Counted from the first letter of the stretch, positions 1-64,000 are shown. The stretch is 64,000 bases of DNA from Desulfobacteraceae bacterium (GCA_011390345.1 JAABSP010000022.1:6206-70205); one strand, 5' to 3'. The notes: a model not told the origin generated them from the sequence alone. Translations and numbers: made by a program.

Positions 1-957
<957 letters not shown>

Positions 958-1093
958 TTAAAAAGGCTTCGCCGCCCGGCATTGCAGCGAAAAATCACAC
1001 TGAATGAAATTCATTAGACTATTTCAATCTTTTGGATTTGTAAAGGAAAAAATGAAATTCTTCGTTCGGATACCGCGTCGGGGTCTTTGGATT

Positions 1094-1342
1094 TCAATCC
1101 AAGAGAGAAGAAGTCTTCCTTGATTTTCCCCTGGTGCCGGGCCATCCGATCTTTCGCGCCAAGGGCTCATCTCTTCTTTCGGCAATCGCCGCAAGATCTT
1201 CAAGATCTTCGATCAGTTCCTGAAAATCCGATATTGAAAGAATCACAGCCTTTTTGTTGCCGTTTTCATCTGTTATGTAATCGGGATGCAAATCATCTAA
1301 ATCCAACATTTCGATAACTTGATCGTTATAGATTTCAAGCAA
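1094..1342 (-). CDS. Small antitoxin-like protein (Phd/YefM- or RelB-like core)
   Basis: The core …DYITDENGNKKAVILSISDFQELIEDLEDLAAIAERRDEP resembles type II antitoxin N-domains. It overlaps the upstream HicB-like gene by 8 nt. The C-terminal 20 aa look atypical, and an alternative start exists at Met12 (1309). Confidence 0.45.
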   Translation of the reverse strand: MLEIYNDQVIEMLDLDDLHPDYITDENGNKKAVILSISDFQELIEDLEDLAAIAERRDEPLARKIGWPGTRGKSRKTSSLLD

Positions 1343-1553
1343 TTTGATAAATCACAGGCCGATAATGGGCTTCCGGAATCTGTTTTCCATTGGCCTTAGC
1401 CGCTTCCAGCCATGCTTCCTTTGCTTTCAACACTTCAAGCAATGCCGTCTCCGGAGATTCTCCAAACGCAGAACAGTACTTCAGATCTGGAATATCCGCG
1501 ATATATCCTTCATCTTCTTCGCTGTAAAAAATATTGATATGATAATTTTTCAT
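1335..1553 (-). CDS. HicB-family (UPF0150) antitoxin-like protein
   Basis: MKNYHINIFYSEEDEGYIADIPDLKYCSAFGESPETALLEVLKAKEAWLEAAKANGKQIPEA matches the HicB N-domain pattern. I trimmed the ORF 1335..1655 to the internal ATG at 1553. Confidence 0.6.
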   Translation of the reverse strand: MKNYHINIFYSEEDEGYIADIPDLKYCSAFGESPETALLEVLKAKEAWLEAAKANGKQIPEAHYRPVIYQIA

Positions 1554-1749
1554 AATATGCAATGGTATAAAATTATGGCACTTTGTCAAGAAATAGATTT
1601 GTAAGAAAATTTCTGACAACAAGATCAGAAATCGTCTAATTGACGAAGATTCCAAAAGCCGATACCCTCCGAATCAGCATCAGAGATTGTAATCAGTTCC
1701 AGTAACCCGAAACACAGACCGAAAACCCAAAACAGCAAAAGGAGATGGA

Positions 1750-2700
1750 ATGAGAAAACTCGTTCTAACAGCAACACTGGCGATCTTCATGGCATTTCCC
1801 CTGACCGCGACGGCAAAGATGTACAAGTTCTCCGGAGGCCCCTCGGGCGGAACTTTCCAGTATTATGCCAGCGCGATCGCAACCCTTTCCAAGAAAAAGG
1901 TCGAGGGCATCAAGGTTCTGGCAAGCTCTTCGGGCGGCTCCATCGAGAACATCCGGCTGGCCAACACCGGCAAAGCCAACTTTGCGGTTGCCTATTCGGG
2001 CCATGTCTTTCAGGCCAGAAACGGCAAACTGAAAAACGATGACCGGAAGTACGAAGATGTCATGGCGATGGCCTACTTCTACGGCGCACCCGCTCAGCTC
2101 GTTGTCCGGGCCAAGTCCGGGATCACCAAGACCAAGGAGCTGGCTGGAAAGCGTGTCGGCGTCGGCAATGCCGGTTCCGGGGCTGCGGCCAACTGCGAAC
2201 TCTTCTTCACCGAGATGGGGATATGGGATGATGTCGAGGCCAACTTTCTCGGCTACCGACAGGCCGCGGACGCTTTCAAGAACAAGCAGCTCGACGCGTT
2301 CTGGGTCTTCGTCGGTTTTCCCAATGCTTCGGTGATCGAGGCCGCACTCCAAAACGACATCGCGCTCATCGACACCTATAAGGATGCCGAAGAGATCAAC
2401 CTCTTCGAGAAATACCCCTACTTCGAGAAGGTCGTGATCCCGGCCGGCACCTACAAGGGTGTGGAGGAACCCACACACACTTTCCAGGATTCCGCGCTCT
2501 GGGTCGCAAACGCCAAAGTTTCCGCAGACGATGTCTATAAGCTGCTGGATGCGGTCTTCAGCCCCGAAGGACTGGAGTATATGATAAGCGTACATAAGTC
2601 GGCAAAGGCCATGAGCATCGAGGAGGGAACCAAGGGGATCAAGACCCCGCTCCATCCGGGTGCTGAGAAGTTCTGGAAGGAAAAAGGGGTGATAGAGTAA
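1750..2700 (+). CDS. TAXI-family TRAP-type solute-binding protein (lipoprotein/secreted)
   Basis: It has a signal peptide (MRKLVLTATLAIFMAFPLTATA), the motif SGGPSGGTFQYYASAIA and a C-terminal …PLHPGAEKFWKEKG typical of TAXI receptors. No TRAP membrane subunit lies next to it. Confidence 0.85.
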   Translation: MRKLVLTATLAIFMAFPLTATAKMYKFSGGPSGGTFQYYASAIATLSKKKVEGIKVLASSSGGSIENIRLANTGKANFAVAYSGHVFQARNGKLKNDDRKYEDVMAMAYFYGAPAQLVVRAKSGITKTKELAGKRVGVGNAGSGAAANCELFFTEMGIWDDVEANFLGYRQAADAFKNKQLDAFWVFVGFPNASVIEAALQNDIALIDTYKDAEEINLFEKYPYFEKVVIPAGTYKGVEEPTHTFQDSALWVANAKVSADDVYKLLDAVFSPEGLEYMISVHKSAKAMSIEEGTKGIKTPLHPGAEKFWKEKGVIE

Positions 2701-2787
2701 ATTATACCCCATCTTTCTGCTGTACAAGTCGAATAATCACTGGCTGCTGACATCGTCAAGGCCATGATCCTGATGATCTGAAAAAAG

Positions 2788-2819
2788 CACGCCCGGAGAG
2801 ATTTCTCCGGGCGTGTTTC
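2788..2819 (+). terminator. Rho-independent terminator hairpin, possibly bidirectional
   Basis: cacgcccggaga-gatt-tctccgggcgtg forms a perfect 12-bp stem. An A-run precedes it and tttca follows it. Confidence 0.6.
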
Positions 2820-2831
2820 ATATGGGCGATT

Positions 2832-5303
2832 ATGAAACTCCGATTCATTCTGCTGATTCTCTCCCTGCTTGCCTTCGGGTCCGCTGCGGCCGGCGGCTTT
2901 CTCTATTATACCGCGCTACAGGAGGCTGCGGTCAATGAGGCCGAGGTGCAGGCCGTCTCCCGGGTGGAGATGATCCAGAAGAACCTTACCTCCTTTCTTT
3001 CGGAAAATCTCCGGCCCGTGAGGGCTCTGGCCGGGATGTCCGATCTGCGGGATGCCCTTCTCCACCCGGATACCCGCAACCTTGCCGAGGCCAACCTCCT
3101 GCTGGACCATTTCAACTATACCCTCGGCACCGATGTCTGCTATCTCATGGATAGGGAGGGAAACACCGTGGCCGCGAGCAACCGGCTCACCCCGGAGAGC
3201 TTTGTCGGGTACAATTTCAACTTCCGGCCCTATTTCCGACAGGCGATCCACGGGGTTCCGGCAACCTATATGGCCGTCGGCTCCACCTCGGGAAAGCGGG
3301 GGGTCTATTCCAGCTATCCGGTCTACGGACCCGACCGGGATCATCCCATCGGCGTGGCCGTGATCAAAGCCTCCATCGATCGCATCGAAAAAGAGATCGT
3401 CACCCATGAGGGAGAGATCGTTCTGGTAACTTCCCCGGAAGGGGTGATCTTCATCTCCAGCAGAGAGGATTGGCGGTTTCAACTGATCCGGCGGATCAAT
3501 TCCGATGCGGTTGCCGGAATCGCGGCATCCCTCCAGTTTGGCCAGGGCCCCTGGGAGTGGGTGGGGCTTATCATCGAACATGACGGGACCGCGGTGGACC
3601 GACAGAGGAACCGGTATCAGATTCATCAAGCCGCTATTCCCAATGATCCGGGCTGGCAGGTGGTGCATCTGAGAAGCCTCAAGGTGATCTCCGGCAGGAT
3701 TACAGGGCCGTTGATCCGGGTTTCGGGGCTGATCGTCCTTTTTTTGTGCGCGATCATCGGCCTTGCGGTCTTTTTCCTCTACCGGAAGGCGAGCCGGGAG
3801 ATCCTGCGCCGCAGATCCGTGGAAAAGGCGCTTCGGGAGAGCGATGAGCGGTATCGGGCCATCTACAACAACACCCCGGCCATGCTCCACTCGGTGGACC
3901 GGCGCGCGCGGCTGGTGAGCGTGAGCGATCACTGGCTCTCGGTACTCGGCTATGGACGGGAAGAGGTTATCGGACGGCCTCTGGCCGATTTTCTCACCCC
4001 GCCTTCCGCAAGATTTCTGGAGGAGACGGTGATGCCGGCCTTTCTCCGGGACGGCTTCTGCACCGATATTCCGTACAGGTATGTCAAAAAGGACGGGGGC
4101 GTCGTGGATGTGCTTCTTTCCGCGATCGGGGAGCGGGACGAATCAGGACGGGTGATCCGGTCCCTGGCCGTTTCCATCGATATGACCGATCGGAACCGGG
4201 CCGAAGATGCCCTTAAATCGGCCAAGGAGGAGCTGAGCCGCTATTCGCGGGATCTGGAGCGTCAGGTGCGGGTCCGGACCGAGGAGATCTCGGGGATCCT
4301 GAGCTATACGCCGGATGTGATCTACATCAAGGACCGGGAGGGCCGGTATCTTATGGTCAACCCCCGGTTTGCCGAGATTTTCGGGGTCCGGAGAGAGGAG
4401 ATCCGGGGAAAGCAGGACATCGAGGTGCTGCCGGATGCCGTAGCCCATCAGTTTCGGAAGAGCGATGCAAAGGCACTCGCGGAGCAGCGGCCCCAGCAGA
4501 CAGAGGAGCGGATTCCCCATGATGACGGGGTGCATACCTATCTGGCGGTCAAGTTTCCCATCTACGACGGCGCGGGAGAGACCAGCGCGGTGGGCGGCAT
4601 CCTGACGGATATCACCGCGGCCAAAAAGGCGAGAGACCAGCTCAGAAGGCTGTCGGCCGGTATCATGGAGGGGCAGGAGAAGGAGCGGGCCGCGATCGCC
4701 AGGGAACTGCACGATCAGCTCGGCCAGATTCTGACGGCCCTGCGGATGGAGGGGGTCTGGCTGGCCAACAGGTTGAAGGAGGCTGATCCGCCGGCCGCGG
4801 ACCGGGCACGAGCCTTGTGCGATCTGATTGATACCTCCATCGAGGAGGTGCGGGGGATGGCTCACCGGCTGCGGCCCAATGTCCTGGATGATCTGGGGCT
4901 GGTCGATGCGCTGGACTGGTTTGTAAACGATTTCGAGCGGCGCACCGGGATTCCCTGTCGCTTTGAGCATGTCAAAGTTCAGGAACTGGATGATCCGCTG
5001 TCGACTGCGGCATATCGGATTGTTCAGGAGTCTTTGACCAATGTGCTGCGCCACTCCTTTGCAAATGAAGTCGATGTTACGCTGGATCTGCAGGAGGGGG
5101 TGCTGATGCTGACAGTGAGCGATAATGGGCGGGGGTTCAACACCTTGGACTTGACAGAGTCGGAAGGGCTGGGGATTGCAGGAATGCGGGAACGGGCGGG
5201 TCTGGTTGGTGGTGTGCTGGAGGTCTGCTCTTCGCCGGATATGGGGACCCAGGTCTTTTTACGGGCGCCGGTCAATGGAAAGCGGAAGGGGGCGGTGAGT
5301 TGA
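2832..5303 (+). CDS. Membrane sensor histidine kinase (periplasmic Cache-like domain, PAS domains, HisKA_3 and HATPase; NarX/LiaS class)
   Basis: An N-terminal TM helix and a second TM (LIVLFLCAIIGLAVFFLY) flank a sensing domain of about 280 aa. PAS regions follow. The H-box ERAAIARELHDQLGQILTAL is HisKA_3 type, and the G-boxes are DNGRGF and GLGIAGMRERA. Confidence 0.85.
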   Translation: MKLRFILLILSLLAFGSAAAGGFLYYTALQEAAVNEAEVQAVSRVEMIQKNLTSFLSENLRPVRALAGMSDLRDALLHPDTRNLAEANLLLDHFNYTLGTDVCYLMDREGNTVAASNRLTPESFVGYNFNFRPYFRQAIHGVPATYMAVGSTSGKRGVYSSYPVYGPDRDHPIGVAVIKASIDRIEKEIVTHEGEIVLVTSPEGVIFISSREDWRFQLIRRINSDAVAGIAASLQFGQGPWEWVGLIIEHDGTAVDRQRNRYQIHQAAIPNDPGWQVVHLRSLKVISGRITGPLIRVSGLIVLFLCAIIGLAVFFLYRKASREILRRRSVEKALRESDERYRAIYNNTPAMLHSVDRRARLVSVSDHWLSVLGYGREEVIGRPLADFLTPPSARFLEETVMPAFLRDGFCTDIPYRYVKKDGGVVDVLLSAIGERDESGRVIRSLAVSIDMTDRNRAEDALKSAKEELSRYSRDLERQVRVRTEEISGILSYTPDVIYIKDREGRYLMVNPRFAEIFGVRREEIRGKQDIEVLPDAVAHQFRKSDAKALAEQRPQQTEERIPHDDGVHTYLAVKFPIYDGAGETSAVGGILTDITAAKKARDQLRRLSAGIMEGQEKERAAIARELHDQLGQILTALRMEGVWLANRLKEADPPAADRARALCDLIDTSIEEVRGMAHRLRPNVLDDLGLVDALDWFVNDFERRTGIPCRFEHVKVQELDDPLSTAAYRIVQESLTNVLRHSFANEVDVTLDLQEGVLMLTVSDNGRGFNTLDLTESEGLGIAGMRERAGLVGGVLEVCSSPDMGTQVFLRAPVNGKRKGAVS

Positions 5304-5395
5304 TTAGGGGGGCTTAAAAAGGACCAAAGGGACATAAATGACCGGGAAAGGACCGGGAGGAGAGGAATGCCTTGCCCAGTCCTTTGGAAGGTCGA

Positions 5396-7051
5396 TTAAA
5401 CATATTCCTGGTAGATTGGCTCCCACATCAGAGAGCGAAGATGGCTTTTCATGTCTTTGGGGAGGTCGCTCTTGGCCAGCCCCCTTTCATGGGCCAGTTG
5501 TGCCACCGCAGATGCGATCTCGGCTGATATCTCCCGAATCCGGTTGAGCCTCGGATAGAGGCTTCCGGTTGACAGCTCCGCATCGGTCACCTGCTGCGCC
5601 AGCACCCGGGCGGCTGTCAGAAACATCTCGTCGGTTACACGGGCGGCCTTGCTTCCGGCAACTCCCAGTCCGATGCCGGGAAAAATGTAGGCATTGTTTC
5701 CCTGGCCCGGGGTGAAGGTTCTGCCGTTCATCTTCACCGGGCCAAAGGGGCTGCCGCTGGCAAAGATCGCACGGCCTTCGGTCCCTTTGTAGGCCGCTTC
5801 TGCTGTACACTCCGCATTGTCGGTGGGGTTGGAGAGGGCAAAGATGATCGGGCTCTTATTGATCTTTCCCATCTCCTGAATAATCTCGGATGTAAAGGCG
5901 TTCTGCTGGCCCGAAACGCCGATGATGACACCGGGCTTTAAAGCCTTTACCGCAGAGAGGAGATCCGGCAGGTACTCATGGTCGTGTGCATAGGGCAGTT
6001 TGTGCTCCGCGAGATTTTCCCGGCGGCTGCAGACCAGCCCTTTGGAATCGATGAACCAGAGGCGCTGTCGGGCCTCCGAAGCCGAGATGCCCTCGTCTGC
6101 CATGGCCGAAACGATTAGATTGCCGATGCCGGCCCCGGCCTCTCCCGCGCCCAGAAAGAGGATCTTCTGATCCTTCAGTTTTCCGCGGGTGACCCGCATG
6201 GCCGAAAAAAGGCCGGCCAGGGCAACCGCAGCGGTTCCCTGGATGTCGTCGTTGAAGGTGCATATCCGGTCCTTGTATCGGTTCAGCAGCCGAAAGGCAT
6301 TTGTGTTTCCGAAATCCTCGAACTGGATCAGGCAGCGGGGGAAATTGTCCCCTACCGCGACGATGAATTCCTCCAGCAGTTCATCATAGGCATCTCCGCG
6401 GATCCGTTCGTGCTGTAAGCCGAAATAGAGCGGATCTTTCTGCAGGGCGGTGTTGTTCGTTCCCACATCGATGGTGACGGGAAGGCACCAGGAGGGATGA
6501 ATTCCGGCACAGGCCGTATAGAGGACCAGCTTTCCGATGGGAATCCCCATGCCGGCCACGCCGAGATCCCCCAGCCCAAGAATCCGCTCCCCGTCCGTGA
6601 CCACGATGACCCGGACGTTCCGGTTGGGCCAGTTCCGGAGGTTGTCCCTGAAATGCCCCTTGTTCGTTGCGGAGATGAAGATGCCGCTGGGCCGGCGATA
6701 GATGTGGACATACTCCTGGCACGCCTTTCCCACGGTCGGAGTATAGAGGATCGGCATCATCTCCTCCAGGTTTTCCAGAAGAACCCGATAGAAGAGGGTC
6801 CGGTTCCGGTCCTTCAGGGCCGCCAGAAAGATGTACCGCTCGATGTCCGATGTCTTTCTCCCGTAGTTGCCCAGCACCCGCCGGACCTGCTCCTCCATTG
6901 TGTTGACCCGGGGCGGCAGCAGACCCCGAAGGCCGTATGCGATCCGCTCGGCTTCGGTAAACGCGGTCCCCTTGTTGAGGCCGGGATCGTTGATCAGTTG
7001 AAGGCCCGTGGGCAGGCCCACGTTATAGGCGATGTTCGTGGCTTCATTCAT
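5396..7051 (-). CDS. maeA: NAD(P)-dependent malic enzyme
   Basis: MNEATNIAYNVGLPTGLQLINDPGLNKGTAFTEAER…VVTDGERILGLGDLG…FNDDIQGTAAV…LFLGAGEAGAGIG… are classic malic enzyme motifs. I trimmed the ORF 5396..7333 to the ATG at 7051. Confidence 0.9.
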   Translation of the reverse strand: MNEATNIAYNVGLPTGLQLINDPGLNKGTAFTEAERIAYGLRGLLPPRVNTMEEQVRRVLGNYGRKTSDIERYIFLAALKDRNRTLFYRVLLENLEEMMPILYTPTVGKACQEYVHIYRRPSGIFISATNKGHFRDNLRNWPNRNVRVIVVTDGERILGLGDLGVAGMGIPIGKLVLYTACAGIHPSWCLPVTIDVGTNNTALQKDPLYFGLQHERIRGDAYDELLEEFIVAVGDNFPRCLIQFEDFGNTNAFRLLNRYKDRICTFNDDIQGTAAVALAGLFSAMRVTRGKLKDQKILFLGAGEAGAGIGNLIVSAMADEGISASEARQRLWFIDSKGLVCSRRENLAEHKLPYAHDHEYLPDLLSAVKALKPGVIIGVSGQQNAFTSEIIQEMGKINKSPIIFALSNPTDNAECTAEAAYKGTEGRAIFASGSPFGPVKMNGRTFTPGQGNNAYIFPGIGLGVAGSKAARVTDEMFLTAARVLAQQVTDAELSTGSLYPRLNRIREISAEIASAVAQLAHERGLAKSDLPKDMKSHLRSLMWEPIYQEYV

Positions 7052-7201
7052 TCCTTCGGTTCTCCCTTTCAATTGGTGATTGGCGGAGGTATCTCTTTCT
7101 TTGAAAGAAAAAAGAGGTCCAAGGTATTGAATAGCCGGGCCCAATGGATCTGTAAATTCGTAAATTTCTGATTTTTCTGTAGGAAATTTTCTTACATCTC
7201 C

Positions 7202-7321
7202 CCGGATCTGCAGAAGGATCTGTTGATACCGGCGGTCCGCGATAGAGGGAGGGGGTTCGATTCTTCGGACTTGACAGAATCGGAAGGGTTGGGTATTGCG
7301 GGAATGCTGCTTTTTTTTTAA
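7202..7321 (+). pseudogene. Relic of a histidine-kinase 3' end (HATPase G2 region)
   Basis: It translates to PDLQKDLLIPAVRDRGRGFDSSDLTESEGLGIAGMLLFF*. It is collinear without gaps with 5082..5187 of the intact kinase (LDLQEGVLMLTVSDNGRGFNTLDLTESEGLGIAGMRERA). A second matching patch is 7337-7372 versus 5271-5303. Confidence 0.6.
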
Positions 7322-7371
7322 AGCGCAGATCATCAGATCAATGGAAAGGGAAAACGAAAGGGGGCTGTTGG

Positions 7372-8010
7372 ATGATCCGGGTGCTTCTGGCCGATGATCA
7401 CAGCATCGTGCGGGGGGGGCTTGTCCGCATCGTGGAGGAGAGCGGGGACATGACGGTTGCGGCCGAGGCTGCGGACGGCAGGGAGGCGATCCGGAAGGCC
7501 GGGGAGAGCCGCCCCGATGTCGCGGTCATCGACATCTCGATGCCGGGGCCCGATGGCCTTGAAGTGTTGAGCCAGCTCAGGGCCTATTATCCGGAAATCC
7601 CTGTGCTGATGCTCACCATGCATGGAGAGGAGCAGTATGTGGTCAAAGCGCTCGAGGCCGGCGCGATGGGGTACGTCACCAAGAAGGCCGCGCCCGAGCA
7701 GCTCGTTACGGCCATCCGCAAGGTTCATTCCGGGTCGAGATATCTCACCCCCGAAATTTCCGAGATGCTGGCAGACCGCTTGGCCCGGGGCGCGAAGGGC
7801 GGATCGCTTCTCGATACCCTCTCCGCAAGGGAGCTGCAGGTGTTAAAACTTTTGGCCCAGGGCAACACCAACCGGGAGATCGCCAGCATGTACAACATCA
7901 GCATCAAGACTGTGGACACCTACCGTTTTCGGCTGCTGAAGAAGCTGAATCTGCGGAACAACGCGGAAATATCCCGCTTTGCCATCCAGAATCGCCTGAT
8001 CGAAGCATAG
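7372..8010 (+). CDS. NarL/FixJ-family response regulator (REC plus LuxR-type HTH)
   Basis: MIRVLLADDHSIVRGGL…DVAVIDISMPGPDG… forms the receiver domain. LSARELQVLKLLAQGNTNREIASMYNISIKTVDTYR is the LuxR-type HTH. Confidence 0.9.
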   Translation: MIRVLLADDHSIVRGGLVRIVEESGDMTVAAEAADGREAIRKAGESRPDVAVIDISMPGPDGLEVLSQLRAYYPEIPVLMLTMHGEEQYVVKALEAGAMGYVTKKAAPEQLVTAIRKVHSGSRYLTPEISEMLADRLARGAKGGSLLDTLSARELQVLKLLAQGNTNREIASMYNISIKTVDTYRFRLLKKLNLRNNAEISRFAIQNRLIEA

Positions 8011-8045
8011 CCTGTTCTGATCCCCTACGACAACGGGAAAACGCC

Positions 8046-9536
8046 ATGAGTGAAGCAGATTGCCATTCCAATTTAGATTTCAGCCAGATCGACTTCCTGA
8101 CGATCCTTTCGGAACTGGACGAGGGCGTCATCATCACGGACGCGGACGGCCGGATTCGGTTCTACAACCGGGCACAGGCCGCAATCGACGGCCTTGAACC
8201 GGAGCAGGTGATCGGCAGGCACATCTCCGAGATCTACCGGCTCAACGAGAACAACAGCATGCTCCTCCGGTGCATCCGCAACCGCGCGGCCATCGTCAAC
8301 CAGCTCTTCTACTACCGCATCCGCAAAGGAAAGCTCCTTCACGCGATCCACAGCGTCTATCCTCTGGAGACGGAAGCCGCGGTCAAGGGCGCTATCTGCT
8401 TTATCCGCAACGGGGATGTGGTGGAAAAGATCATCAATGAATCGGCCGCGCTCATCGACGAGTGCAACATCAACCCGGAAAACGGCACAACCTTCAACTT
8501 CTCCGACATCATCGGCGGCTATCCGGAACTGCTCGAATGCTTGAACCGCGCCAGAAACGCCGCACGCACCAAATCCCCCATCATGATCTGCGGCGAGACC
8601 GGAACCGGCAAAGAGATGATCGCTCAGGCCATCCACAACTATGGCCCCCGCAGGCCCAAGCCCTTTGTCGCGGTCAACTGCGCGGCCATTCCCGACACCC
8701 TTCAGGAGAGCATCCTCTTCGGCACTGCAAAGGGCGCGTTTACGGGCGCAATGGACAAAAAGGGGCTATTTGAAGAGGCAAAGGGCGGCACCCTCTATCT
8801 CGACGAGATCGATTCCATGCCCAAAATCCTCCAAGCAAAGCTGCTGCGGGTCCTGCAGGAGAAGAAGATCCGCAGGATCGGCTCCTCCGGCGAAACCCCC
8901 ATCGATGTGCGGATCATCAGCTCTGTCAACAAACTCTACAAAAGCCCGATTCCCGAAGAAACCTTCCGAAGAGATCTCTTCTACCGGCTCAGCGTGGTCC
9001 GGCTGGAGATCCCGCCCCTGCGGATACGAAAGGCCGACATCGACGCGCTGGCCCGCCATTTCATCAACAAGAACAACTACGAGATGGATGCTCATGTGGA
9101 ATCGGTAGCGCCTGACGTGCTGGAGCTTTTTCTCACGGCAGACTGGCCCGGAAACATTCGGGAGCTGGCCCATGTGATCGAGGGAGCGATCAATGTCATG
9201 GGAGAGGCGCAGGTGATCGGGCACGAGCATCTTCCGGATTATTTCACAGGGGAAAGCGCTGTTGTATGGGGGAATGGGGCAGGGGAGCCCGAATCTCATT
9301 TTGAAAGGGGGGCATTGGAATCGGAGGAGGCCTATCCCGGGCCGGATATGGGAAATGGCGCAAGCCTTTCTTTTCTGCAGGCCGAAAGGGAGAAGGGGCT
9401 GATTCGGAATGCCATCGCAGAAGCCGGGGGAAATATCGCGCGCGCGGCCCGGGGGTTGAATATCTCCCGCCAATTGCTCCACTACAAGCTGAAGAAGTAC
9501 AGGATCGATCCGGCCGAGTTCAAAAAGAATTCCTGA
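8046..9536 (+). CDS. Sigma-54-dependent transcriptional activator (PAS, AAA+ and Fis-type HTH)
   Basis: Walker A is GETGTGKE. The GAFTGA motif sits in GTAKGAFTGAMDKKGLFE. The C-terminal HTH is ARAARGLNISRQLLHYKLKKY. Confidence 0.9.
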   Translation: MSEADCHSNLDFSQIDFLTILSELDEGVIITDADGRIRFYNRAQAAIDGLEPEQVIGRHISEIYRLNENNSMLLRCIRNRAAIVNQLFYYRIRKGKLLHAIHSVYPLETEAAVKGAICFIRNGDVVEKIINESAALIDECNINPENGTTFNFSDIIGGYPELLECLNRARNAARTKSPIMICGETGTGKEMIAQAIHNYGPRRPKPFVAVNCAAIPDTLQESILFGTAKGAFTGAMDKKGLFEEAKGGTLYLDEIDSMPKILQAKLLRVLQEKKIRRIGSSGETPIDVRIISSVNKLYKSPIPEETFRRDLFYRLSVVRLEIPPLRIRKADIDALARHFINKNNYEMDAHVESVAPDVLELFLTADWPGNIRELAHVIEGAINVMGEAQVIGHEHLPDYFTGESAVVWGNGAGEPESHFERGALESEEAYPGPDMGNGASLSFLQAEREKGLIRNAIAEAGGNIARAARGLNISRQLLHYKLKKYRIDPAEFKKNS

Positions 9537-9550
9537 TCCCAAAAGAGCCA

Positions 9551-9591
9551 GACCTCTTTTCCCGCCGGCAAAATCCCGGGGAAAAGAGGTC
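9551..9591. terminator. Hairpin between convergent genes (bidirectional terminator candidate)
   Basis: gacctcttttccc … ggggaaaagaggtc forms a 13-bp stem around a loop of about 14 nt. It lies between the stop codons at 9536 (+) and 9606 (-). Confidence 0.5.
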
Positions 9592-9605
9592 CGGATTCTT
9601 CCGGG

Positions 9606-11138
9606 TCAGGCCGCTATGGTGAATCGCTTCTCCGAATCGGTCCCAGCCGTCTCCTTCTCCTCCGCAGCCAGAATCTGCCGCTCCCATGCCGCCATATCAT
9701 TGACATGGCGAAGGTTATGGTCCGTGCTCCTCGGATTTCCCCGGAGGGCCATCTCCCGAACGGCCCCGACCGCGTCCGGATCTTCCGGCAGCCAGAGGTG
9801 CGGAACCGGAAGGGATTTTTCCGTGTCGGCCGCATTTTTTCGTACCCATGCTTCCCGCTTGCAGTCCTCCATGAACTTTTCAAGGCTGAAGAAGGTGAGG
9901 TTGCCCATCGCGCCCAGCGCGTGGCGGACCATATGCACCCCGTATCTCCGCAACCGGCTGCGGCTGATCTCCGACTCCTGGATCGCGGCATCGAGATCGT
10001 CGGCAAGGCTGGTGCTGCCGCCGGACTGAGCCGAGGGAAAGCCTGTGACCCATCGGTTGAGGCGGGCAAGAGCTGCGTTGATCATCGGCTGCAGCGGCGA
10101 GCTGTAGGAGAGATCATGGGATGTGTCCATGATGCCGGGAATCCCGCCATGCACGCAGACGATCCCCGGATTGACCGTCTGGGCCAGCACCATCATGAAG
10201 AGCACCTGGGCATGGATGAGGGTGAGCAGGGCTTCGGGGCTGTTGGGGCCTGATGCTCCGGCAATTGTCAGATCCAGCAGCAGGAGTTGACTGCCGTTGG
10301 ATGCGCTCCGGATAAATGAGGGAACCATGCTGTTCATGGGGGTGAGGCTCGTCATCAGGGATGTGCCGTCGAGCCAGTCGGGCCGGGCCGCCAGGTGCGC
10401 GGCCTCATGATCTGCCATCTTCTTTGTGCAGGCCATCTTGAGGCCGGGGAATGTCCGATCCATCCCGAGGACGCACTCGTAATCGCTCATGCTCCGATCG
10501 GTCTGCACCGGCAGGCTGAAGATGCGGACGGCATCGGAATATTCTGATGCGGCCTGCAGGATCTCGTTGAACTCCTCTGCCGATGCGGCCCGCAGTGTAT
10601 CATCTCCCTCTCTTTTGAGAAACGGCGGGGTGGCTCCGGTGCCGAAGCTGTTCGGCCCGCACTCCCCGGGAAATGTCCGGGGCACGGTATCGAGGCATCG
10701 TTTTACATAATCGGGCTTCAGGGGCACGAACACGGCCCCGTCATTGTCGAAATCGACGGCATCGGCCGTCAGCAGGATCTCCATGATCTCCGGGCTGTCG
10801 GCAAGGTTCATCCCGACGGTCGAGAGGATCTGCCGTCCATTCCGGTCGATCCGTTCGTAGAGGGCCTTTTCGGCCATGAGCCCGCTGATTCTTGCCATAT
10901 GGTCCTGGATGATTTCCGCTGCAATCAGCCGATGATGTTCGTTTGCGGCCATAAGATCCCGATAGATGCGTCCGGCCGATTCGAAATCAAACGCGCGTTC
11001 ATGTGCGATGGCCGATTTTAAGATTCCCTGCACGATATGGCTCGCTCGGATCGACTGCTGATCATCTGCTGCTCTTCCGATTTCCAAGTTCCTGCCGATA
11101 ATATTGGCGGTTTCTCCCGCGATATTCATGGATTGCAT
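9606..11138 (-). CDS. MttB-superfamily (trimethylamine methyltransferase-like) protein, non-pyrrolysine type
   Basis: At 510 aa with no in-frame amber, it has an MttB-like layout. The features are …ILSTVGMNLADSPEIMEILLTADAV… near the N-terminus and …GAMGNLTFFSLEKFMEDCK… near the C-terminus. I recognised the family by eye only. Confidence 0.6.
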   Translation of the reverse strand: MQSMNIAGETANIIGRNLEIGRAADDQQSIRASHIVQGILKSAIAHERAFDFESAGRIYRDLMAANEHHRLIAAEIIQDHMARISGLMAEKALYERIDRNGRQILSTVGMNLADSPEIMEILLTADAVDFDNDGAVFVPLKPDYVKRCLDTVPRTFPGECGPNSFGTGATPPFLKREGDDTLRAASAEEFNEILQAASEYSDAVRIFSLPVQTDRSMSDYECVLGMDRTFPGLKMACTKKMADHEAAHLAARPDWLDGTSLMTSLTPMNSMVPSFIRSASNGSQLLLLDLTIAGASGPNSPEALLTLIHAQVLFMMVLAQTVNPGIVCVHGGIPGIMDTSHDLSYSSPLQPMINAALARLNRWVTGFPSAQSGGSTSLADDLDAAIQESEISRSRLRRYGVHMVRHALGAMGNLTFFSLEKFMEDCKREAWVRKNAADTEKSLPVPHLWLPEDPDAVGAVREMALRGNPRSTDHNLRHVNDMAAWERQILAAEEKETAGTDSEKRFTIAA

Positions 11139-11216
11139 TTTATGTTCCTCCTCATTTCTTTTGACAAATGGGTCATGGTTCGGTACATCCGTACATCCGT
11201 TCTATGCGCGGCATAT

Positions 11217-11233
11217 TGCACAGGAAATGCCAG
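11217..11233 (-). promoter_or_regulatory. Sigma-54 (-24/-12) promoter candidate for the MttB-like gene
   Basis: The minus strand reads cTGGCATttcctGTGCA with correct GG-N10-GC spacing. It lies about 80 nt upstream of the ATG at 11138. Confidence 0.5.
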
Positions 11234-11432
11234 GATCTGGAAAAAGGGAAAGGGGGATGGCATTAGCTGGAATTACAGATGGTTCAATTTTTTAGAAGCC
11301 AAAGCAGGGGCCGGAGAAGGAATGAGGCGGTGAAAAATCTTTTTGCCTTTTGGACGGAAAGCAAAAGGTTTGGCGGTTTTCGTCAAAATTTTTTTCCCTT
11401 CGGGCCGATCTTCAGAACGGATAGGTGCTGAA

Positions 11433-13208
11433 ATGGCTATTCCGATCATCACCGCAATTCTGGTATTGATGATTCTGCTGCTGATCACCGAATGGCTGCC
11501 GGTGGATGTGACCGCGGTCGGTATCATGGTGCTGCTGATGGTAACGGAGATTCTGCCGCCCAGGCTGGCGGTGGCCGGTTTCTCCCATCCCGCGGTGATC
11601 ACGGTGGGGGCCATGTTCGTCATCAGCAAGGCCATGATCCGCACCGGCGCGGTCGAGTTCATCGGCCGGTATGTCACGCGCCTGGCCAAGGGGAGTATGA
11701 CCCTGGCGCTGGGGGTGATTCTTCTCACGGTGGGGGTGGCGTCTGCCTTCATCAACAATACGCCGGTGGTGCTCCTCTTCATCCCGGTGATCATGATCAT
11801 GTGCTGCGAGTTCAACCTCAGCCCCTCCAAGTTCCTGATCCCCGTCTCCTACGCCTCGATTCTGGCCGGGACCTGCACCCTCATCGGTACCTCCACCAAC
11901 ATCATCGTCAGCGACCTGAGCCTTGCCGCGGGATATGGAGCCATCGGGATGTTCGAGCTGGGCCGTCTGGGGGTTCCGGTTGCCGTGGCCGGAATCATAT
12001 TTCTGCTGATAGCGGCCCCGCGGCTGATGCCCTCGCTCTTCAACCCTACCTGCCAGTTCGGCGAGGGGGAGCAGCGCCGCTATCTGGCCGAGCTGAAGAT
12101 CCCCCGGGGCAGCCCTCTGGTCGGGGAAGATCCGGTTGCGTTTTTTGCCGAACGCCATCCGGATCTGGGGGTGCTGGAGCTGATCCGCCACTCCATCATC
12201 TACCATCCGGAGCGGGACCCGGTGGAGATGGCTCCGGACGACCGGCTGCTGGTAAAGGGTTCGGTCAATGCACTTGTCGCGGTGCTGCAGGATGGGAATG
12301 TGGTCCTGCCCAGTTCCGAGCAGGATCTCTCCTTCAGCGTGGCCAGAGATGCCCCCGTGGTGGTGGAGATGATCATCACCCCGGAATCGAACCTGCTGGG
12401 CCGGCGCCTGGTGGAGACGGAGCTGATTCAGGACCCGGCCATCCATTTCATCGCGATCCGGCGCAGGGACCTCCACTATACTGAGCGGGAGATCCAGGAG
12501 ATCCGCCTGCGCATAGGCGACATCGTGCTGGTCTGGTGCGGCACGGCAAAGCTTATTGCGATGCGGGCCGCGCGGGAGTACATCATCATCGAAGACATCT
12601 CCGAGGAGATCGTGCTCAAGCGCAAGGCGTGGCTGTCGCTGCTGATCTTCGGGGGGCTCATCATTGGGGCAACGTCAGGGCTGGCCGATATCATGACCTG
12701 TGCCCTGACTGCGGCCTTTCTGATGATCCTGGCCGGCTGCATTCAGCCCCGGGACGCATATCAGGCACTGCAAAGGGATGTGCTGCTGCTGATCGTGGGG
12801 ACCATCGCGCTGGGGGAGGCCATGCAGATTACTGGGGCCAGCCGGGTTTATGCGGAGGCGTTTCTGGGGCTCTTTGCGGGCTATTCTCCCCGGGTCGTGC
12901 TGGGAGGGCTGCTGCTGCTGACGAGCGTCTGCACTCAGGTTCTCAGCAACAACGCGACTGCGGTGCTGCTCTTTCCAATCGCGATCTCGACCGCGGCCAG
13001 TCTGGGGGCAGATGCCCGGCCCTTCATCATCGCGGTCTGTTTCGGGGCCAGCGCCTGTTTTGCCAGCCCCATGGGATATCAGACGAATCTTCTGGTCTAT
13101 GGGCCCGGCGGGTATCGGTTTTCCGATTATCTGACACTGGGGATTCCGCTGAACCTGCTGGTGCTGGCTGCGGGGGCGGTTTTTATTCCCTGGTTCTGGC
13201 CTTTTTAA
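11433..13208 (+). CDS. SLC13/DASS-family permease with two central TrkA-C (RCK_C) domains
   Basis: MAIPIITAILVLMILLLITEWLPVDVTAVGIM… and multiple TM segments flank two RCK_C-like inserts (…LAELKIPRGSPLVGED… and …EMIITPESNLLGRRLVE…). I chose the ATG at 11433 within ORF 11343..13208. Confidence 0.8.
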   Translation: MAIPIITAILVLMILLLITEWLPVDVTAVGIMVLLMVTEILPPRLAVAGFSHPAVITVGAMFVISKAMIRTGAVEFIGRYVTRLAKGSMTLALGVILLTVGVASAFINNTPVVLLFIPVIMIMCCEFNLSPSKFLIPVSYASILAGTCTLIGTSTNIIVSDLSLAAGYGAIGMFELGRLGVPVAVAGIIFLLIAAPRLMPSLFNPTCQFGEGEQRRYLAELKIPRGSPLVGEDPVAFFAERHPDLGVLELIRHSIIYHPERDPVEMAPDDRLLVKGSVNALVAVLQDGNVVLPSSEQDLSFSVARDAPVVVEMIITPESNLLGRRLVETELIQDPAIHFIAIRRRDLHYTEREIQEIRLRIGDIVLVWCGTAKLIAMRAAREYIIIEDISEEIVLKRKAWLSLLIFGGLIIGATSGLADIMTCALTAAFLMILAGCIQPRDAYQALQRDVLLLIVGTIALGEAMQITGASRVYAEAFLGLFAGYSPRVVLGGLLLLTSVCTQVLSNNATAVLLFPIAISTAASLGADARPFIIAVCFGASACFASPMGYQTNLLVYGPGGYRFSDYLTLGIPLNLLVLAAGAVFIPWFWPF

Positions 13209-13229
13209 CAGGGAAATGGGAGCGTTTCG

Positions 13230-13400
13230 ATGAAGATGAAGGTTGATATGTCGCCCCAAGCCATTACCATGCGCCTCAAAAAGGCTAGCGAGCTTCGGCG
13301 GTTGTGCATTGCGCTGGGAGGGGAGCGGTTGAAGGAGCGATTGCAGAAGGATAGTATCAGGGAAGAATGGGCAGAGGAAGAGCAGAGGTTGAGGAAATAA
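13230..13400 (+). CDS. Small 56-aa basic/acidic helical protein (hypothetical)
   Basis: My own translation gives MKMKVDMSPQAITMRLKKASELRRLCIALGGERLKERLQKDSIREEWAEEEQRLRK*. It is below the ORF-track size cutoff. Coding status is uncertain. Confidence 0.3.
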   Translation: MKMKVDMSPQAITMRLKKASELRRLCIALGGERLKERLQKDSIREEWAEEEQRLRK

Positions 13401-13546
13401 TATCGGTCAGCACTTATCGTCCGCCGGTGATCTGTATGGGAAGCTGGTATTATTGAGAGGTGTGCAATGTCGTGAGCATAAAGGAATTGAATATTCAATC
13501 CATAGCAATTCCAAAATTTTAGTAGAGGGGGAAAAGGAGTTATTAT

Positions 13547-13876
13547 ATGAAGAAGACGGTCTGGATTTCATACGATTTGGGTGTAAAAGGAGACTATGAG
13601 GGGCTGTTTTCCTGGTTGGACGACCATGACGCAAAAGAGTGCGGCAACAGCATAGCGGTGCTGGAATACGATTATACTGACAGTTTTGTGGAGGAACTAC
13701 AGGAGGATCTGTCTCGAAATGTAAATTTTGCAAAGCATGATCGGATCTATGTCATTCTGCGGGAAGGAGAGAAGATGAGGGGCAGGTTTTTGTTCGGAAA
13801 GCGTAAGGCGGCTCCGTGGTCGGGTTATGGTCATCAGGAACCGCAGATAAATGAGGAAGTGCAGTTGCATGGCTAA
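13547..13876 (+). CDS. Hypothetical protein (109 aa) in the AT-richer islet
   Basis: It is an intact ORF with a GGAG-containing upstream region. It reads MKKTVWISYDLGVKGDYEGLFSWLDDHDAKECGNS… I recognised no family. Confidence 0.5.
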   Translation: MKKTVWISYDLGVKGDYEGLFSWLDDHDAKECGNSIAVLEYDYTDSFVEELQEDLSRNVNFAKHDRIYVILREGEKMRGRFLFGKRKAAPWSGYGHQEPQINEEVQLHG

Positions 13877-14060
13877 GAATCTCCTGCTGGATAGGATTTT
13901 CGAAAATCAAACGCCGTGGCTGTCTCTCAGCCTGGTTGATGAAGTTATCAGGAGCGCCCTTTTGGACACGGATGTCAAAATTGATGCCATGATTACATTT
14001 AATCCTCGTGATTTTTATGATATATGTTCCGATAGACGTATTGAATTGATCGGTGGTTGA
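13869..14060 (+). pseudogene. Short PIN-like C-terminal remnant (63 codons)
   Basis: …VKIDAMITFNPRDFYDICS… resembles the C-terminal (T/N)xNxxDF segment of PIN/VapC toxins. The ORF is far too short for a full PIN domain. It overlaps the preceding ORF by 8 nt. Confidence 0.3.
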
Positions 14061-14244
14061 CAAAAAAGGATGAAAACTCGAAAAGCCTGCGATGTTGATG
14101 CATAATCAGACCTTGTCATATACCATTGAAGAGCACAAGCATCGGTTTTCTGCCTGGGCTGCTGGGAGAGCGACAAATGTCAATGGCTGCCGTTTCCCGG
14201 TTGTGCAGGCGAAAGAAATCCTTGAATAGGAATGGGAGAAGATC

Positions 14245-14604
14245 ATGGATGAAATAACAACGGTTGAGATTCCAAAAGAGATTGAAAAAAATTTTGAAAT
14301 TCTTGCAAAAGAAACACACATGCCGAAAATGTATCATATTGAGAAGGCATTGAAAATCTACCTGAAGCAGTTTGATAAATTGGGCTCGGAAATCGTTTTA
14401 TCGGATGATGATCCGGAGCCGGATCTGAATAAAATCGATGTCATGGTTGAGACGAGGCCGATTTATCAGTATCGATTGCGGAAATCCAAGGCGGAGAGCG
14501 AAAAAAAAGAGCACCTCGACTCCCCTTTTCTTTCTTCATCTCCTGTGGATTTGGGATATACGGACGCATCGATGCTGGATCAAATCATTGCCGGAGATGA
14601 CTGA
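14245..14604 (+). CDS. vapB: Ribbon-helix-helix (CopG/VapB-like) antitoxin
   Basis: The N-terminal pattern ITTVEIPKEIEKNFEILAKETHMPKMYHIEKALKIYL fits a beta strand followed by two helices. Its stop overlaps the ATG of the PIN gene (TGATG at 14602-14606). Confidence 0.65.
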   Translation: MDEITTVEIPKEIEKNFEILAKETHMPKMYHIEKALKIYLKQFDKLGSEIVLSDDDPEPDLNKIDVMVETRPIYQYRLRKSKAESEKKEHLDSPFLSSSPVDLGYTDASMLDQIIAGDD

Positions 14605-15005
14605 TGGAGTTCTTTGCCGATACCTCATTTCTGGTCGCCCTTTACAATAAAAAAGATAAAAACCATTTGCAGGCAAAGAGGCTCTTTTCAGAACTTGAGA
14701 GCCAATCACGGTATGTCATATCCGATTATATTTTTGATGAAATCCTCACCGTTGTCCTTGTGAGATCCGGAAAATATCTATCTGTGCAGGCGGGGGAAAA
14801 AATACTGGCAGATGACAGAATTCATATTGTACAGGTGGATGAAGCGGTTTTCGAAAAATCCTGGCTTGTTTACCGGATATTCAAAGACAAGAGATGGAGT
14901 TTTACGGATTGTACATCGTATGTTTTGATGAAGAATTTATCGATTCATGCAGGAGTTTCCTTTGATGAACATTTTAAACAGTTTGGTTTTGAGGTGCTTC
15001 CATAG
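14604..15005 (+). CDS. vapC: PIN-domain toxin (VapC family)
   Basis: MEFFADTSFLVALYNKKDKNH… carries the first acidic residue. …ISDYIFDEILT… and …WSFTDCTSYVLMKNLSIHAGVSFDEHF carry the remaining acidic PIN residues. Confidence 0.8.
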   Translation: MEFFADTSFLVALYNKKDKNHLQAKRLFSELESQSRYVISDYIFDEILTVVLVRSGKYLSVQAGEKILADDRIHIVQVDEAVFEKSWLVYRIFKDKRWSFTDCTSYVLMKNLSIHAGVSFDEHFKQFGFEVLP

Positions 15006-15371
15006 TTTGTTTTGGATATAATCTTTTGATTTTTATAGAAATTAAAAGGAGGTATATATGCTGCGCTTATTGCAAAGAATATGCTGGAATAATAGAGGAT
15101 GGCAATTTCCTTCCGGTTCAACTGAAGAAGGTGGATTTCCAGGTGAAAGAGGGTTTGGTCATGAGGAATGGAATTTTCAACTTTCTGACACATGGAATGG
15201 TTTTATTTTTCCATACACATATAGTGTAGCACAACGAGCTGACGGAGAAAATTTACCCGTTATTTTGTCCACTGGAGGCAAAATAAGTGCCAACTTCCAT
15301 TTGCGGTCATAGGTTTTTGAGGAGCCCCGGTATCCGTGCCGCATGGAAAATTCTATCCCATTGCGACCGAT

Positions 15372-15428
15372 CCGGGGCTCCTTCATCAAACCGGGGCTCC
15401 TTCATCAAACCGGGGCTCCTTCATCAAA
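15372..15428. repeat. Perfect 3 x 19-bp tandem repeat (ccggggctccttcatcaaa)
   Basis: Three head-to-tail identical copies are read directly from the sequence. They lie 10 nt outside the stop codon of the DUF4340 gene, at the right edge of the AT-richer islet. Confidence 0.95.
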
Positions 15429-15437
15429 TAAGAGCGG

Positions 15438-16679
15438 CTATTGGGCCAGCGCCTCCTCCTCGATCTCCTGTGCCGGCGCTGCCATTTCCGGGGCCGTTTC
15501 CTTCTCCTCGAAGAAGTTTTCGATATCCGCTGCCAGATTCTCCTTCCGCCATTCGGGAATGACAAAGGTCCATTTGGAGAGCTTCTCGTTCAGCTCCGAC
15601 ATCTCCTTTTTCAGCTCGGCATCCTTCTCCTGCTTCTCCGCGATGGCCTTTTCCCGCTCCGCCTCCGCCTTCTCTTGGGCCTCCGCTTCGTCCCCATCGG
15701 CCGAAGACGGTTCAGCGTCTGTCTCGACTTCCGTGTCCGGCCGCGCCTCGAAATCGGCCGCCACCTTCACATAATAGGATTCCCCGTCAGCGTCATCGCC
15801 TGGGGCCGCTCCCGGATATACCCGATAGATCCGCCCATCGAACATCCGATAGACAAATACCTCATCGAATCCGAGCTTCTCGGCCGGGGTTTCCGGATCG
15901 GCCACATCTTCGATCATAAATGAGGCGATCGAACTGAAGAGGGAATTGACCTTCGACTTTACGATCTCCCGATCCGCATAGGCTTGGGGAAGATCGACGA
16001 ATTCCGGATCTTTCCCCTTTTCCGGCCGCTTCAGGGTATAGACCGCATCCCCGCCCTCGCCCGTTTTCAGCGTCACCGTCTCCACCTCGTTTGCGGGCGC
16101 CTCGAAGAGCGACTTGTTCAGCCAATCGGCCGGATCGGTCTCCATGAGCCGAAAGCTCTGGTCCACAAGATAGACGCTCTCGCCGCGGGCCGGCATCACA
16201 TAATGCCCCCCGGCCCCCGCGCCGCCATCATCTCTGGCACTTCCCACCAGAAGATCGGCAAGAACCTTCTCCTCGCTGTTCTTGAAGGTGATCCGCGTCG
16301 CCTTTGCATCTGCAGAGGGCGCATCACTGTCGGGCGGATAGAGGGTGAGCCGTTTACGCACATCGTCGGTTGCGGCAAAGCTTCTGCCCACGGAGGCATC
16401 CCGGATCTTTTTGGCCAGATCGGTGATCTTCCCGAAATCGGCCGGATAGCCGTACCGGTCCGACACGCCCCAGACCGATTCCCCCTTCTGCAGGGTCACG
16501 GACCCATCCGGTGCTTGAATGGTCATGACCGTCACATCATTGACCGGAAAATCCGGGATCAGCTTCTCCCCCATCTCGGTCTTTGCCGTTTTCGGGGGCT
16601 CTGTTTTGAAGACGAACCAGGTGATGCCGGCAAGGATTCCACAGATGGCCAGCAGAAGAATAAGGGTTTTCGATTTCAT
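15438..16679 (-). CDS. DUF4340-like protein, last gene of the GldG-type ABC operon
   Basis: It has an N-terminal TM anchor (MKSKTLILLLAICGILAGITWFVF) and an acidic C-terminal low-complexity tail. Its position directly after a GldG-like gene is the usual DUF4340 context. Confidence 0.7.
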   Translation of the reverse strand: MKSKTLILLLAICGILAGITWFVFKTEPPKTAKTEMGEKLIPDFPVNDVTVMTIQAPDGSVTLQKGESVWGVSDRYGYPADFGKITDLAKKIRDASVGRSFAATDDVRKRLTLYPPDSDAPSADAKATRITFKNSEEKVLADLLVGSARDDGGAGAGGHYVMPARGESVYLVDQSFRLMETDPADWLNKSLFEAPANEVETVTLKTGEGGDAVYTLKRPEKGKDPEFVDLPQAYADREIVKSKVNSLFSSIASFMIEDVADPETPAEKLGFDEVFVYRMFDGRIYRVYPGAAPGDDADGESYYVKVAADFEARPDTEVETDAEPSSADGDEAEAQEKAEAEREKAIAEKQEKDAELKKEMSELNEKLSKWTFVIPEWRKENLAADIENFFEEKETAPEMAAPAQEIEEEALAQ

Positions 16680-16697
16680 CTTGCACAGACTCCTTTC

Positions 16698-18629
16698 TTA
16701 TACTACAGACTCTCCGTGGTTTTTTTGGCTTTTCGAGCGCCGATAAAGGGCATATCCGATGCCGGCCAGAGAGACCAGAAGGGGCATAAGAACGATATTG
16801 ATGGCCTTGACCTTGGTCTCCAGCGCTTCGATGTCCGAGCGGAGGTTCCGGCGGACGATCTTCAGCTCCTGATTGATCCGCTGCTTCTCCTCCCGGAACT
16901 TCTCGATCTCGGCCTGCTGCTTTTCGCTTATGATGAACTCCTGGGAGGGGTCCTTCTGGCCCTCCAGGGTCTGCAGCTTCTGGTTGGTCTCATCCATCTT
17001 CTTCTCCAACTCCTGCTCTTTGGCCAGCCATCTGTCCTGGGCCTTTCTCTCCAGCTCCTCCACCTTGGTGAATGGCCGCTCGAATTTGCCCCGGGAGCGG
17101 ATGGTAATCAGGGCATCGGAGCCGGTGAGCATCTCGGTGGTGTTGAGCAGCAGGTTCAGGTTGTCGTTGAAGACCCTCGCGACCTCGAAGCCGAGGAAGT
17201 TCTGCCGGCTCACATAGTAGCCGTCAAAGAGCATGTCGGCATCCGCGACCACGATGATGGTAGCGGGCCCCGTTGCTGCGGTCAGCCCTTTGGCTTCATC
17301 CGCATCGGCTTTTTCCGGTTCTTCTCCCGATTTTTCTGGAGCCGAAGATGGCCCCGCTTCGGGCTTTCCGTCCGGAAATCCGGTGGAAAATTCGCCTCTT
17401 ACCCGGACCGCAAGGTCATAGGTATCCACGGTGGGGGAGAAGTCCTTGCGGATCTGTGCGCTGCCGAACTGGGCCCGGAACCCATCGACGAGTGCGGAAT
17501 CCGCAGTCGATGTGATCAGCCGGGTATATTCGTAGCTGCTCCCCTCGATCTGGGAGATGGTTCCGGCCACCGGCATCAGGATGCTCTCCAGGTTGGCCGT
17601 CACGATCTCCTCGTCATTGATGGCCGCATCAGGAATGCTGAGCCATAAGGGATTCTCCTCGACCTGGTTGTTCTGATTCCGCAGGCGGGTGGTGTAGTTG
17701 ATATCGGCAAGCACCTTGTTGGAGGCCATCTCAAGGCCCCAGGCCTTCAACAGCTTTTCGGGAACCGAAGAGCGGTCCATGCCCATACCGGCTGCGGAGT
17801 CATCCGAGATGCAGAACGCGTCCGCGAAGAGGATCACGTTCTTTCCCGAAAGCACATGCTGGTCCACCGCATACTGAAGGGTCTCGGACATCTCCTTGGG
17901 GTGGAGCAGGATCAGCAGGTCGATCTTTTCGTCAATGGATTCGGCCGTGGCCGGGATCTCCTCCACTTCATAGGTCTTCTGCAGCTCGTTGATGAAGACC
18001 CACGGCTCCTGCTGGGGCCCCTGCTGCATCATCCCCATGGGAGGGCCGCTGCCGAAGACGGGCAGGGCGCTGATCACGCCGATTTTCGGCTTCTCCGGGG
18101 TCTGGAGCCGGGAGATGATTCTCGTGATGTCATACTCCAGATGCTCCTCTCTGGAGGGGTCGATGGTCGGAATCACCTCTTCCTGGTCCGCCGCGGCCGC
18201 AACCAGGCCGAAGTATATTTTCTCTCCGGTGGGCAGGTTGACCCCCCGAACCCCGTACTTTTGGGCCCACTCCTCCTCCTCGGAGTCGGGTTGCGGGTCG
18301 ATCACCTCCACCCGGATCTTTCCGTCGCTGTAGTATTCGTACTCCTTTAAAAAGTCGATCATCCGACCGGCGTAGGTCTTGATGTAGAGCGGGGTGTTGA
18401 CGTTGTCTCTGGTGTAGAAGACCTTCAACGTCACATCCTGCTCCAGGTTCGACAGGATCTTGTGGGAGCCTTCGGAGAGGGAGTAGAGTTTGTCTGCGGT
18501 CGCGTCCCAGCGCAGGTTGGCCCGGGAGAGGATCGCATTTGCAAAGACAAGTATCAACAGGACCGCGATCACCCCGCCGAGGGAATAGACGGACCTGCTT
18601 ATGCCAAAGCCGTTTTTCTTTTCAGACAT
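16698..18629 (-). CDS. GldG-family ABC-transporter auxiliary protein
   Basis: At 643 aa it has an N-terminal TM, a large periplasmic region, a coiled-coil segment (…QELEKKMDETNQKLQTLEGQK…) and a C-terminal TM. It follows the ABC-2 permease. Confidence 0.75.
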   Translation of the reverse strand: MSEKKNGFGISRSVYSLGGVIAVLLILVFANAILSRANLRWDATADKLYSLSEGSHKILSNLEQDVTLKVFYTRDNVNTPLYIKTYAGRMIDFLKEYEYYSDGKIRVEVIDPQPDSEEEEWAQKYGVRGVNLPTGEKIYFGLVAAAADQEEVIPTIDPSREEHLEYDITRIISRLQTPEKPKIGVISALPVFGSGPPMGMMQQGPQQEPWVFINELQKTYEVEEIPATAESIDEKIDLLILLHPKEMSETLQYAVDQHVLSGKNVILFADAFCISDDSAAGMGMDRSSVPEKLLKAWGLEMASNKVLADINYTTRLRNQNNQVEENPLWLSIPDAAINDEEIVTANLESILMPVAGTISQIEGSSYEYTRLITSTADSALVDGFRAQFGSAQIRKDFSPTVDTYDLAVRVRGEFSTGFPDGKPEAGPSSAPEKSGEEPEKADADEAKGLTAATGPATIIVVADADMLFDGYYVSRQNFLGFEVARVFNDNLNLLLNTTEMLTGSDALITIRSRGKFERPFTKVEELERKAQDRWLAKEQELEKKMDETNQKLQTLEGQKDPSQEFIISEKQQAEIEKFREEKQRINQELKIVRRNLRSDIEALETKVKAINIVLMPLLVSLAGIGYALYRRSKSQKNHGESVV

Positions 18630-18659
18630 CGGTAGCTGTACCTCCGTATAAATTGGCTA

Positions 18660-19409
18660 TCAGGTTCTTCGGTTTTGGATGATCACGCCATTGACGAACA
18701 GCATGAAGGCGATCACCGACAGGTAATAGAAAAGATCCCTCAGATCGAGCACGCCCCGCTCGATGGAGAGGAAATGGGTCAAAAAACTTGAGTTGGAGAC
18801 GATGTTCACCAGCCATACCGGAGCCCAGCCCGAAAGCATACGGATCACCGGCGGATATCCGGCAAGGATGAAGAATAGGCAGATCACGATGGCCACGATG
18901 AAGCTCACCACCTGGCTGCGGGTGATGGCCGATGTCATGGAGCCGACGCTCAAAAACGCGCCGGCCATGAGAAAGCTGCCGATATAGGCGCACAAGGTCG
19001 CGCCCAGATCCGGATTGCCGAGATAGGAGACGGTGATGACCATGGGAAAGGTGAGGGCAAGGGCCGTTCCCACGAAGATCCAGGCCGCGAGGAATTTGCC
19101 CAGAATCGCCTCCCAGACCGTCACCGGAAAGGTCAGGATAAGCTCGATGGTTCCCATCCGCCGCTCCTCGGCCCATAGGCGCATGGCCACAGCCGGGATG
19201 AGAAACATGAAGACCCAGGGGTGCCACTGGAAAAAGGCCCTCAGGTCAGCCTGCCCCAGCTCGAAAAAGTTGCTGATGTAGAAGGTGAAAAACCCTAAAA
19301 GCAGCAGAAAGATCACGATGAATACATAGGCCACGGCCGATCCGAAGTAGCCGAACAGCTCCCGCTTGAAGATGGCCGTGACGTTTGCGAGGGATTCGTT
19401 TGTCCTCAT
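18660..19409 (-). CDS. ABC-2 type transporter permease (GldF-like)
   Basis: It is a 249-aa polytopic membrane protein located between the ATPase and the GldG-like gene. Confidence 0.8.
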   Translation of the reverse strand: MRTNESLANVTAIFKRELFGYFGSAVAYVFIVIFLLLLGFFTFYISNFFELGQADLRAFFQWHPWVFMFLIPAVAMRLWAEERRMGTIELILTFPVTVWEAILGKFLAAWIFVGTALALTFPMVITVSYLGNPDLGATLCAYIGSFLMAGAFLSVGSMTSAITRSQVVSFIVAIVICLFFILAGYPPVIRMLSGWAPVWLVNIVSNSSFLTHFLSIERGVLDLRDLFYYLSVIAFMLFVNGVIIQNRRT

Positions 19410-19442
19410 GTGGTCCTCTTCTTTCGTCTTTATAATGTCGGT

Positions 19443-20378
19443 TTATGCGGTGGTGATGCTGCGGAAAACCTCGTCGAGCCGGCCCTGCTCCACAAAGAAG
19501 GAGACGGTCTCGTACCGCTTGTCGGAAAGGGCCGCCATGATGCTGTCCACGGCCTGGGGGCCCGGCGTCACCGGATAGATCCTGGCCCAGAAGATCCCGT
19601 CGGCCGTGTCCACGATTTTGACGGTTCTGACCGTATCCAGCCCTGAAAGATCCGAGACAAAGCTGTCCGTATCGGCCCCTTTCACGGAGAGGGAGACGGC
19701 CCCGTGCAGCTCGGATCGCCCTTTGAGTTCTGCCGGGGTCTCGTCCGCGACGATCCTGCCTTTGGCGATGATCACGGCCCGGGTGCAGACCGCCTCCATC
19801 TCGTCGAGGATGTGGGTGGAGAGGATGATCGCCTTTTTGGCGCTCATCTCCCGGATCATGAGCCGCACCTCATGCTTCTGGTTCGGGTCCAGCCCGTCCG
19901 TGGGTTCGTCTAAAATGAGATACTCGGGGTCGTGGAGGATGCTCTGGGCAAAGCAGACCCGCTGTTTGAAGCCCTTTGACAAGGTGTTGATGGTCTGGTG
20001 GGTCACTTCTTTTAGAAAACACTTTTCAAGGGTCTCTTCGATCCGGTTTTTCCGTGCTTGGCCCGAAAAGCCCCGGATCTGCGCGCAGAAGTCGAGGTAT
20101 GCCCGGACCGTCATGTCCGGATAGACCGGCGCGTTCTCCGGGAGGTAGCCGATCTTTTTCCGGGCGTTCAGCGAATCTTTCAGGATGTCGCTGCCGCCGA
20201 TGATCGCGGTTCCCGAAGATGGGGGAATGAAGCCGGTGATCATCCGCATGGTGGTCGATTTCCCCGCGGCATTGGGGCCCAAAAAGCCGAGGATCTCCCC
20301 CTTTTCGACCGCAAAAGAGATGTCGTTTACGGCCCTCTTTGCTCCGAAATGTTTACTCAAGTGATTGACTTCGATCAT
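19443..20378 (-). CDS. ABC transporter ATP-binding protein (GldA-like)
   Basis: Walker A is GPNAAGKST, the signature is LSKGFKQR and Walker B is LILDEPTDGLD. Confidence 0.9.
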   Translation of the reverse strand: MIEVNHLSKHFGAKRAVNDISFAVEKGEILGFLGPNAAGKSTTMRMITGFIPPSSGTAIIGGSDILKDSLNARKKIGYLPENAPVYPDMTVRAYLDFCAQIRGFSGQARKNRIEETLEKCFLKEVTHQTINTLSKGFKQRVCFAQSILHDPEYLILDEPTDGLDPNQKHEVRLMIREMSAKKAIILSTHILDEMEAVCTRAVIIAKGRIVADETPAELKGRSELHGAVSLSVKGADTDSFVSDLSGLDTVRTVKIVDTADGIFWARIYPVTPGPQAVDSIMAALSDKRYETVSFFVEQGRLDEVFRSITTA

Positions 20379-20768
20379 AAAATAGACGCTCCGTTCTCTT
20401 CGGTTAATGAATGCAGGGATCGTACATTAAAAAATCATTTCAATTTTATCCAGGAATTCTTTATTGTCAAGAGTCCTTTTTCCGGATTTGGCAATCACAT
20501 CTGGAGATCGTTGAGATGGCCCCCTGAATTTCCTCCCTTTTATACCGCTTATACCGCCTCTTCGAGCTGATCGGTTGCCATTTCATGGACATGCTCCCCT
20601 TTTTTGGTTGTTCTGGGCACTGGTTCAGTTAAATGAGACAGCCCTGTTAATCTGCTAGCAGTATAACTCTTCCGGCCATCTCCAGCAGGAATTGGGACTT
20701 AGAAGGGAGCATACCTTGAACTTTCTCTTGAAGAAGAGGGGGTGATCGTGACTTGACAAAATCCATAA

Positions 20769-20948
20769 TACCGTTGGCGCCCTTTTTTGCCAGATCCCAA
20801 AGATGATGATGTGCTTGAATTGGCTGTTGCCTCAAATGTAAATATCATTACGACTTTCAATATCAAAGATTTTAAAGGTAGTAAAAAATTTGGTGTAAAA
20901 ATTATATCTCCTAAACAACTATTGGAGGAAATAGAATGGGAACTTTAA
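20769..20948 (+). pseudogene. C-terminal fragment of a PIN-family toxin gene
   Basis: The frame is open from the stop at 20766-68 and has no start codon. It reads …PDPKDDDVLELAVASNVNIITTFNIKDFKGSKKFGVKIISPKQLLEEIEWEL*, which matches only the C-terminal half of PIN toxins. Confidence 0.5.
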
Positions 20949-21019
20949 GCCTTCGGTTACCCGAATCCATTCATCGCCATATCCGGGCCGATTATGATTG
21001 GAAGGAAAGGGGAATCGTT

Positions 21020-21124
21020 ATGAAGGCCAGAAAACTGCCCATCGGCATTTCCGGCTTTGAAAAACTGATCGGGGAGGGATACTACTACATCGACAAAACC
21101 CCTTTCATCAAAAATGCAATCTGA
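21020..21124 (+). pseudogene. N-terminal fragment (34 codons) of a predicted AAA-ATPase / PD-(D/E)XK family gene
   Basis: MKARKLPIGISGFEKLIGEGYYYIDKTPFIKN is the characteristic N-terminus of this protein family of about 500 aa, and here it stops after 34 codons. Just upstream, MGTLSLRLPESIHRHIR looks like the first 17 aa of an antitoxin. Confidence 0.5.
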
Positions 21125-21208
21125 ATCAAGGCCGATCTGGGGCCGCCTGTCCTATTTTGCCCCACCCGACGCAATCTTCCGGTTTTATAGTGATCCCAAT
21201 AAATTGAA

Positions 21209-21231
21209 TCCCATTCGGTCTCTGAATGGGA
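21209..21231. promoter_or_regulatory. Perfect 8-bp inverted repeat, candidate enhancer (UAS) for the sigma-54 promoter
   Basis: tcccattc-ggtctct-gaatggga lies about 150-170 bp upstream of the -24/-12 element at 21381. Confidence 0.3.
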
Positions 21232-21380
21232 GGCAAATCTTCCGGGACAATCTCTTTCCGTCATTCCTTATTTTCAGCCTTTTCTCTTCTTTATCTCAAA
21301 AAATTTCCCACATAAGCCTTTAAATATATAACAAATTATAAATCCAGACCGCCACGGATATCCTTCTTGTCAGAAATACA

Positions 21381-21395
21381 GGCACATCCTTTGCA
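21381..21395 (+). promoter_or_regulatory. Sigma-54 (-24/-12) promoter candidate at the head of the DUF362/mft/lar/aor block
   Basis: aGGCACatcctTTGCAt has exact GG-N10-GC spacing and one mismatch to TGGCAC-N5-TTGCA. It lies about 120 nt upstream of the first DUF362 start. Confidence 0.55.
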
Positions 21396-21516
21396 TATAG
21401 CCTCCACTTTGAGAACCAAAGGGAAAGGAGGGATGCAGAAACCGCAGAACATGGAAGTTTTGCACAGGCAAAGGGCGATTGATTTTTGAAATCGGAGAAT
21501 GAAAGGAGGAGACCCG

Positions 21517-23016
21517 GTGGCTGATTACAAATGCGAACCCACCAAGTGGGTCGAGATGTCCCAGCCCGTCGACGGCGGCAGGGACACTTATCAGACAAAG
21601 AGCTGGCATCCGCCCAAGGAGAACTGGGGGCCTTTCACCACATCGGGCACAGCCCCGGTATGGTTTGCGGAGGCCAATGCCACCAACTGGACCGAGTCGA
21701 TGATCTGCAAGGCCAAGGATCTGTTCTACGAGGCCAAGCTGAATGAGTGCTTCGACAAAGGAGACGAGGTCGCTATCAAGATCCACTACGGCGAATGGAA
21801 CCGGACCGCGATCCTGCGGCCCGAATACATCGCGGCCATCGTGGAGGAGGTCAAAGCCTGCGGCGGCAACCCCTATGTGGTCAACGACACGACGTTGTCC
21901 TACCACATCTTCAATTCCATGGCCTATTCCCACTATCAGAAGGCCGGCGCGACCCGCCACGGGTACACCGACGCGACCTTCGGATGTCCGGTGGTCGTGG
22001 CCGACGGTTTTGCAGGTGAGGATGATTATCGGGTGGACATTCCCGACGGATTGATCCTCAAGGAGACCTACATCGGCCGGGCCGTCGCGGAGGCAGACGC
22101 GATGATCGTGCTGGCCCACGCCCGGGGGCACGCCATCACCATGTACGGCGGCGCGCTGAAGCAGCTCGGGATCGGGTGCCAGTCCAAGCGGGGCAAGTAC
22201 ATCACTCACCTGGCCCACTGGGGCGATCCCCATGATGCGATCGGCTGGCCCAAGTTTACGGACCAGTGTCCGGGCAAGGCGTGCAAGTTCCATCAGATGT
22301 GCGATGACTCCTGTCCCAGAGGCGCACATCATGTGGTGGAGCACGGCAAGGTCTGGGACCCCTCCAAGTGCCGTCTCTGCTACTCCTGTCAGGTGACCTG
22401 CATCTTTTCGGGCATGACCGGCATCACCTTTGAGGAGAACTACTTCCCCAATGCGATGATCGCACATGCGGATGCGGCCCTGGGCGCGCTCAAGTGCTTC
22501 GAGAAGGGGAAGGTCGGCTACATCAACCATGCCATTGACGTGGTTCCGGAGTGCGACTGCTTCCCGTGGGCCGGTCTTGCCATCTGCGCGGATGTGGGGC
22601 TTTTTGCCGGCAAGGATCTGGTGGCCGTGGAGATGGCGACTCTGGATGCCATCGACAAGATGGCCATCAGCCCGGGATCGGTGGCCGAGGAGAAGGGGTG
22701 CAAGCCCGGCGACGACAAGTTCCAGATGGTCAACGGCTTCAGCCCGAGGATCACCATGGCCGCGGCCGAAAAGATCGGACTGGGCGGCCAGAAGTATGAG
22801 CTGATCAACTACGAGCCGGTGCTCTCCCCGGAGAGCGCGGCCCGCTGGCAGGTCCGGGGCGCAGGCGGCGAAAAGGGCAAGGCGACTACGCTGCGACTGA
22901 GAGAGACGTTCCATCGGAATGATCTCGCCACCGAAGTGCAGCCCTTCAGGCGGACCGATTACAACAAGGAGTGGGTCTTCAGCGAGTGGAAGAAGTACGA
23001 TCCCTTCAGCAAATAG
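21517..23016 (+). CDS. DUF362-family protein with Cys-rich (ferredoxin-like) insert
   Basis: …GDEVAIKIHYGEWNRTAILRPEYIAAIVEEVKACGGNPYVVNDT… and …INHAIDVVPECDCFPWAG… fit DUF362. The Cys-rich insert is CPGKACKFHQMCDDSCPRG…CRLCYSCQVTC. I prefer the GTG at 21517, with AGGAGG 6 nt upstream, over the ATG at 21499. Confidence 0.75.
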   Translation: MADYKCEPTKWVEMSQPVDGGRDTYQTKSWHPPKENWGPFTTSGTAPVWFAEANATNWTESMICKAKDLFYEAKLNECFDKGDEVAIKIHYGEWNRTAILRPEYIAAIVEEVKACGGNPYVVNDTTLSYHIFNSMAYSHYQKAGATRHGYTDATFGCPVVVADGFAGEDDYRVDIPDGLILKETYIGRAVAEADAMIVLAHARGHAITMYGGALKQLGIGCQSKRGKYITHLAHWGDPHDAIGWPKFTDQCPGKACKFHQMCDDSCPRGAHHVVEHGKVWDPSKCRLCYSCQVTCIFSGMTGITFEENYFPNAMIAHADAALGALKCFEKGKVGYINHAIDVVPECDCFPWAGLAICADVGLFAGKDLVAVEMATLDAIDKMAISPGSVAEEKGCKPGDDKFQMVNGFSPRITMAAAEKIGLGGQKYELINYEPVLSPESAARWQVRGAGGEKGKATTLRLRETFHRNDLATEVQPFRRTDYNKEWVFSEWKKYDPFSK

Positions 23017-23136
23017 ACCCGGCAGGTGAGTTGTAGCTGATTGCAGGAGAAAAGCCGGGGGAGGCAATCTGCCTTCTCCGGCCCCTTTCCCGAGCATAAA
23101 AACCGAATTAAGATCGCAATCGGGAGACAGAGATCC

Positions 23137-24072
23137 ATGAGCGAAGTAGTATGGGTGGATACCCGGCAGATGAGCTTTGAAAATTCGATCCGTCACAAGC
23201 TTCTCCGCCTGTCCGAGGCCGCAGGGATCATCGAGGATCTTTTGGAATCGATGCAGGTGGCGGTGAAGATCAACACCGCGGAAGAGGGGTATGAGTATGG
23301 CCTTCGGCCCAACTTCATCCAGGTCTTTACTGAGGTCATGGAGGAGAAGACCCTCAAATGCCCCCTGATCTGTGACGGACAGCGTCTGGTGGACTACTGG
23401 CGAAAGGCCCGGGGGAATACCTTTCTGAAGACGGCCGGGGCCAGGGGATACAGCAAAGAGACTCTGGGAGGGCTTTTTCTCCTAAACGGCGGATTTTCGG
23501 GCGATGAGGGGGATCTTTATCCCTGCGGCTCGACCGAATCGGAGCTGGGCGGGGTCGAAGTGGGGGCCGCGGTCTGCCGGGCCGATGCGCTACGGGTGCT
23601 CTCCCATGTGACTTTGCACCCGCTCTTTGGAATAAATGGTGCGCTGTTGAACAGCGGGTTTGAATGTCTGTCGGGCAGGGCAAGGACCCGGGTGCTGCAG
23701 GGGTTGAGCCCTTATATCTTCAACGGCAGCCGGCCCGGAAGGGATCAGGTGAATGGATTTCAGCGGCGGGCTCTGGAGAGCTGTTTCGGGGTTCGGACCG
23801 CTGTTGAAGAGCGAATCTTTTACGTCAACTATCTCTGGGATGTTACGCCCCAGCCCGAATATTATCCTTTCAGCGAGGGGCCGGTGGCGGAGAATATCGG
23901 CTTTCTCGCCTCCAATGACCCGGTGGCCCTGGACGGCGCCACTTGGGCACTGATAACAAAACAGAATCCCGCAATCGAGGAGATGGTCGGTGTCGATGTT
24001 CCCGGTCTGATCCGAACAGCGGCCGATATGGGGCTGGGCAGTGCGGAATGGTCGATCCGGCAGATCTCCTGA
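23137..24072 (+). CDS. Second DUF362-family protein (no Fe-S insert)
   Basis: …MQVAVKINTAEEGYEYGLRPNFIQVFTEVMEE… and …ASNDPVALDGATWALI… are DUF362-like. I used the ATG at 23137 within ORF 23041..24072. Confidence 0.7.
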   Translation: MSEVVWVDTRQMSFENSIRHKLLRLSEAAGIIEDLLESMQVAVKINTAEEGYEYGLRPNFIQVFTEVMEEKTLKCPLICDGQRLVDYWRKARGNTFLKTAGARGYSKETLGGLFLLNGGFSGDEGDLYPCGSTESELGGVEVGAAVCRADALRVLSHVTLHPLFGINGALLNSGFECLSGRARTRVLQGLSPYIFNGSRPGRDQVNGFQRRALESCFGVRTAVEERIFYVNYLWDVTPQPEYYPFSEGPVAENIGFLASNDPVALDGATWALITKQNPAIEEMVGVDVPGLIRTAADMGLGSAEWSIRQIS

Positions 24073-24121
24073 CCCCGTCAATTTTCAGATGCAAACAGAT
24101 TTTTTCTAAGGAGGAGCCGAA

Positions 24122-25129
24122 ATGACGATGAACCGAAGCGAGTTCGTCGATCGCCAGAAACAGCAATTGATGAATGAGGGGGCCATCGCGGATGCCCTTC
24201 AGTATGTCCGGTACAAGATCGCGATCCTCTCCGGAAAGGGCGGCGTGGGAAAGACCGCGGCCACGGTGAACCTCGCGGCCGCACTGCAGAAGGCCGGGAA
24301 CCGGGTGGGGATCTTTGACGCGGATCTCCACGGCCCCAGCATTCCCAAGATGCTCGGGATCAAAAAGGAGCAGGCAAGGCTCAACGGCGCGTTCTGGCTC
24401 GATCCTGTGGTCACGGCAACTGGAATCAAGGCGCTCTCGGTTGCCCTCTTCTGGCCCGGGGAGATGACCCCGGTGATGTGGCGGGGCCAGACCAAGAGCC
24501 GCACCATTCGCCAACTCCTTTCTGCGGCCAAATGGGGGGGGCTCGACTATCTGCTGGTCGATCTTCCTCCGGGAACCGGGGATGAGCCTATCGCGATTTT
24601 AAAGTCGATCCCGGATCTGGACGGCGTCATCATCGTCACCACGCCCCAGGAGGTCTCCACCATGGTCTGCTCCAAGGCCATCAACGCCTCCGTCACACTG
24701 GGGGCCAAGGTGCTGGGCCTCATTGAGAACATGAGCCACTACACATGCAGTTGCGGTGATACGGTCTATCTCTTCGGTAGAGACAAGGGGAAACAGCTTG
24801 CGCGGATGATGGAGATCCCGTTTCTGGGGTCAGTCCCCATCGACCCGCAATTCTCCGAGGCGGCCGATACCGGGGTTCCGGTGGTCGATCTCCATCCCCA
24901 AAGCCTGACGGCCACTTCCTTTACCAGAATCGCGGATACCCTGAGCAGCCAACTCCCCCCAAAGGCGGTCAAGGAGGCCCCGCCCGAAGAGCACAAGCCC
25001 TGCCCCGGAGCCAGCCATCATCACGGCCACGGAGAGGGAAGTCACTGCAGCCACGGCCATATCCATGCCAGGCCCAAGGAGGAGGACGGGTGCGGGTGCG
25101 GACATGGCCATGAGCATCATCGGCATTGA
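24122..25129 (+). CDS. Mrp/NBP35(ApbC)-family P-loop ATPase with a C-terminal His/Cys-rich tail
   Basis: The deviant Walker A is ILSGKGGVGKT, followed by DLPPGTGDE and MSHYTCSCGD. The tail reads CPGASHHHGHGEGSHCSHGHIHARPKEEDGCGCGHGHEHHRH. Confidence 0.85.
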   Translation: MTMNRSEFVDRQKQQLMNEGAIADALQYVRYKIAILSGKGGVGKTAATVNLAAALQKAGNRVGIFDADLHGPSIPKMLGIKKEQARLNGAFWLDPVVTATGIKALSVALFWPGEMTPVMWRGQTKSRTIRQLLSAAKWGGLDYLLVDLPPGTGDEPIAILKSIPDLDGVIIVTTPQEVSTMVCSKAINASVTLGAKVLGLIENMSHYTCSCGDTVYLFGRDKGKQLARMMEIPFLGSVPIDPQFSEAADTGVPVVDLHPQSLTATSFTRIADTLSSQLPPKAVKEAPPEEHKPCPGASHHHGHGEGSHCSHGHIHARPKEEDGCGCGHGHEHHRH

Positions 25130-25212
25130 GGTTGGTGGCTGGTGAATAGTGGCTGGTGGCTGGTGGTTGGTGACTGGTGGCTGGTGGTTGGTGACTGGTG
25201 GCTGGTGGTGAA
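25130..25212. repeat. G/T-rich tandem repeat (about 21-bp unit ggttggtgactggtggctggt)
   Basis: Two perfect 21-bp copies plus degenerate flanking copies start immediately after the Mrp stop codon. Confidence 0.85.
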
Positions 25213-25287
25213 TTGATAAAATCCGAAACTGCTGTTTTTTATAGTTTTGCTTTGATTATCCATTTTGAAGAATAAGGAGGAACCAAA

Positions 25288-25614
25288 TTGAGCGATCAGA
25301 AGATGGGAACCCATTATGTGAGAGAGGTGTGTGAGATTTTCAGAAATGTGGCGGCAAAGAGCCCCTTTCCCGATGTCCAGGAGCGGCTGAACAAGATCGC
25401 AGACGAGCTGGAGCCGATCGCGACCAAGCTCTACTTCAAGACCCAGAAGGGAACCGAGGACATGAAGGAGCTGGCTGAGCAGGCACAGGATCTCGACGCG
25501 AAGCTCTCCGCATGCAAGGAGTCCGGAGAGGCCGATGCGGTCTGCAATCCCTTCTTCGTGGAGCTGGAGAAGATCATCAAGCACGTCAAGACCATGAAGG
25601 TACGGATGACCTGA
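25288..25614 (+). CDS. Hypothetical helical protein (108 aa)
   Basis: It is an ORF with AAGGAGG 7 nt upstream of a TTG start. I recognised no family. Confidence 0.5.
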   Translation: MSDQKMGTHYVREVCEIFRNVAAKSPFPDVQERLNKIADELEPIATKLYFKTQKGTEDMKELAEQAQDLDAKLSACKESGEADAVCNPFFVELEKIIKHVKTMKVRMT

Positions 25615-25626
25615 AGGAGATCTTCA

Positions 25627-26055
25627 ATGGAACAGCATGCGACGGCGCAGGAGCCGGCGGAACAGTGTCCGGAAGCTGTAGAGAATGGCGCAGGGATCAC
25701 CGAAGAGATGAGCCGGGAGATGGTCGAGGATATTACCCGGCTCGGCATTCGCACCGCGGTGCTGCTCAGAGGGGTGATGCTTCAGAAGGTGGATCGGGAG
25801 ACCCTCCGGTGGGGGCTGGACGAGCTGGGGGTGGATGATCTGATGGCGCGGTATATCGGCCCGCTGCTGAATGTACCGGATCATGTGCAACTGCTGAACC
25901 TGCTCTACCTCGTCTACGGCCTCCACGGACAGATCGACTATCAGATCCGGGAGTACGGGCTCGACTCTTTGAAGGATGACCTTCAGGAGATCAATTTCAG
26001 CCTGCAGCAGATCGGCGAGCAGTTCCGGCTCGAAGAGTTGAAGGTGGCGATTTAA
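25627..26055 (+). CDS. Hypothetical protein (142 aa)
   Basis: It is an intact ORF 12 nt after the previous stop. I recognised no family. Confidence 0.5.
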   Translation: MEQHATAQEPAEQCPEAVENGAGITEEMSREMVEDITRLGIRTAVLLRGVMLQKVDRETLRWGLDELGVDDLMARYIGPLLNVPDHVQLLNLLYLVYGLHGQIDYQIREYGLDSLKDDLQEINFSLQQIGEQFRLEELKVAI

Positions 26056-26094
26056 GAGATATTTGGGTAAAGGATTAGGAAAAGGAGCAAAAGG

Positions 26095-26907
26095 ATGAAA
26101 CTGAAAGAGAAGGTGGCCATCGTCACCGGCGGGGCAAGGGGCAACGGATTTGCCGCGGCAAAGTGCATGGCCCAAGAGGGTGCGCATATCGTCATCGCGG
26201 ATATCTGCGAGGATATGGAGACGATTCCGTATAAGATGACCACCGCAGAGGGGATGGAAAAGGCGGTGGGAGAGATCCAGTCCCTGGGCGTGAAGGCGCT
26301 TGGAATCAAGTGCGACGTGCGCAAGGCGGCCGATGTGGAGCAGATGGTGGAAAAGGTGATCGCCGAGTTCGGGAAGATCGACATCCTGGTCAACAACGCA
26401 GGCAACACCTCTATGGTCGCGATCGCGGATATGGACGAGAAGACCTGGGATGAGGTGCTCGACACTCATCTCAAAGGGATGTACCTCTGCTGCCGGTATG
26501 CGCTGCCCCATATGATCAACGCCCATTCCGGATGCATCATCAGCATCTCCTCGGTGGGAGGGCAGCGGGGATTCGGCATGGGAGGCCACTACTGTGCAGC
26601 CAAGCACGGGATCATCGGCCTGAACAAATCGATCGCGATGGAGGTGGCCGATCACAATATTCGCGCCAATGTGGTCTGTCCGGGAACGGTCTGGACAGAC
26701 ATGATGAAGGGGATCGCGTCCTATTTTGGAATGGACGACGAGGCCGAGGCCAAAGAGCAGTTCTTCGCGGGACACATGATCAAAGATCCCGAGGTCGCGC
26801 CGGAGGACATCGGCCGGGCCGTCTGCTGGCTGGCCACCGACGACACGCGGTGCATCACCGGAAACATGATCACCGTGGACGGCGGCTGGACTGCGCAGGC
26901 CCCATAA
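26095..26907 (+). CDS. SDR-family oxidoreductase of the mycofactocin-coupled type
   Basis: TGGARGNG is the Rossmann motif. The characteristic insertion IVIADICEDMETIPYKMTTAEGMEKAV resembles the DIC…VPYPMATPEDL insert of mycofactocin-associated SDRs. The catalytic motif is YCAAK. The gene lies immediately upstream of mftA. Confidence 0.8.
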   Translation: MKLKEKVAIVTGGARGNGFAAAKCMAQEGAHIVIADICEDMETIPYKMTTAEGMEKAVGEIQSLGVKALGIKCDVRKAADVEQMVEKVIAEFGKIDILVNNAGNTSMVAIADMDEKTWDEVLDTHLKGMYLCCRYALPHMINAHSGCIISISSVGGQRGFGMGGHYCAAKHGIIGLNKSIAMEVADHNIRANVVCPGTVWTDMMKGIASYFGMDDEAEAKEQFFAGHMIKDPEVAPEDIGRAVCWLATDDTRCITGNMITVDGGWTAQAP

Positions 26908-26949
26908 ACCCTCAATCTTTAATTTATCGGAAAGGAGGAAGAGAGACGT

Positions 26950-27090
26950 ATGGAAAAAGAGGCGAGAGAGAAGAACCTGCAGGAGAAGGAGACGGAGCAG
27001 CGTCCCCAGGATACCGTAGAGATTCCGGCCATCCTCGAGGAGGTCAATATCGAGGAGCTTGCTGTGGACGGTATCTGCGGCATCTACTAA
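26950..27090 (+). CDS. mftA: Mycofactocin-type precursor peptide (46 aa), not in the ORF track
   Basis: My own translation gives MEKEAREKNLQEKETEQRPQDTVEIPAILEEVNIEELAVDGICGIY*. AGGAGG lies 11 nt upstream. The C-terminus parallels the canonical MftA …IDGMCGVY. mftB and mftC follow directly. Confidence 0.8.
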   Translation: MEKEAREKNLQEKETEQRPQDTVEIPAILEEVNIEELAVDGICGIY

Positions 27091-27132
27091 GGAAGAAAGA
27101 CCAGACCGAAAACTTCTTCTGTGCCAAAAGGT

Positions 27133-27160
27133 TTCCGGCCTCCTTTCGGGGAGGTCGGAA
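27133..27160 (+). terminator. Stable hairpin just after the precursor gene (attenuator or RNA-stabiliser candidate)
   Basis: ttccggcctcc-tttcgg-ggaggtcggaa forms an 11-bp stem with one G-U pair. No strong T-run follows, so read-through into mftB is likely. Confidence 0.45.
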
Positions 27161-27230
27161 GCCTTCGCTTTCAAAATGGCATGGGGCCATGATGGAGGCA
27201 TGACCATATCGGAGATTCAAGGAGAGAGGA

Positions 27231-27512
27231 ATGCGATCCAATACGGTTTACCACCTGAAGACCGGGGTGCAGGTCCGGCCCGAGGTCTTCGGACTCCTCT
27301 TCTACAACTATCGGGGGCCCAGGCTCTATTTCGTGCCGTCCAAGGATCTGATCCCGTCGGAATTCTTCGGGGGAAAGGAGACCGTGGGGGATCTCGTGAC
27401 GGGCATCTGCAAACGGATGCCGTGGCCCGGGGATGTTGTGGGAAAAAAGATCCAGGAGATTCTGGACATGCTGGAAGGAAGGGAGCTGATCTATGGGGAA
27501 TCAGTATGTTGA
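27231..27512 (+). CDS. mftB: Mycofactocin biosynthesis chaperone MftB (PqqD-like RRE)
   Basis: …VQVRPEVFGLLFYNYRGPRLYFV… parallels the mycobacterial MftB segment VRPEPFGALLYHFGTRKLSFL. The size is 93 aa. Confidence 0.8.
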   Translation: MRSNTVYHLKTGVQVRPEVFGLLFYNYRGPRLYFVPSKDLIPSEFFGGKETVGDLVTGICKRMPWPGDVVGKKIQEILDMLEGRELIYGESVC

Positions 27513-28575
27513 TATGGGGCTTTCGGCCCCGGTAAACGTCACCTGGGAGGTCACCTTCGGCTGCAATCTCTCCTGTGTCCACTGCCTCTCCGATTCGGGA
27601 AGGCGGCGCGAAGGAGAGCTGACCACAGAGCAGTGCCGGGCGGTGATCGACGATCTTTCCCGAAACCATGTCTTTCAGCTCAACATCGGCGGGGGCGAGC
27701 CCTTCTCCCGCCCCGATTTTCTCGATCTGATGGATTACGCGCACGACCGGGGGATCGTCACCTGCATCAGCACCAACGGAACTTTGATCGACGAGAAGAT
27801 CGCCCGGGGTCTCGATCACCGGCTCGTTTACATCCAGGTGAGTCTGGACGGGGCAACCCCGGAATCCAACGATGCGATCCGGGGGAAGGGGAGTTTTGCC
27901 AGCGTGATGCGGGCATTGGAGCATCTTAAGGGGAGGGGGATCGAGGTGAGCATCAACTGTGTGCTGACCCGGCTCAGCTTTCCGGAGCTGGATAAACTCC
28001 ACGATCTGGCCGCGCATTACGGGGCAAAGCTGCGGGTTTCAAGGTTCCGGCCTTCGGGAAGGGGCAAGGATTCCTGGTCCGATCTCAACCTCTCCAGGGA
28101 TCAGATGGTATCCTTTTCCGAATGGCTCAACAGCCATCTTGGGGTTTCCACGGGAGATTCCTTCTTTTCCGTCTCAAGTGAGGAGCGAAGGTCATTGGGG
28201 CTCAACATGTGCGGCGCGTGCAAGCTCACCTGCTGCGTATCCCCCCAGGGGGAGGTCTACCCTTGCGCATTTTTGCAGGATGCCGATTTTCTTTCGGGAA
28301 GGGTTCCGGAGGACGACTTTGCCCGGATCTGGCGGGAGTCGCGCGTATTCCACTCCTTTCGGGAACTGGAGATCAAATCCTGCGAGAGCTGCCACCGGTT
28401 CGATCTCTGTCACGGAGGGTGTCCCGCGATCGCCTACCATACCCAGCGAAAGCTCGGTGTTCCGGACCCGGGATGTCTGGTAAACTGCGTAACGGTTAAA
28501 TCGATGAACACATTGGGAAATGAGTTGAAGAAAAAAGCAGGCGACGATATTCGTCCTGCGGCCGGATACGCATAG
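27493..28575 (+). CDS. mftC: Mycofactocin radical SAM maturase MftC (rSAM plus SPASM)
   Basis: GLSAPVNVTWEVTFGCNLSCVHCLSDSGRRREGELTTEQC…NIGGGEPFSRPDF is very close to the MftC N-terminal region. The SPASM cysteines are CGACKLTCCVSPQGEVYPC…C..C…CHGGC. An alternative start is the ATG at 27514. Confidence 0.9.
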   Translation: MGNQYVDMGLSAPVNVTWEVTFGCNLSCVHCLSDSGRRREGELTTEQCRAVIDDLSRNHVFQLNIGGGEPFSRPDFLDLMDYAHDRGIVTCISTNGTLIDEKIARGLDHRLVYIQVSLDGATPESNDAIRGKGSFASVMRALEHLKGRGIEVSINCVLTRLSFPELDKLHDLAAHYGAKLRVSRFRPSGRGKDSWSDLNLSRDQMVSFSEWLNSHLGVSTGDSFFSVSSEERRSLGLNMCGACKLTCCVSPQGEVYPCAFLQDADFLSGRVPEDDFARIWRESRVFHSFRELEIKSCESCHRFDLCHGGCPAIAYHTQRKLGVPDPGCLVNCVTVKSMNTLGNELKKKAGDDIRPAAGYA

Positions 28576-28577
28576 AG

Positions 28578-30101
28578 ATGCGTGCAGGAATTCTCAGCGG
28601 AGAGCTGACCCTCTCCCCCGGGGTCTCCCTTTTCCAGGGGCCCGACGCGGGGGTGCTGCTCCAGTCCGATCCGATGCGGGCTATCAAGGTCAACGCTGCG
28701 GCCGCGGGGATTCTTGCCCGCTGTCGAAAGGGATGGCGTATCGACGAAAACGCGGACGATCCGCTGCTGAACGCGGCGCTGCCCATGCTCGACCTTTTCA
28801 TTCAGGCCGGCATTCTTCAATGGAGCCCGCCCTCCGAGGGATTCACCCCCTTTGTCAGCATCGTGGTTCCGGTCTTCAACAGGGCTTCGGAGATCGAGGC
28901 CTGCATCCGCTCCCTGCTCGATCTCGATTATCCGGAGGATCTGCGGGAGATCATCGTGGTGGACGATGCTTCGGTCGATTCGACCCCGGATATGGTTTCG
29001 AAGTATCCGGTGCAATTGTTGAGAATGGCGGAAAACCGGGGCCAGTCGGCCGCGCGGAACCGGGGGGTGGAAGCGGCAAGAGGGGAGATCATCGCGTTCA
29101 CCGACAGCGACTGCATCGCAGATCCGAACTGGCTCAAAGATATTCTGCCCTTTTTTCGGGATGAACGGATCGCACTTGCCGGTGGCCTGGTGGATGCCTA
29201 TTACAAAAAGAGCTTTCTGGACCGGTACGAGGCGGCCCAATCCCCCCTCAACATGGGGGAAAAGCCGCTGATCGGTGCCGGAGACCGCTCCGTCTTCTAT
29301 GTCCCGACCTGCAACATCCTTTTCAGAAAGTCGGCCTATGGGGAGATCGGGGGCCTGAACGAGTCGATCCGGGTTGGGGAGGATGTGGATCTCTCCTGGC
29401 GCCTGCTGGCCCGGGGCCACCGGCTCCTCTATCTGCCCAGGGGCCGGGTACTTCACAAACACCGTTCCCGCTTCAAAGATGCCTTCTGCCGCCGCTTCGA
29501 CTACGGCACTTCCGAGCCGGCCCTCTATCTTGCGCATCAGCGGACCATCAAGCGGTTTCCGAGACAGCAGGGGGGTCTGCCATTCTTTGCTCTCTGCGGC
29601 ATGGGCTGTTTGACACTTCCCTGGCTCTTCTTTCCCGGGGCCGGACTGATTCTGCTGGGAGAGGCGCTTTACAAGCGGCGCCAGGCGTCAAAGATGCTGG
29701 ACGCGCCCCTCGCGTTTTACCCCATCTTCAAAGCAGTCCTCCGAAGCCGGTTTACCCTGACCCATTATCTCGCGCTTCACCTGACCCGCTACTATCTGCT
29801 GCCCATGATCGCGCTGGGGCTGATATTTCCGAAAACGATTCCAATACTTTCAGGGCTTGCATTTTTCCCCGCACTTGTGCTCTATTATCGGAAACGGCCG
29901 GATCTCAACTTTCCCCTCTTTGCCCTTTTTTTTCTGACGGAACAGGCATTTTATCAGGCCGGTGTGATGCGGGGATGTTTCAAGACCAGGTGCTTCAGAC
30001 CCTATCGGATCACCTTTTCCGGCGCGGGTTTTCTGAAGAAGAGCCCGGAAAAATGGCGAAAGATATGGCCATTTCGAAAAAAGATGGGGGAGAGCGTTTG
30101 A
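28578..30101 (+). CDS. mftF: Mycofactocin-system glycosyltransferase MftF (GT2 with C-terminal membrane region)
   Basis: The GT2 core is VSIVVPVFNRASEIEACIRSLL…IIVVDDASVDST…ENRGQSAARNRG…FTDSDC…GEDVDLSWR. It has an N-terminal PqqD-like region and C-terminal TM helices, and it sits right after mftC. Confidence 0.8.
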   Translation: MRAGILSGELTLSPGVSLFQGPDAGVLLQSDPMRAIKVNAAAAGILARCRKGWRIDENADDPLLNAALPMLDLFIQAGILQWSPPSEGFTPFVSIVVPVFNRASEIEACIRSLLDLDYPEDLREIIVVDDASVDSTPDMVSKYPVQLLRMAENRGQSAARNRGVEAARGEIIAFTDSDCIADPNWLKDILPFFRDERIALAGGLVDAYYKKSFLDRYEAAQSPLNMGEKPLIGAGDRSVFYVPTCNILFRKSAYGEIGGLNESIRVGEDVDLSWRLLARGHRLLYLPRGRVLHKHRSRFKDAFCRRFDYGTSEPALYLAHQRTIKRFPRQQGGLPFFALCGMGCLTLPWLFFPGAGLILLGEALYKRRQASKMLDAPLAFYPIFKAVLRSRFTLTHYLALHLTRYYLLPMIALGLIFPKTIPILSGLAFFPALVLYYRKRPDLNFPLFALFFLTEQAFYQAGVMRGCFKTRCFRPYRITFSGAGFLKKSPEKWRKIWPFRKKMGESV

Positions 30102-30108
30102 ACGGAAG

Positions 30109-30206
30109 TTTGAATACAACTTTGAATACAACAGGGGAAATGGGCGCGGATCGCGGCATGGATCACAGCACGGATCGGAAAACGGATCGGAAAACGGATC
30201 ACAGCA
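30109..30206. repeat. Phased 12-bp repeats between mftF and larE (2 x tttgaatacaac, then five GGATC cores exactly 12 bp apart)
   Basis: The GGATC cores start at 30148, 30160, 30172, 30184 and 30196. The units are arranged A-B-B-A (ggatcacagca / cggatcggaaaa x2 / cggatcacagca) and end at the larE ATG. Confidence 0.9.
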
Positions 30207-31039
30207 TGAACCGCAAATACGAGGCGCTCAAAGAAATCCTGCGGCAGATGGATCGGGTCCTGCTTGCCTTTTCCGGCGGGGTGGACAGCGCGTTTCTGCT
30301 GCGGGTCGCATCTGAAGAATTGAACGGAAATCTTCTTGCAGTGACAGCCATTTCAGAGACCACCCCCGCACATGAGCAGGAGGAGGCCGTTCGAATTGCA
30401 GCACTCTGCAACGCTCAGCACCTGACGGTGGAGACCCATGAGCTGAATGACCCCGAGTTCACATCGAACCCGGAAGAGAAGTGCTACATCTGCAAAAAGT
30501 ACCGCTTCGGCCTGCTGGCGGATCTGGCGGTGGAGAAGGGGTATCCGGTCGTGATCGACGGCACCAACGCGGATGACAGCAAGGATTTCCGGCCCGGGAT
30601 GCGGGCTCTTCGGGAACTCTCGGTGCGAAGCCCCCTGGCCGAGGCCGGGCTGACCAAATCCGAGATCCGGGCACTTTCAAAACAGCTCGACCTGCCCACA
30701 TGGGACAAGCCGGCCTATGCCTGTCTGGCCACCCGCATCCCCTGCGGCAGTTCCATCACCGGGGAAAGGCTTTCCCGGATCGACAGAGCCGAAGACTTTT
30801 TAAGGGGGTTGGGCGTCAAAGGTCAGGTGCGGGTTCGGGATTACGGGGAGATGTGCCGCATCGAAAGCGCGTCCGACATGATCCAGACGATCGCGGCCCC
30901 CGAAATCCGGGAGCAGATCGTGAACCATTTTTCAAAAATCGGATATAAGTTCGTGACCATCGACCTTGCCGGATACCGGATGGGAAGCGTGGTGCGGCAG
31001 TCTGCGCCGGAACAGAATGGATCGAAACAAGGCCGATAA
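30206..31039 (+). CDS. larE: LarE, ATP-dependent sulfur transferase of nickel-pincer nucleotide (NPN) cofactor synthesis
   Basis: The PP-loop is LLAFSGGVDSAFLL. The Cys set (CYICKK, …YACLATRIPCGS) is of the type reported for Fe-S-binding LarE homologues. I chose the ATG at 30206 so the N-terminus matches LarE spacing before SGGxDS. Confidence 0.85.
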   Translation: MNRKYEALKEILRQMDRVLLAFSGGVDSAFLLRVASEELNGNLLAVTAISETTPAHEQEEAVRIAALCNAQHLTVETHELNDPEFTSNPEEKCYICKKYRFGLLADLAVEKGYPVVIDGTNADDSKDFRPGMRALRELSVRSPLAEAGLTKSEIRALSKQLDLPTWDKPAYACLATRIPCGSSITGERLSRIDRAEDFLRGLGVKGQVRVRDYGEMCRIESASDMIQTIAAPEIREQIVNHFSKIGYKFVTIDLAGYRMGSVVRQSAPEQNGSKQGR

Positions 31040-31115
31040 ACCGGGGCCGATAAACCGGAGCGGATAAATAAAGACCGATAAATAAATGCGGAAAAATGCG
31101 GTTAAATAAGGAGAA

Positions 31116-31919
31116 GTGATGGACAGCCAATATCTGAAGGGCCTGCTGGAGCAGGTGAAGAGCGGCCGTATGAATACGGACGCGGCCATGGAAGCCTTGA
31201 AGGATCTCCCCTTCGAGGATCTCGGATATGCCAAGGTGGACAACCACCGGTGCGTGCGAAACGGTGTGCCCGAGGTGATCTACTGCGAAGGAAAGACCGT
31301 CTCCCAGATCAAAGGGATCATCGCCCGGATCGCGCGGCACAATTCCAATATACTGGCCACCCGCGCGGACCCGGAGGTCTATGAGGGCATCCGGGAGGAG
31401 ATCGAAGACTGCGTTTACCATGAGATGGCCCGGATCGTTGTGGTGAAGCCGAAGGAAGTCGAGAGCATCGGCAATATCGCGGTGGTCTCTGCGGGAACCT
31501 CGGACATCCCGGTGGCCGAAGAGGCCGCAATCACAGCCCAGACTTTGGGCAATCACGTCAACCGGATCTATGATGTGGGCGTCGCGGGTATCCATCGGAT
31601 TCTCCATGCCAGAAAGGATCTTTTTCAGGCCAATGTGGCCGTGGTGGTAGCGGGGATGGAGGGGGCACTGGCCAGCGTCGTGGGCGGACTCGTCTCCTGC
31701 CCGGTCATCGGGGTTCCCACCAGCATCGGATACGGGGCCAGCTTCGGCGGGATCTCGGCCCTGCTGACCATGCTCAACTCCTGTGCATCCGGGGTCTCTG
31801 TGGTCAACATCGACAACGGCTTCGGCGCAGGATATCAGGCGAGCCTCATCAACCGGACCGCCCTGAAATCCCTGCCCAAATCGGACACCGAACCGGTCTC
31901 CCTTGCAAAGGTCTGCTGA
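31116..31919 (+). CDS. larB: LarB, NaAD carboxylase/hydrolase (PurE-like)
   Basis: …LPFEDLGYAKVDNHRCVRNGVPEVIYCEGKT… and …VVSAGTSDIPVAEEA…VAGMEGALASVVGG… are typical LarB segments. Confidence 0.9.
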   Translation: MMDSQYLKGLLEQVKSGRMNTDAAMEALKDLPFEDLGYAKVDNHRCVRNGVPEVIYCEGKTVSQIKGIIARIARHNSNILATRADPEVYEGIREEIEDCVYHEMARIVVVKPKEVESIGNIAVVSAGTSDIPVAEEAAITAQTLGNHVNRIYDVGVAGIHRILHARKDLFQANVAVVVAGMEGALASVVGGLVSCPVIGVPTSIGYGASFGGISALLTMLNSCASGVSVVNIDNGFGAGYQASLINRTALKSLPKSDTEPVSLAKVC

Positions 31920-31923
31920 AAAG

Positions 31924-33123
31924 ATGAAAATCGCCTATTTCGACTGTTTTGCCGGGGCCAGCGGCGACATGATTCTCGGCGCGCTGCTGGATGCGGGTCT
32001 GGAACTGGAAAGCCTGAAAAATGAGGTTGCAAAGATAGGCCTCGACCGGTATGATCTCGGAGTGGAACCCGTGGTGAAACGGGGGATCGGCGGGACCAAA
32101 GCCATCGTCTCCGTGGACGAGGATCATCATGGCCACCACCATCGCCACCTGCGCCATATCGAGGAGATCATCAACGGCAGCACCCTCGATGACCGGGTCA
32201 AGGAAAAAAGCCTTGCCATCTTCCGCCGCCTTGCCGAGGCCGAAGCCAATGTCCATCGCACCTCTGTCGAGAGTGTCCATTTTCATGAAGTGGGCGCGAT
32301 GGATGCTATCCTCGATGTGGTCGGATCTGTGATCGGCTTTCATCTGCTGGGGATCGAAAGGATCTACTGCTCGCCGTTCCATGTGGGATGCGGGACCATT
32401 CATTGTGCCCATGGTCTGCTTCCGGTTCCTGCCCCGGCAACCGCAGCGCTGACGGTCGGGTTTCCGGTCTATTCTAACGGCGTAAAGGGGGAACTGCTCA
32501 CGCCCACGGGCGCGGCCATATTGACGACTCTGGCCCAGGGTTTTGGGCCCATGCCGGCCATGACCGCGGAACAAATCGGCTACGGCGCAGGGACAGCAGA
32601 TCCCGAGGAGATTCCCAACCTGCTGCGGGTGACCATCGGGGAGAACGCTTCAAGTGATGGGCTGGACCAATATGAGGCCGAATCCATCTGCGTTCTGGAG
32701 ACCAATATCGACGACATGAACCCCCAGCTTTATGAAAATCTGATCGAGAAGGTACTGGCCGCGGGCGCGGTCGATGTCTCTCTTGCCCCGGTTCAGATGA
32801 AGAAGAACAGGCCCGGCACAATGGTGACGGTCCTCTGTTCCCACGACCGTCTTGCAACCCTTTCCGATCTGCTGCTGAGGGAGACGACATCCATCGGACT
32901 TCGCTGGCGGACCGATTCGAGGATCATGGCCCGGCGGACCTTCCGGGAAATCGACACCCCCTACGGCCCCATAAAGGTGAAGGTGGCCCAAAAAGGGGAG
33001 GAGATCATCAATATAATGCCCGAATATGAAGACTGCAGACGACTGGCCGCGGAAAAGGGGGTTCCCCTGAAAACCGTGATCGAGGCCGCTGCTGTTGCTG
33101 CAAAGTCGGATTTGGAGCCATAA
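31924..33123 (+). CDS. larC: LarC, nickel insertase for the NPN cofactor
   Basis: MKIAYFDCFAGASGDMILGALLDAG… is typical LarC. It has the His-rich region DEDHHGHHHRHLRH, followed by …HFHEVGAMDAILDVVG… and …MKKNRPG…. Confidence 0.9.
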   Translation: MKIAYFDCFAGASGDMILGALLDAGLELESLKNEVAKIGLDRYDLGVEPVVKRGIGGTKAIVSVDEDHHGHHHRHLRHIEEIINGSTLDDRVKEKSLAIFRRLAEAEANVHRTSVESVHFHEVGAMDAILDVVGSVIGFHLLGIERIYCSPFHVGCGTIHCAHGLLPVPAPATAALTVGFPVYSNGVKGELLTPTGAAILTTLAQGFGPMPAMTAEQIGYGAGTADPEEIPNLLRVTIGENASSDGLDQYEAESICVLETNIDDMNPQLYENLIEKVLAAGAVDVSLAPVQMKKNRPGTMVTVLCSHDRLATLSDLLLRETTSIGLRWRTDSRIMARRTFREIDTPYGPIKVKVAQKGEEIINIMPEYEDCRRLAAEKGVPLKTVIEAAAVAAKSDLEP

Positions 33124-33160
33124 GCAAAGAGGTTTAACCCAGAAAAAAAAGGGAGGAAAA

Positions 33161-34897
33161 ATGGACAAGATTCTTCGCATCAACATGGGACCGGACGGCG
33201 CACCGAGCGTAAAGGAAGAGGGCTTGGGAGACTACGCCGGACTCGGCGGAAGGGGCATGACATCGTCCGTGATCGGCAAAGAGGTGCCGGCGGACAGTCA
33301 CCCCCTCGGCGCAGAGAACAAGCTGGTCATCTCCCCGGGGCTGCTCTCCGGAACGGCCGCGGCTATGTCGGGCCGGATCTCGGTCGGCTGCAAAAGCCCC
33401 CTCACCGGAACCATCAAGGAGTCCAACGCGGGGGGTCAGGCCGCGCAGGTCATGGCCCGCCTAGGATATGCGGCCATCATTCTGGAGGGAAAGCCGAAAG
33501 CCGACACGCTCTACAAACTGATCATCAACAAGGACGGGGTGAAGCTGGAAGAAGACAACAGCCTGAAACTCCTAAACAACTATGAACTGGTGGATAAGCT
33601 CAAGGAGGCCTACGGCGAGAAGATCACCTGCATGACCATCGGATCTGCCGGAGAGCGGAAGCTCGGTTCGGCCACCATCGCGGTCACCGATATGGAGGTT
33701 CGCCCCACCCGCCACTGCGGCCGGGGCGGCACAGGAGCTGTGATGGGCGCCAAGGGCCTCAAGGCGATCATCTTCGACGACTCCGGCATGAAGATGCGCG
33801 CCCCCAAGGACCCCGAGGCATTCAAGGCCGCGAACAAGCGTTTCGTCGAGGGTCTGCGGAAGCACCCGGTCACGGGCGAAGGGCTTCCGGCCTACGGAAC
33901 CAACGTGCTGACCAACGTCCTCTCCGAGGCCGGCGGCTACCCCACCAACAACTTCAGCAAGGGAACCTTCGAAGGCGCATCAAAGATTTCCGGCGAGGCC
34001 CAGGCCGAGCTGGAGACCCAGAGGGGCGGTTCGGCCACCCACGGGTGCCATCGGGGATGCATCATCCGCTGCTCCGGAACCTTCAATGACAAGAACGGCC
34101 GATTCCTGACCAAGCAGCCCGAGTACGAGACCGTATGGGCCCACGGCGGCAACTGCGGGATCGACGATCTCGACGCGATCGCCATGATGGACCGGCTCGA
34201 CGATGATTACGGTCTGGACACAATCGAGATGGGCGCGAGCGTGGCTGTTGCAATGGATGCCGGGATCGCAAAGTTCGGCGACGCGGAGGCCGCGATCAAC
34301 CTCGTCAAGGAGGTGGGCAAAGGCACGGAGCTGGGCCGGATTCTCGGCAGCGGCGCGGCCGTGACGGGCCGGGTCTTCGGCGTGGAGCGGATTCCGGTGG
34401 TCAAGGGGCAGGCCATGCCGGCCTACGACCCCAGAGCTGTGCAGGGCATCGGCGTCACCTACGCCACCTCCACGATGGGCGCAGACCATACGGCCGGCTA
34501 CGCGGTGGCCACCAACATCCTCAAGGTCGGCGGCGATGTGGACCCCCTGAAGCCCGAAGGACAGGTGGAGCTTTCCAGAAACCTGCAGGTCGCGACGGCC
34601 GCGGTCGATGCCACCGGGATGTGCCTCTTCATCGCGTTTGCTGTCCTGGATCAGCCCGACACCTTCCAGGCCCTGATCGATATGCTCAATGCCTTCTACG
34701 GCCTCGAGATGACCGCAGACGACGTGAGCGAGCTGGGGAAGAAGATTCTGAAAGAGGAGCGGGAGTTCAACAAAAGGGCCGGCTTCACCGCAGAGCATGA
34801 CCGGCTGCCGCGCTTCTTCATTACCGAGCCTGTTGCGCCGCACAACGTCACGTTCCAGGTCTCGGACAAGGAACTCGACAACCTCTTCAACTGGTAA
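33161..34897 (+). CDS. aor: Aldehyde:ferredoxin oxidoreductase (tungsten/pterin AOR family)
   Basis: MDKILRINMGPDG…GLGGRGMTSSVI…, …GRGGTGAVMGAKGLKAI…, …CHRGCIIRC… and …CLFIAF… are AOR-family features. GGGAGG lies 6-7 nt upstream of the ATG at 33161. Confidence 0.9.
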   Translation: MDKILRINMGPDGAPSVKEEGLGDYAGLGGRGMTSSVIGKEVPADSHPLGAENKLVISPGLLSGTAAAMSGRISVGCKSPLTGTIKESNAGGQAAQVMARLGYAAIILEGKPKADTLYKLIINKDGVKLEEDNSLKLLNNYELVDKLKEAYGEKITCMTIGSAGERKLGSATIAVTDMEVRPTRHCGRGGTGAVMGAKGLKAIIFDDSGMKMRAPKDPEAFKAANKRFVEGLRKHPVTGEGLPAYGTNVLTNVLSEAGGYPTNNFSKGTFEGASKISGEAQAELETQRGGSATHGCHRGCIIRCSGTFNDKNGRFLTKQPEYETVWAHGGNCGIDDLDAIAMMDRLDDDYGLDTIEMGASVAVAMDAGIAKFGDAEAAINLVKEVGKGTELGRILGSGAAVTGRVFGVERIPVVKGQAMPAYDPRAVQGIGVTYATSTMGADHTAGYAVATNILKVGGDVDPLKPEGQVELSRNLQVATAAVDATGMCLFIAFAVLDQPDTFQALIDMLNAFYGLEMTADDVSELGKKILKEEREFNKRAGFTAEHDRLPRFFITEPVAPHNVTFQVSDKELDNLFNW

Positions 34898-34997
34898 GAA
34901 GCAACCGAAAGGGGAGGGCAGGGGGGCGTCCAATGAATGCCCGCTCCCTCCCAAAATCCAGAAGATGATCCCTCAGAAGAAAAGGCGCTTGCTATAG

Positions 34998-35528
34998 ATG
35001 GAACCATTTGTGCTGACCCTTGAATCGACAGACTCCCCTTTTATCTTTTCCCTGCTCCAGGAAGGGGTGACGGTCCGGGTGCGGGCCGGCTGTTCGGTAA
35101 AGGATATTCTCTGCAACGATCTCCATATCGCGCCCGAATATGTGGAAGAGCGGATCAAGACGGTCTTTTTGAACAACAGGCCCGTGGACGATTATGAAAA
35201 TGCGCTGGTGCGGGAAGGGGACCGGCTGGCCCTTTCCGCGGCAATGCCGGGCCTGGTGGGGGCTACGCTCCGCCGGGGCGGAGTCCTATCGGCCTTTCGA
35301 AGCTCCATCACTCACCTTTCGGAGGAGCAGTGCGAATCCTTTGCCCAAGGGGAGGTGACCATCAAACTCTTCAACCTTCTGGTGCGGGAAATGGCAGCGC
35401 CGCTCCTGACGCATGGAATCATTGTGGAGGGGGAAAGACTTTGCAGGATGGCGAGCGATCTGAATATCGATACGGGAGAGCCTCTGGATGCCCTGGGGCC
35501 GGACCATCGGGTCCTGATTCGATTGTAG
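34998..35528 (+). CDS. Hypothetical protein with a possible N-terminal beta-grasp (ThiS/MoaD-like) domain
   Basis: …VTVRVRAGCSVKDILCNDLHIAPEYVEERIKTVFLNNRPVDDYENALVREGDRLALSAAMPG… resembles a ThiS/MoaD fold pattern, and a tail of about 80 aa follows. This assignment is weak. Confidence 0.35.
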   Translation: MEPFVLTLESTDSPFIFSLLQEGVTVRVRAGCSVKDILCNDLHIAPEYVEERIKTVFLNNRPVDDYENALVREGDRLALSAAMPGLVGATLRRGGVLSAFRSSITHLSEEQCESFAQGEVTIKLFNLLVREMAAPLLTHGIIVEGERLCRMASDLNIDTGEPLDALGPDHRVLIRL

Positions 35529-35608
35529 CGGAAGGGATAGCTTCTTCGGGCTTCAGGGCTGCCACCCTTTGGGGGAAATCACCTTTCTCCCGATCCCAGG
35601 GCCGGCAG

Positions 35609-36733
35609 ATGGCGCGGAACCTGGCCCAAAGGCTGGGGGGCACTCCCTCGGCCTGCTGGCTCTTCTGCTCCCCCGAGGCCGGGCTGGCAGAACTGCTCAA
35701 GGGGGTTCGGGAGGCCGCGGGCACCGATACGATCATCGGCTGCACCACCGACGGCGAGGTCTGTGAAGCCGGCTTCTGCACCAAATCGGCCGTCCTCGGC
35801 GGGATTCTCACCGACAGGATCGAATTCTCGGTTGTTGCCGTGGAGGGCATCGGCCGGGACCCAGAGGGGGCCGGCCGGGATCTGGCTCAAAAGCTTCCGC
35901 AGGGGACGAAATATCTCCAGCTCTTCTCCGACGGTCTGACCGGCAACGGCAACGCGATGCTTAGGGGGGTCGCATCCCATCTGGGAAATTCGGTTCCGGT
36001 GGGCGGCGGCACGGCCGGGGATGCGGGCAGGTTCCATCGCACCTGGCAGTTTATCGGAGACCGCCTTCTCACCGATGCCGCGGTCGCGATCGGCTTTTCC
36101 GGCGATTTCCGGCTCGGCACGGGCGTGGAGAGCGGCTGGATGCCCATTGGCCTTCCCAAGCGGGTGACCCGCGCTTCGGGCAATATCCTCTACGAGCTGA
36201 ACGGCGAACGGGCCCTCCGGGTCTATGAGCGGTTTCTGGGCAAACATGCCAGCCGCCTCCCCGGCGTTGGGGTGGAGTATCCCCTGCTGATCGTAGGCAA
36301 CTATGCCGGGTTTTCGGATGAGTCGGTCCGTCTGCTGCGAGCGACCATGGCCGTAGATCGGAAGAACGGTTCCATCCGATTTGCAGGCGACATCCCCGAG
36401 GGCGCGATGGTCTGCCTCACCTGCGGGGACAGGGCATCGGTGCTCAGGGCCGTGAGCAGCGCCGCAAGGCATGCTTTGGAAGATTTCAAAACAGATGCCG
36501 GCGACGGTTCCGAGGCCCTCTCCCCCGGCATCGTCTTCTCCTACTCCTGCATGGCCCGAAAGATCGTATTGGGCCGCAACACAAAAGAGGAACTCTCCCT
36601 GATCCGGCAGGCTGTCGGAACCCAGGTCCCGGTCATCGGATTCTATTCCTACGGAGAGTACTGCCGCACCCGCCGCGGAGGCCCAAGCCTTTTGCACAAC
36701 GAAACCGCCACTATCTCGGTTCTGGGAATATAA
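35609..36733 (+). CDS. FIST-domain sensor protein
   Basis: …CWLFCSPEAG…IIGCTTDGE…, …VPVGGGTAGD… and …VIGFYSYGE… follow the FIST_N/FIST_C pattern. The start is uncertain, so I used the first ATG after the previous gene. Confidence 0.7.
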   Translation: MARNLAQRLGGTPSACWLFCSPEAGLAELLKGVREAAGTDTIIGCTTDGEVCEAGFCTKSAVLGGILTDRIEFSVVAVEGIGRDPEGAGRDLAQKLPQGTKYLQLFSDGLTGNGNAMLRGVASHLGNSVPVGGGTAGDAGRFHRTWQFIGDRLLTDAAVAIGFSGDFRLGTGVESGWMPIGLPKRVTRASGNILYELNGERALRVYERFLGKHASRLPGVGVEYPLLIVGNYAGFSDESVRLLRATMAVDRKNGSIRFAGDIPEGAMVCLTCGDRASVLRAVSSAARHALEDFKTDAGDGSEALSPGIVFSYSCMARKIVLGRNTKEELSLIRQAVGTQVPVIGFYSYGEYCRTRRGGPSLLHNETATISVLGI

Positions 36734-36738
36734 GCCCT

Positions 36739-38772
36739 TTGCATTCCACAGACGACCCTGCCCAGTTGATCCGGGAGCTGGAGCGCCTCCTGGAGGTCTC
36801 GGAGCGGAAATCGGACATCCTCACGAATCTCCTTATGGAGGCCACTGCCGAGTTCGAGCAGGCCCTGGAGCGGGTCTCGGTCTCCGAGGCCAACTTCCGG
36901 GCCATCTTCGAGAACGCGCCCGAGGCCATCTACATCATCGACATCGAGACCCACGGCCTGCTCGACTGCAACCCCTTTTTGGCCAGATGGCTCGGCTATT
37001 CCCGGGAGGAGCTGCTCTCCATGCGGGTGGAGGATATCCTGGAGCCGGGCGCCAAAGGGGTTGGGGAGAACATTCGCAAAGTTGTGGATGATGGGCTGGT
37101 CTATATCCTGGAGCGGAGTTTTCGGAAAAAGAGCGGAAGGCTGGTGGAGGCCGAAGTCACCGGAACCCTGGTGAAGTATGAGGGGAAAGAGTGCTTTGTG
37201 GCCCTGGTGCGCGACATCACCGAAAGAAAGCAGATCGAGGCTTTGGGCCGGTACAAGGAACTCTTTGAAAACGTCAGCGACCCGGTCTTCATCAATGATG
37301 CGGAAGGCAATTTTTTAGAGGTCAATGATGTGGCCTGCGGCCGGCTCGGATACCCGAGAAAGAGGCTTCTGGAGATGAACATCCGGGATTTCCGGATTCC
37401 GGGGAGGGAGTCGATCTTTGTGGAAGGAAACGGCCGGCGTTTCGGCAACGGAAAGACCCTCCAGATGGATCTCATGACCCGGCAGGGGGAGGATGTCCCC
37501 TTCGAGATCCACGCGAGGCCCGTCAGCTTTCGGGGAAGCCCGGCCGTGCTCAGTGTGGCCCGGGATCTGACCATCCGGAAGAAGATGGAGGAGGTGCTGA
37601 TCAAGTCGGAGCGGCTCAAGGCTCTGGGGGAGATGGCCGGCGGGGTTGCGCACAATTTCAACAACCTTCTCCAGATGATCATGGGCGCGGGCGAGGCTGC
37701 TCTGGAAAAGCTCCGCTCCGGGCAGATCCGGGACAGCAGCGAAGCCATTGAAAACATCATCAACGCCTCCCGCCGGGGCACGGATATGGTCCGGCGGATC
37801 CGGGATTTCACTGTCTCCGGCATCGAGAACAGGCCTGAAGAGTATCGGATCTTCGATATCGGTGAGCTGATGGCTGAGGCCGTGGAGATCACAAAGCCTC
37901 TTTGGAAGAACATGGCCGACGGCGTAAAATATCGGCTCAACTATTTCCGGGGGCCCGGCTGCTTTGTCCGGTCCAATCCGTCGGAGCTGTACGAGGTGCT
38001 GGTCAATCTCATCAAAAACGGGCTGGAGGCGATGCCGGCCGGTGGACGACTCACCCTCTTCTCCTGGCTGGAGGGGGGGATGGTTCACCTCTCGATTAAA
38101 GATCAGGGGGAGGGCATTCCAAAGGAGAACCTCCAGCGGATCTTCGAGCCCTTCTTCACCACAAAGGGGCTCAGGAGCAGCGGCCTGGGGCTGGCCTCCA
38201 GCTACGGGATTGTAAAGAAGTATGACGGCGATATCGTGGTGGAGAGCGAGCCGGGAAAGGGCACGACCTTTACCCTGCTGCTGCCGCTGACCCAAAAGAT
38301 GGGCGCAGCCAGCGAGTCAAAGCCGGAGACGGGCCGTTCATCCCGCAATTCCCATATCCGGTTTCTCCTCATCGACGACGAGATCAACATCCTCCGGGCC
38401 ATGGAGATGTATTTCGAAGACTCGGAGATCGAGGTCATCTCTGCTAACAGCGGGCAAAAGGGAATGGAAGTGGTGGAAAAGGGGGATGTCGATCTGATCC
38501 TCTGCGATCTGGGGATGGACGACATGAATGGCCTGGAGATGGGAAAGCGGGTGCTGACCTTCTGCCTGGAGAGAAATCTGCCCAAGATCCCGTTTCTCCT
38601 CTATACCGGCATGATCCGGCAGCTCGACCTCAAGCGTCTGGAGGCGTCCGGGGTGGATCGGGTGGTGAGCAAGCCGATCTCCTATGAAGAACTTAAGGAG
38701 ATTATCTTTGGGACGGTTTCCCCTGCTTCATGTTCCCCATTCCGGAGAAGCGATAGACAAGGTGGCCGATGA
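36739..38772 (+). CDS. Hybrid sensor histidine kinase (2 x PAS, HisKA, HATPase, REC)
   Basis: The start is TTG. PAS segments are followed by the H-box GGVAHNFNNLLQMI, the G-boxes DQGEGI and GLGLASSYGIV, and a receiver (RFLLIDDE…DLILCDLGMDDMNG). Confidence 0.85.
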   Translation: MHSTDDPAQLIRELERLLEVSERKSDILTNLLMEATAEFEQALERVSVSEANFRAIFENAPEAIYIIDIETHGLLDCNPFLARWLGYSREELLSMRVEDILEPGAKGVGENIRKVVDDGLVYILERSFRKKSGRLVEAEVTGTLVKYEGKECFVALVRDITERKQIEALGRYKELFENVSDPVFINDAEGNFLEVNDVACGRLGYPRKRLLEMNIRDFRIPGRESIFVEGNGRRFGNGKTLQMDLMTRQGEDVPFEIHARPVSFRGSPAVLSVARDLTIRKKMEEVLIKSERLKALGEMAGGVAHNFNNLLQMIMGAGEAALEKLRSGQIRDSSEAIENIINASRRGTDMVRRIRDFTVSGIENRPEEYRIFDIGELMAEAVEITKPLWKNMADGVKYRLNYFRGPGCFVRSNPSELYEVLVNLIKNGLEAMPAGGRLTLFSWLEGGMVHLSIKDQGEGIPKENLQRIFEPFFTTKGLRSSGLGLASSYGIVKKYDGDIVVESEPGKGTTFTLLLPLTQKMGAASESKPETGRSSRNSHIRFLLIDDEINILRAMEMYFEDSEIEVISANSGQKGMEVVEKGDVDLILCDLGMDDMNGLEMGKRVLTFCLERNLPKIPFLLYTGMIRQLDLKRLEASGVDRVVSKPISYEELKEIIFGTVSPASCSPFRRSDRQGGR

Positions 38773-38793
38773 TGACTACATCGAATTCGTTCT

Positions 38794-41700
38794 TCAATTG
38801 AAGAGCCCCAACTGCACCTGGTCGGAACCTTTTTCTCCATCCTTGGCGCCGCCCCAGTCGGGCCGCTCGATGGTCAGCAGGCGCTGCTCGATATCCGCGA
38901 CAAAGGGGGAAATTTCTCCGGAAAGCTCCTTTCCGTAGAAGAAGCGTTTTCTGGCCCGGGTGAGATAGAGCCGCTCCTTTGCCCGGGTCATGCCCACATA
39001 GAAGAGGCGCCGCTCTTCGTCTGCATCCGATGGCCTTTTTCCCTCCCGCTCGAAGGGGATCAGCCCCTTTTCACATCCTGCGACAAAGACTACCGGAAAC
39101 TCCAGACCCTTTGCGCCGTGAAAGGTCATGAGCGCCACCTTCTGGGCATCCTTTTCATAGGTGTCCGGATCGGTCTGCAGGGAGAGCGCTGCAAAGAAAT
39201 CGGAGGGGATTTCAGAATGGGCTTGGGCCGTTTTCCGCAGGCGGTTCAGTGCCTCTTCCCGGCGTTGATCTCCCTCGATGGCCAGATGAAGCCCGGTGCT
39301 TTCCAGCAGCAGTTCGATTTTCTCCGGGAGGGATTTTTCCGAAGTCGTCTCCTTCAATTCGGAAATCCGGTCGATCAGCTCCGTGAGTCGGCGCTGCTCC
39401 TTTGTGGAGAGGGCGCGGATCGGAAAGGCGCGGACATGGGCAAATGCCTCTGAAAGCGGCATGATGGGATCGCTGTAATACCAGTTCCGGAATTCGGCAG
39501 CCAGTTTACTGCCCAAAGAGATGCCTGTGGTTTTGGCAATCTTTTCCAGATCATGGAATCCGGCCCGATCCTCGACCAGCTTCAGCCATCCGATCAGCTC
39601 AAAAATTCCCTTTTGGCCCCAGAGGGAGGTTCTGGCCGCGACCTGGCAGGGGATGCCCGCGCGGTCGAAGGTCTCTTGGACCGTCTTCATCTGTACATGG
39701 GTGCGGAAGAGAACCGCAAAATCGGAGAAGGCATACTCCTTTTCATGGCTCTGGGCCTTTCCGAAGTCATAGGAGTGGAAGCTCGCGCCGCCGACCATCC
39801 GCTCGATAATCTTTCCGATGGCCACGGCTTCGGCCTTTTCCGTTGGCAGTTCCAGTACCGTGAGGGTTTCGATCCCTTCTATTCCCGAATAGACCCGCGC
39901 CTCTCCGGAATGGAAGGTGGTGCTTTGGATGACCTGATGGGAGGCTTGGAGGATCGTCTCCGCGGAGCGGTAGTTCCGGCGGAGGCGGATGGTTCGGGCG
40001 TCGGGATAATCTTCTGTGAATCTGCGGAAATAGGCCACATCGGACCCTCTGAACCCGTAGATGGCCTGATCCGGATCACCGATGACAAAGAGGCGGCCTC
40101 CTTTGGGAGAGAGGAGACGGACCAGACGGTATTGGCCGTAATTGAGGTCCTGATACTCGTCGATGAAGATCCGCTCCAGCCGTTCCCGGTATTTCAAAAG
40201 GAGCTGCGGGTCATTCTCCAGCCGCTGAACCGCGGTATAGATGAGGTCTTCGAAATCAAACCGCCCGGCCTGTTCCAGGAGGGTCTGATAGATCTCATAA
40301 TGCTTTGGGAAATCTGCAAGCGCCTCTTCATCGAAGATATTTTCAAAGAGTTCCCTGCGGGAAAGTACATCCGGCGGGGGCAGCAGGTTCTGTTTGGCGA
40401 TTCCGATGCCGAGGAGCAATCTTTCGGGCCGAATCTGGTCGGCCTTTTCACCGGCCTTGTACTGGCGGATCGCCTCTCCGGCAAAATGGAGCTGCTCCTC
40501 CTCGTCGATGATGGTGATCTCCTTTCCCGATGCTTCACTCTCCTGCAGCAGCTTCAGGCAGAAGGCATGGAAGGTGGAGACCGTCGGCAGGGGAGAATCT
40601 TTCCCGATCATCTCCTGCAGACGGGTTCGCATCTCCTCTGCGGCCTTGTTGGTGAAGGTGACGGCCAGGATCGACTCCGGGGCTGCTTTCTCTTCCTCTA
40701 TCAGATGGGCGATGCGGTGGGTGAGGGTTCGGGTTTTGCCGGCCCCAGGGCCTGCGATCACCAGAAGGGGACCGTCGCCCTCCATGACCGCCCCCTCCTG
40801 TTCCGGGTTCAAGGACGGTACAGCAGGGGCGGAGATTCCATCTTCCATTTCCGATTCCGGCTTTGTTCCGGATGGCTTTGCCGCTTCCTTTGGCCGGGGA
40901 GTAGCGGAGGATTTGGGTCTCTTTTCCGGTTCGAGAGGCTTGGGCATGGGAAAGAGCGCCTGCTGCCCCAGAAGGTTTTCCATCTCCTCCTTTTCATAGA
41001 GGGTGATCCGGCCGTATTCCCCGTCATATCCCGGCAGGAGGTGAACTTCTTGTGCCCGCATCCGCCGGATCGCCTCTCCGAGCAGGGGAACGCCGCCGGT
41101 TTCAATGGCCTCGATCGGATGATCCAGGAGGATGGGAAGCTCGGGCCCCAGGAGATTGACGAGCCCGTCATAGGCCGTTCCCACCTTTTTCGTCTTCACC
41201 CCGACGCGGAGCAGTTCGGAAAGGATTTCGGCAAGAGGGATAATGTGGCGGCAGGGGAGGGCGCTTTCCGGTTTCTCCTCTTCGGGTCTGTCCGCCAGTG
41301 TCTCCACCCGGTAGAGGACTCCGATGGTGAGGGGCTTTCCGCATTCGGGGCAGGTTCCGCCTCTTTCGATGGTCTCTTTGGGATGGAGCCGGACGCGGCA
41401 TTTCCGGTGGCCGTCGTAGTGATACTTTCCCTCCTGTGGATAGAGGTCCAGGGTCCCCCGACATTTATCCGGATCACCGCTCTTCAGCGCATCCCGGAGC
41501 GCGGGATAGGAGAGGTCTGTATTGAAAAGATTGGCGTTCCGGCCCAGGTTCATGGGAGAATGGGCATCCGAGTTGGAGACCAGGGTAAAATTGTCCAGCA
41601 TGGAGACCCGCCAGTTCATGGGCGGGTCCGAGGAGAGGCCCGTTTCGACAGCAAAGATCTCCGGCGTCAGCTCTTCAAAGCACTCCTCGATGCTGTCGAA

Positions 41701-42234
41701 GCCCGATTTGGAGCCGAGCACCGAAAACCAGGGGGTCCAGATATGCGCGGGAATGAGCATCCCCTCACCCGAGCATTCCAGCAGGATCTCGAAGAGTCGC
41801 TTTGCATCCAGCCCCAAAATAGGGCGGCCGTCCGAACGGATGTTGCCGATGGCGTCGAGCTTATCCGAGAATTTTTGGGCAGCGGCAAGATCGGGCAGGA
41901 AGATGACCTGATGGTTCTTTCGGGTGCGGCCCTCCTTTTTATAGATGTTGCTGATCTCGCACTGGAGGATGAAGCGCACTTCTCCTCTGCAGGATGGGGG
42001 GACCTTTTTGTCGCACTCCCGGGCGATCTCCGGCTTCAGACGGAAGATGCCCGGTTCTGCCGGGGCCAGCTTCTCCCGGATCTCGGCAAGCCATCGGGGA
42101 TGGGTGAAATCCCCGGTTCCCACAAGGGTGATGCCCTTGATCTGTGCTGCGATATAAAGATTTTCAAGATCCAGGTTCTTTGCGGTGGCCCTTGAAAAAG
42201 AGGAATGGACATGGAGGTCGGCTGCGTATCTCAT
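38794..42234 (-). CDS. Fusion protein: N-terminal EndoQ-like PHP nuclease with zinc finger, plus C-terminal UvrD/PcrA-type helicase
   Basis: The N-terminus reads MRYAADLHVHSSFSRATAKNL…TGDFTHP…CPECGKPLTIGVLYRVE, an EndoQ-like PHP domain with a Zn ribbon. The C-terminus carries LNPEQEGAV…VIAGPGAGKTRTL…, IFIDEYQD and later UvrD motifs. I chose the ATG at 42234. Confidence 0.8.
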   Translation of the reverse strand: MRYAADLHVHSSFSRATAKNLDLENLYIAAQIKGITLVGTGDFTHPRWLAEIREKLAPAEPGIFRLKPEIARECDKKVPPSCRGEVRFILQCEISNIYKKEGRTRKNHQVIFLPDLAAAQKFSDKLDAIGNIRSDGRPILGLDAKRLFEILLECSGEGMLIPAHIWTPWFSVLGSKSGFDSIEECFEELTPEIFAVETGLSSDPPMNWRVSMLDNFTLVSNSDAHSPMNLGRNANLFNTDLSYPALRDALKSGDPDKCRGTLDLYPQEGKYHYDGHRKCRVRLHPKETIERGGTCPECGKPLTIGVLYRVETLADRPEEEKPESALPCRHIIPLAEILSELLRVGVKTKKVGTAYDGLVNLLGPELPILLDHPIEAIETGGVPLLGEAIRRMRAQEVHLLPGYDGEYGRITLYEKEEMENLLGQQALFPMPKPLEPEKRPKSSATPRPKEAAKPSGTKPESEMEDGISAPAVPSLNPEQEGAVMEGDGPLLVIAGPGAGKTRTLTHRIAHLIEEEKAAPESILAVTFTNKAAEEMRTRLQEMIGKDSPLPTVSTFHAFCLKLLQESEASGKEITIIDEEEQLHFAGEAIRQYKAGEKADQIRPERLLLGIGIAKQNLLPPPDVLSRRELFENIFDEEALADFPKHYEIYQTLLEQAGRFDFEDLIYTAVQRLENDPQLLLKYRERLERIFIDEYQDLNYGQYRLVRLLSPKGGRLFVIGDPDQAIYGFRGSDVAYFRRFTEDYPDARTIRLRRNYRSAETILQASHQVIQSTTFHSGEARVYSGIEGIETLTVLELPTEKAEAVAIGKIIERMVGGASFHSYDFGKAQSHEKEYAFSDFAVLFRTHVQMKTVQETFDRAGIPCQVAARTSLWGQKGIFELIGWLKLVEDRAGFHDLEKIAKTTGISLGSKLAAEFRNWYYSDPIMPLSEAFAHVRAFPIRALSTKEQRRLTELIDRISELKETTSEKSLPEKIELLLESTGLHLAIEGDQRREEALNRLRKTAQAHSEIPSDFFAALSLQTDPDTYEKDAQKVALMTFHGAKGLEFPVVFVAGCEKGLIPFEREGKRPSDADEERRLFYVGMTRAKERLYLTRARKRFFYGKELSGEISPFVADIEQRLLTIERPDWGGAKDGEKGSDQVQLGLFN

Positions 42235-42319
42235 AATGGCCGGATTTAAGCACAAAAGAGCGGCAAAGACAAGCATTATGCCAATCCTTGACACCCGCGC
42301 TTTTTCCCTATACCCTATT

Positions 42320-42394
42320 TCGATAGATTGGGTCTTGATAGATTGGGTTTCGATAGTCTGCGTTTTGATAGTTTGGGCATTGATAGCTCTGGAT
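42320..42394. repeat. Five phased 15-bp tandem repeats (YYGATAGNYTGSGNN)
   Basis: The units are tcgatagattgggtc, ttgatagattgggtt, tcgatagtctgcgtt, ttgatagtttgggca and ttgatagctctggat. The GATAG cores fall at 42322, 42337, 42352, 42367 and 42382. The array lies in the divergent region between the helicase and purB. Confidence 0.9.
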
Positions 42395-42491
42395 GGACCG
42401 GCAGGATCATCGGTAAGGCTTCTCACCTGCATGGAAAGAGGGAAGGGGCTTTTTTTTGAAATGACAAAACTATGATATGAGGATCGAGATC

Positions 42492-43844
42492 ATGGAGCTT
42501 TCCCCCCTGACCGCGATCTCGCCGGTGGACGGACGGTACCGGCGGGCATCGGAAAAACTGGCAGAATATTTTTCAGAGGCTGCGCTGATCAAGTACCGTG
42601 TGCTGGTGGAGATCGAGGTCTTCATCGGGATGTGCAACATCAAGCTTCCCCAGCTTCAGAAGTTCGACAAGAAGATGAAAGATCCCCTGCGGGACATCTA
42701 CCGGAACTTCACCATAGATGATGCCGCGCGGGTCAAGGCGATCGAGAAGACCACAAACCACGATGTCAAGGCCGTGGAATACTTTTTAAAGGAGAAGTTC
42801 GACGCGTTGGGTCTTTCGGATCTCAAGGAGTTCATCCACTTCGGGCTCACCTCCCAGGACATCAACAACACCGCGGTTCCCTGCGCGATGAAGGATGCCT
42901 GGCTCGATCTGCTGCTACCTGCGCTGGAAGAGCTGATCGGGAAACTGGGGACATTGGCGGCCCAATGGAGGAAGGTTCCCATGCTGGCGCGAACCCACGG
43001 GCAGCCTGCCTCCCCCACGACCCTGGGCAAGGAGTTTTTCGTCTTTGTGGAGCGGCTGATGACCCAGAAGGCGCTTCTGGAGACGGTTCCCTTTTCCGCG
43101 AAGTTCGGCGGGGCCACCGGGAATTTCAACGCGCACCATGCAGCCTATCCCGAGATTGACTGGAACGGATTTGCCGACAACCTTGTCAACAGCGTGCTGG
43201 GGCTAAACCGCTCCCGGGTGACGACCCAGATCGAGCACTATGACAACCTGGCTGCCTTCTGCGACGCGTTCCGCCGGATCAACACCATCCTCATCGACCT
43301 GGACCGGGATATCTGGACATATATCTCCATGGATTATTTCAAGCAGAAGATCGAGGAAGGGGAGGTGGGCTCTTCGGCCATGCCGCACAAGGTCAATCCC
43401 ATCGACTTCGAGAACTCCGAGGGCAACCTGGGCGTGGCCAATGCGCTCTTTGCCCATCTTGCGGAGAAGCTGCCCATATCGCGGCTTCAGCGGGATCTGA
43501 CCGATTCCACGGTGACGAGAAACATCGGCGTGCCCCTGGCCCACAGCCTGATCGGGTGGAAGTCCCTGATGAGGGGGCTGGAGAAGCTGATATTGAACCA
43601 GGAGAAGCTGAATGCGGATCTGGAGGAGAACTGGGCCGTGGTGGCCGAGGGGATTCAGACCATCCTGAGAAGAGAGGAGTATCCCGAGCCCTACGAGGCA
43701 TTGAAGAGACTGACCCGGACCCATGAGCGGATCGACCGGGAGGCCATTGCCGCTTTTATCGAAGGTCTCGATGTGGCAGAATCGGTCAAAGAGGAATTGC
43801 GGAAGCTGACGCCGCAGACCTATACGGGGATTATTGATTTTTAG
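42492..43844 (+). CDS. purB: Adenylosuccinate lyase
   Basis: MELSPLTAISPVDGRYRRASEKL… parallels E. coli PurB (MELSSLTAVSPVDGRY). The signature is …GSSAMPHKVNPIDFEN…. Confidence 0.92.
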   Translation: MELSPLTAISPVDGRYRRASEKLAEYFSEAALIKYRVLVEIEVFIGMCNIKLPQLQKFDKKMKDPLRDIYRNFTIDDAARVKAIEKTTNHDVKAVEYFLKEKFDALGLSDLKEFIHFGLTSQDINNTAVPCAMKDAWLDLLLPALEELIGKLGTLAAQWRKVPMLARTHGQPASPTTLGKEFFVFVERLMTQKALLETVPFSAKFGGATGNFNAHHAAYPEIDWNGFADNLVNSVLGLNRSRVTTQIEHYDNLAAFCDAFRRINTILIDLDRDIWTYISMDYFKQKIEEGEVGSSAMPHKVNPIDFENSEGNLGVANALFAHLAEKLPISRLQRDLTDSTVTRNIGVPLAHSLIGWKSLMRGLEKLILNQEKLNADLEENWAVVAEGIQTILRREEYPEPYEALKRLTRTHERIDREAIAAFIEGLDVAESVKEELRKLTPQTYTGIIDF

Positions 43845-43891
43845 GCGAATTTTGGGAATGAACATCCCGGCAAAGGTCTTGGGGTTTCAGC

Positions 43892-43927
43892 CTCCACTAT
43901 ATCCACTCTGTCCACTTCGTCCTTTTT
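43892..43927. repeat. Four 9-bp tandem units (ctccactat atccactct gtccacttc gtccttttt)
   Basis: Read directly from the sequence. It lies about 50 nt upstream of the ATPase-nuclease start. A related array occurs at 56399-56437. Confidence 0.6.
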
Positions 43928-43975
43928 TTAAGGGGGGATTTTGATTTCAGAAAATCGCCTTAGAAAGTCCCTTTG

Positions 43976-45772
43976 ATGGCCTTTCCCGACTCGCCCTGGA
44001 TCGTAAAACCTCTGGTTCCGGAGCCGGTCTATACGGACCGGGCCGAATACCTGGAGGATTTTTACGCATGGGCCATCGCAGGGGCAAAGCGGCGCACCAT
44101 GTCCACGGTGATGCTGGGAAAGCGCCGCATGGGAAAGACCGAGATCTTCAAGCGGGTGGTCAACCGTCTCTTCTTCGAGCAGGACCCCAAAAGCCCGGAA
44201 GCGGTGGTTCCGGTCTACTTCAGCTTTCCCGATTCCGGCATCGACCGGGAGACCTTCGCCAGGAAGTATATCGAGAACTTCCTCCGCTACTATGCGGCCT
44301 TCTATCTCCGCAGGCCCGACATCGTCCGGCGGGAGATGGAAACCGATCTTCTGCTCTCGATCATCGAGGAGAACCGGGATGGTTTTCCCCATTCCGACGG
44401 CCTGGAGACGGCACTGATGAAGCACAGGACGGTGATGGAGGGCAAGAGCGTCATTCCGCACCAGACTGCGCTGGAGTGCCCCCGGCGGGTTGCGGATATC
44501 GAGGATTCGACCATCGCGGTCTTTCTGGACGAGTTCCAGAACACCCGGCTGCCCCAGTACGATTTCGACATCGTCGGCTTCATGCAGGAGGCCGTGGAAT
44601 CACCGACATGCCCCCACTTCGTTACCGGATCTGCCATGAGCATCCTCTCCCGGGAGATCATCGGCCGCGGCGCTCTCTTCGGAAGGTTCCGGGGAAAGGA
44701 GATCCGGCCCATGTCTCTCTATTGGGGAAAGGAACTGGCCCTGAATGCGGCCGCGTATCTCGATGCAGCGGTTTCGGAGCCGATGGCCCCGGTGATTGCA
44801 CAGAGATGCGGCGGCAACCCTTTTTATATCACGGCAGTGATTCAGCAGGCCGTGGAACTGAATCGGAGTATCGTTTCCGAAGCCGATCTCAATCACATTC
44901 TTGCGGTGGATCTCTCCTCCGGCTTTATCTGGGGGGAACTCAACGACCAGGTGATGCGCTGGATCGAACGGATCAACGAGCACGGGATCACCAAATGGGC
45001 CCTCTACCTCTCCGCTCTGGATGAGAATACGGACGAAGCCCATCAGTGCCGCCTCGATGTGGACCGAATTCAGAAGGAGATCGAACGCCGGGAAGGGCGA
45101 AAAGTAACCTTGGAGACCATCCGGGATGTGCTCATCAAGCTCTCCCGGGGAGATCTGATCGAATATCTGGAGCTGGGGGACGGATTCCGGCGGGTAGATG
45201 ATCCGATTCTTCTGGAATTTTTGAGGATATGGGGAAAAATCGAGGTCGAGGGGCACGACCGGAATCAGGTCGGCTATGATCTGGAGGCCCGGTATCGGAA
45301 GATGGACCGGCGGTTTGCCGAGTATAAAGGTTATCTTGCGGAAGTCCACATGAGCCAGGTGCTGCTGAACGGGCAGGGCCGGACCCTGCCCGGCGGTTAC
45401 TTCCATTCCGAAGCGGACATCCGGATGCCGCAGCGCTTCGTATATGTAGAAAACCGGAAGCGGCTCGGCTCGGGAAGCGGTCGGGAGATCGACGTGATCG
45501 GCGCTTCGGCAGAGACGGTCTGGGTCTGTCAGAGCAAATGGGTCCAAGAGAGGCGGATCGGGATTGCGGATGTAAAGGCTCTGATGGCCCAAGGAGATGC
45601 GGTGAACGCGGATATGGACCCGAACGGCCTTCAGCTCTGGATTTTCGCGCATGACGGACTGACCGCTGACGCGGCGGAATTTGCCCGCGAAAACGGGATT
45701 TTCTGGTCATCCCGGAACGATTTCGACGGACTGCTCCGGCATCTGGGGCTTCGGCCGCTGCCGGATCTTTAA
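43976..45772 (+). CDS. P-loop ATPase (archaeal-ATPase/DUF234-like) with a C-terminal Mrr-like PD-(D/E)xK nuclease domain
   Basis: Walker A is LGKRRMGKTEIF and Walker B is IAVFLDEFQ. The C-terminal motif is SGREIDVIG…VWVCQSKW…, followed by an Mrr_cat-like tail (…WIFAHDGLTADAAEFARENGIFW). Confidence 0.7.
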   Translation: MAFPDSPWIVKPLVPEPVYTDRAEYLEDFYAWAIAGAKRRTMSTVMLGKRRMGKTEIFKRVVNRLFFEQDPKSPEAVVPVYFSFPDSGIDRETFARKYIENFLRYYAAFYLRRPDIVRREMETDLLLSIIEENRDGFPHSDGLETALMKHRTVMEGKSVIPHQTALECPRRVADIEDSTIAVFLDEFQNTRLPQYDFDIVGFMQEAVESPTCPHFVTGSAMSILSREIIGRGALFGRFRGKEIRPMSLYWGKELALNAAAYLDAAVSEPMAPVIAQRCGGNPFYITAVIQQAVELNRSIVSEADLNHILAVDLSSGFIWGELNDQVMRWIERINEHGITKWALYLSALDENTDEAHQCRLDVDRIQKEIERREGRKVTLETIRDVLIKLSRGDLIEYLELGDGFRRVDDPILLEFLRIWGKIEVEGHDRNQVGYDLEARYRKMDRRFAEYKGYLAEVHMSQVLLNGQGRTLPGGYFHSEADIRMPQRFVYVENRKRLGSGSGREIDVIGASAETVWVCQSKWVQERRIGIADVKALMAQGDAVNADMDPNGLQLWIFAHDGLTADAAEFARENGIFWSSRNDFDGLLRHLGLRPLPDL

Positions 45773-45834
45773 AATTTTTCCTGCCGGTTTTTCAAATCCT
45801 ATTTAAAATCAATATTCATAACGATTGAAAGCAG

Positions 45835-47711
<1,877 letters not shown>

Positions 47712-47724
<13 letters not shown>

Positions 47725-47753
47725 AAATAGATGGAGCTGGTATAAAAATATAT
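47712..47753. repeat. 21-bp tandem duplication spanning the parE stop codon
   Basis: ggagctggtataaaaata occurs twice, at 47712-47729 and 47733-47750. The second copy creates the mini-ORF ATG GAG CTG GTA TAA, ending 7 nt before the parC ATG. Confidence 0.85.
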
Positions 47754-50070
47754 GACCGAGACCACAATGAGCATCGAAGGGGTGGAGGAGCTGCCCCTCA
47801 GAGATTATACTGAAAAGGCGTATCTCGAATACGCGATGTATGTGATTTTAGACCGGGCCCTGCCCCACATCGGCGACGGCCTGAAGCCGGTGCAGCGCCG
47901 GATCGTCTACGCGATGTCGGAGCTGGGGCTCAAGGCCGCGACCAAATACAAGAAATCGGCCAGAACCGTGGGCGATGTCCTCGGCAAATTCCACCCCCAC
48001 GGGGATACGGCCTGCTACGAGGCGATGGTGCTGATGGCCCAGCCCTTCTCCTACCGGTATCCGCTGGTGGACGGGCAGGGAAACTGGGGATCGGCCGACG
48101 ACCCGAAATCCTTTGCGGCCATGCGCTACACCGAATCCCGCCTCTCTCCGTATGCCGATACCCTGCTTTCGGAGCTTGGGCAGGGAACCGCGGAGTGGAT
48201 TCCCAACTTCGACGGAACCCTGAACGAGCCGAAAATCCTCCCCGCGCGGCTGCCCAACGTGCTGCTGAACGGCGCAGCCGGGATCGCGGTCGGCATGGCC
48301 ACCGATATCCCGCCCCACAACCTCCGGGAGGTGACGGATGCCTGCATCCATCTGCTGGAGAACCCGGAGGCCACTGTCCAGGATCTCTGCAAGTTTATCC
48401 TGGGGCCCGACTATCCGACCGGGGCCGAGATCATCACGCCAAAGGAGGAGCTGATCAAAATCTATGAGAACGGCTCCGGAACCGTTCGGATGCGGGCCGT
48501 CTTCCACCGGGAGAACGGGGATATCGTGGTGACCGCACTCCCCTACCAGGCCTCCGGCGGGAAGGTGCTGGAGCAGATCGCAGCCCAGATGCAGGCCAAG
48601 AAGCTGCCGCTGGTGGCCGACCTCCGGGATGAATCGGATCATGAGGCCCCGACGCGCTTTGTCATAGTTCCCAAATCGAACCGGGTCGATGCCGATGCAT
48701 TGATGGCGCATCTTTTTGCAACCACGGATCTGGAGCGGACCTACCGGGTCAACATGAACCTGATCGGCCTGAACGGAAAGCCCGGGGTGAAGAACCTGAA
48801 GGCGCTCCTTTCGGAATGGCTCCAATTCCGGGTGGAGACGGTGCGGAAGCGGCTGCAGCATCGTCTGGACAAGGTAATAGACCGGCTCCATATCTTAGAT
48901 GGCCTTCTGATCGCGTTTTTGAACATCGATGAGGTGATCGCGATCATCCGCAAGGAGGAGAAGCCGAAACCCGTGCTGATGAAGCGCTTCGATCTCACCC
49001 CGGCACAGGCCGAGGCGATCCTGGAGCTGAAGCTGCGCCATCTGGCAAAGCTGGAGGAGATGAAGATCAAAGGGGAGCAGGATGGGCTGGCAAAGGAGCG
49101 GGAGCATCTGGAGAAGATCCTCGGCTCCGAGGCGAAGCTGAAAGCCCAGGTCAAGCGGGAGCTGAAGGCCGACGCGAAGACCTACGGCGATGATCGTCGC
49201 TCTCCCATTGTGGAGCGGGAGGAGGCCCAGGCCCTGCGCCATGCTGACATTCAGCCGAGCGAGCCGGTAACGGTGGTGCTATCGGCAAAGGGGTGGGTCC
49301 GGGCCGCCAAGGGCCATGAGATCGACCCGGAAGGATTGAACTACAAGGCCGGGGATAAATTCCTGGACGCGGCACACGGAGAGAGCAATCAGCAGGCCGT
49401 CTTTCTCGACTCCACAGGCCGGAGCTACTCTCTGCCCGCGCACACCTTTCCCTCTGCAAGAGGGCAGGGAGAGCCCCTGAGCGGACGGTTGCAGCCGCCC
49501 CCGGAAGCCGAATTCACCAAGGTGCTGATGGGAAAGCCCGATGAGAAGCTGATCCTTGCCGGCGACGCGGGATACGGTTTTATCATAAAGCTTTCCGATC
49601 TGTACGCGAAAAACCGGGCAGGCAAGGCGGTGCTGACCCTTCCGCCCAACTCGAACCCGATGCCGCCGCTGCGGATCGATGATCCGAAAGCGTTCCATCT
49701 CTGCGCGGTGACCAACGAGGGGAGGATGCTCCTCTTTCCGGCCCATCAGCTTCCGGAGATGGCAAAGGGGAAGGGGAATCAGATCCTCTCCATTCCGGCA
49801 AAGCGGGCAAAGGCGAGGGAGGAGTTCCTGACGATTCTGATCACTGTTCCCAATGGAGTTGCCGAGCGGGGAGGGCAGGTGATCGTCCGGGTCGGAAAGC
49901 GGCACATGGGCCTGCGATGGGAGGAGCTTGCCCCCTATCTCTCGGAGCGGGGGCGGCGGGGAAAGCTTCTGCCCAGAGGGTTTCGGAGCGTGGATGCCAT
50001 CGAGATCGAGCTGCCGCCGAAGGCGGTGGAAGTGGAAGCGGAGGCCGATTCGCCGGAAGGGGAAAGCTGA
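47752..50070 (+). CDS. parC: DNA topoisomerase IV subunit A
   Basis: …[34 protein letters not shown]…[18 protein letters not shown]… is the ParC/GyrA family N-terminus. The gene sits directly after parE. Confidence 0.9.
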
Positions 50071-50077
50071 GGCTGAT

Positions 50078-50110
50078 ACGGGCGCGCCCTTGCTTTTAGG
50101 ACGCGCCCGT
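50078..50110. terminator. Hairpin between convergent parC and tkt
   Basis: acgggcgcg … cgcgcccgt forms a 9-bp GC-rich stem with a 15-nt loop. Confidence 0.4.
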
Positions 50111-50127
50111 CTTCTTGAAGAAAAATT

Positions 50128-52146
50128 CTACTTCTTCAGCATCTCCTTTGCCTTGGCCACCACATTCTCCGTCGTAAACCCGAACCGCCGCATCACCTCC
50201 GCGCCGGGCGCGGACGCGCCGAAGCCGGAGATGCCGATGATATCCCCCTGGGTTCCCAGGTACTTGAACCAGCCGATGGGGTGGCTCGCCTCCACGGCCA
50301 GCCGTACCGGGATATCCGGGGGAAAGACCTCGTCCTTGTAGGACTGGGGCGTCTTGTCGAAAAGCTCCCAGCAGGGCATGCTCACCACCCGGGCCGCGAT
50401 CCCTTCGCCGGCCAGTCTCTCCGCGGCCTCCAGGGTGATATGGATTTCGGAGCCGGTGGAGACCAGCACCATATCCGGCTTCCGGTCAGGCTCGGAAAGA
50501 ATGTAGGCGCCCTTCAAAAGGCCCTCGGCCGATGCATACTTCTTCCGATCCAGGACCGGCAGCTTCTGGCGGCTCAGGATCAGGGCCACGGGGCCGTCGA
50601 TGTTTTCCATGGTCGCCTTCCATGCAGCCACGGTTTCGGCCGCGTCGGCCGGCCGAATTACCGCCAGCCCTTTGAACATCCGCAGGCTCGGGATGTGCTC
50701 CACCGGCTGATGGGTGGGGCCGTCTTCCCCTACTGCGAGGCTGTCATGGGTGAGGACATAGATCACCGGCAGCTCCATGAGCGCAGCCAGACGGATGCCG
50801 GGCCGCATATAGTCGGCAAAGACGAGAAACGTCCCGGCATATGGCCGAAGCCCCTTGTGCAGGGCCATGCCCGACAGGATTGCAGTCATCGCGTGTTCCC
50901 GGACCCCGAACCGGAGGTTGCGGCCGTCGTATCGCCCCTTTTGAAAATCGGACGCGCCGTCGATGAGGGTCTTGTTGGAGGAGGCGAGGTCCGCGGAGCC
51001 GCCGATCAGCTCCGGGATCTTCTTTGCCAGTGCGTTGAGCACCTTTCCGGATGCTGCACGGGTGGCGATGGGATTTCCGTCTGCAAAATCGGGCAGATCC
51101 GCATCCCATCCCTCGGGCAGCCGGTTTTCGATGGCCATATTCCATGCCGCGGCCAGATCGGGATCGGCATTTTTATAGGCTTCGAAACGCCCCTCCCACA
51201 CCTTCTGGGCATCTTTCCCTCTCTCCTGACATTTTCGGAATTCGGCCAGCACCTCGTCCGAAACATGGAACTCCCGGTCCTCACAGACGAGAAACGCCTT
51301 TGCCAGCCGGACCTCCTCGGCCCCCAGCGGCGCGCCGTGGGCCTCGCAGCACCCCTGCTTGTTGGGGCAGCCGTAGGCGATATGGGTGCGCAGTTGAATG
51401 ATGGAGGGCTTTTCGGTCTCGGCCTTTGCCGCTTCGATGGCCCCTGCGATGGCCTCCAGGTCGTTGCCGTCTTCCACTTTCTGCACATGCCAGCCGCATG
51501 ACTCGAACCGTTTCCCCACATCCTCGGTAAAGGTGATGTCCGTATCCCCTTCGATGGTGATCCGGTTGTCGTCGTAGATGCAGATGAGCCGGGAGAGCCC
51601 CAGATGGCCTGCCAGAGAAGCCGCCTCGTAGGAGATCCCCTCCATGAGGTCCCCGTCGCCGCACATGACATAGGTGTAGTGATCGACGATCTCACCACCG
51701 GCTCTGTTGAAGCGGGCCGCGAGATGGCGCTCGGCCATAGCCATGCCGACCGCGTTGGCAATCCCCTGACCCAGGGGCCCCGTGGTGGTCTCCACCCCCG
51801 CGGTGACGCCGTATTCCGGATGCCCCGGGGTCCTGCTTCCCCACTGGCGGAAGTTCTTGATATCCTCCAGGGTCAGGTCGTAGCCGGTCAGGTAGAGAAG
51901 GCTGTAGAGCAGCGAAGATGCATGTCCTCCGGAGAGGATGAACCGATCCCGGTCGGGCCAGGCCGGATCGAGGGGATTGTGCTTCAGAAATTGGGTCCAG
52001 AGGACATATCCGGCAGGGGCGAGCCCCAAAGGCGCGCCCGGATGTCCGGAATTGGCCTTTTCGATGGCATCCATGCAGAGGCCGCGGATGGTGTTGACAC
52101 ATGCGGTTTCAAAGGTAGCCCGGCTTTCGGGCGACTGCTTACTCAT
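50128..52146 (-). CDS. tkt: Transketolase
   Basis: [41 protein letters not shown]…[10 protein letters not shown]…[15 protein letters not shown] are transketolase motifs. I used the ATG at 52146. Confidence 0.92.
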
Positions 52147-52205
52147 GGTTGGATTTCTCCTCAAAATAAAAAAATTTAACGGGACAAAATTTTAACAAAC
52201 TATGA

Positions 52206-53078
52206 TTAAAGCGCTCGGAGCCATTCCGGCTTGAGCGCGATCCTTCCGGAAAGAGCTTCGTCGATCATGGAGAGGGTCTTCTCTTTCTCCTTGGGCATTC
52301 TGGCTTTGATGGGCAGATAATTGGAGGCGTGGTTCGCGTGGAAGAGGCCTGCCGAAAGATCGGTGTGTGCGATCATGGTGCGCAGTTCTTTGAGCATCTC
52401 CGTGGGACCCAGCAGTTGAAAATCCCCCCGCTCGTAGTCGGTATGCATGGAAGTGCCCGGAATCAGCATCAGACTGAGCGCCCCCACATAATCGGGATCG
52501 ATGGCCGATATGACCCGGCCCGTCTCCTTTGCGTGGATCTCGGAGCGCTCGGGCCCTGCAATCCCCAAAAGAACCGTCACCGAGAGCCTGATCCCGGCCT
52601 GGACCACTCTTTGGCCCATTCGGATCATCTTCTCCGAGTTCGCGCCCTTGTTGATGGCCTTCAGGGTCTCGTCATCGCCGGTCTCCAGCCCCATATAGAC
52701 GATCCCGATGCCCAGCTCCTTCAACTCCTTCAGCTCCTCGACCGTCTTCATGCCGATGCTTTTTGTGTTGCCGTAGGTTCCGACCCGGGTGACCCAGGGG
52801 AGCTGGTCCCGGATCTCCTCTAAAATCCGCACCAGCCGCTTCTGGGGGATGATGAGTGCGTCCCCGTCACAGAGGAAAACCCGGCGCTGGCGCTTGAAAT
52901 GTTTGGCCGCGTATGCGATATCTGCCATAATGATCTCATCCGGTTTGATGGTGAACCGCTTGTCCGGATAAGTGCCGCAGAACGCACATTTGTTGTGGGA
53001 ACAGCCCAGTGTCACCTGGAGCAGAATACTGTTGGCCTCGCTGGGAGGCCGGATGATGGTGCCTTCGTAATGCATCAT
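52206..53078 (-). CDS. Radical SAM protein (function unknown)
   Basis: It has a CSHNKCAFC (CxxxCxxC) cluster motif near the N-terminus and a TIM-barrel-like pattern. The size is 290 aa. Confidence 0.8.
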   Translation of the reverse strand: MMHYEGTIIRPPSEANSILLQVTLGCSHNKCAFCGTYPDKRFTIKPDEIIMADIAYAAKHFKRQRRVFLCDGDALIIPQKRLVRILEEIRDQLPWVTRVGTYGNTKSIGMKTVEELKELKELGIGIVYMGLETGDDETLKAINKGANSEKMIRMGQRVVQAGIRLSVTVLLGIAGPERSEIHAKETGRVISAIDPDYVGALSLMLIPGTSMHTDYERGDFQLLGPTEMLKELRTMIAHTDLSAGLFHANHASNYLPIKARMPKEKEKTLSMIDEALSGRIALKPEWLRAL

Positions 53079-53207
53079 TTTCTCCTGAAAAATCAGTCCG
53101 ACCGGAATTTTTTTCCCTGTCGGGCGAAAGGTTTACCGCGATATCCTTCTACAATCAACCCTTAAATCAAACCCTGAATCAAAAAAGTTAAGACAAGGGC
53201 AGACGGG

Positions 53208-56200
53208 ATGCAAGAGGTGAATATGAGCAATGAACCGAATGGCTTAGGCGACAGCTTTGATCTCTCCTTTAAAATCTACTATGAACTGATGGCCAACCGG
53301 GTGAGCGAGATCCTGCTGGTCTCCAGCCCCTACGACGCGTTTATCATGGAAGAGGACGGCCGCCTGGCCGAGCGGATCATCCATGAATACCGGGGGCTCA
53401 ACCTCACCCGTCCCCCGCGGCTCACCTGGGTCTCCACCACAAAGGATGCCTTCGAGGCCCTCTCCCGGAAGAAGTTCGACCTGGTACTCACCATGCCGCG
53501 GATCGACGACATGGACCCCTACACCTTCGGCGCGAAGGTAAAGGAGCGGTTCTTCAACCTGCCCATCTTCATGCTGGCGCACTCCACCGACAACATCCGG
53601 ATCGATGTGGATGACCTCAATCGACGAGGCATCGACAAGGTCTTTGTCTGGATGGGAAACACTGACCTGCTGCTGGCGATCATCAAGAGCGTGGAGGACC
53701 AGATGAACGCCTTCCATGACACGGAAAACGCGATGGTCCGGGTGGTCATCCTGGTGGAGGACAACGCGGCCTATTACTCCTCGATGCTGCCGCTGCTCTA
53801 CAAGGAGATCGTCACCCAGACCAATGCGGTGATGGAGGAATCCCTAAACGAAGAGCATCGAATCCTGAGAATGAGAGCCCGGCCCAAGATCCTCACGGCC
53901 GAGACCTTTGAAGAGGCCAAAACCCTCTACAACCGTTACCGGCCCTATCTGTTGAGCGTCTTCTCCGATGTCCGGTTTCCCCGGGGCGGAAAGGTGGACC
54001 CGGACGCGGGATTCAACCTGCTGCGGAAGATCAAGGAGAAAGATCCGGAAATGCCGCTGCTGATGCTCAGCGCGGAGGAATCGAATCAGGAGAGGGCTCT
54101 CGATATCCCCGCAATCTTTTTGAACAAGAACTCCCCGGCTCTGCACGAAGGAATTCACAGCTTTTTCATGGAATATCTGGGCTTTGGGGACTTCGTCTTC
54201 CGCCTTTCGGACGGCAAGGAAGTGGCCCGGGCATCCACCATCCGGGAGATCGAAAGGCTGCTGCCGACGATTCCCGATGATTCCATCCTCTACCATGCAG
54301 TGCGGAACCACTTCTCCAGTTGGCTCATGGCCCGCTCCGAGGTCCAGCTCGCGTCCCGCCTCCGGCCTGTCAAGACGAGCAATTTCAAAAACGCGCAGGA
54401 GATCAAAGAGTATCTGGTGGAACGGATACTGGAACGGCGCAAGGGCCGGCAGCGGGGCGTGATTGCCGATTTCACCCCGGATGCGTTCGACCCGGAGGTC
54501 GATTTCATGAAGATCGGCAAAGGTTCCCTCGGGGGCAAGGCCCGGGGCCTGGCCTTCATGACCCATCAGTTCCGGCGGAACCAGAACCTCCAGGAAAAAT
54601 ACGACAACGTCATCATCACCATTCCCAAGACCGTGGTGCTCTCCACCGAGGGATTCGACGCGGTGGTCAACGACAACAAACTTAAGGAGCTGATCGTCTG
54701 CGGCTGTACGGACCAGCATGTGATCGATCTCTTCTACGAGGCCCGGTTCCCGGGCTGGCTCCGGAAGACCCTGAAAAGCTATCTATCAGGCGTCGGCTAT
54801 CCCATTGCGGTGAGATCTTCCAGCCTCATGGAAGATGCCCAGTACCAGGCCCGGGCCGGGGTCTACAGCACCTATATGCTGCCCAACAACCATCCGGACC
54901 CGGAGGTCCGCCTCCTTCACCTGATGCGGGCCATCCGCCTTGTCTATGCTTCAACCTATCTGGAGAAATCCCGCTCCTTTTCAAAGACGAGCCGACAGCG
55001 CACCGAGGAGGAGAAGATGGCAGTGGTCATCCAGCAGCTCACGGGCCAGCGCCACGGCGATTATTTCTACCCGGCTCTCTCCGGCGTGGCCCAGTCCTAT
55101 AACTTCTATCCCATCTCCCACATGAAGGCCGAAGAGGGGATCGTCCACCTCGCATTCGGCCTCGGCAGAACCGTGGTGGAGGGGGAAACCTCCCTCCGCT
55201 TCTCCCCCAGCTATCCGGAATTCCTCGCCCAGTTCTCATCGGTGGAGGAGACGTTGAAAAACGCGCAGCGACACTTCTACTGCCTGAAGATGACCGATCT
55301 TCCCGAAGACCTCAACCCCGCAGTCCAGCAGACCCTTGCCCGCGTTGAAATCAACACCCCGTCCGTGAAAAACCATTTCCCGGTCCAGTACCTCTCCAGC
55401 ATCTACGACCAGCAGGACAACCGGCTCCGGGATTCCGGATTCGGCTCCGGCTATCGGGTGCTCACCTTTGCTAGCCTTTTGAAATACCGCTCCTTTCCTC
55501 TGGCCGAGATCATCTCGGACATCCTCCGGATGGGCCGCCAGGGAATGGGATGCCCTGTGGAGATCGAGTTTGCCATGAACCTGCCCCCGGAAAAGGGAGA
55601 GAAGGCCGAATTCAGCCTCCTCCAGATCCGCCCCATGGCCTTAAGCCCCCGAAATATGGAGGTGGAGATCGAAGCATCGGAGATCGAGGGGGCCCGCTGT
55701 TATTCGGAAAACGCGATGGGCAACGGCGTCTTTAAGAATATCGAGGATATCGTTTTCGTGAAGCGGGAAAGTTTCGACCCTTCAAAAACAGTGGAACAGG
55801 CCCGGGAGATCGGCCGCCTCAACAGCAAACTGGCCCGGGAAAACCGGAGATACCTTCTCATTGGGCCCGGCCGCTGGGGATCGGCCGACCCATGGCTCGG
55901 GATACCGGTCACCTGGAAGGATATCTCCGGCGTCGGAGCCATCATCGAGGCCGCGATCGAAAGCCTCAGGGCCGACCCCTCCCAGGGCTCCCATTTCTTT
56001 CACAACATCACCTCCCTGGGGATCAGCTACATCACCGTGGTGGACAAGGGAAAAAGTTTCATCGACTGGGATTGGCTCGAAACCCTTCCCCCTAAAGAAG
56101 AGACGACCTACCTGCGCCACATACAACTCGAAAAGCCCCTGACCATCAAGATCGACGGCAAAAGGAGCAGGGCCCTTATTTCTGATTGGGTTTCTGATCG

Positions 56201-56213
56201 GGTTTCCGATTGA
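53208..56213 (+). CDS. PEP/pyruvate-binding (PPDK_N ATP-grasp) domain protein with N-terminal receiver-like domains
   Basis: The central region reads …IGKGSLGGKARGLAFM…IAVRSSSLMEDAQYQARAGVYSTY…VEIEFAM…, matching PPDK_N. The N-terminal REC-like domain has DLVLTMPRID, with Thr where the phospho-Asp is expected. Confidence 0.75.
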   Translation: MQEVNMSNEPNGLGDSFDLSFKIYYELMANRVSEILLVSSPYDAFIMEEDGRLAERIIHEYRGLNLTRPPRLTWVSTTKDAFEALSRKKFDLVLTMPRIDDMDPYTFGAKVKERFFNLPIFMLAHSTDNIRIDVDDLNRRGIDKVFVWMGNTDLLLAIIKSVEDQMNAFHDTENAMVRVVILVEDNAAYYSSMLPLLYKEIVTQTNAVMEESLNEEHRILRMRARPKILTAETFEEAKTLYNRYRPYLLSVFSDVRFPRGGKVDPDAGFNLLRKIKEKDPEMPLLMLSAEESNQERALDIPAIFLNKNSPALHEGIHSFFMEYLGFGDFVFRLSDGKEVARASTIREIERLLPTIPDDSILYHAVRNHFSSWLMARSEVQLASRLRPVKTSNFKNAQEIKEYLVERILERRKGRQRGVIADFTPDAFDPEVDFMKIGKGSLGGKARGLAFMTHQFRRNQNLQEKYDNVIITIPKTVVLSTEGFDAVVNDNKLKELIVCGCTDQHVIDLFYEARFPGWLRKTLKSYLSGVGYPIAVRSSSLMEDAQYQARAGVYSTYMLPNNHPDPEVRLLHLMRAIRLVYASTYLEKSRSFSKTSRQRTEEEKMAVVIQQLTGQRHGDYFYPALSGVAQSYNFYPISHMKAEEGIVHLAFGLGRTVVEGETSLRFSPSYPEFLAQFSSVEETLKNAQRHFYCLKMTDLPEDLNPAVQQTLARVEINTPSVKNHFPVQYLSSIYDQQDNRLRDSGFGSGYRVLTFASLLKYRSFPLAEIISDILRMGRQGMGCPVEIEFAMNLPPEKGEKAEFSLLQIRPMALSPRNMEVEIEASEIEGARCYSENAMGNGVFKNIEDIVFVKRESFDPSKTVEQAREIGRLNSKLARENRRYLLIGPGRWGSADPWLGIPVTWKDISGVGAIIEAAIESLRADPSQGSHFFHNITSLGISYITVVDKGKSFIDWDWLETLPPKEETTYLRHIQLEKPLTIKIDGKRSRALISDWVSDRVSD

Positions 56214-56266
56214 CCGGTTAGGGCGATTTTTTGGATTCAAAATTTCACTTAAAGGAACGAAAAAAT

Positions 56267-56300
56267 GGACGGAGTGGAGTTGAACTCCTACGTCCTTTTT
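56267..56300 (+). terminator. Imperfect hairpin plus T5, candidate terminator after the PPDK_N-domain gene
   Basis: ggacggagtggagt-tgaa-ctcctacgtcc is followed by ttttt. The stem has a mismatch and a bulge. Confidence 0.35.
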
Positions 56301-56398
56301 CCATGTTCATTTCCAAAATTTACCTTAAAATCCCTTGACATCCGGTGCCTGATCTGCACAAAAGAAAGGTTTGCCGTTTCATCGGCGCGGCAGGAATC

Positions 56399-56437
56399 GT
56401 CCATACAAATGTCCACTACGTCCATTTTGTCCACTCA
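56399..56437. repeat. 9-bp periodic GTCCAYT units (gtccatacaaat gtccactac gtccatttt gtccactca)
   Basis: Read directly from the sequence. It lies about 42 nt upstream of the serC ATG and is related to the array at 43892-43927. Confidence 0.6.
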
Positions 56438-56478
56438 ATTGAATCATAAAAACGACTTTAACAGAGGAGAAAACAGAC

Positions 56479-57567
56479 ATGGCAAAAGATAGAATCAACA
56501 ACTTCAACGCGGGCCCCGCCGCACTCCCCCTGCCGGTCCTGGAGGAAATCCAGGAATCCTTTTTAAACTTCAAAGATACCGGCATGTCCATCACCGAGAT
56601 CAGCCACCGCTCCGCGCCATTCGACGCGGTCATAGACGATGCCGCGGCCCGGGCCAAGCGCCTGTTGGACCTCGATGACGACTACAATGTCCTCTTTGTT
56701 CAGGGCGGCGCAAGCCTCCAGTTTGCCATGATCCCCATGAACCTCCTCCGGGCCGGCGAAACCGCAGACTACGTCAACACCGGAACCTGGTCCACCAAAG
56801 CCATCAAAGAGGCCGAGATCCAGGGGGTGAAGTACAATGTGGCCGCATCCTCCGAGGATCGGAATTTCTGCTACATCCCCAAAGAGTTCTCCTTCACTCC
56901 GAATGCGGCCTACGTCCACATCACCTCCAACAACACCATCAAGGGAACCCAGTGGGCCGGATACCCTGACACCAAAGGCGTCCCCCTCATCGCGGACATG
57001 TCCTCCGACATCCTCTGCCGAAAGATGGACCTAAAGCCCTTCGGCCTGATATACGCAGGCGCCCAGAAGAACATCGGCCCTGCCGGCGTCTGCATGGTCA
57101 TCATCCGCAAAGAGATGCTGGACCGGGTCCCCAAGACCATCCCCACCATGCTCCGGTACACCACCTATTCGGAGAAGAACTCCATGTACAACACCCCGCC
57201 CTGCTTTGCAGTCTATACGGTGCAGCTCGTGCTGAAATGGCTGGAGGAGACTGTCGGGGGCCTTTTGGAAATGGAGAAGATCAACCGGGAGAAGGCAGCG
57301 ACCCTCTATGATCTTTTTGACAACACCGAATTCTACAGCGGAACCGCAGACAAAGAGAGCCGCTCCCTCATGAACGTCACCTTCCGGCTGCCGAACGAGG
57401 ATCTGGAGAAGAAATTCGTGGCCCATGCCCTGGAAAACGGCTTTGGCGGCCTCAAGGGACACCGCTCCGTGGGCGGATGCCGCGCATCCATTTATAACGC
57501 CACTACAAAAAAAGCTGTCGCCGAGCTGGTCGATTTCATGAAGACCTTTGAAAAGCGGAACGGATAG
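56479..57567 (+). CDS. serC: Phosphoserine aminotransferase
   Basis: MAKDRINNFNAGPAALPLPVLEEIQ…SITEISHRS…LFVQGGASLQFAMIP… is typical SerC. Confidence 0.92.
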   Translation: MAKDRINNFNAGPAALPLPVLEEIQESFLNFKDTGMSITEISHRSAPFDAVIDDAAARAKRLLDLDDDYNVLFVQGGASLQFAMIPMNLLRAGETADYVNTGTWSTKAIKEAEIQGVKYNVAASSEDRNFCYIPKEFSFTPNAAYVHITSNNTIKGTQWAGYPDTKGVPLIADMSSDILCRKMDLKPFGLIYAGAQKNIGPAGVCMVIIRKEMLDRVPKTIPTMLRYTTYSEKNSMYNTPPCFAVYTVQLVLKWLEETVGGLLEMEKINREKAATLYDLFDNTEFYSGTADKESRSLMNVTFRLPNEDLEKKFVAHALENGFGGLKGHRSVGGCRASIYNATTKKAVAELVDFMKTFEKRNG

Positions 57568-57659
57568 CGGCCTGATATTGAAATCCTTCCCTGAATCGCT
57601 TATAATGGTTCTGTGTAATTTCTTTCAAACTCAAAAGCAGTACAGGGGAGGATTTTTCA

Positions 57660-58133
57660 ATGGAAAAAGAGATGAAGCTCAAGGTCGGCGATCCGGCCCC
57701 GGATTTTGCCATCCCGAACCAGAACGGAGAGACGGTAGCGTTAAAGGATCTTAAGGGAAAGAAGGTGCTGCTCTCCTTTCACCCCCTTGCCTTCACCCCC
57801 ATCTGCGAGATTCAGATGAAGGGCCTGGAGGCCAAGAACGCGGTCTTCGAGGAATTGAACACCACGGCCCTGGGAATCAGCGTCGATTCCGGGCCGGCCA
57901 AAAAGGCATGGGGAAAGGAGATCGGCGTAGAAAAGACCCCGCTGATAGCCGACTTCTGGCCTCACGGCGATGTGGCAAAGAAATATGACATCTTCATAGA
58001 GGAGAAGGGGATTTCCGGAAGGGGCAACATCCTCATCGACGAGAAGGGAAAGATCGAGTGGATCAAGGTCTATCCGCTGAAGAACCTGCCCGATATCGAA
58101 GAGGTCATCTCGGTGATCCGGGGCGAAAAGTGA
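57660..58133 (+). CDS. Peroxiredoxin (AhpC/TSA-Bcp type)
   Basis: VGDPAPDFAIPNQNGETVALKDLKGKKVLLSFHPLAFTPICEIQ contains the peroxidatic Cys motif. Confidence 0.85.
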   Translation: MEKEMKLKVGDPAPDFAIPNQNGETVALKDLKGKKVLLSFHPLAFTPICEIQMKGLEAKNAVFEELNTTALGISVDSGPAKKAWGKEIGVEKTPLIADFWPHGDVAKKYDIFIEEKGISGRGNILIDEKGKIEWIKVYPLKNLPDIEEVISVIRGEK

Positions 58134-58171
58134 TCCGGTCCTGATCTATCCCAAAGCCGGATCATCCCGGC

Positions 58172-58768
58172 TCATATCGGTTTACGGCCCGCTATCCATG
58201 CCCGGAAGCGGGCCTTTTTTTCGATCGTTGCAGTCAGCCCCGCCTTTTCAATCATCCCCGCGATGGCAGAAGGCCGGTGAAAATGGCTGCGCATCCCAAA
58301 AAGGCGCTCTAAAACGGCAACGCCTTTCACCGGCACAAGATCGATATCCGGCTCTTCGACAATCAGCCTTCCGCCCGGGCATAGTACCCTTGCAATCTCA
58401 AAGAGGGCCCCCTGCTGGTTTTTGAAATGGTGCAGCGCATCCACCACCATCACCCCGTCAAAGGTCTCTTTTCCAAAGGGAAGAAGTTCGGCCTCTCCGT
58501 TGATTCGGATGATCCGGGATATCCGGTCGAGCTGCAGCAGCATCTTCAGGGAAGGGTCCAGCAGCACGGCCCCCTGATCGAAGAGCGGACCCAACTGTTT
58601 TGCCACCCGACCGGTTCCGCCGCCGGCATCCAGAAGCCGTCCTTTCCGTCCCCCCCTTTCCGAGATATGAAAAAGATCCTCCCACAAACGAACATCCGGT
58701 CTTCCCATTGAAAGATCGTAGATCGGCGCCAGCCAGTCAAAATGGCAATTGGTAGAGAACCGTTTCAA
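58172..58768 (-). CDS. Class I SAM-dependent methyltransferase
   Basis: Motif I is RLLDAGGGTGRVAKQL. The later motif is DGVMVVDALHHF. Confidence 0.8.
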   Translation of the reverse strand: MKRFSTNCHFDWLAPIYDLSMGRPDVRLWEDLFHISERGGRKGRLLDAGGGTGRVAKQLGPLFDQGAVLLDPSLKMLLQLDRISRIIRINGEAELLPFGKETFDGVMVVDALHHFKNQQGALFEIARVLCPGGRLIVEEPDIDLVPVKGVAVLERLFGMRSHFHRPSAIAGMIEKAGLTATIEKKARFRAWIAGRKPI

Positions 58769-60066
58769 TGGAAATCCTCTGGCAGCATCTCCTCCCCGGG
58801 CTTTTTGGGAAGCTGGATATAAAAGGTGGTTCCCTGCCCGGCCGCAGACCGAATCTCAATCGCGCCGTGCAGCTTTCCCACCGCCTTTTTCACGATGGAG
58901 AGGCCGATCCCGGTTCCCTCATACTCCTCTTTGGTATGGAGCCGTCCGAACATCCGAAATATCTGATCGTGGTACTGGACATCGATGCCGATCCCGTTGT
59001 CCCGGACAAAGAACTCGTAATCTCTCCCCAGATCCCGCCACCCCAGCTCCACCTGGCGGGGATCGGAATGGTTGAACTTGAACCCGTTGATGATGAGGTT
59101 CTGAAAGACCTGCCGCAGCAGCACCGGCTTTGCCACAATGGTGGGCCATCGGTCCGGAAGGATCATCTCCACATCCGGAGGCGGCTGAATCGACTTTATC
59201 AGATCGTCCATGAATTCTTTCATGAAAATATCATCGACCGTATCCTGATGGCTGTCCATTCTCGACATGGCCAGCAGATCCCGGATCAGCATATCAGCCT
59301 CCTCCACCGCATGGGAGAGGCCCCCGAGATACTCCTGCTGCTGATCTTCGAGCCGATCTTTCAGATCCTCTTTTAAAAAAGAGATATAGTTCCGGATCGC
59401 GCGCATGGGGGCCCGCAGATCATGGGAGACCACATAGGCATACTCTGAAAGAGAGGCATTGGCCGCCTCCAGCTCCTCAGCCTTCTCCTGGATTTTCCGG
59501 TGTGCAATGTCCAAGGCGAGCCGGGCCTCCTTTTCATCGGTAAAATCCATGAGGGAAGCCCGGCAGAGTGGGGTCCTGTTCACCTTGTCATGGAAGAGAT
59601 ATCCGAGGATCTTTCCATAGAAATCATCACCTTCAAACCGTTTGAAGAGAATCTCCGCGGCATGGTTTCCGCTGCCGGAGAAGATATTCTGCCGGTGGCG
59701 AAAGAAGGTCTCATGGTATTCGGGGCGGATAAAGAGAGTGAGGGGCTTGTTCAGGATGTGCTTCCGGGTATAGCCCAGCATTCTGGCAAGGGTGAGGTTG
59801 GCCTCGACGATCACCCCGTTTTCATCCACAGTGAAATAGCCCACGGGCGCGAAATCATACAGCTCAGCAAACCGGTCCCGGGACCGCTCCAGGGCCTCCT
59901 GGGCCGCTCGCAGCTCCTCGTTCTGGATCTCCAGCTCCACCTGATGCACCAGAAGCTCATGAATCAGCTCCTCCGAATTTTTCGAGGACATGGCCCTTTT
60001 TAGTTCTAAGTTCTTCCAGAGCCGTTTTTCCGCCTTTTTCCTCAGCTCTTCGGATCGGCTATTCAA
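58765..60066 (-). CDS. PAS-domain sensor histidine kinase (cytoplasmic)
   Basis: It has a coiled-coil LVHQVELEIQNEELRAAQEALE, a PAS domain, the H-box VVSHDLRAPMRAI, and DNGIGI and GTGIGLSIVKK. It overlaps the CheB/CheR gene end by 8 nt. Confidence 0.85.
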   Translation of the reverse strand: MNSRSEELRKKAEKRLWKNLELKRAMSSKNSEELIHELLVHQVELEIQNEELRAAQEALERSRDRFAELYDFAPVGYFTVDENGVIVEANLTLARMLGYTRKHILNKPLTLFIRPEYHETFFRHRQNIFSGSGNHAAEILFKRFEGDDFYGKILGYLFHDKVNRTPLCRASLMDFTDEKEARLALDIAHRKIQEKAEELEAANASLSEYAYVVSHDLRAPMRAIRNYISFLKEDLKDRLEDQQQEYLGGLSHAVEEADMLIRDLLAMSRMDSHQDTVDDIFMKEFMDDLIKSIQPPPDVEMILPDRWPTIVAKPVLLRQVFQNLIINGFKFNHSDPRQVELGWRDLGRDYEFFVRDNGIGIDVQYHDQIFRMFGRLHTKEEYEGTGIGLSIVKKAVGKLHGAIEIRSAAGQGTTFYIQLPKKPGEEMLPEDFH

Positions 60067-63000
60067 AAGGGTCCTTCCTTTCCGCCCTCAGCATCTGCAG
60101 AACCCCTTCCAGTTCCGGATGTTTTGGAGCCATACTCTCCAAACGATTTAGCGCACCGCCCACCCGCTTTTCCAGATCTCTATACCGCTTTTCCCAATGG
60201 GTCTTCTCCCTTTTCTGATCCGTAATATCCTCGAAAAAGGAGATAAAATGCCGCTGCCGGGTGCTGAAGACCGTCACCTTGTACCACCTGTCCAACTCTT
60301 CCATATAGGTTTCCAGCGTCACCGGTTCCGCGTCCAAAGCCACCTTACCAAAGGTCTCGAGCCAGGGGATCTTCATCTCTTTGAGCACCGGTTTCATCTC
60401 GCTCATCTTTTTACCGGCCACCATCTCCTTCTTCACATTGAAAAGTTTCTGGAACCGTTCGTTGACATCGATGCAGACGACATCTTCCGGGTTCCCCTCT
60501 TGGTCCAGCAGGATACGGTGGTAGGCGATCTCATGGGGGATGTTTTCGAAAAATCCCCGATAGAGGTTTTCGCTCTCCTGAAAGGATTTCTGGGTCTTGA
60601 TCTTATCGGTCACATCGATGAAGGTGATGACAATCCCCTTGATGTAATTGTCCTTGGTCCGATAGGGGTTGATCCGCAGCAGAAACCATTCCATCTCCTG
60701 TCCCTGCACCTCCTTTTCGATGGGGACCAGGGTTTTTAAAACCCTGTTGACATCTGCGATAAAATCTTCATTGATGATTTTGTGGGTGATGTGGTTGATG
60801 GGCCTGCCCAGATCCATCTCCATGAGGTTGACGGTCCGGGTGATCGCGGGGGTGAATTTGCGCACCAGCAGATCCTTGTCCAGAAAGATGGTCCCGATAT
60901 CGGTGCTGGCCAGCAGGTTGTCCATGTCGTCATTGAGTTCGATCAGCTCCTGGATCTTGGCCTGATACTCTGCATTGACAGTGATCAGTTCCTCGTTGAC
61001 CGACTGCAGCTCCTCGTTGGTGCTCTGCAGCTCTTCGTTGGACGACATCAGCTCTTCATTGGTGGCCTGGAGTTCCTCGTTGGTGGTCTCCAGCTCCTCG
61101 ATGGTGGCCTGGAGGTTCTCCCGGGTATATTGCAGCTCCTGATCCAGATCCTGGATGCGTTCTTCGCTATCCATGGATAGATCATAGGGTCTGGCGGCCT
61201 GGGAGGGAAAGGCATCCTCGATAACTTCTTCAAAGGTGATCAGGGTGAGGCGCTGCTGGTACCGGTTCTTCTTCAGCGGAAGAACCTTCAGATTGAAGAT
61301 CCGGGTCTCCTCCCCGTCTTTCACCTTGATATTGTTGTAGACTACCCCTTCGTTGTCCCGGGCAGCCTTGTGGATCGCCAGGCTGACGGTGGTGGAGAGA
61401 TCCTTCCGCAGCAGGCTGATGAGATCGAAGTTGAACTCGCCCTTGGGGATCTTGAGGAACCGGTTGATATCGCCGAAGACGATCAGGGGCTTGTTGTCTT
61501 CGGTGATCGCGATGGCCGGCGGGGAATAGAGATCAATCATCGCATCCTTGACATCTTCGATGATCTTCTGCCGCATCTTGAAAGGGGGGTCCTCCCGCTG
61601 CACCCGGTTTCTGGAAAAGAGATTGGGCACGCCTCCCAGCCCCTGGATATGGGAGGGCTTATCATCCGAGAGATACCGAAATATCTTGCACCGATGATCG
61701 ATGCTCTTGAAATGGGTGATCATATCCCCGACGGTCTCGCTGGAGCCGAGGAGCATATATCCGTTGGCGTTCAACGAGAACTGAAAAAAGGAGAGCACCT
61801 TCTTCTGCGCGTCCGGGTTCAGGTAGATGAGAAAATTTCTGCAGGAGACAAGATCGATCTTGTTGAAGGGCGGGTCCTTTATGGCATTGTGAACCGCGAA
61901 GATGACCATCTCCCGGATCTCTTTGGAGACCTGGAACCGGTTTCCCATTTTGGTGAAGTACCGGTTGATCATCTCCGGGGGAACGTCTGCCACGATGCTC
62001 TGGGTATAGATCCCCTCGCTGGCCACTGCTATGGCGTGCCGATCCACGTCCGTGGCAAATATCTTCACATCATACTGCTTGTCGATGTTCTCCATGTACT
62101 TCTTCAGGAGCATGGCCAGGCTGTATGCCTCCTCTCCGGTGGAGCAGCCGACTGACCAGAAGCGGATGGAGCCGTTGTAGGGCTTGTCGTTCAAAATGGT
62201 CGGAATCACCTGATCTTCGATGATGTCGAAAACCTCGGTATCCCGGAAAAAGCTGGTGACGCCGATGAGCAGCTCCCGGTGGAGCGCATTGAGTTCCTGG
62301 GGAGAGTCCTTGATGAAATTGGCATAGTTCTCCAGGCTGCCGATCTGGTTGATGCTCATCCGCCGTTCGATGCGCCGGCTGACGGTGGTGAGCTTGTACA
62401 GGGAGAAATCGATCCCGGTGCGCTCTTTCAGCAGCATGAAGAGATTGTTGGTGTAGTCATCTTTTTTGGGAGAGATGATCGGCTTCTCCCCCTTGCCCGA
62501 GGAGAAGGGGTGTTTGATGTACTGCAGCAGCGTCTGAGGCATCTTCTCGGGCGGAAGGATGTAATCGACCAGCCCTGTGGAGATCGCGCTGCTCGGCATC
62601 CCGTCGAACTTGGCGCTAACCGAGTCCTGCACCAGGATCACCCCACCCTTCTCCTTGATGGTGCGGATCCCCCGGGAGCCGTCCGAGCCGGTTCCCGAGA
62701 GGATGATCCCGATCGCGTGCTCCTCATTGTCCTCGGCAAGGGATTTCAAAAAGATGTCGATGGGCAGATTCAGGCCGTGCTGCTCCTGCTCCATCAGCAG
62801 CAGTTTCCCTTTGTAAATGGTCAGATTCTTCTTGGGCGGGATCAGATAGACATTGTCCGGAAGGACTTCGACATTGTTTTCGGCCCGATGGATCTTCATC
62901 TTCGAATGCTTGGAGAGCAGCTCCACCATCAGGCTCTTGTAGTCCGGAGAAAGGTGCTGCACCACCACAAAGGCCATGCCGCTCTTGTCCATCATGTTCT

Positions 63001-63142
63001 TGAAGAACTTCTCCAGGGAATCGAGCCCCCCGGCCGATGCGCCGATGCCTACGATAAAAAAGGGATCTCTTTCCCGCGTCACATCCATTTCGTCCGATTC
63101 CTGTGCCGGATGGTTCTTTGGATTGTTTGTGGCCGTATCCAT
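60059..63142 (-). CDS. CheB-CheR fusion protein with coiled-coil and PAS domains
   Basis: The CheB-like N-terminus is [16 protein letters not shown]…[10 protein letters not shown]. The CheR SAM-binding motif is [19 protein letters not shown]. The coiled-coil is [16 protein letters not shown]…. Confidence 0.85.
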
Positions 63143-63201
63143 TCTCTTCTCCCGAAAAACGGTCTTATCGGTTCATGCTGCGCTTTCTTCAGTACTCTCC
63201 A

Positions 63202-64000
63202 TTACCTTTCCCACAGGACTTTTTCCACGAGTTTCATGGATGACTCATTGATTGGGCCTTTAAATCGGTATTCCAGGGCTCTTTTCAGCATCTCCGGAAG
63301 GATCGCGCGCCTCTTTCCGGCAAGAACCGCAAGCGCGGCAAGGGCTCGATCCGGCTCTTTTATCCCGATTTCTTTGAAATCAATTCGAATCACCTCTCCT
63401 GCACATTCGGGAAGGGTGAGATCTGCTGCAGCAATGACCATTCCATCGGGATTCAATGCATCAAAGACCTTCTTGGCCCGATCCACACCCTCCTGACCCA
63501 CGGCAAGGATGATCTCGGGTTGGTCGATTGCGGTATAGCCGATCCCGGCTTCCGAGAGAATCACCTCGCTGATGGAGGGGCCTCGAAGCACCGTGATGTT
63601 GTACTCGTTCTTCTGGGAGGCGTTTAAGCCCGCAGTCATCCCGGCCATGCAGAGGATCTCTCCTGCGGTGATGATCCGCCCGCCCGCGCCGCCCAGAAGG
63701 AGAATCTCCTGCCGGTTTCGGGAGGGCGGGTCGAATTCGGCTTCGATCTCCGGCCGCGGAGAAGGAGCATCCAGGGATGCGCTCTTTTCCCGATACGCGG
63801 CTCCGTATTCGGGTCGGACGTTCTCCTCGATCTCTCCGGAAAAGGGCGGCATCTCTGAAATGGCCTCTTCGATAGACTTGGGCGTCAGCCGGTTTTTCTT
63901 TGTATAGCGGCCCGGGCAGACCCCGTGGATGTCGAGAAGGGAAAAGCCATTGTATCGGATCGCCCCGGCCATCTTTGCCGAAAGTGTGTTGTCATAGGCC
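63202..64000 (-). CDS. 2-oxoacid:ferredoxin oxidoreductase, fused beta (C-terminal part) and gamma subunits; gene runs off the window end
   Basis: The frame is open to position 64000 (…AYDNTLSAKMAGAIRYNGFSLLDIHGVCPG…, a beta-subunit C-terminus). A gamma-like domain follows (…ILLLGGAGGRIITAGEILCMAGMTAGLNASQKNEYNITVLRGPSISEVILS…). Confidence 0.7.
   Translation of the reverse strand, partial: AYDNTLSAKMAGAIRYNGFSLLDIHGVCPGRYTKKNRLTPKSIEEAISEMPPFSGEIEENVRPEYGAAYREKSASLDAPSPRPEIEAEFDPPSRNRQEILLLGGAGGRIITAGEILCMAGMTAGLNASQKNEYNITVLRGPSISEVILSEAGIGYTAIDQPEIILAVGQEGVDRAKKVFDALNPDGMVIAAADLTLPECAGEVIRIDFKEIGIKEPDRALAALAVLAGKRRAILPEMLKRALEYRFKGPINESSMKLVEKVLWER

Follow-up and report, generated by a model that had tools for sequence, protein, structure and literature searches.

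Gene content of the cluster

We analysed a stretch of 64,000 nucleotides from a Desulfobacteraceae bacterium, called the window below, and collected the features around its larE-larB-larC genes in Table 1. Fourteen genes on one strand form a single cluster, which opens with DUF362a, DUF362b, a Mrp-like ATPase, two small helical proteins and a mycofactocin-coupled SDR, and continues with a variant mftA, mftB, mftC, mftF, larE, larB, larC and a tungsten-type AOR. The block is a supercluster of lar, DUF362 and variant mycofactocin genes with an AOR. An earlier note on this DNA had placed the DUF362 pair, the SDR and the two uncharacterised genes (25288 and 25627) correctly and had overlooked the variant mycofactocin genes that separate the SDR from larE.

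Table 1 Features of the cluster and its flanks, with positions counted from the first nucleotide of the window.
Feature	Position	Strand	Basis and remarks
Sigma-54-like promoter element AGGCACATCCTTTGCA	21380-21395	+	-24 GG / -12 GC; ~100 nt upstream of first cluster gene
DUF362a	21499-23016	+	LarA-clan protein with ferredoxin-like 2x[4Fe-4S] insert; Pfam PF04015, E 9e-38
DUF362b	23134-24072	+	Degenerate DUF362 paralogue; PF04015, 55 bits; gene callers' start Met 23134, 311 aa
Mrp/NBP35-type P-loop ATPase	24122-25129	+	His/Cys-rich C-terminal tail; Pfam ParA/NUBPL, 282 bits
Small protein 1	25288-25614	+	108 aa, conserved, without family assignment
Small protein 2	25627-26055	+	Conserved helical bundle; AF2 model, homologues
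Mycofactocin-coupled SDR	26095-26907	+	Nicotinoprotein type; NCBIfam NF040490, 522 bits (cut-off 385)
mftA	26950-27090	+	Variant-type precursor, 46 aa, ends ...VDGICGIY; NF040489, 49.5 bits (cut-off 30)
mftB	27231-27512	+	RRE-type peptide chaperone; TIGR03967, 45 bits (cut-off 33); PF26520 MftB_chaperone weak
mftC	27493-28575	+	Radical SAM/SPASM maturase; TIGR03962, 392.8 bits (cut-off 265); Pfam Radical_SAM, SPASM
mftF	28578-30101	+	GT2 mycofactocin glycosyltransferase; TIGR03965, 341.6 bits (cut-off 280); Pfam Glycos_transf_2
larE	30206-31039	+	ATP-dependent sulfur insertase, predicted [4Fe-4S] (CxxC...C) type; TIGR00268
larB	31116-31919	+	NaAD carboxylase/hydrolase; NF033503, Pfam AIRC
larC	31903-33123	+	CTP-dependent nickel cyclometallase, LarC1 and LarC2 fused; Pfam Ni_insertion
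AOR	33095-34897	+	AOR-family, tungsten-type aldehyde:ferredoxin oxidoreductase; Pfam AFOR_N, AFOR_C; gene callers' start 33161
FIST-domain sensor	35330-36733	+	Pfam
PAS hybrid histidine kinase/response regulator	36739-38772	+	Pfam

The promoter element departs at one position from TGGCAC-N5-TTGCW, but since sigma-54-like matches across the whole window are not above chance (two or more occur in 45 of 100 shuffled sequences), only its position is suggestive. Downstream, the FIST sensor and the PAS hybrid kinase are likely the regulators of the cluster, and FIST orthologues flank it at seven related loci. Membership of the AOR in its family is supported by AFOR_N (192 bits) and AFOR_C (281 bits), the tungsten type being predicted, and close AOR orthologues lie in or beside the cluster at nine loci.

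The three lar genes are neighbours with undisrupted reading frames and score above curated cut-offs, in agreement with the earlier description of them as intact and adjacent. LarE (304 bits with TIGR00268, cut-off 150) carries the PP-loop SGGxDS motif (AFSGGVDSAF in the translation), and its CYIC together with a distal Cys (...YACLATR...) appears to form the CXXC-C motif that defines the [4Fe-4S]-dependent LarE subtype (PMC9283937). A possible alternative larE start lies at 30098. LarB reaches 299 bits with NF033503 (cut-off 175) and contains the AIR-carboxylase-like domain PF00731. The Ni-binding LarC1 part (226 bits, cut-off 90) and the CTP-binding LarC2 part (151 bits, cut-off 50) share one reading frame, and the Ni_insertion family PF01969 scores 507 bits.

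The LarA superfamily (DUF2088: PF09861 Lar_N and PF21113 LarA_C) consists of NPN-dependent 2-hydroxyacid racemases and epimerases. We found no Lar_N/LarA_C protein encoded in the 64-kb window, as had been noticed before. In a six-frame Pfam scan of its 126 ORFs measuring 150 aa or more from stop to stop, Lar_N was not among the 25 families listed of the 102 matched, and 20 further large ORFs gave only housekeeping and regulatory Pfam families unrelated to LarA. A LarA-superfamily HMM made from five proteins gave a best E-value of 5 against every ORF of 40 aa or more in the window; its score of 585 bits with the L007 LarA homologue is not an independent control, since that protein is one of the five model sequences. 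That some genomes carry larB, larC and larE without larA, as the earlier note remarked, agrees with a 2024 mBio paper, which puts the share at ~15% of genomes, with an unidentified client.

A variant mycofactocin cassette

The cassette resembles the canonical mycofactocin system (MftA-MftG, Actinobacteria; PMC3023750) in that MftA, MftB, MftC, MftF and the coupled SDR score above their cut-offs and the precursor retains the C-terminal Gly-(Val/Ile)-Tyr core conserved in mycofactocin systems. It differs in its variant-type precursor (NF040489, ...GICGIY), in its strictly anaerobic hosts and in its setting between the DUF362a/b-Mrp genes and larEBC-AOR. MftD (an FMN_dh-type oxidoreductase), MftE (a creatininase-type peptidase), MftG and MftR were found neither in the window nor in related clusters with annotated genes; MftD and MftE, with which the redox centre is completed in mycofactocin systems, may be encoded elsewhere in the genome. 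Gene calls in four Logan assemblies include the short mftA at 46 aa. Cluster versions from Firmicutes and Actinomycetota have an OYE/FAD enoate-reductase-like protein in place of MftF, and the mycofactocin system of Pelotomaculum thermopropionicum lies elsewhere in the genome, its mftABC not being adjacent to the cluster. The SDR, which had been listed as a candidate NPN client, is a poor one, since it is a mycofactocin-coupled nicotinoprotein with an NAD-type glycine motif (VTGGARGNG).

DUF362a as a distant relative of LarA

Translation of DUF362a probably begins at the GTG at 21517, giving 499 aa; the ribosome-binding site AAAGGAGGAG precedes this codon, and homologues begin with MAD or MAE. 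The protein matches only PF04015 in Pfam and shows no match to PF09861 (Lar_N), and it is therefore filed as a clan relative rather than a LarA homologue, with DUF362 (PF04015) and LarA_N (DUF2088) both placed in clan CL0471. The earlier note had proposed comparing predicted DUF362 structures with LarA. When the AF2 model of DUF362a (pLDDT 86.9) was searched with Foldseek, the top 19 PDB matches all belonged to the LarA family (E 2.7e-5 to 1e-2; probability 0.92-1.00, and 1.00 for 14 of the 19), over about 300-500 aligned columns and with low TM-scores of 0.29-0.44. On this model DUF362a has a predicted LarA-like two-domain alpha/beta fold; together with the shared clan, this marks it as a distant LarA homologue. 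Among the best matches are the single-histidine LarA-like NPN enzymes (PDB 9q2u, 9q3j, 9q3k), through which NPN use reaches past the classic two-His racemases (Protein Sci 2025, PMC12611868); unlike DUF362a, these are octameric DUF2088 members without an Fe-S domain and occur in carbohydrate-related gene contexts (PMC12611868).

A profile-profile alignment, confident only for this segment, places DUF362a residues 191-237 on residues 154-200 of Lactiplantibacillus plantarum LarA, with AD, GG, K and H, which are invariant in either family, coinciding. H211, K221 and H237 align at identical spacing with LarA H174, K184 and H200 in the signature AD...H-x9-K-x15-H, which makes K221 the counterpart of the NPN-tethering Lys184, H237 that of the nickel ligand His200 and H211 that of the acid/base His174; the second catalytic His of LarA, His108, and its binders of the substrate carboxylate, Arg75, Gln295 and Lys298, lie outside the confidently aligned segment. 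Taken alone, the hhalign comparison is weak (E ~0.05, probability 1%). All 84 DUF362a-type sequences (36-100% identity) keep H211, K221 and H237, and all 84 likewise keep C272/C291/C294 and the C352-D-C354 motif. The ferredoxin-like insert spans ~60 aa and holds up to eight Cys. The K/H signature is also present in the eight generic DUF362 proteins of the alignment, so that it may be there for a different ligand. A metal centre of another kind is also conceivable in view of the invariant CDC motif and the Mrp partner.

In summary of the likeness, DUF362a shares with LarA the clan, the predicted fold, the signature and linkage to larB, larC and larE; it differs in its family (PF04015), in its ferredoxin-like insert and CDC motif, in having a degenerate paralogue and a Mrp-type ATPase as partners, and in a predicted net electron transfer in place of racemisation. 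Both DUF362 proteins had been named as NPN candidates in the earlier note: clan, fold, Lys/His residues and synteny uphold this for DUF362a, whereas DUF362b is degenerate.

Partner proteins and other possible NPN users

The subfamily alignment of DUF362b shows H96 replaced by N, D169 by N or G, K221 by L and H237 by L, and the cofactor-site residues are thereby lost. Its gene adjoins DUF362a in the orthologous loci that were read gene by gene, and it is probably a non-catalytic partner subunit. The Mrp-like ATPase has the deviant Walker A motif GKGGVGKT and scores 284 bits with the NCBIfam MrpORP model, below the cut-off of 450; the ApbC equivalog cut-off was likewise not reached. Where its orthologues have CPxC or CRxC, the ATPase of the window has C-S-C and falls one residue short of the cluster-bridging CxxC motif; the orthologues also have His-rich stretches whose positions vary. 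We regard it as a probable metal or Fe-S maturation factor.

The two small proteins, which the earlier reading had counted among the nearest NPN candidates, are indeed conserved members of the cluster, but neither matched a known cofactor-binding fold. Small protein 1 gave nothing above the Pfam cut-off (a weak Hydro_N_hd hit, 22 versus 27 bits) and no NCBIfam family; gene calls in independent assemblies include it, and its orthologues (E 1e-30 to 1e-43) hold the same position in Desulfobacterota loci. Small protein 2 likely starts at the Met at 25708, because its orthologues are ~120 aa long. It is strongly conserved without conserved Cys or His, none of its 271 homologues carries a Pfam domain, and it stands beside the core in Firmicutes and Actinomycetota as well. 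Its AF2 model (pLDDT 91.5) has five helices and no significant match in the PDB.

These partners bear on a different assignment, in which DUF362a/b and Mrp would do without NPN, as a metal enzyme (Fe-S or other) or as a maturation machine, while another member of the cluster (such as a small helical protein or the SDR) uses it, or in which the DUF362 pair would carry or insert NPN instead of being a catalyst. The C352-D-C354 motif, the ferredoxin-like insert and the ever-present Mrp/NBP35-type ATPase with its His-rich stretches suggest an extra metal site, the two uncharacterised small proteins match the enzyme in conservation, and AOR and molybdopterin genes are frequently close by. Yet the small proteins carry no conserved Cys or His and gave no match to a known cofactor-binding fold, the SDR belongs to a nicotinoprotein family, and the AOR family has its own tungstopterin chemistry. 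DUF362a alone is related to a known NPN binder and retains precisely the Lys and His by which LarA holds NPN, and we consider this assignment improbable.

Conservation of the linkage across phyla

The cluster recurs in Desulfobacterota, Firmicutes, Actinomycetota and Anaeromyxobacter, and in a reduced form in Dehalococcoidia. Synteny was counted over 24 orthologous loci, taken at species level and reaching 9 kb or more downstream; these loci are phylogenetically non-independent. Within 10 kb, 19 of these 24 have at least one lar gene, 16 have all three and five have none; Mrp is present in 24/24, the SDR in 20/24 and MftC in 18/24. There are at least six gene orders, with Desulfobacterota, Anaeromyxobacter, Pelotomaculum/Desulfofundulus, other Firmicutes, Actinomycetota and Dehalococcoidia differing from one another, and horizontal transfer may have a part in the spread of the cluster.

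These counts speak to whether the lar genes instead supply a canonical LarA-family racemase or epimerase whose gene lies at another place in the genome, and stand near the DUF362 and mft genes through co-regulation or hitch-hiking. The source organism is known only from short metagenomic contigs, its best species-level relative being 89% identical, and LarA homologues occur widely, in Firmicutes as well as other phyla; in one lineage (L007/L008/L048) a true LarA homologue lies 8 kb from the DUF362 pair. In every other lineage, however, the 10-kb flanks are free of LarA, and the lar-DUF362a linkage persists through the different gene orders and several phyla. Even the distant DUF362a genes of Dehalococcoidia have larE 2-4 kb away, and the NPN-site residues are kept in DUF362a. 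We therefore hold a LarA elsewhere to be an improbable destination of the cofactor as well.

Proposed role of DUF362a/b

The above analyses suggest that larEBC are not orphans and that, as a module of the conserved 14-gene cluster, they supply the cofactor to an enzyme encoded there, most likely DUF362a; we give this reading a probability of roughly 45%. The best reading of the sequences is that DUF362a/b could be an oxidoreductase that depends on NPN and Fe-S and acts together with the variant mycofactocin system and the AOR, with NPN binding suggested by homology and gene linkage. DUF362a would bind NPN in a LarA-like pocket and abstract a hydride from a C-H beside a carbonyl, as LarA does on 2-hydroxy acids. 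Returning the hydride would amount to racemisation; here the electrons would instead leave singly through the [4Fe-4S] cluster(s) to ferredoxin-level carriers, which would make DUF362a a net oxidoreductase. DUF362b would be a structural partner whose cofactor residues have been lost, and the Mrp-like ATPase, with its His-rich stretches, would mature the metal sites.

The most speculative step concerns the substrate: DUF362a/b might act on the variant mycofactocin encoded in the same cluster, at its alpha-hydroxy-amide/alpha-keto-amide redox centre. In that case the nicotinoprotein SDR would charge the mycofactocin pool, and DUF362a/b would connect this pool to ferredoxin, a carrier shared with the neighbouring AOR. 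Electron flow from mycofactocinol (E0' ~-255 mV) to ferredoxin would be uphill by the potentials of these carriers, and direction and acceptor are thus uncertain. Mycofactocinol and mycofactocin form a 2H redox couple that MftG oxidises in aerobes, and other MFT dehydrogenases are suspected (PMC11778925). In anaerobes DUF362a/b may fill the role of the flavoprotein MftG, a GMC-family mycofactocinol dehydrogenase (eLife 2025, PMC11778925), by functional analogy only, in the re-oxidation or reduction of the mycofactocin pool and in tying that pool to other electron carriers: the two are unrelated in fold and cofactor (FAD versus the proposed NPN and Fe-S), and MftG feeds an aerobic respiratory chain.

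More tentatively still, DUF362 (PF04015) as a whole might be a second family of NPN enzymes, in which a LarA-type NPN site is fused to [4Fe-4S] clusters, so that the transient hydride abstraction of NPN would become net redox chemistry, with mycofactocin-ferredoxin coupling in the present case. The literature searched holds no link of DUF362 or mycofactocin to NPN. If DUF362 is such a family, NPN and mycofactocin, both cofactors of recent discovery, would meet in a single pathway that includes a tungsten AOR, and at least part of the ~15% of genomes with larBCE and no larA would be accounted for. The cluster offers a concrete, testable candidate for the long-sought NPN enzyme outside LarA.

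DUF362a/b could also be an NPN client with a biosynthetic task, replacing MftD and possibly helping to replace MftE in the variant mycofactocin pathway, which we think unlikely, though the chemistry can be drawn: the C-H of an AHDP-type intermediate (an alpha-amino lactam) would be oxidised to an imine and on to the alpha-keto amide without oxygen, the electrons passing to the Fe-S clusters, and LarA-type hydride abstraction beside a carbonyl would suit this step. MftD probably requires oxygen, and the host organisms are strict anaerobes. The window encodes the variant MftA, MftB, MftC and MftF, with no MftD or MftE there or in the annotated related loci, and an absence of MftD and MftE has been noted in some mycofactocin species (Haft 2011, PMC3023750). 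Against this, an entire second cofactor pathway would be a costly provision for a single biosynthetic step, and no replacement peptidase was identified. The distribution of the DUF362a/b-Mrp core also argues against a purely biosynthetic role: at three loci (L002, L044 and L046) it has neither mft nor lar genes nearby, and in Pelotomaculum, Desulfofundulus and Anaeromyxobacter it is accompanied by lar genes without adjacent mftABC.

The lar genes and the search for LarA

The gene run is unbroken on the forward strand and reads DUF362a, DUF362b, a Mrp-like ATPase, a 108-aa protein (s1), a ~120-aa protein (s2), SDR, mftA, mftB, mftC, mftF, larE, larB, larC and AOR, followed downstream by a FIST sensor and then a PAS hybrid kinase. 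The earlier note had described larE, larB and larC, which make the cofactor nickel-pincer nucleotide (NPN), as intact and adjacent in a window with no recognisable LarA, the known NPN racemase family, and both observations were borne out. The three genes gave scores above cut-offs, and their translations are complete open frames. Lar_N was not among the 25 listed of the 102 Pfam families matched by 126 stop-to-stop window ORFs of at least 150 aa, a LarA-superfamily HMM built from five proteins reached a best value of only E=5 against the window ORFs, and the 20 further large window ORFs were annotated as housekeeping or regulatory proteins. The same HMM gave 585 bits to the LarA homologue of locus L007, itself one of the five training sequences.

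The LarE translation contains SGGVDS, a CxxC and a distal Cys, and because the latter two define the [4Fe-4S]-type LarE (PMC9283937), the protein is probably of this catalytic type and not of the sacrificial Lactobacillus type. In the reading of one gene caller, LarE reaches 313 aa by running through a 12-bp repeat and so contains TDRK-type repeats; at 276 aa, the Desulfonema orthologue speaks for the shorter form as the probable product.

Positions of features, in window numbering unless a locus is named (L-numbered loci are those of DUF362a homologues)
Feature	Position	Strand	Score or description
Lower-GC stretch	13400-15300		GC 0.46
Low-GC spacer	20380-21500		~1.1 kb, upstream of cluster
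Sigma-54-like -24/-12 element	21380-21395		in low-GC spacer
Gene run	~21.5-34.9 kb	+	
DUF362a	21499-23016	+	
DUF362b	23134-24072	+	paralogue of DUF362a
Mrp-like ATPase	24122-25129	+	
His/Cys-rich tail of Mrp-like ATPase	~25000-25126	+	HHHGHGEGSHCSHGH...GCGCGHGHEHHRH
21-bp repeat	25133-25209		TGGTGGCTGGTGGTTGGTGAC, 3.7 copies
s1	25288-25614	+	
s2	25627-26055	+	
SDR, mycofactocin-coupled nicotinoprotein	from 26095	+	NF040490, 522 bits (cut-off 385)
mftA-mftB-mftC-mftF cassette	26950-30101	+	
mftA	from 26950	+	46 aa, ends VDGICGIY; NCBIfam 'variant-type mycofactocin precursor', 49.5 bits (cut-off 30)
mftB	between SDR and mftC	+	93-aa ORF
mftC	from 27493	+	radical SAM, 393 bits (cut-off 265)
mftF	28578-30101	+	GT2, 342 bits (cut-off 280)
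Longer LarE reading	from 30098	+	
12-bp repeat	30147-30206		5 copies, directly 5' of larE ATG
larE	within 30206-33123	+	TIGR00268, 304 bits (cut-off 150)
larB	within 30206-33123	+	NF033503, 299 bits (cut-off 175)
larC, fused LarC1+LarC2	within 30206-33123	+	LarC1 226 bits, LarC2 151 bits, Pfam Ni_insertion 507 bits
FIST-domain protein and PAS hybrid histidine kinase	35330-38772		
OYE-type proteins after mftC	L042 17728-21328; L045 10118-12076; L049 18782-20746; L050 19585-21336		
Region with LarA-superfamily homologue	L007 1388-6807		also in L008, L048
Region with DUF362a/b-Mrp-small-protein core (Desulfobaccales)	L002-L004 1-9318		

DUF362a as a candidate NPN enzyme

DUF362 and DUF2088/LarA_N belong to one Pfam clan (CL0471), and DUF362 served the Desguin laboratory as the outgroup of the LarA tree. 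A PDB sequence search with both DUF362 proteins returned nothing meaningful, and none of the NCBIfam models covers DUF362a, DUF362b or either small protein. The structure predicted for DUF362a by AlphaFold2 (pLDDT 86.9, pTM 0.87) was then searched against the PDB, and its top 19 matches were all LarA-family structures, including 5HUQ, 6C1W, 2YJG, 6D6Z, 9EIA and 9Q3J/K (E 2.7e-5 to 1e-2; probability 0.92-1.00, and 1.00 in 14 of the 19). The alignments span ~300-500 columns with low TM-scores of 0.29-0.44, plausibly owing to an insert and to domain orientation.

Global hhalign of DUF362a with LarA gave a nonsense alignment, while local profile-profile alignment returned a single weak segment (E 0.05) placing DUF362a 191-237 on L. 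plantarum LarA 154-200, in which residues that are invariant in one family fall on those invariant in the other. With LarA numbering checked and invariants taken within each family, A199-D200 correspond to A162-D163, H211 to the catalytic H174, G217-G218 to G181-G182, K221 to the NPN-tethering K184, and H237 to the nickel ligand H200. H211, K221 and H237 are kept in 84/84 DUF362a-type sequences from different species, as are K94, H96, E99, D169, H207, K233, D347 and a C352-D-C354 motif. A ferredoxin-like insert (C257-x4-C-x5-C-x3-C-P ... C291-x2-C-x2-C-x3-C) separates H237 from the C-terminal half. Of its Cys residues, C272, C291 and C294 occur in every one of the 84 sequences, C297 occurs in 80 of them, and the other four are absent from a distant group. 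In the alignment, DUF362b is a degenerate copy, with H96 replaced by N, D169 by N or G, and both K221 and H237 by L.

The earlier note had named both DUF362 proteins, the SDR and the two small proteins as possible NPN clients and had proposed comparing DUF362 structure predictions with LarA. That proposal is narrowed here to DUF362a, on its LarA fold match, its retained NPN Lys and His residues and the gene linkage described below; DUF362b has lost the cofactor residues, and the SDR is a nicotinoprotein. Neither s1 nor s2 could be assigned to a family. The confident model of s2 shows a bundle of five helices, and the protein lacks conserved Cys and His, which does not favour it as a client, and since its PDB matches were only generic four-helix bundles (E > 0.3), it is left without an assigned function. 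Alternatively, the metal centre of DUF362a/b may be of another kind and NPN may be destined for a different cluster member, but none of the other members resembles an NPN binder.

A variant mycofactocin cassette

An mftA-mftB-mftC-mftF cassette had been overlooked in the earlier note. Neither MftD (FMN_dh) nor MftE (creatininase) was found in the window among the Pfam matches listed and the annotated further large ORFs, and no mftG or mftR lies near the cassette; MftD and MftE are missing from some mycofactocin species (Haft 2011, PMC3023750). The variant cassette has already been noticed by curators, as NCBIfam has one model for 'variant-type MftA' and another for 'SDR subfam 3'. As a candidate NPN client, the SDR is ruled out by its mycofactocin-coupled nicotinoprotein family and its NAD-type glycine motif. 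In Firmicutes and Actinomycetota clusters, mftC is followed not by mftF but by one or two OYE-type FMN + FAD/NAD(P) oxidoreductases of ~650 aa, which are enoate- or dienoyl-CoA-reductase-like.

Conservation of the cluster across phyla

Contexts of DUF362a homologues were taken from public assemblies and 80 species-representative genome loci, each searched with the window proteins. The supercluster is present in many Desulfobacterota, the closest species-representative locus (89% identical) coming from a Desulfobacteraceae MAG, and cultured Desulfonema limicola (CP061799) carries it gene for gene except for mftF. Gene order varies: a-b-Mrp-s1-s2-SDR-larE-larC/larB without mftABC in Anaeromyxobacter; a-b-Mrp-extended SDR-s1-s2-larB-larC-larE in Pelotomaculum thermopropionicum SI (AP009389) and Desulfofundulus; larC upstream and then a-b-Mrp-s-s-larE-SDR-(AOR-ThiS-larB)-mftC-OYE/FAD protein in other Firmicutes; a-b-Mrp-s-s-larE-larB-larC-SDR-mftC-OYE/FAD protein in Actinomycetota MAGs; and, as a reduced cluster, DUF362a, extended SDR, x, larE, SDR in Dehalococcoidia. 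The cluster may have spread by horizontal transfer. It is unmentioned in a Desulfobacteraceae proteogenomics paper, and the relevant genera are absent from the JBC 2024 supplement.

Genes within 10 kb were counted in 24 orthologous loci at species level (48-89% identity) whose downstream sequence extends for 9 kb or more: Mrp was found in all 24, at least one lar gene in 19, all three lar genes in 16, MftC in 18 and SDR in 20; larE was nearby in 8 of 22 distant loci (36-48% identity). Although the loci are not independent samples, this linkage, kept through many rearrangements and across phyla, is strong evidence that lar and DUF362 are functionally coupled. It would be left unexplained if the lar genes served a canonical LarA encoded in another part of the genome, a reading that we consider unlikely even with the source known solely as metagenomic contigs of at most 13 kb. 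Only one lineage (L007/L008/L048) has a LarA homologue in the 10-kb flanks. This protein reaches none of the curated LarAH equivalog cut-offs; it is flanked by two AOR genes, adjoins GcvH and a lipoate-protein ligase, and lies 8 kb from a DUF362a/b-Mrp core.

The window Mrp-like ATPase has C-S-C and so may be a CooC-like CxC nickel ATPase, although its Mrp/NBP35-type orthologues keep the standard CxxC. His-rich stretches in the orthologues are C-terminal, internal or N-terminal by lineage (L002, L014, L018, L021, L041, L042, L046, L049, L050), a pattern that would be typical of nickel chaperones and suggests that binding of a metal, possibly nickel, has been selected for repeatedly. Close AOR orthologues recur at varying positions, in some loci accompanied by ThiS/MoaD-like or molybdopterin genes. 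The PAS hybrid kinase and the FIST-domain protein, which resembles NosP weakly (70 bits, under the cut-off), accompany the cluster in L024, L027, L034-L036, L052 and L094 and probably serve as its dedicated sensors. No lar or mft gene lies within 10 kb of the DUF362a/b-Mrp-small-protein core in Desulfobaccales; ahead of this core stand an AOR with polyferredoxin and a module of the HdrA-like/MvhD/[NiFe]-hydrogenase type, which hints at an electron-bifurcation-type context.

Proposed function

From these sequence comparisons, we infer that this cluster couples a variant mycofactocin system to an NPN-linked enzyme of the LarA clan that carries Fe-S clusters. DUF362a would bind NPN and abstract a hydride as LarA does, and, instead of returning it, would send the electrons through its own cluster(s), acting as an NPN/Fe-S oxidoreductase, with DUF362b as its structural partner and Mrp as its maturation factor. 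Mycofactocin would be the most attractive substrate because its redox centre, an alpha-keto amide/alpha-hydroxy amide couple (PMFT/PMFTH2; mycofactocinol E0' ~ -255 mV; PMC11778925), is chemically close to the 2-keto/2-hydroxy acids of LarA. In a recycling version, DUF362a would connect the SDR-charged mycofactocin pool to ferredoxin, common to AOR, as the proposed counterpart of the aerobic flavoprotein MftG (PMC11778925); in a biosynthesis version, it would replace the absent MftD. Both versions stay alive because the DUF362/lar cluster of P. thermopropionicum has no adjacent mftABC, a mycofactocin system with nine linked Fe-ADHs is encoded away from it, and one Fe-ADH lies directly upstream of it. 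Ferredoxin potentials would make mycofactocinol, at E0' ~ -255 mV, a poor ferredoxin reductant.

Which protein uses NPN in organisms that lack LarA has been asked explicitly since 2014 and again in 2024, when an mBio paper described the non-LarA client as 'yet to be identified', and the literature searched contained no report tying DUF362 or mycofactocin to NPN. The locus and its relatives single out one protein with residues K221, H237 and H211; cultured hosts with complete genomes (D. limicola, P. thermopropionicum) and an E. coli larBCE co-expression system (Duet; PMC11796402) already exist, which makes the open client question directly approachable by experiment. If true, the proposal would extend NPN chemistry beyond racemisation to Fe-S-coupled redox catalysis, give a function to a large domain-of-unknown-function family, and show the making or recycling of mycofactocin in anaerobes without MftD, MftE and MftG.

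Non-coding stretches

Scans of the block for sigma-70 promoters and terminators gave no more matches than chance, and no tRNA or Rfam family was found in the window, including the lower-GC stretch, which also lacks ORFs of 150 aa or more. The low-GC spacer contains a sigma-54-like element, of a type whose window-wide match count is not above chance, and apparent gene remnants, namely a short RHH-like ORF and an AAA-ATPase-like N-terminus (KLPIGISGFEKLIGEGYYYIDKTPFIKN, then a stop). The 21-bp repeat is intergenic, between the Mrp and s1 genes.
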